Below are positions 1 to 32,000 of a stretch of DNA of 32,000 nt, piece by piece (positions within the stretch are counted from its first letter, which is position 1; each line of letters opens with the position of its first letter). The position numbers were made by a program, and so were the translations under genes. Origin of the DNA: an uncultured bacterium (GTDB lineage: Bacteria > GCA-001730085); assembly GCA_964565945.1 (NCBI GenBank), contig CAZMGY010000021.1, forward strand, positions 180,001 to 212,000, read 5' to 3'. Under the pieces are notes generated by a model. That model worked only from the letters and a program-made list of their open reading frames with translations. It was not told where the DNA came from and searched no databases.

Positions 1-594
1 GTCATTGGTGAGTTTTATAGCATGGTTGAAGGATCCCTGGGAGAACGTGCTAAGTGTTATTATCCTTTGATTGCCAGTATTTTTTTGTTTGTTTTGGTGT
101 CTAACTTGGTTGGGATTATTCCTGGGATGATGAGCCCTACCGAGGATTTGAATGTCTGTTTATCCCTAGCTTTGGTCGTGTTTATTGTGGCACATAGTTC
201 GGGAATTATGAAAAAAGGTTTATGGGGTTACATTAAGGGGTATGGTGAACCCTTTATTTTTATGGCGCCACTAAATATCATGGGCGAAATAGGGCAAACC
301 TTGTCGCACTGTTTTCGTTTGTTTGGGAATATGTTTGGTGGGGGTGTTATTTTTACTCTAATCCCTACCGTTGTGTTTAGCACCATCAGTGCTTTTGGTG
401 GAAAGGATATGTCTAATGTTGTTTTTTCTCAGATGGGGCTCTCGGGAGGCATTATATATGCCTTGGCGGCCCCGGTGATTGCGCTTTTGTATTTTGTGGC
501 GTATGCTTTTTTTGGTTTGCTCGCTGGCTTTGTTCAATCCTTTGTGTTTGCGATGCTTGCCACAACATACATTGCAATGCAGGTTGAAGATTAA
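1..594 (+). CDS. atpB: F0F1 ATP synthase subunit a (5' end outside window)
   Basis: The frame is open from nt 1 (VIGEFYS precedes the listed Met at 22). Polytopic membrane protein with the subunit-a signature LSHCFRLFGNMFGG, which contains the essential Arg. First gene of an atpBEFHAGDC-ordered operon. Confidence 0.9.
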   Translation, partial: VIGEFYSMVEGSLGERAKCYYPLIASIFLFVLVSNLVGIIPGMMSPTEDLNVCLSLALVVFIVAHSSGIMKKGLWGYIKGYGEPFIFMAPLNIMGEIGQTLSHCFRLFGNMFGGGVIFTLIPTVVFSTISAFGGKDMSNVVFSQMGLSGGIIYALAAPVIALLYFVAYAFFGLLAGFVQSFVFAMLATTYIAMQVED

Positions 595-612
595 AATTGG
601 TCAAACAAGTGA

Positions 613-930
<318 letters not shown>

Positions 931-954
931 GCCAGATAAGGGAGTTCTGACGGC

Positions 955-1440
955 ATGGACATTAATTGGCCTACTATTCTATTGCAAACCTTAGGTTTTC
1001 TTCTATTGGTTGGTGTGCTGAAGAAATTTCTTTATGGTCCTATTTTGGAGGCTCTCGATAAAAGAAGGAGTGAAGCACAAAAAATGATGGATAGTGCGGA
1101 TCACCATCACTCCCAAGCGCAAGAAATGCTTCAAAAAGCCGAAGCTTCATTGCAAGATGCCAAAGAAGAGGCTTTGCAAATTTGCAATGAGGCACGTTCT
1201 TTAGCTAATCAACAAAAGGAATATCTGGTTGAGAAGGGGAAAAAAGATGCCACAATAATTCTTAAGCAAGCCCAGGATGACGTAGCCCACGAAGTGAAAA
1301 AAGCGAAAGAAGAATTGAAGGCAGAGGTGGCGCAAGTGGCGGTAACCATTTCGGAAAAATTGTTAATGCGTGAAGTGTCTCCCGAAGACCGTAAACGTTA
1401 TGTGACTGTGTATGCAAAGGAAGTTGAAGAGAACTTATGA
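955..1440 (+). CDS. atpF: F0F1 ATP synthase subunit b
   Basis: 161 aa with a single N-terminal TM helix (ILLQTLGFLLLVGVL) followed by a long charged helix. Lies between the c and delta genes. AGGGAG is the RBS. Confidence 0.85.
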   Translation: MDINWPTILLQTLGFLLLVGVLKKFLYGPILEALDKRRSEAQKMMDSADHHHSQAQEMLQKAEASLQDAKEEALQICNEARSLANQQKEYLVEKGKKDATIILKQAQDDVAHEVKKAKEELKAEVAQVAVTISEKLLMREVSPEDRKRYVTVYAKEVEENL

Positions 1441-1964
1441 GCTTAAGTGTTGCTCGCAAATATGCCTTAGCTTTGTTTCAAAATACAGAAGATCAAACTG
1501 ATCGTATTTTAAGAGATTTTGAAATGCTCAAAGAGGTTCTTGATCAAGATGATCAGTTGGTTCTTTTTTTGAACCATCCTAAATTGGATGTGATGGAAAA
1601 AAAATTACTATTCTCCAACTTGCTCACAAAAATGGATGTGATGGAACCTTTTAAAGCGTTAATGTTTATTTTGGTGAACAAGCGTCGTTTTGCCCTTGTC
1701 CGTTTGGTTATGTCGGCGTTTGACAATTTGGTGCGTGAGCAAAACAGTATCGTGCGAGGCGAGATTGAATCCATGGCAAGAGAAGACTTAGATCAAGTTA
1801 AGGTGATATTTGAACGTAAATTGAATACAAAAATTGACTGGTTCCACCAAGAAAATAATACGGTGATTGCAGGCTTTCGTATTCGTATTGAAGATACATC
1901 TTATGATGCCACACTGTCCCAACAGTTGAAACAAATGAAAAGCAAATTAGTCCACCCAATGTAG
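1437..1964 (+). CDS. atpH: F0F1 ATP synthase subunit delta (OSCP)
   Basis: 175 aa. Start overlaps the atpF stop (ATGA). N-terminal ARKYALALF is typical of delta/OSCP, and the gene sits between b and alpha. Confidence 0.85.
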
Positions 1965-1977
1965 TGAGGTTATAGTC

Positions 1978-3492
1978 ATGAATATCAAAACAGAAGAATT
2001 GACTTCGATTATTGGTCACCAAATTAAAGAATATGTTTCTCAAATGGAAATTTCCGAAACTGGAACCGTGGTTCAGGTTGGGGATGGTGTTGTTAAACTT
2101 TATGGTATTCGCAATGCTATGGCTGGAGAGTTGTTATTTTTCCCTCGTAGTGGTGTTTATAGCATAGCGTTAAACTTAGAGGTCGACACGGTTGGTGCGG
2201 TAATTTTGGCTAATGAAACAACGGTTAGAGAAGGTGATGAAGTTCAGAGTACAGGTAAAACGGTGGAAGTTCCTGTTGGAGAGGGTTTGTTGGGTCGTGT
2301 GGTCAACCCCTTGGGCACGGCTTTGGATGGCAAAGGTAATATAAAACCTCAAGGTTATTACCCTTTGGAGAATGAAGCTCCTGGTGTTGTGGATCGTCAG
2401 CCGGTTAAAGAGCCCTTGCAAACAGGTATTATTTCTGTTGATGCGATGATTCCAATTGGTCGTGGTCAGAGAGAGTTGATTATTGGTGATCGCAAAACAG
2501 GAAAAACAGCGATAGCTTTGGATACAATTTTGAATCAAGCAGACCAAGATGTGAAATGTATTTATGTGGCTATTGGTCAGAAAAAATCGACCATTGCTAA
2601 TATTCGGAGTGTTCTCGAAGAGCATGGTGCGATGTCTTACACCACAATTGTGGCGGCCTCGGCTAGTGATTCTGCTGCGATGCAGTACATCTCGGCTTAC
2701 AGTGGTGCTGCCATGGGCGAGTATTTTCGCGACAAAGGTGAGCATGCCTTGGTTATTTATGATGATTTATCCAAGCATGCCGTGGCATATCGTCAGTTAT
2801 CGTTACTTTTGCGTCGTCCTCCAGGGCGTGAAGCTTATCCAGGAGATGTTTTTTATGCCCACTCGCGTTTGTTGGAGCGTGCGGCGAAGTTGAATCAAAA
2901 GAAAGGTGGAGGCTCTTTAACGGCTCTTCCTATCATCGAAACCCAAGCCTCAGATATTTCGGCCTATATTCCAACGAATGTGATTTCGATCACCGATGGT
3001 CAGATTTATTTGGAGTCGGACTTGTTTTATTCTGGGGTTCGCCCTGCGATTAATGCTGGTCTCTCGGTATCGCGTGTTGGGGGAAGTGCTCAAACCAAAG
3101 CGATGAAGAAAGTGGCTAGCCGTCTTCGTTTAGATTTGGCTCAGTTTCGTGAAGTGGAAGCCTTTGCTCAGTTTGGAACAGATTTAGATGTTGCCACGCA
3201 GCAACAGATCACACGTGGTTTACGTTTAAGAGAATTATTGAAACAAGGTCAGTACACCCCTTATCCGTTGGGAACACAAGTGGCTTTGATTTATGCTGGG
3301 ACTAAAGGTTTTATGGATCATGTTCCTATTGATAAAATACATCAATTCGAAGAGAAATTAATTACTGTTTTGGCTAAGAAAGATGAGAAAGATTTTTTTG
3401 GAGACATTGCTAAAGAAAAAGTTCTCACCGAAGACTTAGAAAATCACTTGGTTTCTATTTTAAAAAAACTCAAAGGGGTCTATGTAGGTTAG
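1978..3492 (+). CDS. atpA: F0F1 ATP synthase subunit alpha
   Basis: 504 aa. Walker A is GDRKTGKT. The blocks [37 protein letters not shown] and [28 protein letters not shown] are unmistakable alpha-subunit blocks. Confidence 0.98.
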
Positions 3493-3496
3493 TCGA

Positions 3497-4348
3497 ATGT
3501 CTCAAATAAAAGAAATTAAAAATCGAATCACCAGTATTAAAAAAACACAGCAAATCACACGTGCGATGAAAATGATTGCGGGTGTAAAGTTTCATAAAGC
3601 CGAAACGCTTTTGACGCAGGTGCGCCCCTTTGCTTTTATGATAAATGATGTTGTCAAAGATGTCTCTGAACGTAACTACGAAATGAGAAATCCTTTTTTT
3701 CGTAAAGTAGCGAAGACACACAATAAAGAACTTTTAGTGATTGTAACTGGAGATCGTGGTTTGTGTGGAAACTACAATAGTGCGGTTATTCGTAAAGTTC
3801 AAAAACTACTTAACGATAGTCGCTCATATGAGATGGTTTTAATTGGCAAAAAAGGACGTATTGTTTTTAATAAACCAGGAGAAGTGATTAAATTAGCGAT
3901 CGATAATCCGGGATCGGATGTGACCGATGAATATCTCAAAAATGTGGCTACACAATTGATAGAGCTTTATGCTCAGTATAATTCTGTTTCGATGATCTAT
4001 ACAGAGTTTGTGAATGCAGTTAAGCGCAATGTAATAGATAAACGAGTGCTTCCTATTTGTGACAAGTTCGAAAAAGGAAAACGTGCCGAACTTTTGTATG
4101 AGATGGATGAGGACGAGATTTTGGAGGATTTGGCCAACACCTATATCACATCGTGCTTACGTCATTCTTTAACAGAGTCTGCCGTGAGCGAGGAAAGTGC
4201 GCGGGTGACGGCAATGGATTCTGCCACCAACAATGCCAACGATATGATTCGTTCGTTAACCTTGGTGTATAACCGTGTTCGTCAAGCTGGAATTACAAAA
4301 GAGATTATAGAAATTTCGAGTGGAGCTGAAGCTTTTGCGAGTGCATAG
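3497..4348 (+). CDS. atpG: F0F1 ATP synthase subunit gamma
   Basis: 283 aa. N-terminal IKNRITSIKKTQQITRAMKMIA and C-terminal YNRVRQAGITKEIIEISSGAEA are the gamma coiled-coil signatures. Confidence 0.95.
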   Translation: MSQIKEIKNRITSIKKTQQITRAMKMIAGVKFHKAETLLTQVRPFAFMINDVVKDVSERNYEMRNPFFRKVAKTHNKELLVIVTGDRGLCGNYNSAVIRKVQKLLNDSRSYEMVLIGKKGRIVFNKPGEVIKLAIDNPGSDVTDEYLKNVATQLIELYAQYNSVSMIYTEFVNAVKRNVIDKRVLPICDKFEKGKRAELLYEMDEDEILEDLANTYITSCLRHSLTESAVSEESARVTAMDSATNNANDMIRSLTLVYNRVRQAGITKEIIEISSGAEAFASA

Positions 4349-4415
4349 CCTCAAAAAGTTTTAACTTATCGGACTGTTCGTACAAAAGATAAATGAAGGC
4401 AATCAAAAGGAGTAA

Positions 4416-5816
<1,401 letters not shown>

Positions 5817-5822
5817 GGGATT

Positions 5823-6104
5823 GTGTTTTGTATGGTTCAAAAACAAAAAAAGACCGTGGAGTTAAAGATCGCGGCTGTAAATCAAAGCTTATTCGAAGGT
5901 AATGTTGATTTTGTCATAGTTCCAGGTCTTGATGGAGATGTGGGGATCATGGCCGAGCATGCTCCGTTTTTAGCCCCTTTACGCAAAGGTCGCATTGATA
6001 TTGTGACTGGTGAAAACCCTAAACAAAGCCTGCAAGTGGAAGGGGGGGTCGTGGCGGTGGCAGATAATACTGTTCGTATATTAGTTAATAATATATCAGA
6101 ATAG
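5823..6104 (+). CDS. atpC: F0F1 ATP synthase subunit epsilon, short form (beta-sandwich only)
   Basis: Last gene of the operon. VPGLDGDVGIMAEHAPFLAPLRKGRIDI matches the epsilon N-terminal domain. The start is either GTG 5823 or, perhaps better, ATG 5832. The ORF ends after ~90 aa. Confidence 0.85.
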   Translation: MFCMVQKQKKTVELKIAAVNQSLFEGNVDFVIVPGLDGDVGIMAEHAPFLAPLRKGRIDIVTGENPKQSLQVEGGVVAVADNTVRILVNNISE

Positions 6105-6230
6105 ATTTGAATGAAAATTAAAGACCATCCACACATCCTCAAGCATCGCATTTTTCTAACATATAACGGTTGTACTAATGAGTAATCCCTCATCATTAGG
6201 TTAGAGCTTTTATCTGGATCAAAAGTTAAA

Positions 6231-6312
6231 TGGAGGGTGGTGGATTTGAACCACCGTAGGCTACGCCAGCAGATTTACAGTCTGCCCCCTTTGGCCACTC
6301 GGGTAACCCTCC
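6231..6312 (-). tRNA. tRNA-Tyr (anticodon GUA), class II with long variable arm; CCA not encoded
   Basis: Hand-folded from the reverse complement. Acceptor is GGAGGGT/ACCCTCC. Anticodon stem is GCAGA/TCTGC with loop CTGTAAA. The variable arm is 13 nt. T arm is GGTGG-TTCAAAT-CCACC. Confidence 0.9.
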
Positions 6313-6353
6313 AATAAGATAACAAATCAATGTGATTGATTTCGGGGCATTTA

Positions 6354-6429
6354 TGGAGCTGGCGATGGGACTCGAACCCGCAACATGTTGATTACAAATC
6401 AACTGCTCTACCAATTGAGCTACGCCAGC
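6354..6429 (-). tRNA. tRNA-Thr (anticodon UGU), CCA encoded
   Basis: Hand-folded. Acceptor is GCTGGCG/CGCCAGC. D arm is GCTC-AATTGGTA-GAGC. Anticodon stem is GTTGA/TCAAC with loop TTTGTAA. T arm is GCGGG-TTCGAGT-CCCAT, with one C-A mismatch and one G-U pair. Confidence 0.85.
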
Positions 6430-6447
6430 TCAAAAATGTAAGCAGAT

Positions 6448-6476
6448 ATTGTAACGAACCCGAATTTTTTTGTCAA
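6448..6476 (-). promoter_or_regulatory. sigma-70-type promoter for the tRNA-Thr/tRNA-Tyr unit
   Basis: The minus strand reads TTGACA, a 17-nt spacer, then TACAAT. The -10 element ends 18 nt upstream of the tRNA-Thr 5' end. Confidence 0.55.
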
Positions 6477-6539
6477 TAGAACTCTTGCTTTATGTGGAAA
6501 CCCTCAAGAACTATTATAAATAGGTGGCGGTTTTTTTAT

Positions 6540-6555
6540 TGGCAGGGTTTTCGCA
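6540..6555 (+). promoter_or_regulatory. candidate sigma-54 (-24/-12) promoter element, weak call
   Basis: TGGCAGGGTTTTCGCA compared with the consensus TGGCACG-N4-TTGCA. The GG and GC dinucleotides have exact spacing and there are 2 mismatches. It is intergenic, ~215 nt upstream of the 6772 ORF. No rpoN is visible in the window. Confidence 0.2.
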
Positions 6556-6771
6556 CCGTCAAATTCAAGATGTGTTATTGACTAATAAATAGGGAAGAAG
6601 GTGTAAGGATATTCGCATTTTTGAAAATAAAATTTTTCAATAATACTACGAAAATAGGTTTAGATATTTGTCAATGTCTGTTATAAAAAATTTGCATAGC
6701 TAGGCATCTTTATGTTACAGTGTATTTTAATGATATTTTAAAATGAATTTATATGAAAGATGTAATAAATA

Positions 6772-9255
6772 ATGCTTCAAAGGATCATTTTATGGCAATT
6801 GGGTATATTACTCTTGTTGGGAGATGGCCTTAGTTGGGCGCTTGCTCCTGGGAGCATGTTTCAATCGGCTCTTCCAAATGTTTGGATTTCAAAATATCCA
6901 GGGGTGTTGATTTATTCGGCAGAGTTCAAACAGATACATTTGCAGGGAGATCGGTCACAATCACTTAGTGAGCTAGTCGAGAATCCTGAATGGATGACAC
7001 TCGATCTCGAGAAACACTTATTAGAGCTACGTCAGAATCAAAATCAACGTCAAAAAATGAGAGAAGAGATTCTGGCAAAATTAGATGGTTGGGGTATGCG
7101 TTTTAACAAAAATAGCGGGAGGTTTTCTCTAAATTTCGAACAAAATCATTACCAGTTGGCAAAAAAATTGGTTCATGATAACCACGAAGAACTGTTTTAT
7201 ATGATTCAAAGCCTTATTTTGGGTGGCGATGCTAATCTTGGGACAGAGATCTATTATTCTTTACGAAGTTATTATAGGGAAGGTTATTTTTGGAGTCAAA
7301 CAGGGTTTGATACGATGGCTTATTTTTCTCTAAAATTACACGAACGATTAAGGCGTAAAGAGTTACTGTCTTGGCCACGCCTTGATCAAAAGGCAAGGTA
7401 CAGCGATAATAATGCTGACATTGCTTTTGAGAACGTGGAAGGACAAGTTATCCTAACGTTTAATAACGATCAAACCTTACGTTACTTTATCGATAAGCTC
7501 AAAACCTCTAATCTCTTGTTTTTATTTGATTACAATCCAGAATATCCACTGGTGTTGAGAATGCCAGAAGCTCGGTACACTTCTTTTAATCAAGAGTTAA
7601 CTTTATTGGGGCAAGATGAAGCTATTATTAAGAGGTTCGGGGTATTCTTGGACAAGGTTAGTTATAATCGAAAAGTTATGGGGGAGCATGGGTTCCAGTT
7701 AGGTACTTTTTCTTTAAAAAAACTTCTAAAATCAGTTCAAGTACCTAATGCTTCTAGTAAGAAAATCCAGCTTGATGACCGACTTTTTCACTTTGTTGAA
7801 CAAAAGCCAGCTGGAGCTATGCCAGGAGCTGTGTACGAAGAAAAAAACAAGCGCTGGTTGATTAAGTGGGGGGGGAACTTAGGGACGATAGAGTCCCGAG
7901 AACCGACATATAGCTACGAGAGAAGTATACGAGAGGTGATGACCGCCAAATTTATTAAAAATTTTGGCTTTAATGTTCCAGCCCATAAGCTTGTTCGCGG
8001 TCAACAGGGTTACTTGTACGTGGCTTCAGAATATAAGCCTGAGCAGCTCTACGAGTTTGAGTCTCTGCGACATATGAATGTTTTGGATAGAGTGGATAAA
8101 GAATCTTTGCAAGACCTTATGTTGCTGGCGCTATTAACCCATGATCTAGATTTATTTAATCCTGTTAATGGAAATATTTTGTTTGAAAAAAAGGGCGATC
8201 GCTATGTCCCCTTTATTGTCGATACGGCTGAGTTTTTAAATGGGAAAAGAGGGAATATGTCGGTTTTTGATAAGGAAATCGGGCAAGGGCTTCGAAATGT
8301 GTTGTTAACATCCTCTTTTTTCGCGGGTTATAGGGGATTTATGCGCAACTGGATTTGGCAAGATGTTTCTGAGCAAGTTCTTTATGAGAAAGCGCGAGCT
8401 GTTGATGCTAAGTTACAGCAGAAAACAGATGCGACTTCAATTGCGAGTTTGTTAGAAAATGTTGAGATTCCGCCTTTAGATCCGGATGATAAAAATGTTT
8501 TGGAAAATTATGGGGAGATTGATTACGAGCAAAGCATTTTAAAAAAGATAACGGCAGATTTTCAAACTGTGAGGGATGTTTGGGGGAAGAGCTATCGAAG
8601 TGATGTCGAGAAAAATTTCGTTCCTTCGCAAATGATTGATATTCAATACACGATTTCGGAGCAAAAGCTTTCGTTGAATTTTCATAACACTCATCAAATG
8701 AAGAGGGTGGAAGCCTGGTTTGAACAAAATATGCCTAAAGGTTCATGGATGCGTAGCCACAGTGACATAAACAAGATTATTCTTTTGTCCCCCCTTTTAA
8801 AAAGGATAGATCAGAGTAAATCTTTAAGGGAGAGTAGGCACATTGTTTGGGACTTTGGGAGCGAAAATCTTAAAAAAAAGTTCTTTCGAGAGGTTTTAGG
8901 GCATGCAGAATTTTATTCAGGCAGCGAGTGGCAGCGTAATGTGAACGAGCTAGTGCGAAGAATCCGTTTTGAGGACTCGCCCTTATTGCAGCAAATAGAC
9001 CGAATGACCTATATTCAGATAGATGACGAGACAAAGGTATACCTGCAATGGGTTCCTGGCCAAGAATCTCTTTTATATCAAATGTTTTTGCAAGGGCTTC
9101 TTGTTGAGGAGACGCCCTCTGGCAAGCAAAATGTCATCCAAGATGAGAGCACTTTAAAGGGCATTACTTCAAAGTTGTTGTTAAACAAAGGTATTGTCGT
9201 GTCTAAAACATCTAAGGTTTCTTCGTCATTGCAATTACTGAGGCAAGCTGCTTAG
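6772..9255 (+). CDS. large signal-peptide protein of unknown function with a central protein-kinase-like / lipid-kinase-like core
   Basis: 827-aa uninterrupted ORF. The N-terminal hydrophobic signal is ILWQLGILLLLGDGLSWALA. The central region (aa ~340-490) has RWLIKWGG (candidate Lys), SIREVM (candidate Glu), LLTHDLDLFNPVNGNILF (catalytic-loop-like H-D...N) and IVDTAEF (DFG-like Asp). I recognise no other family. Confidence 0.8.
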   Translation: MLQRIILWQLGILLLLGDGLSWALAPGSMFQSALPNVWISKYPGVLIYSAEFKQIHLQGDRSQSLSELVENPEWMTLDLEKHLLELRQNQNQRQKMREEILAKLDGWGMRFNKNSGRFSLNFEQNHYQLAKKLVHDNHEELFYMIQSLILGGDANLGTEIYYSLRSYYREGYFWSQTGFDTMAYFSLKLHERLRRKELLSWPRLDQKARYSDNNADIAFENVEGQVILTFNNDQTLRYFIDKLKTSNLLFLFDYNPEYPLVLRMPEARYTSFNQELTLLGQDEAIIKRFGVFLDKVSYNRKVMGEHGFQLGTFSLKKLLKSVQVPNASSKKIQLDDRLFHFVEQKPAGAMPGAVYEEKNKRWLIKWGGNLGTIESREPTYSYERSIREVMTAKFIKNFGFNVPAHKLVRGQQGYLYVASEYKPEQLYEFESLRHMNVLDRVDKESLQDLMLLALLTHDLDLFNPVNGNILFEKKGDRYVPFIVDTAEFLNGKRGNMSVFDKEIGQGLRNVLLTSSFFAGYRGFMRNWIWQDVSEQVLYEKARAVDAKLQQKTDATSIASLLENVEIPPLDPDDKNVLENYGEIDYEQSILKKITADFQTVRDVWGKSYRSDVEKNFVPSQMIDIQYTISEQKLSLNFHNTHQMKRVEAWFEQNMPKGSWMRSHSDINKIILLSPLLKRIDQSKSLRESRHIVWDFGSENLKKKFFREVLGHAEFYSGSEWQRNVNELVRRIRFEDSPLLQQIDRMTYIQIDDETKVYLQWVPGQESLLYQMFLQGLLVEETPSGKQNVIQDESTLKGITSKLLLNKGIVVSKTSKVSSSLQLLRQAA

Positions 9256-9305
9256 TTTGTGGGAAGTTGGGACTTTAAAGTTCTTCATGGTAAAATGTTG
9301 GTGTG

Positions 9306-10355
9306 ATGAAAGATTTATTTTTATGTGTCAACCTTGGTTCTCCCAAGCATTGGGATGTGGTTGCTGTTAAAGCTTATCTGTCCGAATTTTTGATGGATAA
9401 GCACGTGATTGACGTGCCCTGGTTACTGCGGTTCTTGTTGGTTAAAGGTCTTGTCGTGCCTTTTCGAAGTCCCAAGACATCGGAAGCTTATCGTGGAATC
9501 TGGATGGAGGAAGGTTCTCCGTTGGTTGTTTACACTGAACGAATGATGCGTGCATTGAAAGAGAAGGTGTCCTTTTCGGTTGAGTTGGCGATGACTTATG
9601 GAGATAACGATATTGCCACGTGTATTCAAAGGATGGTAGGTGAGCAGGGTTCTTCTGCGAGGCGCTTACATCTTTTGCCTCTATTTCCACACTACGCTAT
9701 GTCGACAACGCAAGCGGTTGTTGACCATGTTCACGCGAGTGTTCAGAAATATGCTCCACAGTGGGAGCTCCATGTTGTAAAGCTTTTTTTTGAGCATCAA
9801 GCGTATATCCTCGCTCTTAAGGCTCGTTTAGCTACTTTTGATGTGGCATCGTACGATCATATCGTCTTCAGTTATCACGGTTTGCCAGTTAGACATTTGC
9901 TCAAAACGGACCCTACTCAGTCGCACTGTATGAAAGTGCCTAATTGTTGTGAGGTTACAAGTGTAGCGCGAACGACCTGTTATCGTGCTCAAGTTGTGCA
10001 AACAATGCAATTACTAAGTCGAGAGCTAGAACTTAAGCCGACACAGTGGACGTTGGCTTTTCAGTCACGATTTGGCAAGGATACTTGGTTAATCCCCGAT
10101 ACAGAGGCGGTGTTAAAAAAACTCCCTCAACAAGGGGCGCGTCGTATTCTTGTGGTGAGTACAGCTTTTGTGGCGGATTGTCTTGAGACCTTGGAAGAAT
10201 TAGGTATGCGAGGTCGAAAATGTTTTAAGGATGCAGGAGGAGATGTTTTAGATATTGTACCCTGTCTGAATGACCATCCTGTTTGGATTGAAACTCTTGC
10301 GACTCTCATGGAGGAGCATATCCGTTCCGTCGAAGGTAAGTGTGATGATGCATAA
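9306..10355 (+). CDS. hemH: ferrochelatase
   Basis: Motifs seen: LCVNLGSP, EFLMD..VI, LPLFPHYAMSTT, SYHGLP, FQSRFG...WL.PDT, VADCLETLEE and CLNDHP. ATG 9306 is preferred over the listed GTG 9303. Confidence 0.92.
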   Translation: MKDLFLCVNLGSPKHWDVVAVKAYLSEFLMDKHVIDVPWLLRFLLVKGLVVPFRSPKTSEAYRGIWMEEGSPLVVYTERMMRALKEKVSFSVELAMTYGDNDIATCIQRMVGEQGSSARRLHLLPLFPHYAMSTTQAVVDHVHASVQKYAPQWELHVVKLFFEHQAYILALKARLATFDVASYDHIVFSYHGLPVRHLLKTDPTQSHCMKVPNCCEVTSVARTTCYRAQVVQTMQLLSRELELKPTQWTLAFQSRFGKDTWLIPDTEAVLKKLPQQGARRILVVSTAFVADCLETLEELGMRGRKCFKDAGGDVLDIVPCLNDHPVWIETLATLMEEHIRSVEGKCDDA

Positions 10356-11016
10356 ATTAGATGCTGTGGTTTACTGTTTAGAACATAATGTTGCTAAGTT
10401 TTTGCAAGGTATGGCGGCCAATCATTTAGATGCTCAAGAAAATGCGTTTGTTGATGTGTCTGGTCGTGTGATTGCAACCTTTTTTCAAAGATCCATTGAT
10501 GGAGATCATTGGCTGATTTGTGTGTCACGTTTTGCTGAAAATGCTGTGAATAAGCATATTGCCAAATATGCTCGCTTAACCAAGACGCGCTATGAAAAAT
10601 GGACGCATCAAGTTTATGTAGATTCCGATCTTGATAGAGCTTTGAAGCCTAATGAACATAGACTAACTAGTTCCTGGGGGATGCTTTTGATTACCGATAG
10701 AGATGATGTTGCTATTCATGATGAAGAAGCGACGCGGGCTTGGCGTGTTCTGAATCATATGCCGTGGCATGGCGTGGACTATCATCAAGAGATGCTTCTC
10801 AATATCCACGCCGAGCGCTATGTGGCTTTTGATAAAGGATGTTTTTTGGGACAAGAGATTTTATCGCGTGTCCATTTTAAGTCGAAGCCACCCAAAAAGT
10901 TGATTGTTGTCTATAAGGAAGACTGCTCGGAACAAGACCAATCTCTAATCACCTCTTTAGGACCGTGTCTCGAAACGGGTCAGCTTAAAGGGTTTTTGTT
11001 TGTAAATAATAGCTAG
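10345..11016 (+). CDS. YgfZ/GcvT-fold folate-binding protein (Fe-S cluster maintenance family)
   Basis: DKGCFLGQEILSRVHF matches the YgfZ signature KGC[YF]xGQE. The likely start is ATG 10345, which overlaps the hemH stop by 11 nt, rather than the listed 10270, which would overlap hemH by 86 nt. Confidence 0.65.
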   Translation: MMHKLDAVVYCLEHNVAKFLQGMAANHLDAQENAFVDVSGRVIATFFQRSIDGDHWLICVSRFAENAVNKHIAKYARLTKTRYEKWTHQVYVDSDLDRALKPNEHRLTSSWGMLLITDRDDVAIHDEEATRAWRVLNHMPWHGVDYHQEMLLNIHAERYVAFDKGCFLGQEILSRVHFKSKPPKKLIVVYKEDCSEQDQSLITSLGPCLETGQLKGFLFVNNS

Positions 11017-11027
11017 GAAGAGGGTCT

Positions 11028-12266
11028 GTGAATATTTATTGGCTTATTATAGTTGGATTCATGCTTGTCCATGTTCTTTTTAAAAGCCTGGTGAATCAAT
11101 TGAATATTCGTTCCGCTCAGCAAGGAATTCCCTCAGAGTTTCACGAGCTTTACGACCATGTTCACTATCAAAAATCGCAGGCTTATCTTAAAAGAAATGA
11201 ATCCTTTGCGTTGGTGAAGCGGATGTTTTTTGTGACGATCATGCTTTTATTTTTGTTGGGTGATGGATTGCGTGTGGTTGACCAAGCTGTTCAGGTCTTT
11301 GCTTTGAATTCGGTCCAGCATGGTGTTGTGTATTTGGTCGCATTGATGTTAGTATTGGCTCTTCTAAAAATTCCTTTTGCTTACTATCATACGTTTGTGA
11401 TCGAGCAAGCGTTTGGTTTTAACCAGACAACACGTCGCACCTTTGTGGCCGATACTGTTAAAAGTCTTATCTTGACAGCTATTTTAGGGTTGCCTTTATT
11501 GAGCCTTGTCTTAAGTTTTTTTGACCATTTTGGCCAAAATGCATGGTTCTATGTTTTGGGGGCTGTGGCCTTGTATCAACTGGCTATTATGTTTATGGCG
11601 CCTGTCGTGATTATGCCGTTGTTTAATCGTTTTTCGCCTTTGGAAGAAGGAGAACTTAAGCAAGAAATAGAAACCTATGCTAGTCAACATCAATTCGGTC
11701 TTAAAGGTATTTTTACTATGGATGGCTCCAAGCGTTCCAATAAGAGTAATGCTTTTTTTACGGGGTTTGGCCGGATGCGACGAATTATCTTGTTTGACAC
11801 GTTGATTCAAAAGTTGAGCACACAAGAACTAATGGCTGTCTTGGCTCATGAAATGGGGCATTGCAAACGGGGGCATATATGGAAATCGACAGTAAGGTCC
11901 TTAATTGTTTTGGGTGTGAGCTTATGGGTTTTGTCTCTTTGTTTAAGTCATGGACCCTTGTTTGAATCGTTTGGTTTTGCTTCGCGACCTGTTTATGTTG
12001 GGCTGGTGTTATTTAGCTTAATTTTTGCGCCTTTGGAGTTTGTGATGGTGCTTATAGCTGCTATTCTATCGCGTCGCAATGAGTATGAGGCTGACCGCTA
12101 TTCGATTGAAACGTATCGTCAGCCACAAGCCATGATTGAGGCTTTGAAAAAACTGAGCGTTGATCATTTATCGAACTTGACGCCGCATCCGTGGAAAGTT
12201 TTTTTAGAGTATAGTCATCCCCCTGTCGTTGATAGAATTAAAGCCATAAGGAGTATTTTTCTATGA
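11028..12266 (+). CDS. M48-family zinc metallopeptidase (Ste24/HtpX-like, integral membrane)
   Basis: HEMGH zinc motif with the downstream third ligand in NEYEADRY. Multiple TM helices, and an N-terminal region typical of Ste24-type M48 enzymes. Confidence 0.85.
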   Translation: MNIYWLIIVGFMLVHVLFKSLVNQLNIRSAQQGIPSEFHELYDHVHYQKSQAYLKRNESFALVKRMFFVTIMLLFLLGDGLRVVDQAVQVFALNSVQHGVVYLVALMLVLALLKIPFAYYHTFVIEQAFGFNQTTRRTFVADTVKSLILTAILGLPLLSLVLSFFDHFGQNAWFYVLGAVALYQLAIMFMAPVVIMPLFNRFSPLEEGELKQEIETYASQHQFGLKGIFTMDGSKRSNKSNAFFTGFGRMRRIILFDTLIQKLSTQELMAVLAHEMGHCKRGHIWKSTVRSLIVLGVSLWVLSLCLSHGPLFESFGFASRPVYVGLVLFSLIFAPLEFVMVLIAAILSRRNEYEADRYSIETYRQPQAMIEALKKLSVDHLSNLTPHPWKVFLEYSHPPVVDRIKAIRSIFL

Positions 12267-14008
12267 GGGTTAAGTGGTTTTTGAGTTTAATGTATTTGAT
12301 GGCCTTGGGTTCTGGTTTGGGATGGGCGCAAGACCAGTATGTGCAGGCTGAGTTGATTGCGTCTTACGAACAGGTTCTCTCAGGACAATCTTTTCCTGTA
12401 TCAATTCGTTTAACCATGGCTGAAGGGTGGCATACCTACAGTAAGGATCCTGGCGAAGCGGGTGTGGCGACGCACATTATTTGGGACCTGCCTTCAGGTG
12501 TTTCCGTGTCCGAGATTAGCTGGCCTGATCCGATTGCTTTTGACACCAGTGGTGTGGTTAGTTATGGATATTCCGACAAAGTTGATTTAGTTTCGCATAT
12601 ATCTCTGCCTCTTAATTGGCCTATCGGGCAAGTTTTAGAGATTAAAGCTAAGGTTCAGTGGTTGGCGTGTAAAGAGATTTGCATTCCAGGAGAAGCTCCT
12701 GTTGCTTTATCTTTGGCAAGTGGAGCCGATGCTAAGATTAATGCTGCATATAACGCTATGTTTCAGGCAAAAGCTGTGTCTCAAAAGGTCTCCACCCAAG
12801 AGGAAGGTGGGAACAACTTGAGCTTTTGGTTTGCGGTTGTTTTGGCTTTTGTAGGAGGGCTGATTCTTAACCTGATGCCTTGTGTTTTACCTGTTGTATC
12901 ATTAAAGGTTATGAACTTTGTGCAACATGCTAATAATAACCCTAAGGTGCTGTGGAGGCATGGCTTGGTGTTTACTGGCGGCATTTTGGGTTCATTTTGG
13001 GTTCTTGTAGGCTTATTGATGGCTTTGCGAGCGGGTGGTCAACAGCTTGGATGGGGCTTTCAATTGCAGTCTCCTGCATTTGTTGCTTTTTTAGTCGTCT
13101 TTTTATTTATTTTTGCTTTGAACATGTTTGGTGTTTTCGAAGTTGGGAGTGGGTTAGGACGGTTTGCGCGCTTTTCTCAAGGTCGCGGGGGTTACATGGA
13201 ATCTTTTTTGAGCGGAGTTTTGGCGACGGTTGTGGCAACACCTTGCACCGCTCCATTTATGGGGCCCGCTCTAGGCTTTGCACTTACGCAACCTCTTGTG
13301 TCGGCATTTATGGTGTTTACTGCATTAGCCTTGGGGCTAGCATGCCCTTATCTGCTTTTGTCGGCTAATCCTCGTTGGATGAAGTGGTTACCAAAGCCTG
13401 GTGCTTGGATGGTGACGCTTAAACAGTTTATGGGTTTTCCTCTTTTGGCAACAGCCTTGTGGTTGCTTTGGGTTTTGAATTTGCAAACATCGGCGGATGT
13501 TGTGCTTAAGGTTTTGGGTGCATTGCTTGTGGTTGCTCTTGCTTATTGGGTTCATGGCCGATGGCAATGTCGGGTGTCTTTATTGGTGGCCGTGGGGGTT
13601 TTAGGAATTTCCTTGTTTTGGATGAAAGGAGAGTTAACGGTTTCTCATAAAAATCAGATGTGGATTCCTTTTAAGAAGTCCGAAGTTGTTGCCTATCGAA
13701 AGCAAGGTCGTGCTGTATTTGTTAATTTTACTGCTGCTTGGTGTTTGACGTGTCAGGTGAATAAAAAAACAACTTTGCAGCGTCCCGCGGTTTTGAAGTT
13801 ACTTGAACAACACCAGGTGGTTTTAATGCAAGCGGATTGGACCAAAAAAGATCCGCACATCACCAAGATTCTTGAATCGTTTGGGAGATCAGGTGTACCC
13901 CTTTATGTCTTTTATCCAGCTAATCGTTCTTTAGAACCGCGGATACTGCCAACGGTGTTGAACCCTCAAATTATTCGCGAGCTATTGGTTCAGTCTAAGG
14001 ACGTTTAA
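12263..14008 (+). CDS. dsbD: thiol:disulfide interchange protein DsbD-family reductase
   Basis: Three-module architecture. A signal peptide plus periplasmic N-domain carries CKEIC. The central polytopic domain carries the CVLP and PCTAP cysteines. The C-terminal thioredoxin fold carries WCLTC. The start overlaps the M48 stop (ATGA). Confidence 0.88.
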   Translation: MRVKWFLSLMYLMALGSGLGWAQDQYVQAELIASYEQVLSGQSFPVSIRLTMAEGWHTYSKDPGEAGVATHIIWDLPSGVSVSEISWPDPIAFDTSGVVSYGYSDKVDLVSHISLPLNWPIGQVLEIKAKVQWLACKEICIPGEAPVALSLASGADAKINAAYNAMFQAKAVSQKVSTQEEGGNNLSFWFAVVLAFVGGLILNLMPCVLPVVSLKVMNFVQHANNNPKVLWRHGLVFTGGILGSFWVLVGLLMALRAGGQQLGWGFQLQSPAFVAFLVVFLFIFALNMFGVFEVGSGLGRFARFSQGRGGYMESFLSGVLATVVATPCTAPFMGPALGFALTQPLVSAFMVFTALALGLACPYLLLSANPRWMKWLPKPGAWMVTLKQFMGFPLLATALWLLWVLNLQTSADVVLKVLGALLVVALAYWVHGRWQCRVSLLVAVGVLGISLFWMKGELTVSHKNQMWIPFKKSEVVAYRKQGRAVFVNFTAAWCLTCQVNKKTTLQRPAVLKLLEQHQVVLMQADWTKKDPHITKILESFGRSGVPLYVFYPANRSLEPRILPTVLNPQIIRELLVQSKDV

Positions 14009-15197
14009 GGCAAGGTTCTCGAAGAGGTGTATATGCCCATGAGGGCGCTATGTGAATGGTGAAGCTAAGCTTAGGGTAGATGTTTTGCAAAGCATACTGG
14101 AGCTCTTCAGTAATGGCGGGGATTTTTCCTTTGTAGCTAAATTTGAGAGACACGTTAAAAATAACTTTGCTGGGGGGGGCAAGTTTATCAATAATACGCA
14201 AAGCATAAAAGGTGTGGATACGTTGATCTTCGGCAATAAGAGTGTGGATAGTGTCTGAGATGGCTTTATAAAAAGGATGATCGGGGTTGATGGGGTCGGT
14301 GTGCACAACCACTGTAGCATGAAGCACTTTTTGAATATCCTGTTCCACTTTTTCGGAAATATTATGCGCTTCGATTAAGCTGAGTTTGTCGGAAATTTCA
14401 ATATGAACAGACAATAAGCGATTATGGCCATATTTATGGTAAACGATATCGTGAATATTAGAGATCTTCGGTTGGGCTAGGGTGATTTCGGAAACGGCTT
14501 GGAGTTCGTCTTTTGTGGGAGGGGCTCCGATAAGTGGATGGATTGCATGCTTCGCTGCGCCAAAGGCTGTCCACATAATCCAGAGTGAAATGATAATACC
14601 CACGAGGCTGTCAAGGAAGTTTACATCAATTTCGGATGCGAGAAAAGCTAAGATGACTAACAAAGAGGACAGTGCGTCCGAACGATGATGATGCCCTTCG
14701 GCTTTGAGCGATGTGGACTGGGTGATTCTAGCTAGGCTAAAAGAAACTTGAGCTAAGACTTCATTAATGAAAAGTGTAATGACGATGATGAGATAAACTA
14801 GGGGCGAAGGAGAAGCTATGTGATGAGAGGGGATGTCTTGGAGTGAGGATTTGAGAATTTCATAACCGGCAACTAGTAAGAAGCCTGACATGATTAAGGT
14901 GGTGATGAATTCGATCTGTCCATGCCCAAAGGGATGTTCCTTGTCGGGAGGTTTGCTTGAAGCTCTTAATCCAATCATGATAGCGATGGAGGAAAAAGAG
15001 TCCGAAAGAGAATGAAATGCATCTGCAATCAGCGCGTGGCTATGTAAAATTTGTCCAAAAGTCAGCTTTAAAACGAACATAATGATATTAGTGGTGATAC
15101 TAAGGATGCCCTCACACAGGCCTGCGCGCGCGCGCTGTTCGGGGATGGTTCTGGAGCCATTCTGAGTGATCCATGTGTGGAGGATGCGTCTCACCAT
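13995..15197 (-). CDS. cation diffusion facilitator (CDF) family metal efflux transporter
   Basis: Six TM helices with the CDF metal-site motifs HSLSDSFSS (TM2) and HHRSDALSS (TM5), followed by a cytoplasmic C-terminal domain. Roughly 90 extra C-terminal residues. Convergent 14-nt overlap with dsbD. Confidence 0.9.
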   Translation of the reverse strand: MVRRILHTWITQNGSRTIPEQRARAGLCEGILSITTNIIMFVLKLTFGQILHSHALIADAFHSLSDSFSSIAIMIGLRASSKPPDKEHPFGHGQIEFITTLIMSGFLLVAGYEILKSSLQDIPSHHIASPSPLVYLIIVITLFINEVLAQVSFSLARITQSTSLKAEGHHHRSDALSSLLVILAFLASEIDVNFLDSLVGIIISLWIMWTAFGAAKHAIHPLIGAPPTKDELQAVSEITLAQPKISNIHDIVYHKYGHNRLLSVHIEISDKLSLIEAHNISEKVEQDIQKVLHATVVVHTDPINPDHPFYKAISDTIHTLIAEDQRIHTFYALRIIDKLAPPSKVIFNVSLKFSYKGKIPAITEELQYALQNIYPKLSFTIHIAPSWAYTPLREPCLKRP

Positions 15198-15386
15198 ACT
15201 CTTAGTGTAACACTCTCTCGCGGTGGTTTGTTTACTTAAATGAGAAAACTCTTAACAGAATAGGAAGTTTTGAGTATTGTTGACACCAAAAAAGGAGGCT
15301 TTTTGCATTTTTTTGTAACAATGTGCTATAGAAATAGTTTTACAGAGAGGAAGGGTTAACCTGAATCATAAGATAAGGAAAGAGTC

Positions 15387-16286
15387 ATGGAACCACTATG
15401 TTTTTCAAGAGATCATATCTCCAGTTTTGATGGCTTGATGACTGCTAATCAAAAAGTACTTCAAATTATCGATAAAGCTAAACAAGTAGCGGTATCAGAT
15501 TTGCCAGTTCTGATAGTTGGAGAAAAAGGTACTGGTAAAATGAGTTTTGCTACATCCATCCATTCCCATAGCAGTTATAAGGAAGGTGCATTTCTTGTTC
15601 TGGAATCTAAAGATTTGGATGAAAACCTTTTGCAAGAGTCTATCAGTGATTGTGGTCAGGGTACTTGTGTGATTAAGGATGTTTCTTTGCTTAATTTGGC
15701 GAGTCAGAATGAATTGTTGATGTTATTATATCAGTCCATGCAAGACAGGGCGGTACGTTTTGTGGTTACCTCTGTGGTGCCCTTAGGTCACTTAGTCAAA
15801 ACAGGACAATTTTTGAAAAATTTGTTTATTTTGCTTAGCCAAGTAACCTTGGAGTTGCCTTCTTTGCATAAACGTCGTGATGATATTGCGTTGTTGATTC
15901 AATATTTCATTGGTGAATACAACGCCGAATTCAATCGACAAGTTGAGTGTGTGTCTAATGTGGCGTTGAGTTATTTGATTGGGTATGCCTGGCCGGGAAA
16001 TGTTGAAGAATTAAGGAGTGTTGTGAAAAAGGCGGTGGCTTTATCGGAACGGAATATTTTATGGTTGGAAGATATTTCCTTAAAAATTACCTTAACCAAC
16101 GAGGCCATGCTTAAAGGTGATGCGTCATCTCATTTGTCTCTTAAGTACCTGGAGAAAGAGCATATCGAAAAAGTATTACAAATTTTTCGTTGGAATAAAT
16201 CCAAGGCAGCTAAGGCGCTTAAAATATCGAGACCACGTCTCGATCGTAAAATTCAAGAGTACCAGCTCAAAAAAGATTTGTCTTAA
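15387..16286 (+). CDS. degenerate sigma-54-activator (bEBP)-like AAA+ / Fis-HTH transcriptional regulator, no receiver domain
   Basis: Walker A-like GEKGTGK, YAWPGNVEELRSVV (the bEBP sensor-II region) and a C-terminal Fis-type HTH (NKSKAAKALKISRPRLDRKI). The GAFTGA segment is absent and Walker B reads VIKDV. Confidence 0.8.
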   Translation: MEPLCFSRDHISSFDGLMTANQKVLQIIDKAKQVAVSDLPVLIVGEKGTGKMSFATSIHSHSSYKEGAFLVLESKDLDENLLQESISDCGQGTCVIKDVSLLNLASQNELLMLLYQSMQDRAVRFVVTSVVPLGHLVKTGQFLKNLFILLSQVTLELPSLHKRRDDIALLIQYFIGEYNAEFNRQVECVSNVALSYLIGYAWPGNVEELRSVVKKAVALSERNILWLEDISLKITLTNEAMLKGDASSHLSLKYLEKEHIEKVLQIFRWNKSKAAKALKISRPRLDRKIQEYQLKKDLS

Positions 16287-17408
16287 ACCAAGGTGTGTTT
16301 GGTAAGAATCGTTTGATAGCAGTGTTCGGTTGCTAAAGCCTGTTTTCCTAAGTTAAAATGATTTTCTACAAGAGAGCGAGTTATGTATCCCATCGTCGCT
16401 CTTTGAGAAGGACTTGTGTTGACCATCTTATGTATGGCGCGCAATAAGGATTTGCTGTTCAAGTCAAAGGTAAAACCATTCGCTTGTTCGGGGACATACT
16501 CGGGCAAAATTCCTTGATTGGCAACCAAGAGAGGCTTGCCCAAGGACATGGCTTCGAGTACTGCTCGACAGGAGCCGTCGAAGCCATGAACAAGGAGCAG
16601 CTTGATGTCGATTAAATTCAAAACTTAGGTATAGTCTTTGTCTCGGTAACCTACTAGGTGGACCTTGGAGGCTAAGCCTAAGGTGTCAATCCAGTGCAGG
16701 ATTTCCTGACGATGACAACCTCCTCGTCCTATCAAGACCAGTTGGACATCTGGTATGGAATCACTCAGTTTCTTAAAAGCTTCGAAAAGAAGGAAAGACT
16801 CTCGAGGACGTTGGAATCGTGCCACAACCCCGAAGGTCAGGTATGAGGGATGAAGCTGGAGTTCTTCGCGTTTAGAGATTTGTTTAGGGTGAGGTTTTAG
16901 GCTGGAGGTATTAGGAAGTGCTTGGAGTTAGGGGTTTTGGGAGTTGTGGTCGAAAAGTGTTTGAGAGTTATCGATCTAGGCGGATAGTTTACGAATGGCC
17001 CAACGGTGAAACGCATGGTTGTGTAAACGGTGGCTAAGGTGGTTGCTATAGACAAGTTTGTGGATGTGTTCTGAAGATCCAAGAGAAGTGTGCCTATCAC
17101 AAAGTTGTGGGAAAGGTGCATATGAACAATATCAAAAGCATGGCGTTGAACAAAGTTGGCGAGATCTTGGATATCGTGCCATTGATCTTTTAGGTTGCGT
17201 ATGGACCAATATTTATTGAGTTTAAGTTCCGATGAGACGGAGACTTGTATGCAGCTTTATGAATCAGGAGGGGCTTAGGGTGATTGTGTGGCCATCGACA
17301 AGCAAATATTGTTTGATGACCACGTAAATCCAGGTTTTGGCAAATTTGCAAGACGGAGTCTGCGGGATCTGTCTATTTCCAATCGCTGTAAAGATGGAGG
17401 ATCTTCAT
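16283..17408 (-). pseudogene. GT4-family (GT-B) glycosyltransferase pseudogene with at least four disruptions
   Basis: Fragments in three frames together reconstruct a GT4 enzyme: MKILHLYSDWK*, then DIVHMHLSHN, then FGVVARFQRPRESFLLFEAFKKL...LVLIGRGG, then *, then AVLEAMSLGKPLLVAN..ILPEYV. Nonsense codons lie at 17373-17375 (TAG) and 16625-16627 (TAA). Frameshifts lie near 17230-17270 and 16900-16960. Confidence 0.8.
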
Positions 17409-17413
17409 AAAGT

Positions 17414-20400
17414 TTAAGACTCCATATAAATATCGATACGGTTAGTTTTTGTCGTCAATGCTTTGTTAAGAAGGGGTTGACTGATACGTAATCCACCCAT
17501 ACGATAGGGATTATTTTCTCTTTGAGTTTCGATATTTTGTTTATTAACAAGCACGCGTTGCAAACCACAGGCGTTCGCTTGAATATGAAAGTAGAAATCA
17601 ACATCGTGCGATCCAATTCGACGGCTTAATTTAACATCGTTGAGTTCTACTGGTAATACTGGATCAAGTACCAGGTCGTCAAAAGAAGGACGAATACCAA
17701 AAAAGTGTGAAATTACTTGATTATTAAAGATTCCAGGACCGCTTGAGTAAATGCGCCAGCCACCTTTAACTTGGGTTGCACCTGTTTTGAGTTTATGAAA
17801 GCCTTTTTTAGCCAAATAGCGATCTTTAAAGTTTCCATCTGAACTACTAAAGTAAGAGTTGCTTTGCCTTAAGATGGCATTAGGAACACTTTTGTTGATG
17901 GTGATAGGAATGATTTTGAGAATAGCTTTGTAGGCCTTATCGGACGCTCCAATTTTACACATGGCTTCGATATAGCGGATGTGTGCATGCACATACTGAA
18001 TACCAATTTCGCGACCCCAATTGGCTGCTTCATCGGCACGACGGAAATACAAGCGCGGCCCACCTTTGTAAGTCACCGGTTCATTCATAAGGTGGACACC
18101 ATCAGGGAAATCAAGGTGATCTTCGATGATTTTGAGGTGATCTTTCATTTGAGCTGGCTCAAAAAGCTCGGCAATCATACTGCGTGTCATAGGAAGGAGG
18201 CGATATTTGAGCCCCAACTTTTTATCGGATGGATGAAGCATATAGTCGATTGATGAGTTTTCTCTAAAGTAGATAAATCCACTCACCACACCATCTTTGA
18301 TAAGGTATTGGTTAAAGTCTTTCTTGATGTTGCTTCGTAGTTTGTTCAAACGATCGGCAAAGGCCTTCTCGCTGGTTTTGGCGACCACTTGCTCGAGCTG
18401 TCCGAATGATTGATAGGTTAGAGCAACACTCCAAGTGCTGACCATATTCGAGCACATACTTTCGTCGGCTGGTTGGAGCGTATCATCCCAATCGCCTTCT
18501 CCATAACAAGAGAGGTGTGTATTGGGGATAAATTTGGCCACAATGGCCTCAACGGTGCGTTTGGCATGATCTAAGATGCTAACGGGCTCTCTGGTCAATT
18601 CAAACGTGTTGTGGTCCATAAAGGGGACTTTTTCTTTAAGAAAGCTAAAGTCGTTACTAGCTTCAATGTAGCTGGCAAGAGCCCTCAAAGGCCAAATGAT
18701 AATGTCGCCATGACTTTCGGCATGTTGAATTTTGACATAGCGATCAAACATGAACCACTGAGGCCAGTCGGCTGTTGCAACATACTGTTGTTGAAAAACC
18801 ATTTTAAGAATTTCTTTAACTGGCTTGGTGTGTCCCATTGATAGCAAAAGCTCGAGAGGGCCTTGGCACACATCTCGCAATCCCCAAGCTCCACCACTAA
18901 ATTGTTCGAGTCCATGAGGTGTTGAGTAGTGAATCATCCCATTATGAAGATACCAAAAAACAATATCATTGATCTTAGATACATTTTCGTTATCAGCTAA
19001 CTCAATAGAAAAGTTTTGCCCTAAGGTTTGTGTCCAAAAAGACATGTTGTCTATATGATCTTGATCGAAATACGGTTGTGTTTTGGCCGAAGCTTGGGAA
19101 CGTTTTTTTGCTTTTGCGGGATCAAATAGGTCGCCAGTTATGCTAAGGCTAAAGTTTTGTGTGGCTTTGGTTTTAAATACAACATAAGGCCAGCTTTGAG
19201 ATTGACCGTCCAGATTAATGAATGCATCGTCGCCAATTGATTCGATTTGATCGGGTGTGGCCGATGTTACATAGAAGCTTGCGTCTGGATAAGTGTTTTT
19301 GAGCAAGCAGTCCGAACTGCATCTTGCTTGAACGGTAAAGGTTTCTGGATCAATGTCGACGTCAATGGTATTATCCCACTCATTGTTGCCCACGGTTAAG
19401 TTATTGGAAACTAAAAACGTATGATTTTTGTTGGATTGAACCTCCAAATGACAGATTGGTTCCTTGGGGGAAACCCATGCTTTGATGGTGATTACATCGT
19501 TGGCAAGTTTATAAATCCATCGTGTAAAGTCTGGAGCGACTTCGTAAGCAGAGGGCAGGTTTAGCAGCTGCCATTGGCCGTTGCGCTCGATAAAAATACG
19601 TTGACCACTTGATTTGAAAATATTGAGTGGAGAACGTGTGATTGATAGAAATTTATTGAAGGACGTGTTTCCTATGGTTACGTGGGAGTGAAATATGCCA
19701 TACATATAATTGGTGCTGCTAAGTACTTGATCATTGCCAGGGTTAAGATCTTGACCACTGCGGATGATATGTCCATGAGGACGTTCGCATAAAAGTTCTT
19801 TGCTCTTAAGCGAAACATAGTGATGCTGATCATAAAAGAAAGACAGGAGTCGGTTGTTGTTTTGTTCGCAGTGACGGTGTTCCCCTGGAAAAAAAGAGAC
19901 TAAATCCTGATCGTTAAGATTTTCTCCGTTGATTAAGCTAGGGCTGTTAAATAAAGAAAAAGATAACGGAGCTTGTTTTTCGCCATCAATAGCCACAAGA
20001 CGTTGCTGTGCTGCGAGGCACGCTTCTTGGATGGCTTGTGCGTCATTGTCACTGGTTGCTTCGGGATGATCAAATTCCAGGTGTGCAAAAAAGTTAAATG
20101 AGGAGGAGTCTTTGCTTTTGAGTGTCATAGCTTCGGTTTGAAGGCCGATAAAGGCAAACTCGTATTGTCTTTTTTCGCTGATAAGCTTCTCTTGGGTGAG
20201 TGCTTCGGGAACGCCAGTTTCTTTGTAAGATAAGCCATAAAAGTCAAATCCATCGGTAACATAGCCCACGGTTTTTTGTAGGCATCCTTGAATGAGCCAT
20301 GGATGACCTTGAGGAGGTGTTTTTTGATTTTGACGTGATGCAACAGTGTAGCCTTGAGCATTAGAAAAAATGTAATGATCAATGTATTGACAGCAGTAAG

Positions 20401-20893
20401 CTTCGTTAACTCGAACGGATCCCTCGGCGATAATGGCAATATCTTGACCATAAATCATATCAATCTCTTGGTCGGCAGAAGCTGTATTGGTGAGGTTAAC
20501 GTTCCAATTCCATGCATTGTGTGTTTCGTCTAGCACCAGTTGGCATTGGTAAGAAATACCTTCGAATTCACCCGTCCAACAGGCTTGATTATTGGTTGTT
20601 GATAGGGAGGTTTGAACGGTGGGACCAAGCAAGGGTGCAAAAGCATAACGGTTATCTTGTTTGACACGTATGTAGATGTTATTAATGTTGCCATCAATGG
20701 GAGTACCGATCACCTGGTTAATCATAATGTCGGCTGCCGAAAGCTGAAAAGCTCCGCCGTGGTTGAAATATTTGAATGATAATTGTTGGTTATTTGTGAC
20801 TTCAATAATGTCAAGTTGACTTCGATCTTTAAACGTAACCATTACAGAACAAACCCTTATTTTTCCTAAAATTACATCTTTGACAAGGATCAT
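17414..20893 (-). CDS. large GH94-like glycoside phosphorylase (cellobiose/beta-glucan phosphorylase-type (alpha/alpha)6 enzyme)
   Basis: 1159-aa intact ORF. GGAWGLRDVCQG, ESHGDIIIWPLRALASYIEASNDFSFL, GEGDWDDTLQP (compare the catalytic GDWND of GH94) and GIQYVHAHIRYIEAM resemble the GH94 catalytic barrel as I recall it. An alternative start is ATG 20842 (MVTFKD). Confidence 0.6.
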   Translation of the reverse strand: MILVKDVILGKIRVCSVMVTFKDRSQLDIIEVTNNQQLSFKYFNHGGAFQLSAADIMINQVIGTPIDGNINNIYIRVKQDNRYAFAPLLGPTVQTSLSTTNNQACWTGEFEGISYQCQLVLDETHNAWNWNVNLTNTASADQEIDMIYGQDIAIIAEGSVRVNEAYCCQYIDHYIFSNAQGYTVASRQNQKTPPQGHPWLIQGCLQKTVGYVTDGFDFYGLSYKETGVPEALTQEKLISEKRQYEFAFIGLQTEAMTLKSKDSSSFNFFAHLEFDHPEATSDNDAQAIQEACLAAQQRLVAIDGEKQAPLSFSLFNSPSLINGENLNDQDLVSFFPGEHRHCEQNNNRLLSFFYDQHHYVSLKSKELLCERPHGHIIRSGQDLNPGNDQVLSSTNYMYGIFHSHVTIGNTSFNKFLSITRSPLNIFKSSGQRIFIERNGQWQLLNLPSAYEVAPDFTRWIYKLANDVITIKAWVSPKEPICHLEVQSNKNHTFLVSNNLTVGNNEWDNTIDVDIDPETFTVQARCSSDCLLKNTYPDASFYVTSATPDQIESIGDDAFINLDGQSQSWPYVVFKTKATQNFSLSITGDLFDPAKAKKRSQASAKTQPYFDQDHIDNMSFWTQTLGQNFSIELADNENVSKINDIVFWYLHNGMIHYSTPHGLEQFSGGAWGLRDVCQGPLELLLSMGHTKPVKEILKMVFQQQYVATADWPQWFMFDRYVKIQHAESHGDIIIWPLRALASYIEASNDFSFLKEKVPFMDHNTFELTREPVSILDHAKRTVEAIVAKFIPNTHLSCYGEGDWDDTLQPADESMCSNMVSTWSVALTYQSFGQLEQVVAKTSEKAFADRLNKLRSNIKKDFNQYLIKDGVVSGFIYFRENSSIDYMLHPSDKKLGLKYRLLPMTRSMIAELFEPAQMKDHLKIIEDHLDFPDGVHLMNEPVTYKGGPRLYFRRADEAANWGREIGIQYVHAHIRYIEAMCKIGASDKAYKAILKIIPITINKSVPNAILRQSNSYFSSSDGNFKDRYLAKKGFHKLKTGATQVKGGWRIYSSGPGIFNNQVISHFFGIRPSFDDLVLDPVLPVELNDVKLSRRIGSHDVDFYFHIQANACGLQRVLVNKQNIETQRENNPYRMGGLRISQPLLNKALTTKTNRIDIYMES

Positions 20894-20912
20894 TTTAACA
20901 AATATTTCATGC

Positions 20913-20941
20913 TTGGCAAAGTGCTTTTTGTTGGTTATGAT
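20913..20941 (+). promoter_or_regulatory. sigma-70-type promoter candidate for murJ
   Basis: TTGGCA, a 17-nt spacer, then TATGAT. It ends 27 nt upstream of the murJ ATG, in the divergent intergenic region. Confidence 0.4.
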
Positions 20942-20967
20942 CCTTTACGGAGAGGGAGTAATTGAAG

Positions 20968-22539
20968 ATGCAAGAGCAGAAAAATATTTTGAAATCGGCA
21001 GGAATTGTTAGTGCGGCCACTGCACTGAGCCGTGTTTTGGGACTTGCCCGCGATGTGATTACGGCTAACTTTTTTGGAACGAGCTTTGTGTACGATGCTT
21101 TTGTGGTGGCTTTTATGATTCCTAACTTCTTGAGAAGTTTTTTGGGAGAAGGTGTTCTTAATGCTGCTTTTATACCAGTTATTTCTTCTTATTTAGCTAA
21201 TGATAAGAGCAAAGAAGCGTTCTATGTGGCCAATATTGTGGTCAGTGTGGTAGGGAGTTTTTTGGCCCTGCTGGCGCTGGGACTCATCGTTGGGGCGGAA
21301 ATAATGTTAGGTTGGGTGGATGTTTCAGAGAAGTTAGCTCTAACTCTCCGTTTATTGCAGTGGATGTCTCCTTATATGATTTTTATTTGTGTGGCGGCGT
21401 TGATGATGGGAATTCTTAATGCGCATAAACATTTTTTGGTACCAGCCTTAGCCCCTGTGATTTTGAATGTTTGCTGGATTATTGCATTATTCGTTTGTTG
21501 TCCTTTATTCGGTGACTCTTTGGAGCAGCGCATTTTTGGTTTGGCTTTGGGTGTGTTATGTGCGGGCCTACTGCAGTTGGCGGTACATATTCCTATGGCA
21601 CGATCTTTGGGCTTTCGTATCACAAGATTGTCTTGGAATGTTCAGTATCCCGCGGTGAATAGGATTTGTCGTCTGATGATTCCTGTTATGATTGCCTTTA
21701 CCGTGAATCAGATCAATGTGATTGTCGATATTATATTGGCCCATATGTTGGGCGAAGGGATGCAGTCGGCCCTATGGTACTCGCAACGGATCATTTATTT
21801 CCCTTTAGGAGTTTTTGGGGTTGCCATGTCGGTGGCGATTATGCCTACGTTATCCTTGTTTGTAGCTCAACAAAAAAGGGACCTTATGAAAGACTCCTTG
21901 GTTTATGGTCTCAAAGTCGTTGTGATGATGGTGCTCCCTTGCGCGGTGGCAATTTTGGTTTTGCATCGCGAAATGATCAGTCTTTTTTATGAAAGAGGGT
22001 CTTTTGGGACATTATCGGTGCAGCATACGTCCTTGGCGCTGGTTTGTTATGGCGTGGGACTCGTGGCTTTTGCGGGCAATAAGCTTTTGGTTCCAGCCTA
22101 CTATGCGTTACAGGATACTCGTACGCCAGTGCGCATAGGATGTTACTGTGTTGGGCTTAATCTTGTGTTGAACCTTGTACTGATGGGGCCTCTTAAGCAG
22201 GGCGGTTTAGCTTTGGCCACGTCGCTAACTGCTTTTGTGAATATGGCTTTGTTATTTATGGGGCTAAAGGCTAATTTAGGTGCCTGGACAGGAACACGAC
22301 TGGGTCTATGTGTGATCAAAACCATGTGTGTGGGACTGGCGTATGCTGGGGTCAGTTATGGCGTCGTCTTATGGGTCGGCCATTGGCCATTAGAAGGGGT
22401 GGTTCACAAAATTGCTTTGGTGTTTATTCCTTTAATGGCTGGTTTTGGGGTGGCAGGGGCTTTATATTATGTCTGGGATATGAAAGAGTTATTTTTGTTA
22501 TTTCAGCGTTCTTCGAAAACAGGTAAGGAGGTGTCGTGA
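20968..22539 (+). CDS. murJ: lipid II flippase MurJ (MviN)
   Basis: N-terminal TALSRVLGLARDVITANFFGTS..YDAFVVAFMIPNFLRSFLGEGVLNAAFIPV is the MurJ signature. There are ~14 TM helices. ATG 20968 (GGGAG, 9-nt spacing) is preferred over the listed TTG 20962. Confidence 0.92.
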   Translation: MQEQKNILKSAGIVSAATALSRVLGLARDVITANFFGTSFVYDAFVVAFMIPNFLRSFLGEGVLNAAFIPVISSYLANDKSKEAFYVANIVVSVVGSFLALLALGLIVGAEIMLGWVDVSEKLALTLRLLQWMSPYMIFICVAALMMGILNAHKHFLVPALAPVILNVCWIIALFVCCPLFGDSLEQRIFGLALGVLCAGLLQLAVHIPMARSLGFRITRLSWNVQYPAVNRICRLMIPVMIAFTVNQINVIVDIILAHMLGEGMQSALWYSQRIIYFPLGVFGVAMSVAIMPTLSLFVAQQKRDLMKDSLVYGLKVVVMMVLPCAVAILVLHREMISLFYERGSFGTLSVQHTSLALVCYGVGLVAFAGNKLLVPAYYALQDTRTPVRIGCYCVGLNLVLNLVLMGPLKQGGLALATSLTAFVNMALLFMGLKANLGAWTGTRLGLCVIKTMCVGLAYAGVSYGVVLWVGHWPLEGVVHKIALVFIPLMAGFGVAGALYYVWDMKELFLLFQRSSKTGKEVS

Positions 22540-23282
22540 TGCGAGTGGCTTTGATTCAGATGATGGCGAACAATAATCTGCGACGGATTGAAGTGTTGCT
22601 AAAGTAAGCCCACTCTGAGGGAGCGAACGTGGCGTTGTTGCCAGAAACCTGTGTTTTTCGTGGAGCGATGGAGGATTATCCTAACGAGGTAGCTCATTAC
22701 GAAAAACTTCAACAGACCTTTGCCTCATTGGCTTGTAGTTTGAAGTTAGCCATTTATGTGGGATCATTGCACGAACCGTGCAATGATGAAAGTGGACTTT
22801 ATTGGAATACCGCGCTTTTTTATTCGTCGCAAGGAGAGTGTTTGGGGCGTTATCGCAAGCAGCATTTGTTTTGCTTAAAGAGTGCTGAGCTTTCTGTTGA
22901 TGAATCTCTTACATTTCGAACTGGGTACGATGATTGTGTGGTGGCCTACGACGATTGGCGTTGGGGCTTATCCATTTGTTTCGATCTCCGGTTTCCAGAA
23001 ATGTATCGTCGCTATCAAAGAAAAGGTGTAGAGATTCTTGTGGTTTCGGCTGTCTTTACTTATCAAACGGGAGAAGCGCATTGGGAAACGCTATTGAGAG
23101 CAAGGGCCATTGAAAACCTCTCGTTTGTAGTGGCCATAAATCAGGTTGGGACCGATGAACGAGGGGTTCGTGCCTATGGCCATACAATGGTTGTGTCTCC
23201 TTGGGGCGAAGTCCTATGTCGAATGGACGGAGAACAGGAAGGTCTTTGCGTCTGGGACCTCGATCGTCAAAAGCTTATCTAA
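22539..23282 (+). pseudogene. carbon-nitrogen hydrolase (nitrilase superfamily) gene interrupted by one in-frame TAA
   Basis: ATG 22539 overlaps the murJ stop (TGATG) and reads MRVALIQMMANNNLRRIEVLLK-TAA(22605-22607)-AHSEGANVALLPE in a single frame. The E-K-C triad contexts are intact (LLPE, YRKQHLF, LSICFDLRFPE). The listed ORF begins at GTG 22629. Confidence 0.75.
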
Positions 23283-23460
23283 GCCCATGCCTTGTTATCC
23301 TTGCCGTAAAAAACTTTGTCGATATTTTGAATAGGGGGAGGCTTGCCCAGGGTTTTGGACTTAGGCGTTTTCTTTATCTAAGTGCTAAAAGATTTGCTGT
23401 GCGAGGGGTTCCTAGTCCCAAAAAAGCTTACTCAGTTTAAAAGGTTGCTTAGGACTTAAA

Positions 23461-23483
23461 CAAGCGCAGTGTGCTTGCTTTTT
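23461..23483 (+). terminator. weak hairpin plus T-tract downstream of the nitrilase-family gene
   Basis: CAAGC-gcagtgt-GCTTG followed by CTTTTTG. The stem is only 5 bp, so this is tentative. Confidence 0.2.
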
Positions 23484-23575
23484 GTATTATCCAATAAGTA
23501 TACTTTACAAAGCATAAAGTGTAGATCTTATAGCAAACTATGGAATGTGTAGAATAAAAACTATAGAGTGGAAGG

Positions 23576-23604
23576 TTTACAAAATAATATATACTTTATA
23601 TAAT
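23576..23604 (+). promoter_or_regulatory. sigma-70-type promoter candidate for the merR-like / secretin cassette
   Basis: TTTACA, a 17-nt spacer, then TATAAT. It lies 60 nt upstream of the TTG start at 23664, in a 380-bp AT-rich non-coding region. Confidence 0.45.
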
Positions 23605-23663
23605 CTGTAACATTAATGGTGTGTCGAACGTTTGGGGTTGAGGGGTTCGGATCGAGGAGCTGA

Positions 23664-23930
23664 TTGTTGGAAAAATTGTACCGTATTGGGGAAATTATGG
23701 AATACAGTGGTTTGTCTCGGCAAACTGTGCATTTATATACGCAGATGCGCCTGATTCAAGAAAAGAAACGAACCCATTCTGGCTACCGGCTCTATGATGA
23801 ATACGTCTTTAAACAAATAGAAATCATCAAAGCCTTACAGGCCTTAGGTTATACCCTTTTAGAAATCAAAGATATCTGTGATCAGGGAAAAGTTAAGGAA
23901 GCATTCAAGAAACATGGGGTGAAGTTATGA
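23664..23930 (+). CDS. small MerR-family HTH regulator (DNA-binding domain plus short helix, no effector domain)
   Basis: YRIGEIMEYSGLSRQTVHLYTQMRLI....HSGYRLYDE....IEIIKALQALGYTLLEIKDI is the MerR winged-HTH pattern. The TTG start follows GAGGAG. The stop overlaps the next gene (ATGA). Confidence 0.8.
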   Translation: MLEKLYRIGEIMEYSGLSRQTVHLYTQMRLIQEKKRTHSGYRLYDEYVFKQIEIIKALQALGYTLLEIKDICDQGKVKEAFKKHGVKL

Positions 23931-25822
23931 GTAAACAAGATCTTCGTGGCCAAGTTTTGCTTAATGCAGGAGTGATCAATCAAGCGCAATTGGATAAAGC
24001 TCTAGAAATTCAAAAAGATAGTATGCAACGTATTGGGCATGTTTTGGTGGATGCTGGATTTATTTCGGAGGAGGAAATGTTATTGGCGATGGAGCGTCAG
24101 AGCGGCATCCCTTGGATCAAATTAAGACTATCGGATATTCAAGGCAGTGCCATTGCTTTGATGTCTCAAGATATTGCTCAACGTTATGCGTGTTGTCCCG
24201 TTAAAGAAGAAGGAGAGATCTTGACGGTAGCTATTTCGGATCCTTTATCGTACGAAGATATCGACGACATCCGCTTGGTTGTGAAAAAAGAGATCGAGCT
24301 TATTCTTGTTTCGGAGTCCAGTGTTTTAAGAGCGTTGAATCAATTTTACGAAATTGATCCGAAAGAGGTTTTTGCGACGATGACGCCCAAACCTCATGAG
24401 AGTGAAATAGTTGAGGTCGAAGAGGTTCTTGAGGATGTATCGCGAGAAGATAATATTGTACCAGTTGAGCTTGCGCCGTCTTCCGAAGTTGCTCCAGAGA
24501 TATTTTCCGAAGAACCTGTGGAGGAAGAGATTTCCGAAGTGGTGGTTGAACCTGAGCTTGTGTCTATTCCCGAAAGTGAATCCGAAACGGATACGGCACA
24601 AAACCTAATAGACGAGAGTGAAGAACCTGTTGCCACTGTGCCCGAGGTTAAAGAAACGCTTGTCGAAGAGCCCCTTGTTTGGCTGGACAAAATGGAGGAG
24701 CAGGATTTTTGGGATCTTGTTCTTGATGAGGTTGATTTAGCGAGTGATATTTATTTAGAAAATGACCCTGAAAATCTTAAAGTTCGCTATCGTGCGGATG
24801 GCGTGATTGTCAAAGAACAACTGATAAGCAAAAAGTCGCCCGTGTATCAAAAATATTGGGAGGTTTTGTTGAAATGGAATGCTCAGTCGATGCAAGGGCC
24901 TATTCAGTCTTTGTTTGCCAATGTTGGTCGTTTGCAAAGGCGAGTCAAGTTGACCTTTCTTTCGGATCGTTATGGACAGGATGTGCATTTGAAATGTTTA
25001 TTTTACGAAGAACCTGTGACGAGTTTTGATCACTTGGGACTGAATGAGTTTTGCCATCAGCAATTGGAAGCATTCTTGATGCGAAAAAAAGGTGTTCTCC
25101 TTTTGTTGGGCGATGCCGATTCGGGTTTGAGTACGACGCTTAGGGTGTTGGGACGATCTTTGTCGCAGCAAAAACGAAAGGTTCTTAGTTTTGAGCGTTT
25201 TATCGAATATGATGTTCCGGATATTTACCAATTTGAATCAGAGTCGTTTGAACTAGGGTATATCTATCAAGACATGAGTAAAATTTTCGATATTAATCCC
25301 GATGTTTTTATCTTTGCTAATTTGCCTCAGCCAGCCTGGGCACATTTTTTGCTTGAGGCTTCTTTTTCTGGGAAATTAGTTGTTTTAGGAATGAATGCAA
25401 AAAACCTTAATAGTGTTTTTGTCAAAATTGAAGAATTAGGCGTGCACAAAAACATTTTTATTAACGAGATTGATTGCGTGCTTCGCCAAAGTTTATTTCG
25501 TCTTAATTGTCCTGGATGTGGGGATATTGATGAAAAATCTTCCGAGCATGATATGAAGTATTTACTAGGGGAAGGTCTTTTCTATAAAGGGACTGGCTGT
25601 GAGTTATGTTATGCAACGGGTTATCAAGGGCGTCGAGCTATTTTTGATGTCTTGGAGGTTGATGAAGCTGTCAAAGAGTTGATGAAAAATGATATCACCG
25701 AAAAAGATATTAGTAAGATGCGTGCGGAGCAAGGTGGCGTTAGCTTGGCACAAGAGGCTGTCAGAATGATACAGGAACGGTACACGTCAATAGAGGAAGT
25801 TCAGAGAATTGGATTGGTTTAA
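23927..25822 (+). CDS. GspE/PilB-family protein with an N-terminal MshEN (T2SSE_N) domain and a catalytically degenerate ATPase core
   Basis: Tandem MshEN motifs occupy aa 6-58, followed by an acidic linker. ASDIYLENDPENLKVRYRADGV matches the N2 domain. The Walker A position reads GDADSGLS, Walker B reads PDVFIFANLPQ, and the His box reads SGKLVVLGMNAKN. The CPGC...CELC zinc motif is retained. Confidence 0.85.
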   Translation: MSKQDLRGQVLLNAGVINQAQLDKALEIQKDSMQRIGHVLVDAGFISEEEMLLAMERQSGIPWIKLRLSDIQGSAIALMSQDIAQRYACCPVKEEGEILTVAISDPLSYEDIDDIRLVVKKEIELILVSESSVLRALNQFYEIDPKEVFATMTPKPHESEIVEVEEVLEDVSREDNIVPVELAPSSEVAPEIFSEEPVEEEISEVVVEPELVSIPESESETDTAQNLIDESEEPVATVPEVKETLVEEPLVWLDKMEEQDFWDLVLDEVDLASDIYLENDPENLKVRYRADGVIVKEQLISKKSPVYQKYWEVLLKWNAQSMQGPIQSLFANVGRLQRRVKLTFLSDRYGQDVHLKCLFYEEPVTSFDHLGLNEFCHQQLEAFLMRKKGVLLLLGDADSGLSTTLRVLGRSLSQQKRKVLSFERFIEYDVPDIYQFESESFELGYIYQDMSKIFDINPDVFIFANLPQPAWAHFLLEASFSGKLVVLGMNAKNLNSVFVKIEELGVHKNIFINEIDCVLRQSLFRLNCPGCGDIDEKSSEHDMKYLLGEGLFYKGTGCELCYATGYQGRRAIFDVLEVDEAVKELMKNDITEKDISKMRAEQGGVSLAQEAVRMIQERYTSIEEVQRIGLV

Positions 25823-27305
25823 AAAGCTAAAACAGAAGCTTAAGTCGTTTAAGAAGATAGGTGTTTTCACTTATGTGGGATTGGATGTTTTAGAAACATC
25901 GTTCCCTCAGTATGTGGTTCTTCATAAGACGAAGAAAACATTCTCTTTGTACGATTGTGGGCGCATTTTTAATCGAGACGAAGTGTTGGGGAAGATTAAA
26001 GATCTTAATGTTAAAGTTGCTGTTTCAATCCCTCGAGATAAGGTGATTGTCCGTGTGATGGATATTTCTTATCAGGAATCGCAGAGTTTAGTTGAAGTGA
26101 TTATGGAGCATGCTGAACAGGCGGTTCCCTTTGCTTTAGGGGAATTGTTCTGGAAATATTTTATTATTAAGAAATCCAAAAATAAAGCGGTTGTTATTTT
26201 TTGTGCAGTGACCAAAGAAAAATCGAATCAGTATGCCCAAGAGCTTAAAGGCATGGGGCTTAAAAATGTAGTGATGACGGCATCCACCTTGTCTTATGTG
26301 AATACCTTCCTTTTTAATCATTGTGATGAGCTTTCGAACAAAAGTTACTTATTGGTTGATATTGGTATGCGGCAATTAGAGTTGTGCATTATCGAAGACG
26401 GTGTTCTTGTTTTGACGCGAAGCTTGAACCTCGGCATCGAATATATGTTGCGTATGCTTATGGATAAGTTCGATATTGATTTTCCTACAGCTCAAAAAGT
26501 TGTGTTTGGAGCACCTAAAAACAAAGAAGAACCTGAGGAGGAAACGCTTTTGAATGAAACGGTTGTACGTGAAGTTTTTCATGTTTGGACCGAGCGTGTC
26601 TTGCGCGAAATAGAGTTAGCGAAAAGGTTTTATGCTAGCAAATACGCCAAAAAAATCGACAGCTTAGTCATGAGCGGTTGCCCGATTCAATATGGTTACG
26701 ATTTGGATTATATTGCGAATGTGATGAGCAAGCACTTTGACCTAGAAACGATGCTGTTAGACCCTCTGAAAAATGCTATTTTGGATCACCAATCCCTTGT
26801 GCATCAAGAGGATTTGCAACAGATCAATAGCTTGGCGATTCCTATGGGCTTGGCGCTTCAGTTGGTTAAGCAAGCTCCTCTGATGATCAATTTGAATGGG
26901 CAAGACAAAGATATTCGTGAAGAGAGTTCTTATTGGTCACATATGGCGGGACAAAAAAACAAAGTTTTGGCCATAGGTGTTGGCATTATTTTGTGTGTGT
27001 TGGCAGCCCAGAGTTATTTTATTAAAAAATCTCAGATCAAGAAAAATAAAGTTCTCAAATCGGAATATGTCTTGAGTCAAAAACAAGCAGTGACCTTTAA
27101 AAAGAAAATAAAAAAGCAAAAAGAAAAATTGGGACGTATTCATATTCCTCAAAGTCTTTTTTTAGATGTTCATACCTATTTTTCTCAAAAGAAGCAGGAG
27201 GAGTCCACACTAAGGTATGAGAAGTATTTGTTTCAATCTGGGAAGGGGATTGTTTATGCCAAGGATGCCGAGGGGCAAGAAGTGATTGAAGAGGTGACGT
27301 TATGA
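25809..27305 (+). CDS. PilM-like actin-fold protein fused to a TM plus PilN-like tail (GspL-like architecture)
   Basis: The N-terminal ~370 aa show the PilM pattern (VGLDV..., AVPFALGELFWKY, LLVDIGMRQLELCII, SLVMSGCP). A single TM helix (VLAIGVGIILCVLAAQSYFI) and a ~100-aa Lys-rich tail follow. The TTG start overlaps the upstream gene by 14 nt. Confidence 0.65.
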   Translation: MDWFKKLKQKLKSFKKIGVFTYVGLDVLETSFPQYVVLHKTKKTFSLYDCGRIFNRDEVLGKIKDLNVKVAVSIPRDKVIVRVMDISYQESQSLVEVIMEHAEQAVPFALGELFWKYFIIKKSKNKAVVIFCAVTKEKSNQYAQELKGMGLKNVVMTASTLSYVNTFLFNHCDELSNKSYLLVDIGMRQLELCIIEDGVLVLTRSLNLGIEYMLRMLMDKFDIDFPTAQKVVFGAPKNKEEPEEETLLNETVVREVFHVWTERVLREIELAKRFYASKYAKKIDSLVMSGCPIQYGYDLDYIANVMSKHFDLETMLLDPLKNAILDHQSLVHQEDLQQINSLAIPMGLALQLVKQAPLMINLNGQDKDIREESSYWSHMAGQKNKVLAIGVGIILCVLAAQSYFIKKSQIKKNKVLKSEYVLSQKQAVTFKKKIKKQKEKLGRIHIPQSLFLDVHTYFSQKKQEESTLRYEKYLFQSGKGIVYAKDAEGQEVIEEVTL

Positions 27306-27844
27306 AAAAGTTACAAGAACTTTGGCAACATTTCAACTTCTTTTCCTTCAATCATCGAAGTGTCCTCATTGTGGGAGGGGGTTTTCTTATTTTGCTTATC
27401 GCTATTTTATGGATGAAAAGTCAAAGCCGAGCGTATTGCAATGAGAATGCCTTGTTAGAGCATCAAATTCATAAGTTTTGGGTCGAATATCAAAAGTTCC
27501 AGCAGAAAAATCACAAAGAGATAATGGCGATCAAAGAGATTGGCGTTCTCAAAAATGATAAGCAGATTGCCAAAGAGGGTAAGCGTCTTCGAGAAAAAAT
27601 GATTAAAATAACTGAGCAAGCTATTTGGAGTGTGGATACTTTGCCTGCCAAAAAAGATAAGGGGATTATCAAACTAAGTTTTTTGCTCAAGTTTTCAAAG
27701 CCAACTTTGGCTAAAATTATGCAGGTGATTTATGTTTTAGAACAAGATGAAGAGTTGTTTTTTATTGACGAAATTGAGCTCACTAAGGGTGGAGCAGGTG
27801 TTAGTGCTAAACTCCTTTTAAAGAGGCTATACATTGCGAGGTAA
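27302..27844 (+). CDS. PilO/GspM-like bitopic inner-membrane protein
   Basis: 180 aa with a short cytoplasmic N-terminus, one TM helix (VLIVGGGFLILLIAILWM), a coiled-coil-like stretch and a small C-terminal domain. ATGA overlap with the upstream gene. The assignment is from architecture and position only. Confidence 0.4.
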   Translation: MKKLQELWQHFNFFSFNHRSVLIVGGGFLILLIAILWMKSQSRAYCNENALLEHQIHKFWVEYQKFQQKNHKEIMAIKEIGVLKNDKQIAKEGKRLREKMIKITEQAIWSVDTLPAKKDKGIIKLSFLLKFSKPTLAKIMQVIYVLEQDEELFFIDEIELTKGGAGVSAKLLLKRLYIAR

Positions 27845-27847
27845 ATT

Positions 27848-28348
27848 GTGAAATTTGTTGCTTTGAGAATGATTTTTGTTTTATTGGGACTTTTGGTGAC
27901 AGGTCAACTCTATGCCGAGGCCAAAGCTTTTCAAAAAACGCCTTTGGACGAGTGGGATGTGTACAGGGGGGCGTTTCAGCTAGATATTTTTAGAGAGCCA
28001 CGTATCGAGACCCAGTCTGTGAATAAGGGAGGAGAGATAGTGGTTTCGTTGGATCAAAATCTTGGAATAGAGGCTGATGAGATGATGCAATCTCTTCAAG
28101 ATATGGTGAGTTTGCCCCCCCCCGAAGAATGTATTGATATCGATTGGGCTTTGTACGATATCACAATCACGGGTGTCGGGTTTGTGAGTGGTCGTCCTAA
28201 AATCTTTTTTGAAAACAGGGCGACGGGAAAAAGTTATTATCTTGCCCAAGGGCAAGAAGAAGATGGAATTCGTGTTGAACAAATCAGGCGATTGGCTATT
28301 ATTTTTAGAATTCAAGGGCAAAAGCTTAAGATTGATCGCCAATTTTAG
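27848..28348 (+). CDS. PilP / GspC-HR-like periplasmic protein
   Basis: Signal peptide MKFVALRMIFVLLGLLVTGQLYAEA. The C-terminal ITITGVGFVSGRPKIFFENRATGKSYYLAQGQEEDGIRVEQIRRLAIIF fits the PilP/GspC homology-region beta-sandwich pattern. Lies immediately upstream of the secretin. Confidence 0.45.
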   Translation: MKFVALRMIFVLLGLLVTGQLYAEAKAFQKTPLDEWDVYRGAFQLDIFREPRIETQSVNKGGEIVVSLDQNLGIEADEMMQSLQDMVSLPPPEECIDIDWALYDITITGVGFVSGRPKIFFENRATGKSYYLAQGQEEDGIRVEQIRRLAIIFRIQGQKLKIDRQF

Positions 28349-28380
28349 TATAATAGTTTCGTGATGGAGGAAGTGTGTGC

Positions 28381-30867
28381 ATGAAATTAGTAATTCAGTT
28401 TTTTTTAATGACTTTGTTGGCTATAGGGCTGCAGGTTGATCTTGGGGCTCAGGAAATGGCACAAGGCCCGATGGTGTCTATGGATTTTCATGAAGTTGAC
28501 GTGGATAGTGTTCTTCATTTTTTGGGAGAGGCTTCGGGTTTAACAATTGTTAAAGACCCTACATTAACGGGGACGATAAGTATTACCACTTTTGGGAAGA
28601 CGTCGGTGGGACAAGCAATTAACATTTTGAATAGTGCTTTGAGTGTCAAAGGTTTTACGTTGGTCAAAACAGGGGAGGTTCTTAAAATAGTTCCCCTAGA
28701 AGGCGTTTCTAAAACCAATGTGAACGTATTTAAAGATTATAAGATGCCTGCGAATGAACCTAAAGATGACACCGTTGTGACCAAAATGATTTCTTTGCAA
28801 TATGCCAAAGCTAAAGATGTTGTTACGGCTTTGCAGCCGTTGGTGGGGCGATTTGGCTCGGCGATTGCTTACGAAAGAACAAATACGGTTATTATTACCG
28901 ACGCTTCGGCCAATATTGCACGCTTAACCGACTTGCTTGAAGATTTGGATCGTCAAGTGACCTCTTTGGTGACACGTTCTTACAAGGTTCAGCATGCTGG
29001 GCTAAACAAGCTGAAGGACTTACTTAAACAAATTACTGAGCAGTATGAACACGAATTGGGGCACTTTGCAATCAATTCGGATGAAAGAACGCGAACCCTA
29101 TTTGTGACCACCCTTCTGGATAATTTTGACATGGTTGAAAAGCTGATTTATCAGCTTGATCAAGGAATACCTCAGGTGCTTATCGAAATGGAAGTAGTTA
29201 GAATTCCTTACCGCAACATTGATGTTGATATACGACACCGTCTTTTTGAGTCATCAAAATATGCACATGATAAAAAGGTGATGAACGAGGGTGATCAAAT
29301 TTTTAATTGGAGATACAGTATTGATGCCGATGCCGATAAAATGTTTTCTTGGTATGGGCTATCTGAAGATAAGGGTAAAGAAGAATTTACCTACAAGTTG
29401 AATGTGTTGTATGGACCCGAATATTTTGATGTGTATGCCTTACCGATGGTGACTGTGGCTGAAGGGAGCCAAACCGAGGTATCTATAGGGCACGAAAATT
29501 ATTTTTACCGCTTGGCTCCAATGACGCTCGACTTTAAAATTATTCCTCATTTGAATGAAGATGAAACAGTTACTTTAGAAATGTTCCAACATGTTCGAGG
29601 AGATTGGCTCAAAACGCAAGATGCCTATGCACGTTTGGTGGTTGCCAAGGATCAAACTGTTGTTTTAGGGGGGCTTAATGAGCTGCGTTTACCTCAAGAC
29701 CGTCAGGTGGCCTCGGCGTATCGCGAAGATACCCACTATGTAAGCAATGAATTTTTGATTTTTTTAACTCCGCATATCATTTGGGATCCAGCTACGTTTA
29801 AAAAGAAAATTGAGAAACAGGCCAAGGAAGCGGCCCTTAAAGCCGAAAAACCCGATTTAAATCTTTTGTTTCCTGGTGGTTTTATGGAATTTGATTTGCC
29901 CAAAGTGTCTGCGATGACCAAACAGAAACATCCTACTCAAGATGATTTTGTAAGCCCAAATCCTGGGGTGGAGTTAAAGGTTGATGAGGGCTCACATGGG
30001 CCACCAACCCAAAGCAAATCCTATAAAATTTGGTGGAAGATGCAAGATTTTGTACAATTGCCCGAGGAGCTTGTTGACATTAAAGAGGCAATGTCGGATC
30101 GCAACTTTGTTGACAGTGAGGTGAGAAGCCGTTTGCGCAAGGATGTTGTTCAGTTTATGGAGAATGTTCGTGCCGAAGAAACCTTGGGCATGGAGCCCGA
30201 TGTGAGCTTGAAAACCAAAGTGACACCTGTTCCCGAAAAAGAGAATTATGTTCTTAAAGAAACACTCTATCGTCGAGGTATTTCTTTTTACAAAAAACAA
30301 CAGTATAAAGGGGCGATTCGTGAATTTGCTCCGATTATGAGTATCGATCCAAACTATAAGAATGTGCAAAGATATATGCAGTTATCACAACAGCGTTACA
30401 AAGAACAGTTATCGGATTTGGGAGAGCGCAATAATATCGAAAAGGCCATTAAAGACAAGGCCTTGAAAGAATTGACCCAAACATACACGACGATGGATCA
30501 AAAAATCAAACAGGTGTCTCAGGCAGAGTCGATGGGAGCTTACACCAAGAGTGACAAGTTGTTTAATTATATTGGAGAGCCTAAGGATATTCCTTCCGAT
30601 CGCATTGAAAAGTCATTGACCGATCACTTAGCGGGAGAAATCTTGGAAGTTAGTGCTGCTCAACCCCTTGTGGTGATTAATCTTGGTTCGATTCAGAATG
30701 TTCATCCAGGGATGGCTTTCAAAGTGTATCGGGATCAGGAGTTTATCGGTAAAGTTCGTGTGTCCGATGTTGGAGAGCATGTTTCTGGAGCCGAGGTGGT
30801 TTCGACCAAAACTCCGAAAACAACTTTTCGTTTTGGAGATAAGGTGGTACAGGCCCTTGTAGCATAG
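28381..30867 (+). CDS. GspD-like secretin with a divergent short pore domain and a ~360-aa C-terminal extension
   Basis: Signal peptide, then an N0 domain (MDFHEVDVDSVLHFLGEASGLTIV...GEVLKIVP), then two N1-type repeats (NTVIITDASANIARLTDLLEDLD; RTLFVTTLLDNFDMVEKLIYQLD). The secretin core begins at QVLIEMEVVRI and ends at NEFLIFLTPHII. ATG 28381 (GGAGGA, 7-nt spacing) is preferred over GTG 28375. Confidence 0.8.
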   Translation: MKLVIQFFLMTLLAIGLQVDLGAQEMAQGPMVSMDFHEVDVDSVLHFLGEASGLTIVKDPTLTGTISITTFGKTSVGQAINILNSALSVKGFTLVKTGEVLKIVPLEGVSKTNVNVFKDYKMPANEPKDDTVVTKMISLQYAKAKDVVTALQPLVGRFGSAIAYERTNTVIITDASANIARLTDLLEDLDRQVTSLVTRSYKVQHAGLNKLKDLLKQITEQYEHELGHFAINSDERTRTLFVTTLLDNFDMVEKLIYQLDQGIPQVLIEMEVVRIPYRNIDVDIRHRLFESSKYAHDKKVMNEGDQIFNWRYSIDADADKMFSWYGLSEDKGKEEFTYKLNVLYGPEYFDVYALPMVTVAEGSQTEVSIGHENYFYRLAPMTLDFKIIPHLNEDETVTLEMFQHVRGDWLKTQDAYARLVVAKDQTVVLGGLNELRLPQDRQVASAYREDTHYVSNEFLIFLTPHIIWDPATFKKKIEKQAKEAALKAEKPDLNLLFPGGFMEFDLPKVSAMTKQKHPTQDDFVSPNPGVELKVDEGSHGPPTQSKSYKIWWKMQDFVQLPEELVDIKEAMSDRNFVDSEVRSRLRKDVVQFMENVRAEETLGMEPDVSLKTKVTPVPEKENYVLKETLYRRGISFYKKQQYKGAIREFAPIMSIDPNYKNVQRYMQLSQQRYKEQLSDLGERNNIEKAIKDKALKELTQTYTTMDQKIKQVSQAESMGAYTKSDKLFNYIGEPKDIPSDRIEKSLTDHLAGEILEVSAAQPLVVINLGSIQNVHPGMAFKVYRDQEFIGKVRVSDVGEHVSGAEVVSTKTPKTTFRFGDKVVQALVA

Positions 30868-30950
30868 AGTAAGTATTGATGTCTTTACTAGAATTATTTA
30901 ATATGGTATGCTTAATTAATTTGTTTTTTTGTAAGTTAAAGGATAAAAAC

Positions 30951-32000
30951 ATGAATACACAGAGACCCCAGAATCCTAAAAACACTCAAGGTCAACCGTC
31001 TCAGAATCCTAAAAATGGTAAAAACCTTTGGATATGGCTTATGATTGCTTGTGGTATTTTCTATTTTATGTACATGGGCCAGATGGTCTCGGAGCAAACC
31101 CCCGATTTGAGTTATTCCGACTTTTACCGTGCGGTGCAAGCAGGGCAAGTGAAGTCGGCGATTAAAACGGGCAATATCATCAAAGGTAGCTTGGCGGATG
31201 GTTTGTCGTTCAACGTCTATGTGGAAGAAAATGATTCGCAGTTATTGCCAACCTTAAGAGAAAATATTCTAGACTTTAAAATCGCGCCGCCCAAAACCTT
31301 TTTGATCAATCTGGCCTATTCGATGGGACCGATGATTTTATTCATTGCCTTTTTATGGTTCTTTGTTTACCGCAATATGGCGGCTTCTGGCGGGAAAATC
31401 TTTTCTTTTGGCAAAAGTAAGGCGAAGATGAGCAAACCTGGACAAACCACCTTTGCCGATGTGGCGGGTGTTGACGAAGCCAAAGAAGAACTTAAAGAGA
31501 TTATCGACTTTTTGAAGGAGCCTAAAAAATTTCAGCGCTTAGGTGGAAAAATTCCTAAAGGTGTGTTGCTTGTTGGTGCCCCTGGAACAGGAAAAACTTT
31601 GTTGGCCAAAGCGGTTGCGGGCGAGGCGGGTGTGCCATTTTTTAGTATGAGTGGTTCGGACTTTGTGGAGATGTTTGTTGGCGTGGGGGCTTCTCGAGTG
31701 AGAGATTTGTTTGAGCAAGCCAAAAAGAGTGCAGAAATCAGTGGCAAAGGAGCAATTGTGTTCATTGACGAGATTGATGCGGTCGGTCGCCAGCGTTTTT
31801 CTGGCATTGGCGGTGGGAATGATGAGCGTGAACAAACCTTGAATGCTTTGTTGGTTGAAATGGATGGCTTTGGTGGGACTGGAGGGGTGATTTTGATTGC
31901 CGCTACGAATCGCCCCGATGTTTTGGATCCAGCCTTGTTGCGTCCTGGCCGTTTTGATCGCCAAGTGGTTGTAGACCGCCCCGATATTAAAGGGCGAGAA
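30951..32000 (+). CDS. ftsH: ATP-dependent zinc metalloprotease FtsH (3' end outside window)
   Basis: Not in the ORF track because there is no stop in the window. My translation from ATG 30951 gives two TM helices, Walker A GAPGTGKT, Walker [10 protein letters not shown] and the SRH block [19 protein letters not shown]. Confidence 0.97.

Follow-up and report, generated by a model that had tools for sequence, protein, structure and literature searches.

A conserved, lineage-specific cassette related to type II secretion and type IV pilus systems, with a catalytically dead PilB/GspE homolog, in an uncultured PVC-superphylum bacterium

Several described systems share parts with the gene cassette analyzed here. 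In the type II secretion system (T2SS), which is recognized by GspF, the pseudopilins GspG-K and GspO, the N1 domain of GspE binds GspL. The hofMNOPQ operon of E. coli encodes an alignment complex and a secretin without pilin, platform or motor genes. In Tad pili, the TadZ/CpaE proteins have an ATPase fold with a degenerate Walker A motif and act as a hub for localization or docking within a type IV filament machine; their fold is that of ParA/MinD, unrelated to PilB/GspE, and they carry no MshEN domain. They are a conceptual precedent only. In the MshE/PilF ATPases, a ligand regulates an active motor through an N-terminal MshEN domain, the consensus of which is (R/K/L)LGxx[LVI][LVI]xxG[LVIF][LVI]xxxxLxxxLxxQ, present as two 24-residue motifs with a 5-residue spacer (PMC11731258). 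The "pili-like" cluster Amuc_1098-Amuc_1102 of Akkermansia muciniphila is, like the present cassette, a PVC operon in which a membrane protein resembling PilM is encoded together with small envelope proteins and a secretin that bears a TPR, and no ATPase, pilin or platform genes are described there. The cassette is an unusual variant of the well-known T2SS/type IV pilus (T4P) machine, not an entirely new one.

The window was the whole 32,000-nucleotide stretch of DNA that was analyzed, from an uncultured PVC-superphylum bacterium, to which AB1_div, from the bryozoan Bugula, is the closest genome. The cassette consists of six tightly coupled genes, all on the plus strand, spanning 23664-30867 (Table 1). 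Its layout was as originally predicted: the genes joined at 23927 and at 27302 share an ATGA, those joined at 25809 overlap by 14 nt, and a 3-nt gap precedes 27848. The gap ahead of the secretin gene, put at about 30 nt, measured 26 nt, or 32 nt if translation starts at the ATG at 28381. The flanking genes were also those named beforehand: murJ and a CN-hydrolase gene upstream, the transcription unit of the latter ending in a terminator-like hairpin, and ftsH downstream. The predicted promoter, a sigma-70-type site, was the best promoter-like sequence in the region, and the 380-bp spacer in which it lies, called AT-rich, proved only mildly so (GC 38.1% vs 41.6% for the window).

Table 1. Features of the cassette and its upstream region (positions in the window)
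Feature	Coordinates	Strand	Evidence or comment
Terminator-like hairpin, then T-run	23461..23477	+	Ends upstream CN-hydrolase transcription unit
Conserved cis element AAGTATACTTTACAAAGCATAAAGTG with dyad ACTTTA-N7-TAAAGT	23496..23521	+	Candidate MerR-like operator
Sigma-70-type promoter-like site TTTACA-17-TATAAT	23576..23604	+	11/12 matches
MerR-family helix-turn-helix protein, 88 aa	23664..23930	+	MerR_1 E=4.9e-12
Pseudo-ATPase (E*), PilB/GspE homolog, 631 aa	23927..25822	+	MshEN and T2SSE family matches
MshEN (T2SSE_N) domain, two tandem c-di-GMP-type motifs LRGQVLLNAGVINQAQLDKALEIQ and RIGHVLVDAGFISEEEMLLAMERQ	23927..24361	+	NF053729
PilM-like fusion, GspL-like architecture	25809..27305	+	PilM_2 E=3.8e-20
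180-aa bitopic protein, putatively PilO/GspM-like	27302..27844	+	Position and topology only
166-aa protein, possible GspC-HR/GspB/PilP-type secretin connector	27848..28348	+	Topology, position, faint matches
Secretin gene, whole ORF	28375..30867	+	
GspD-type secretin part	28375..29784	+	GspD N0 and Secretin_N above threshold
Secretin C-terminal extension, ~360 aa	29785..30867	+	Conserved

The ATPase homolog has the domain order of GspE/PilB: the MshEN/N1E domain occupies aa 1-145 and is followed by an acidic linker (146-270), the N2 domain and a C-terminal domain that includes the zinc motif. It scored 119.4 bits against Pfam T2SSE (cut-off 24.9) and was far under the equivalog cut-offs for PilB (176.7 vs 675.65) and GspE (166.6 vs 630.25). 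The catalytic motifs were judged by comparison with solved PilB/PilF, and the alignment did not restore any of them: Walker A was changed from GPTGSGKT to GDADSGLS, without the catalytic lysine of GxxGxGK[ST]; the Asp box from EDPVE to ERFIE; Walker B from MVGEIRD to FIFANLPQ (GEIRD to ANLPQ), without the catalytic glutamate; and the His box from GHLVLSTLHTND to GKLVVLGMNAKN. The suspected death of this ATPase thus held for all four motifs, while the zinc tetracysteine (CPGC...CELC) was intact in this protein, in all of its orthologs and in P0083, the homolog from the closest sister cassette. In P0083 the Asp-box, Walker B and His-box residues are gone and the Walker A lysine is kept. Orphan degenerate PilB-like genes also occur elsewhere (for example, P0127).

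As far as the individual contigs cover it, the five-gene core was found in four further divergent lineages (L007, L089, L090, and L008/L099/L100), with protein identities of 36-68% and a genomic context that differed in part between lineages. The family is extremely rare: in a set of 1.84 billion protein representatives it forms about four clusters at 50% identity. The overlap between the pseudo-ATPase and PilM-like genes was 14 nt in four lineages (the window lineage, L007, L089 and L090), and one contig of the fifth lineage had 20 nt; both gene order and overlap were kept at 36-40% protein identity. Dead catalytic motifs were common to all orthologs of the pseudo-ATPase, in which the Walker A position reads GDKYSGIS, GDANSGVS or GGSDMGVS, and the degenerate motifs were themselves kept (GD..SG[LIV]STT, GMN[AV]K). 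The pseudo-ATPase had a pN of 0.21, the secretin one of 0.20 and the N-terminus of FtsH one of 0.24, with synonymous sites saturated. On this sequence evidence, the pseudo-ATPase is predicted to be unable to bind or hydrolyze ATP, its loss of activity is maintained by selection, and purifying selection on it is as strong as on the secretin.

These observations bear on the idea that the cassette is the decaying, functionless remnant of a T2SS or T4P operon in a reduced genome. The loss of the ATPase motifs, the weak score of the secretin domain and the small genome of the closest relative (1.9 Mb) would fit such decay. However, the ORFs were intact in all five lineages, pN was far under the saturated pS, the degenerate motifs were conserved as such, and a cis element upstream was conserved as well. 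Decay is effectively refuted by this conservation, and the cassette is not a decaying one.

The best-conserved region of the pseudo-ATPase was its MshEN domain, with 52-58% identity between orthologs, compared with 37-38% for the C-terminal domain. The domain had been predicted from the sequence, and it passed the NCBIfam model for the c-di-GMP motif (NF053729; 55.3 bits, cut-off 38). As in MshE/PilF, there are two 24-residue motifs, with a spacer of 5 residues. Motif II agreed with the consensus apart from conservative changes (I, M, M). In motif I, in contrast to MshE/PilF, L-R-G takes the place of the consensus (R/K/L)-L-G and the other positions match. A [DE]LRGQ signature was restricted to the clade of the pseudo-ATPase among more than 200 homologs retrieved. 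Neither the window nor its flanks contained a recognizable diguanylate cyclase gene. The pseudo-ATPase is probably a c-di-GMP-sensing subunit, judging by these motifs, and it differs from MshE/PilF in having no motor activity for the ligand to regulate.

The next gene was expected to encode a GspL-like fusion of PilM, and its product does combine an actin-fold domain (aa 62-351) with one TM helix (aa 384-406) and a periplasmic tail of ~92 aa. The actin-like domain matched PilM_2 with 72.5 bits (threshold 27) and the PilM structure in PDB 3jc8 with E=3.4e-19, and it was under the cut-off of TIGR01175 (82.3 vs 133). Its similarity to the cytoplasmic domain of E. coli GspL was detected with hhalign (71.8%, E=3.5e-5), and Pfam T2SSL gave E=0.061 only. 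The PilM domain recognized in the cassette is also a feature of the PilMNOPQ/HofMNOPQ systems, as is the M-(N)-O-P-secretin logic of the operon, but the cassette PilM is fused to a membrane segment and the gene for a dead PilB homolog is translationally coupled upstream of it. The fusion scored 81.7 bits against the Amuc_1101 family model NF045709 (cut-off 650), placing it outside that family.

Two small envelope proteins follow in the M-like and C-like positions expected for a T2SS. In the 180-aa protein, a TM helix near the N-terminus (aa ~20-38) is followed by a long helix and then by a small C-terminal domain; it had no family match above threshold, and comparison with GspM profiles gave no signal. 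The 166-aa protein has a signal or anchor sequence at its N-terminus, its C-terminal beta region (FFENxxTxKxYYLAxG) is conserved, and it likewise had no family match above threshold. Faint similarity was seen to T2SSB (E=0.0024 in two of three orthologs) and to the GspC HR region (hhalign, P=0.04), and the AF2 model of the protein was unusable (pLDDT 40). It has no lipobox cysteine, unlike the lipoprotein PilP. Membrane topology, gene position and the T2SSB and GspC-HR hints make the labels PilO/GspM-like and PilP/GspC-like putative.

The secretin was collinear, with deletions, with residues 29-602 of E. coli GspD (hhalign, 99.0%, E=5.7e-18), with a signal peptide, N0, N1 and N3-like domains and a compact beta-barrel core. 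It is GspD-like and not PilQ-like: the PilQ model scored 92.7 against a cut-off of 284.35, and a profile search gave no match to the AMIN domain, in contrast to PilMNOPQ/HofMNOPQ. It also departs from GspD. A segment the size of N2 is absent, the barrel scored 16 bits against Pfam Secretin (cut-off 27.5), and in profile alignment to GspD it was missing VPxLGDIPxxGxLF, the most conserved motif of the secretin family. Since the barrel lacks this motif and falls below the Pfam threshold, the secretin may not gate any filament. The long extra C-terminal region for which it had been called atypical is real and conserved, and takes the place of the T2SS S-domain. Its elements are the motif LLFPGGFMEF, a single TPR motif (aa 629-660) and, C-terminally, a small FlgT_C-like beta domain (aa ~754-826). 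In Amuc_1098, by contrast, the TPR is N-terminal and the secretin domain canonical.

Also unlike a T2SS, the cassette operon is led by a MerR-like gene, preceded by the ribosome-binding site GAGGAG; neither MerR nor a pseudo-ATPase is described for the Amuc_1098-Amuc_1102 cluster. The small protein has an N-terminal MerR-type winged helix-turn-helix (MerR_1, 46.2 bits, cut-off 21.6) and no effector-binding C-terminal domain. Its orthologs lie immediately 5' of the pseudo-ATPase gene in L090 and L099/L100; none was found directly upstream of that gene in L089. The conserved cis element, 24 of 26 nt of which are the same in L090, contains a dyad that three lineages (the window lineage, L090 and L099/L100) carry ~160 nt 5' of merR; the remaining 91 loci compared do not have it. 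The dyad occurs once in the window (chance expectation 0), and a second copy of the half-site, TATACTTTA, lies within the promoter-like site at 23590-23598. Members of the MerR family have a C-terminal dimerization helix and an effector-binding domain, and their operator dyad lies inside a promoter spacer of 19-20 bp. In the cassette the conserved dyad overlaps a TTTACA -35-like hexamer, at a distance from a -10 that varies between lineages, and the 88-aa protein has no effector region. Both the MerR-like gene and a conserved dyad accompany the cassette, which supports the proposed small MerR-type regulator, and the protein may control transcription of the operon through the dyad.

The original prediction had further stressed the lack of a pilin, a platform protein and a functional motor, and this was correct for the operon and the window. 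No prepilin leader, T2SSF domain or prepilin peptidase was found in the window, and no GspF/PilC, pilin or pseudopilins GspG-K, GspO or active ATPase in the cassette or the ~47 kb around it, which sets the locus apart from a T2SS. GspF/PilC, pilin and active ATPase genes were also missing from ~94 kb in total from the five lineages, whose contigs had no platform, GspG-K or GspO gene; the sister cassette, too, had no platform gene. What did not hold was the use of this absence as a sign of a pilus-less machine: it is weak evidence, because canonical operons such as hofMNOPQ lack these genes too, and the sister cassette encodes a GspG-type (T2SSG) pseudopilin between its ATPase-like and PilM-like genes, as well as a PilZ protein.

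The same precedent raises the alternative of an ordinary pilMNOPQ/hofMNOPQ-type operon, set apart from the pilin and motor genes of a normal T4P or T2SS, with the pseudo-ATPase as a free c-di-GMP signaling protein outside the machine. M. xanthus PilB can reportedly signal to exopolysaccharide production. The existence of orphan degenerate PilB-like genes would suit this explanation, as would the reported role of PilB as a signaling protein (PMC5544727). We consider it quite unlikely, however: the overlap with the PilM-like gene and the gene order have been conserved despite extensive sequence divergence, the zinc motif and conserved C-terminus retained in the dead domain argue for a structural role within a complex, and the secretin and connector are themselves atypical.

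A second alternative is that the cassette encodes an autonomous complex in a genome without pilins, platform, prepilin peptidase or active PilB/GspE, in which the secretin and the alignment proteins would make up a static or ligand-gated envelope conduit or anchor set by c-di-GMP on the pseudo-ATPase. Consistent with this are the catalytic residues dead in every ortholog and largely so in the sister clade, the absence of pilin and PilC genes from the ~94 kb and of a platform gene from the lineage contigs and sister cassette, the loss by the secretin of its signature motif and its gain of a 360-aa tail, and the small genome of the closest relative. On the other hand, the sister cassette has kept its pseudopilin, the parts that usually join a secretin to a filament platform are all retained (N0-N3, connector, L-like protein), and such operons usually depend on genes at other loci. 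Such an autonomous complex is conceivable and rather improbable, and the supply of the missing parts from elsewhere in the genome is a little more probable than a complex with no motor at all.

Our preferred reading, to which we give about an even chance, is that the cassette derives from a T2SS/T4P machine of the type IV filament superfamily and is conserved and lineage-specific. It would consist only of a regulator and an envelope-spanning frame, with the secretin in the outer membrane, the PilM fusion in the inner membrane and the pseudo-ATPase as a non-motor subunit. The pseudo-ATPase would dock through its N-terminal domain onto the PilM/GspL-like domain in the cytoplasm, in the way that GspE binds GspL, and be a structural, c-di-GMP-responsive subunit instead of a motor. 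Against this reading stand the departure from the consensus in motif I, the putative identities of the two small proteins, the divergent secretin barrel, the lack of a diguanylate cyclase gene in the window and its flanks, and the lack of GspF/PilC, pilin and active ATPase genes in the ~94 kb, which suits a motor-less reading equally. The GspM/PilO-like and GspC/PilP-like proteins would connect this platform to the N0 ring of the secretin. Filament assembly would not be powered by the operon alone, and if the machine is dynamic, (pseudo)pilins, platform protein and active ATPase would come from elsewhere in the genome. The "c-di-GMP-gated conduit" of the original prediction is still only an inference.

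No paper describing this gene combination was found in a full-text literature search, consistent with the initial impression that it is not a described system. It is doubtful, on present comparisons, that these bacteria are wholly devoid of pilins, a platform protein and an active secretion ATPase and that the cassette is a self-sufficient, motor-less secretin complex set by a c-di-GMP-binding pseudo-ATPase. If this were true, the type IV filament superfamily would have given rise to a functional class that is new: not a filament machine, but a conduit or anchor in the envelope that is gated by a ligand.

The six cassette genes were all on the forward strand, at the positions originally predicted, and the junctions between them were also as first reported, with two ATGA overlaps, one 14-nt overlap and one 3-nt gap. 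The secretin gene was preceded by a 26-nt gap, or by 32 nt if translation starts at the ATG at 28381. The sequence TTTACA-17-TATAAT, which matched the promoter consensus at 11 of 12 positions, was the top promoter-like match of the region, and a terminator-like hairpin ended the upstream CN-hydrolase unit. The 380-bp spacer had been described as AT-rich, and this held in direction but not in degree, as the bias was mild (38.1% GC, compared with 41.6% for the window). A riboswitch or structured RNA in this leader was ruled out, as there was no Rfam match at E ≤ 1.

The genes on either side were housekeeping genes: murJ and the CN-hydrolase gene upstream and ftsH downstream. In the extended flanks the order was gyrBA-ndk-mnmG-parAB-atp operon, then, further on, the cassette, followed by ftsH-folP-dacA-pdxJ-acpS. 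GC skew was uniformly strong and positive (about +0.2), and genes were co-oriented, across the window (1-32000) plus L092. The cassette lies on the leading strand of an origin-proximal chromosomal region, and this location, beside gyrBA, mnmG and parAB, explains the skew. There was no terminator-like site in the 83-nt gap between the secretin stop and ftsH, and ftsH also followed the secretin in L007, a contig of another lineage, so read-through co-transcription into ftsH is possible.

Several other features were observed along the window. The F-type ATP synthase operon contained an unusual duplication, with one c-subunit gene of 83 aa and one of 100 aa flanking the a-subunit gene; an AtpI-like gene and a 123-aa ORF come before them. 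Genes for tRNA-Tyr(GTA) and tRNA-Thr(TGT) were located between this operon and an 827-aa ORF. Neither this ORF nor a 248-aa ORF had a Pfam family, and the start of the latter may be mis-assigned because it overlaps the end of hemH by 86 nt.

Positions of the cassette genes, the upstream elements and other features discussed in the text
Feature	Sequence	Positions	Strand	Remark
Gene 1, MerR-type protein	window	23664-23930	+	88 aa
Gene 2, E*	window	23927-25822	+	631 aa
Gene 3, PilM fusion	window	25809-27305	+	498 aa
Gene 4	window	27302-27844	+	180 aa
Gene 5	window	27848-28348	+	166 aa
Gene 6, secretin	window	28375-30867	+	830 aa
Terminator-like hairpin	window	23461-23477		
Conserved 26-nt block	window	23496-23521		
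Conserved element	L090	884-909		
Conserved element	L099	7690-7715		
Conserved element	L100	1019-1037		
Promoter-like sequence	window	23576-23604		
Secretin-ftsH gap	window	30868-30950		
ATP synthase operon	L091/L092	7968-11010		
ATP synthase operon	window	22-1964		
tRNA-Tyr, tRNA-Thr	window	6230-6429	-	
827-aa ORF	window	6772-9255		
hemH	window	9303-10355		
248-aa ORF	window	10270-11016		
Sigma-54 activator	window	15387-16286		
Sigma-54 activator	L099	137-1066		
SOGP/GH94-type gene	window	17414-20893		1159 aa
Giant adhesin-like ORF	L089	3-6131		at least 2042 aa

The second gene encodes E*, a PilB/GspE homologue with MshEN and T2SSE domains that had been proposed to be a dead ATPase. Residue-level alignment with solved PilB/PilF structures bore this out, as all of the catalytic motifs were destroyed: Walker A (GPTGSGKT) is GDADSGLS, the Asp box (EDPVE) is ERFIE, Walker B (GEIRD) is ANLPQ, and the His box (GHLVLSTLHTND) is GKLVVLGMNAKN. 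The zinc tetracysteine motif was retained. The degenerate motifs were themselves conserved (GD..SG[LIV]STT and GMN[AV]K), and among over 200 homologues retrieved, an N-terminal signature, [DE]LRGQ, was present in this clade alone. MshE/PilF (PMC11731258) typify the MshEN class to which the N-terminal domain belongs. Identity to orthologues was 52-58% over the MshEN domain and 37-38% over the C-terminal domain; the N2 domain (18-27%) and the linker (20-28%) were less conserved.

One explanation for the lost motifs is that the operon is a decaying relic. However, between the window and L007, where synonymous sites were saturated (pS about 0.75), non-synonymous divergence was as low in E* (0.21) as in the secretin (0.20) and the FtsH N-terminus (0.24). 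E* is therefore as constrained as its neighbours, and the pseudogene or relic reading, highly improbable on this conservation, was rejected. Comparison of these divergent relatives indicates that E* is frozen in a non-catalytic form under strong selection and that, within the protein, the c-di-GMP-type sensor domain is conserved best.

Upstream of merR, a 26-nt block, AAGTATACTTTACAAAGCATAAAGTG, was identical at 24 of 26 positions in L090, a contig of another lineage in which the proteins were only 37-40% identical. Its dyad, ACTTTA-N7-TAAAGT, was found in the window lineage, in L090 and in L099/L100 (contigs of a further lineage), each time about 160 nt ahead of merR, and was absent from the other 91 loci examined. 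It occurred once in the window, where no occurrence was expected by chance. The dyad is a likely candidate operator for the MerR-type protein, a helix-turn-helix protein without an effector domain.

The third gene encodes a PilM actin-like domain (E = 3.8e-20; E = 3.4e-19 against Myxococcus PilM), then a single transmembrane helix and a tail of about 92 aa. This is the architecture of GspL, and the profile matched the cytoplasmic domain of E. coli GspL with 71.8% probability. The PilO/GspM and PilP/GspC labels of the fourth and fifth proteins are inferences from position and topology. The fourth protein is bitopic, with an N-terminal transmembrane helix and a long helix, and had no hhalign match to E. 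coli GspM, HofN, HofO or HofP. The fifth begins with a signal or anchor sequence and carries a conserved beta region towards its C-terminus; it had faint matches to T2SSB (in two of three orthologues) and, as its only hhalign signal, to the GspC HR region (P = 0.04). Profile searches of both against PDB sequences gave chance-level matches only, and single-sequence AF2 models had mean pLDDT of 61.5 (fourth) and 40.4 (fifth), with the small C-terminal domains below 50.

The sixth protein is a GspD-class secretin, with N0 and Secretin_N above threshold and a three-sequence profile collinear with residues 29-602 of E. coli GspD (99% probability). The VPxLGDIPxxGxLF motif is absent from its compacted barrel, and an N2-sized segment is missing. 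In place of the S-domain there is an extension of about 360 aa, which carries a conserved motif (LLFPGGFMEF), a small FlgT_C-like beta domain and a single TPR motif, or two in L089, a contig of another lineage.

The nearest genome to the source of the window was AB1_div, from the bryozoan Bugula: AtpD shared 85% identity with its counterpart in 'PVC group bacterium (ex Bugula neritina AB1)', and with everything else among 185,579 species genomes its identity did not exceed 72%. AB1_div is 1.9 Mb and was placed by its authors in candidate division NPL-UPA2, basal in the PVC superphylum (PMC5041132). The GTDB representatives do not include the species of the window itself. When 1.84 billion representatives were searched exhaustively with HMMER, 27,618 PilB-like proteins were returned, among which the degenerate signature of E* was common only to three (P0065, P0066 and P0105). 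Pattern scans of JGI metagenomes and GTDB species genomes with the E* and PilM-fusion alignments gave no matches. A word-indexed search found no E* family members, the E* cluster representative being a 47-aa fragment, and two relatives only of the PilM fusion; when the two small proteins were searched as one concatenated alignment, the only match was the window's own protein.

The core of the cassette was found again on contigs of four further lineages. L007 contained a partial E*, the PilM fusion, proteins of 169 aa and 162 aa, an 825-aa secretin and ftsH; L090 contained the CN-hydrolase gene, merR, E* and the PilM fusion; and L008/L099/L100 contained a sigma-54 activator, SOGP, murJ, merR, E* and the PilM fusion. 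L089 contained E*, proteins of 486 aa, 172 aa and 146 aa and a 964-aa secretin, without merR and in a different context, with tatA downstream and a giant cadherin/RTX ORF upstream. The 14-nt overlap of E* and the PilM gene was kept in L007, L089 and L090. The cassette is real, conserved and very rare, a variant of a known machine type. The giant ORF of L089, with cadherin, Big_12 and RTX repeats, is 54 nt upstream of the cassette on the same strand, where other lineages have merR; the protein could be cargo, or the adjacency coincidental. The sigma-54 activator is only about 300 aa (AAA+ and HTH_8, without a receiver or sensor domain) and in two lineages is syntenic with murJ and the SOGP/GH94-type glycoside phosphorylase gene.

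A more distant relative, P0083, shared 30% identity with E* across the whole protein and 42% in the MshEN domain, and had the DLRGQ signature; it has kept the Walker A lysine and lost the Asp box, Walker B and His box. Its cassette, on an 82.7-kb contig (JGI 3300072015), is MerR(84)-E(546)-T2SSG(158)-PilM(413)-280 aa-secretin(826)-160 aa-PilZ(128). From this content, the cassettes of the wider clade are MerR-headed and T2SS-like and have no platform gene, with a GspG-type pseudopilin as an ancestral component and the PilZ protein as a second link to c-di-GMP. The P0083 cassette may be an evolutionary intermediate of that in the window. Two further candidates, both partially degenerate PilB-like proteins, were rejected as cassette members: P0082 belongs to an ordinary pilB-pilC-pilin cluster, and the gene of P0127 is an orphan without secretion-system neighbours. 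By strict regular expression, 24 of the 150 best PilB-like matches had at least one degenerate catalytic motif (P0116, P0127, P0155, P0192, P0205 and others), and non-catalytic paralogues of PilB/GspE may be more widespread, as yet unstudied.

Functionally, the known machine part closest to the cassette is GspE-L-M-C-D of the T2SS, from which the cassette differs in its catalytic ATPase motifs, in having no GspF, pseudopilins or GspO locally, and in a secretin under the Pfam Secretin threshold. The operon logic of PilMNOPQ/HofMNOPQ is alike, but the secretin class differs and there is no lipoprotein PilP. The nearest annotated PVC analogue, Akkermansia Amuc_1098-1102, also combines a TPR-bearing secretin with a PilM-like membrane protein; however, the PilM fusion falls far short of its family model (81.7 vs 650 bits), and the TPR is at the opposite end of the secretin. 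A literature search found no paper on this combination, which had not been recognized as a described system.

The central proposal, that the operon differs from a normal pilus or T2SS operon and that its ATPase homologue is repurposed, was supported. No class III leader was found in about 47 kb around the cassette and about 94 kb across lineages. The claim that all parts for building or powering a pilus are missing stands for the operon and this inspected sequence only; E. coli hofMNOPQ, a canonical alignment/secretin operon, is likewise without pilin, motor or platform genes, and the sister cassette has a pseudopilin. This precedent and the sister pseudopilin favor, at about even odds, a scaffold derived from the T2SS, with E* as its resident non-catalytic subunit, which probably senses c-di-GMP and docks on the PilM/GspL-like domain. 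Filament subunits, a platform protein and an energy source, if there are any, would then come from genes in trans. A truly motor-less conduit, consistent with the missing leaders, is unlikely in light of the same two comparisons. That the operon is an ordinary one and E* a free signalling protein is doubtful, slightly more so than the motor-less conduit.

Secretins and inner-membrane alignment complexes are regarded as accessories of ATP-driven filament machines. E* is a natural experiment on the non-motor functions of PilB/GspE proteins, whether docking, signalling or gating, and the short MerR-like protein and its dyad offer a testable regulator-operator pair in an almost unstudied, marine-invertebrate-associated PVC lineage. 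If the source genomes do lack pilins and platform proteins, the secretin scaffold would be repurposable without a filament.

What the first reader, a model, noticed from the sequence alone, without database searches (positions are those of the whole stretch)
23927..25822. GspE/PilB homologue keeps both MshEN c-di-GMP-binding motifs with exact spacing, but every ATPase motif is destroyed
I compared the protein with the published MshEN consensus RLGxx(L/V/I)(L/V/I)xxG(L/V/I)(L/V/I)xxxxLxxxLxxQ, which occurs as two 24-residue copies joined by a 5-residue spacer. Copy 1 is LRGQVLLNAGVINQAQLDKALEIQ (aa 6-29), the spacer is KDSMQ, and copy 2 is RIGHVLVDAGFISEEEMLLAMERQ (aa 35-58; nt 23942-24100). 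The Gly3, Gly10 and Gln24 positions, the hydrophobic positions and the spacer length all match. The only differences are that RL is inverted to LR in copy 1 and that copy 2 has conservative hydrophobic substitutions (I, F and M for L/V/I or L). The C-terminal T2SSE core is alignable but degenerate. Walker A GPTGSGK(S/T) has become GDADSGLS (nt 25109-25132). The Asp box EDP(I/V)E has become ERFIEY. Walker B DPDxxxVGEIRD has become NPDVFIFANLPQ. The His box TGHLVxSTLHTN has become SGKLVVLGMNAKN. The tetracysteine motif (CPGC...CELC) is preserved. The sensor module is conserved while the catalytic motifs are degenerate. That suggests a pseudo-ATPase acting as a c-di-GMP receptor or adaptor rather than a decaying gene, and the ORF is intact over 631 codons.
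Basis: partly seen in the sequence, partly recalled or inferred. Interest (0 to 1): 0.7.

Follow-up and report, generated by a model that had tools for sequence, protein, structure and literature searches.

The report
Dead pilus-motor ATPase keeping its sensor
An uncultured marine PVC-group bacterium encodes a conserved relative of the pilus/secretion motor ATPase PilB/GspE/MshE that has lost its ATP-hydrolysing residues but keeps a highly conserved N-terminal c-di-GMP-type sensor, and it sits at the head of an operon for the pilus alignment proteins and the outer-membrane pore, so it is probably a regulatory or scaffold subunit and not a motor.

Summary
ORF 23927-25822 (+) is an intact 631-aa MshEN+T2SSE protein. 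Both 24-residue MshEN motifs and the 5-residue spacer are present. Walker A, Asp box, Walker B and His box are all non-canonical, and the four zinc cysteines are kept.

It is not a decaying gene. An exhaustive search of 1.84 billion representatives found two full-length orthologues (35-39% identity), one fragment and one more distant relative. All carry the same remodelled motifs (DLRGQ N-terminus, GDxxSG[LIV]STTL, GMN[AV]K). Where context is visible, they share the same operon: MerR-like, pseudo-ATPase, PilM-N fusion, two small envelope proteins, secretin. A 14-nt overlap into the PilM gene is conserved.

Constraint is inverted. The sensor helices are 49-69% identical and the ATPase core 21-36% (ratio 1.6-2.4). 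Canonical PilB pairs give 0.64±0.10, maximum 1.06.

The closest named genome is the PVC bacterium AB1_div from the bryozoan Bugula neritina.

Caveats:
- c-di-GMP binding is unproven. Motif I has LRG instead of RLG, which moves the critical Arg and changes one guanine pocket.
- A genuine ATPase elsewhere in the genome could not be checked.

Verdict: a new variant of a known kind, of moderate interest.

The parts
23461..23604 (+). Likely operon boundary. A terminator-like hairpin with a T-run (23461-23477) follows the CN-hydrolase gene. It is followed by a promoter-like site, TTTACA-17-TATAAT (23576-23604, 11 of 12 matches).
   Evidence: (consensus scans only; inference).
23664..23930 (+). Small MerR-family HTH protein (88 aa; no effector domain). 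Its stop overlaps the pseudo-ATPase start (ATGA).
   Evidence: Pfam MerR_1, 46 bits. NCBIfam hits cover the HTH only and are below cut-offs. It is 76% identical to the MerR-like gene in the same position in L009. A MerR-like gene also heads the P0079 locus. It is absent in L008.
23927..25822 (+). The pseudo-ATPase (631 aa), a PilB/GspE/MshE homologue with all four catalytic motifs lost.
23942..24100 (+). Four-helix MshEN_N sensor segment (aa 6-58): two 24-aa c-di-GMP-type motifs and the KDSMQ spacer. This is the most conserved part of the protein.
   Evidence: NF053729, 55.3 bits. 27 of 58 columns are invariant in the three full-length family members. Identity within the family is 49-69%. pLDDT is about 95.
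24101..24355 (+). MshEN_C / N1 sub-domain (aa 59-143). It is the counterpart of the GspE N1 domain that docks on GspL/PilM.
   Evidence: Pfam MshEN covers aa 60-143. It is 49% identical to the orthologues. The docking role is inferred from 4PHT and PMC11656802.
24395..24673 (+). Acidic, predicted-disordered linker (aa 157-249). Its length varies among orthologues.
   Evidence: pLDDT below 50. Identity is 18-31% and there are gaps.
24737..25822 (+). Degenerate T2SSE core (N2 + CTD, aa 271-631). It contains the pseudo-P-loop GDADSGLS (25109-25132), ERFIEY, NPDVFIFANLPQ, SGKLVVLGMNAKN and an intact CxxC...CxxC motif.
   Evidence: Pfam T2SSE covers aa 271-627. Foldseek TM-score is up to 0.80 to PilF/PilB. 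The query keeps 16 of 45 near-invariant CTD columns.
25809..27305 (+). PilM-PilN fusion-like (GspL/MshI-like) protein of 498 aa. It has an actin-like cytoplasmic domain, an INL motif, one TM helix and a periplasmic tail. Its TTG start lies 14 nt inside the pseudo-ATPase gene.
   Evidence: Pfam PilM_2, 72.5 bits. TIGR01175 gives 82 bits and the Amuc_1101 family 81.7 bits, both below cut-off. The TM helix and INL motif were read from the sequence. The overlap is conserved in L008 and L009.
27302..27844 (+). 180-aa bitopic protein with an N-terminal TM helix, a coiled coil and a beta-rich C-terminal part. The PilO/GspM-like role is assigned by position and architecture only.
   Evidence: The sequence is. 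No Pfam hit reaches its cut-off (one weak IcmW match, 21 bits) and there is no NCBIfam hit. The orthologue in L008 is 22% identical. The single-sequence AF2 model is too weak to use (pLDDT 61).
27848..28348 (+). 166-aa exported protein with a signal peptide and a C-terminal beta domain. The PilP/GspC/GspB-like role is assigned by position.
   Evidence: The sequence is. There is a weak T2SSB hit, 18 bits, below cut-off. The orthologue in L008 is 30% identical.
28375..30867 (+). Secretin (828-830 aa). The N0 and N1 domains are clear, the pore domain is barely recognisable, and there is a C-terminal extension of about 350 aa with a TPR-like stretch.
   Evidence: Pfam N0 45 bits, Secretin_N 74.7 bits, Secretin 16 bits (below the 27.5 cut-off). 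TIGR02517 GspD gives 148 bits over the N-terminal 243 positions only. It is 46% identical to the L008 secretin.

Best explanation
The gene encodes a conserved, catalytically dead paralogue of the type IV filament assembly ATPases (PilB/GspE/MshE). It keeps the fold, the zinc-binding CxxC...CxxC module and, above all, the N-terminal MshEN module, but it can no longer bind or hydrolyse ATP in the canonical way.

It is co-transcribed, and probably translationally coupled, with a PilM-N fusion, two small envelope proteins and a secretin. These are the alignment and outer-membrane sub-complexes of a T2SS/T4P-like machine.

Most likely mechanism (inferred):
1. The protein docks through its N1/MshEN_C domain and ring-forming core into the cytoplasmic PilM socket of this trans-envelope complex.
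2. It acts there as a ligand-controlled, non-motor occupant. This could be a scaffold, a placeholder or a brake that decides whether the complex is assembled, open or accessible to a real motor.
3. The four-helix MshEN_N bundle reads a cyclic dinucleotide, most probably c-di-GMP.

Shown here: loss of the catalytic motifs, retention of the fold, family-wide conservation, inverted constraint and conserved operon linkage.

Inferred: hexamer or PilM docking, ligand identity and regulatory output.
For: Motif loss, placed against solved PilB/PilF/GspE structures and against 200 homologues:
- 190 of 200 keep the Walker A Lys. The query keeps 1 of 6 key catalytic residues.
- The query keeps only 16 of 45 near-invariant CTD columns and 14 of 29 N2 columns.
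- It keeps 6 of 6 N-terminal and 11 of 14 C-terminal columns, including all four Cys.
- The P-loop carries two Asp (GDADSGLS).

Fold is kept:
- The AF2 model has mean pLDDT 81.5, with the N-domain near 95.
- The best Foldseek matches are GspE (4pht), PilB (5tsh) and PilF (5oiu), TM-score up to 0.80.

It is not decay:
- Orthologues P0061 (641 aa), P0062 (581 aa) and the fragment P0101 are 35-39% identical.
- They share DLRGQ, GDxxSG[LIV]STTL and GMN[AV]K.
- The former motif windows are still the most conserved CTD segments: 18 of 55 columns invariant against 8 of 80 elsewhere, Fisher p=0.0016.

Constraint is inverted:
- The N-motif region is 49-69% identical and the CTD 21-36%, a ratio of 1.56-2.38.
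- 3114 canonical PilB pairs give 0.64±0.10, maximum 1.06.

The sensor is recognised by a curated model: NF053729, 55.3 bits against a cut-off of 38. Gly3 and Gln24 of both motifs are invariant in the family.

The operon is conserved:
- L008 has E*, PilMN, 172 aa, 146 aa, secretin.
- L009 has MerR, E*, PilMN.
- The P0079 locus has MerR, E*, pseudopilin, PilM, 280 aa, secretin.
- All components are orthologous.
- The 14-nt E*/PilM overlap is conserved at nucleotide level.

Background from the literature: PilB docks in the PilM socket through N1, and the extension and retraction ATPases compete for that socket (PMC11656802).
Against:
- Motif I reads LRG, not RLG. The Arg that stacks on guanine and the Leu of one hydrophobic triad are swapped, and M51/M55 replace the other two Leu of that triad.
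- In PilF GSPII-A, loss of the position-1 Arg of motif II abolished binding. Even a fully restored consensus did not bind in the intact domain (PMC12002112).
- In the orthologues, position 1 of motif II is Lys, not Arg.
- No GGDEF, EAL or PilZ gene, c-di-GMP riboswitch, prepilin or GspF/PilC gene lies between 9.4 kb upstream and 8.9 kb downstream of the window.
- High conservation of the N-domain could reflect protein-protein contacts with PilM or the MerR-like protein, not ligand binding.
- The family has only about four known members, all from metagenomes.
Confidence: 0.55

Rival explanations
1. It is a non-catalytic structural subunit that binds no nucleotide messenger. The MshEN module is conserved only because it is the docking surface for the PilM-N protein (as GspE N1 docks on GspL) or for the MerR-like protein. 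The protein is then a static part of the cytoplasmic ring.
For: - The Arg/Leu swap in motif I and the Met substitutions alter one guanine pocket.
- MshEN-like domains with near-consensus motifs can be non-binders (PMC12002112).
- No c-di-GMP genes are nearby.
- The gene is tightly coupled to PilM-N and to a highly conserved MerR-like gene (76% identity).
Against: - The ligand-contacting Gly3 and Gln24 of both motifs, and Arg/Lys1 of motif II, are invariant across the family. The four-helix bundle is more conserved (27 of 58 invariant columns) than the N1-like sub-domain that does the docking in GspE-GspL (24 of 85).
- The curated c-di-GMP motif model is passed.
Confidence: 0.25
2. It is still the working motor of this system and uses non-canonical residues. 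It would be a fast-evolving but active ATPase in a divergent, host-associated lineage.
For: - It is the only T2SSE-family gene in about 50 kb and sits at the head of the machine's operon.
- The remodelled P-loop and His-box stretches are conserved, which could mean a new active site.
- The distant relative P0079 keeps GxxxxGKT.
Against: - The Walker A Lys, the Walker B catalytic Glu and both His-box His are all replaced in every close family member; the Asp-box Asp is replaced in two of the three full-length members.
- Several conserved Arg are also replaced in the query.
- The P-loop gains acidic residues.
- No platform protein (GspF/PilC) or pilin on which a motor could act lies in the operon.
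- The ATPase core is the least conserved part of the protein.
Confidence: 0.07
3. It is a recently inactivated gene (pseudogene in the making) that happens still to be open.
For: All four catalytic motifs are lost. The lineage is host-associated and fast-evolving, with AtpD 85% identical to AB1_div but this protein only 35% identical to the presumed AB1_div copy.
Against: - Intact full-length ORFs exist in at least three lineages 35-39% identical to each other, with the same substitutions at the former motifs, the same operon and the same gene overlap.
- The conservation is structured, with N-domain, zinc site and ex-motifs above the rest.
- The gene is identical in 17 contigs.
Confidence: 0.02

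Closest known systems
Vibrio cholerae MshE (MSHA pilus extension ATPase; MshEN domain, PDB 5HTL)
   Same: - Same architecture: MshEN_N four-helix bundle with two 24-aa motifs and a 5-aa spacer, MshEN_C/N1, linker, N2, CTD with tetracysteine.
- phmmer E=4.5e-13 to 5HTL. The NF053729 'MshE-related' motif model is passed.
- To my knowledge the MSHA system also uses a PilM-N fusion (MshI); this was not checked here.
   Different: - MshE is an active ATPase whose activity c-di-GMP controls. Here every catalytic motif is lost.
- Motif I starts LRG, not RLG.
- The gene lies in a B*-MN-O-P-Q operon without platform protein or pilins.
Type IVa pilus PilB / Thermus PilF / T2SS GspE (PDB 5TSH, 5OIU, 6F8L, 4PHT, 1P9R)
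   Same: - These are the best sequence and structure matches: phmmer E=3e-54 to 5e-31 and Foldseek TM-score up to 0.80.
- N1 docking on GspL/PilM is the model for the inferred partner contact.
   Different: - It fails the NCBIfam equivalog cut-offs by a wide margin: PilB 176.7 against 675.65, GspE 166.6 against 630.25.
- It keeps 16 of 45 near-invariant CTD columns.
- Its conservation gradient is the reverse of theirs.
Enzyme-derived c-di-GMP receptors such as FimX (degenerate GGDEF-EAL regulator of PilB)
   Same: The logic is the same: a catalytic fold that has lost catalysis serves as a messenger-dependent regulator of a type IV pilus machine (PMC11656802).
   Different: - The fold is unrelated.
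- In FimX the dead domains are the messenger-metabolising ones. Here the dead domain is the motor itself, and the sensor is a separate, intact module.
Thermus PilF GSPII-A domain (PDB 9G1W)
   Same: It is an MshEN-like domain with near-consensus motifs whose ligand binding cannot be predicted from the motif alone.
   Different: GSPII-A lacks Gln24 in both motifs and Arg1/Gly3 in motif II (PMC12002112). The domain here keeps all of those and deviates at positions 1-2 of motif I.
Akkermansia muciniphila Amuc_1098-1102 (MUL2) pili-like cluster
   Same: - It is also from the PVC superphylum.
- It is a cluster of pilin-like, PilM-like, small envelope and secretin genes, with no motor ATPase described in the locus (PMC5332112, PMC13174399).
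- The 498-aa protein here hits the Amuc_1101 family model over 367 residues.
   Different: - The score is far below the family cut-off (81.7 against 650) and no better than generic PilM (82.3).
- The other components give no hits.
- No PilB-like gene is described in the Akkermansia locus.
Archaellum ArlH/FlaH
   Same: It is a RecA-type protein that binds but does not hydrolyse nucleotide and acts as an accessory of a type IV filament motor (PMC5019145 title and abstract, seen).
   Different: It belongs to a different family (KaiC-like), keeps Walker A, and has no cyclic-dinucleotide sensor.

Membership tests
T2SSE secretion/pilus ATPases (PilB/GspE/MshE; PF00437) | Homologous N2+CTD fold | tested here: met
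   Pfam T2SSE 119.4 bits against 24.9. AF2 plus Foldseek give TM-score up to 0.80 to PilF/PilB.
T2SSE secretion/pilus ATPases (PilB/GspE/MshE; PF00437) | Walker A GxxGxGK[ST] with the catalytic Lys | tested here: not met
   The sequence is GDADSGLS, with Lys replaced by Leu. The orthologues have Ile or Val. 190 of 200 homologues keep Lys.
T2SSE secretion/pilus ATPases (PilB/GspE/MshE; PF00437) | Asp box (EDPxE), Walker B with catalytic Glu (GExRD), and His box (two His) | tested here: not met
   The sequences are ERFIE, FANLPQ (Glu replaced by Asn) and SGKLVVLGMNAKN (His replaced by Lys and by Asn).
T2SSE secretion/pilus ATPases (PilB/GspE/MshE; PF00437) | Tetracysteine zinc motif of the GspE/PilB subgroup | tested here: met
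   C528, C531, C558 and C561 are invariant in all aligned sequences.
T2SSE secretion/pilus ATPases (PilB/GspE/MshE; PF00437) | Curated equivalog score for PilB, GspE, TfpB or ComGA | tested here: not met
   176.7 against 675.65; 166.6 against 630.25; 133.2 against 850; 58.4 against 300.
T2SSE secretion/pilus ATPases (PilB/GspE/MshE; PF00437) | Encoded with, or acting on, a GspF/PilC platform protein and prepilins | tested here: inconclusive
   None was found in the operon or within about 50 kb. The rest of the genome could not be searched.
T2SSE secretion/pilus ATPases (PilB/GspE/MshE; PF00437) | ATP binding and hydrolysis | not testable with these tools
   This needs the purified protein.
MshEN c-di-GMP receptor domain (PF05157 / NF053729) | Domain models passed at curated cut-offs | tested here: met
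   PF05157 61 bits against 23.1. NF053729 55.3 bits against 38.
MshEN c-di-GMP receptor domain (PF05157 / NF053729) | Two 24-residue motifs joined by a 5-residue spacer, with Gly3, Gly10 and Gln24 in both | tested here: met
   aa 6-29, 30-34 and 35-58. The residues are G8, G15, Q29 and G37, G44, Q58. They are invariant in the family.
MshEN c-di-GMP receptor domain (PF05157 / NF053729) | Arg (or Lys) at position 1 and Leu/Ile at position 2 of each motif | tested here: not met
   Motif II is met (R35-I36). Motif I is L6-R7. Arg at position 2 occurs in no other lineage among 163 aligned motifs.
MshEN c-di-GMP receptor domain (PF05157 / NF053729) | Two hydrophobic triads that stack the guanines (MshE L25/L29/L39 and L10/L54/L58) | tested here: inconclusive
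   The first triad is kept (L22/L26/I36). The second is R7/M51/M55 (triads as described in PMC12002112).
MshEN c-di-GMP receptor domain (PF05157 / NF053729) | Binds c-di-GMP | not testable with these tools
   This needs ITC, DRaCALA or MST on residues 1-150.
Akkermansia Amuc_1098-1102 / MUL2-type cluster | Components pass the Amuc_110x family models | tested here: not met
   Only the PilM-like protein hits, at 81.7 bits against a cut-off of 650. The other components give no hit.

The most novel reading that the evidence does not exclude
The trans-envelope PilMN-O-P-secretin complex of this PVC lineage is run without a dedicated motor. Its only PilB-type subunit is a dead ATPase whose remodelled MshEN pocket (Arg at motif I position 2, Met at motif II position 17) reads a messenger other than c-di-GMP, for example c-di-AMP. 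The c-di-AMP cyclase gene cdaA lies 4.4 kb downstream of the secretin gene. The subunit would use messenger binding, not ATP turnover, to gate or assemble the secretin channel.
Probability: 0.08. Interest if true: 0.85.

Novelty: new variant of a known kind. Interest (0 to 1): 0.55.

Why it matters
PilB/GspE-type ATPases are treated as the obligatory motors of type IV pili, type II secretion and related machines, and automated annotation names any T2SSE-domain protein as such an ATPase. This finding is a conserved family in which the motor chemistry has been discarded. The cyclic-dinucleotide sensor, the zinc module and the link to the PilM socket are kept.

If the explanation holds, the ring-shaped motor fold can be re-used as a pure signalling or scaffold element. 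That parallels pseudokinases and degenerate GGDEF/EAL receptors.

It would also give a natural separation-of-function variant for asking what the MshEN domain does apart from tuning ATP hydrolysis. That question is still open for MshE, PilB2 and Myxococcus PilB (PMC11656802).

Two further points:
- Several other, unrelated MshEN-T2SSE proteins with a lost Walker A Lys turned up as orphan genes, so pseudo-PilBs may be an overlooked class.
- The limits are that the family is tiny, comes only from uncultured organisms, and no function has been tested.

Tried and rejected
- **Word-index homologue searches.** They returned only canonical PilBs at 20-25% identity. The protein's own 90% cluster is represented by an unrelated 47-aa peptide, which hides it. 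The family was found only by the exhaustive search.
- **Genome-collection scans and a JGI metagenome scan.** None found an orthologue.
- **dN/dS.** This was abandoned. Seven strain contigs differ from the window at no more than 1 base in the gene, and the orthologues are 35-39% identical, so synonymous sites are saturated. Domain-wise conservation against a canonical control was used instead.
- **AF2 of the 180-aa neighbour.** As a single sequence it gave pLDDT 61, too poor for a fold search, so the PilO/GspM-like label rests on position and architecture only.
- **Candidate intermediates.** P0078 turned out to be an ordinary E-F-pilin locus. P0123 and P0210 are degenerate but are orphans in unrelated contexts. 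None of these belongs to this family.
- **Searches around the window.** Scans for a prepilin signature and a GGDEF motif, for a c-di-GMP riboswitch, and for c-di-GMP or T2SS genes in the flanks found none.
- **Literature searches.** I looked for a described PilB/GspE pseudo-ATPase and for the SRA runs and found nothing relevant. The library is limited to open-access papers.
- **The MerR link.** The best promoter-like site has a normal 17-bp spacer, not the 19-20 bp spacing that, to my knowledge, is typical of MerR-activated promoters, so no claim is made.


Full report
**1. The observation**

The ORF at 23927-25822 (+) is intact and encodes 631 aa. Pfam finds MshEN (aa 60-143, 61 bits) and T2SSE (aa 271-627, 119 bits). 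NCBIfam's curated 'cyclic di-GMP-binding domain, MshE-related' model NF053729 matches aa 8-58 at 55.3 bits against a cut-off of 38.

Counting residues confirms the layout. Motif I is L6-Q29, the spacer KDSMQ is aa 30-34, and motif II is R35-Q58.

HMMER alignments to solved structures (Thermus PilF 6f8l, Geobacter PilB 5tsg) place the degenerate stretches opposite the canonical motifs:

| Query | Canonical motif |
|---|---|
| GDADSGLS | GPTGSGKS/T |
| ERFIEY | EDPVEY |
| NPDVFIFANLPQ | DPDIIMVGEIRD |
| SGKLVVLGMNAKN | TGHLVxxTLHTND |

C528/C531/C558/C561 are kept. The gene is identical on 17 contigs from independent runs.

**2. How degenerate, and how unusual**

I aligned 200 homologues with a profile. 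They are the best hits of the two searches, so they are biased towards sequences that resemble the query.

- 190 of 200 keep the Walker A Lys and 190 keep the Walker B Glu.
- 181 and 183 keep the two His-box His.
- The query keeps 1 of 6 key catalytic residues.

Against 55 mostly canonical PilBs, the query retains these near-invariant columns:

| Region | Near-invariant columns kept |
|---|---|
| CTD | 16 of 45 |
| N2 | 14 of 29 |
| N-terminal domain | 6 of 6 |
| C-terminal region (includes all four Cys) | 11 of 14 |

Several conserved arginines are also gone.

The fold is nevertheless retained. The AF2 model has mean pLDDT 81.5, about 95 in the N-domain, with a disordered acidic linker at aa 157-249. 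Foldseek's best matches are GspE-GspL (4pht), PilB (5tsh) and PilF (5oiu), with TM-score up to 0.80.

**3. It is a conserved family, not decay**

The word-index searches missed all relatives. The protein's 90% cluster is represented by an unrelated 47-aa peptide.

The exhaustive HMMER search of 1.84 billion representatives found these relatives:

| Protein | Length | Identity to query |
|---|---|---|
| P0061 | 641 aa | 36% |
| P0062 | 581 aa | 39% |
| P0101 | 226-aa fragment | 38% |
| P0079 (more distant) | 546 aa | 28% |

- The close relatives carry the same remodelled motifs: N-terminus DLRGQ(I/V)(L/M)LNAG, pseudo-P-loop GDxxSG[LIV]STTL, GMN(A/V)K in place of the His box, and the four Cys.
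- P0079 keeps GxxxxGKT but has lost the other three motifs. It looks like an intermediate state.
- Within the three full-length proteins, the former motif windows are still the best-conserved parts of the CTD. 18 of 55 columns are invariant against 8 of 80 elsewhere, Fisher p=0.0016. The site has been remodelled and is then held, not left to drift.

**4. Inverted constraint**

| Pairs compared | N-motif region identity | CTD identity | N-motif/CTD ratio |
|---|---|---|---|
| Within the family | 49-69% | 21-36% | 1.56-2.38 |
| 3114 canonical PilB pairs of comparable overall divergence | 38% | 59% | 0.64±0.10 (max 1.06) |

**5. Context**

A terminator-like hairpin and a good promoter-like site precede a small MerR-like gene. 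Its stop overlaps the start of the pseudo-ATPase gene.

The 3' end of the pseudo-ATPase gene overlaps by 14 nt the TTG start of a 498-aa protein. That protein has a PilM domain (Pfam 72.5 bits), an INL motif and one TM helix, which makes it a PilM-PilN (GspL/MshI-like) fusion. It is followed by:
- a 180-aa bitopic protein;
- a 166-aa exported protein;
- an 828-830-aa secretin.

The same order is found in L008 and L009 and, with a GspG-type pseudopilin inserted, in the P0079 locus. The components are orthologous at 22-46% identity, and the MerR-like protein at 76%. The 14-nt overlap is conserved at nucleotide level.

No GspF/PilC, prepilin, second T2SSE gene, GGDEF/EAL/PilZ gene or c-di-GMP riboswitch lies from 9.4 kb upstream to 8.9 kb downstream of the window.

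**6. Organism**

AtpD of the window is 85% identical to that of 'PVC group bacterium (ex Bugula neritina AB1)'. This is the AB1_div bin of Miller et al. 2016, a deep-branching PVC lineage with a 1.9-Mb genome (PMC5041132).

P0061 comes from the same sequencing run as that genome (SRR4020083). Its contig has matching G+C, 36.4% against 37.2%. It is therefore most probably the AB1_div orthologue; this is an inference.

The window lies near the replication origin, with gyrA, gidA, parAB and the atp operon just upstream. That fits the uniform GC skew.

**7. Mechanism**

The following are shown: a dead catalytic site, a retained fold, a retained and dominant sensor module, and obligatory genetic linkage to PilM-N, O- and P-like proteins and a secretin.

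Established knowledge is that PilB/GspE dock through N1 into the PilM/GspL socket, and that the extension and retraction ATPases compete for that socket (PMC11656802; structure 4PHT).

From this I infer that the protein occupies that socket as a non-motor subunit whose state is set by a ligand bound to the four-helix bundle. It would act as a scaffold, placeholder or brake for the trans-envelope complex. Whether a real motor exists elsewhere in the genome could not be tested.

**8. The ligand caveat**

- Gly3 and Gln24 of both motifs, and Arg1 of motif II, are the residues shown to be required in PilF resurrection experiments. All are present here.
- Motif I begins L-R-G instead of R-L-G, and M51/M55 replace Leu. 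All three residues of one guanine-stacking triad differ (R7/M51/M55), while the other triad is canonical (L22/L26/I36).
- Arg at position 2 occurs only in this family among 163 aligned motifs.
- Even a perfect consensus did not bind c-di-GMP in the intact PilF GSPII-A domain (PMC12002112). Binding here is plausible but unproven, and an altered specificity cannot be excluded.

**9. Comparison and novelty**

By architecture, the closest known protein is V. cholerae MshE (an MshEN sensor with an active ATPase). PilB, PilF and GspE are the closest in structure.

The protein passes the domain models but fails every equivalog cut-off and four of the defining catalytic features. It should therefore not be filed as a PilB/GspE ATPase.

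Functionally it resembles enzyme-derived c-di-GMP receptors such as FimX. The PilM-like neighbour shows a weak, sub-threshold resemblance to the Amuc_1101 family of the Akkermansia pili-like (MUL2) cluster, another PVC machine for which no ATPase is described in the locus (PMC5332112, PMC13174399).

I found no description of a PilB/GspE pseudo-ATPase in the searchable literature.

Other MshEN-T2SSE representatives with a lost Walker A Lys exist (P0210, P0112, P0123, P0160, P0188). The two whose loci I examined, P0123 and P0210, are orphans in unrelated lineages. The phenomenon may therefore be broader than this family.

I rate the finding a new variant of a known kind. Interest is moderate to fairly high for specialists. 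It is limited by the tiny, uncultured family and the absence of any functional test.

Noticed in passing
window 28375-30867: The secretin is atypical. The N0 and N1 domains are clear, but the pore-forming Secretin domain scores only 16 bits (cut-off 27.5). About 350 extra C-terminal residues with a TPR-like stretch follow. The L008 orthologue (964 aa, 46% identical) has the same layout with a longer extension.
   Followed up: partly
window 23664-23930; L009 1047-1310: The 88-aa MerR-family protein consists of little more than the HTH. It is 76% identical between lineages in which the pseudo-ATPase is only about 36% identical. It heads the operon in 3 of the 4 loci where the upstream gene is visible and overlaps the pseudo-ATPase start (ATGA). 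Its role is unknown; it could be a regulator or a partner of the pseudo-ATPase.
   Followed up: partly
protein cluster of window:23927-25819 (P0052-P0054): In the 90% clustering of the protein collection, this 631-aa protein is represented by an unrelated 47-aa peptide. Word-index homologue searches therefore never return it or its family. This is a database artefact that can hide proteins.
   Followed up: yes
P0210, P0112, P0123, P0160, P0188, P0157, P0201 (loci L018, L020): Other MshEN+T2SSE proteins from unrelated, partly high-GC lineages have also lost the Walker A Lys or several catalytic motifs while keeping xLG...Q motifs. The two whose loci were examined (P0123, P0210) are orphan genes next to housekeeping genes. 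Pseudo-PilBs may have arisen several times.
   Followed up: partly
locus of P0079 (JGI 3300072015; no DNA held): A more distant relative keeps Walker A (GPVCSGKT) but has lost the Asp box, Walker B Glu and His box. Its operon contains a GspG-type pseudopilin, and a weak PilZ-domain gene lies downstream of the secretin. It may be an evolutionary intermediate and a hint of a c-di-GMP link in that lineage.
   Followed up: partly
window 24395-24673 (aa 157-249): A long, strongly acidic (Glu/Val/Pro-rich) linker between the N1 and N2 domains is predicted to be disordered. It is longer than in canonical PilBs and varies in length among the orthologues.
   Followed up: no
window 6772-9255: An 827-aa ORF on the + strand has no Pfam or NCBIfam match at all.
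   Followed up: no
whole window; L023: GC skew is uniformly strong and positive (about +0.2), and most of the long ORFs lie on the + strand. gyrA, gidA, parA, parB and the atp operon lie immediately upstream, so the window probably lies on the leading strand close to the replication origin.
   Followed up: partly
L022 15277-16071 (about 4.4 kb downstream of the secretin, beyond the window end): A CdaA-type diadenylate cyclase gene (DAC domain) lies close to the operon. It is the only cyclic-dinucleotide enzyme seen in about 50 kb.
   Followed up: no
window 6231-6429 (-): Two tRNA genes lie on the minus strand between the atp operon and the 827-aa ORF.
   Followed up: no
L023 8937-9188 and 10001-10303; L014 5013-5264 and 6235-6420: The atp operon carries two c-subunit genes, one before and one after the a-subunit gene. 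This is so both in the source organism and in AB1_div.
   Followed up: no
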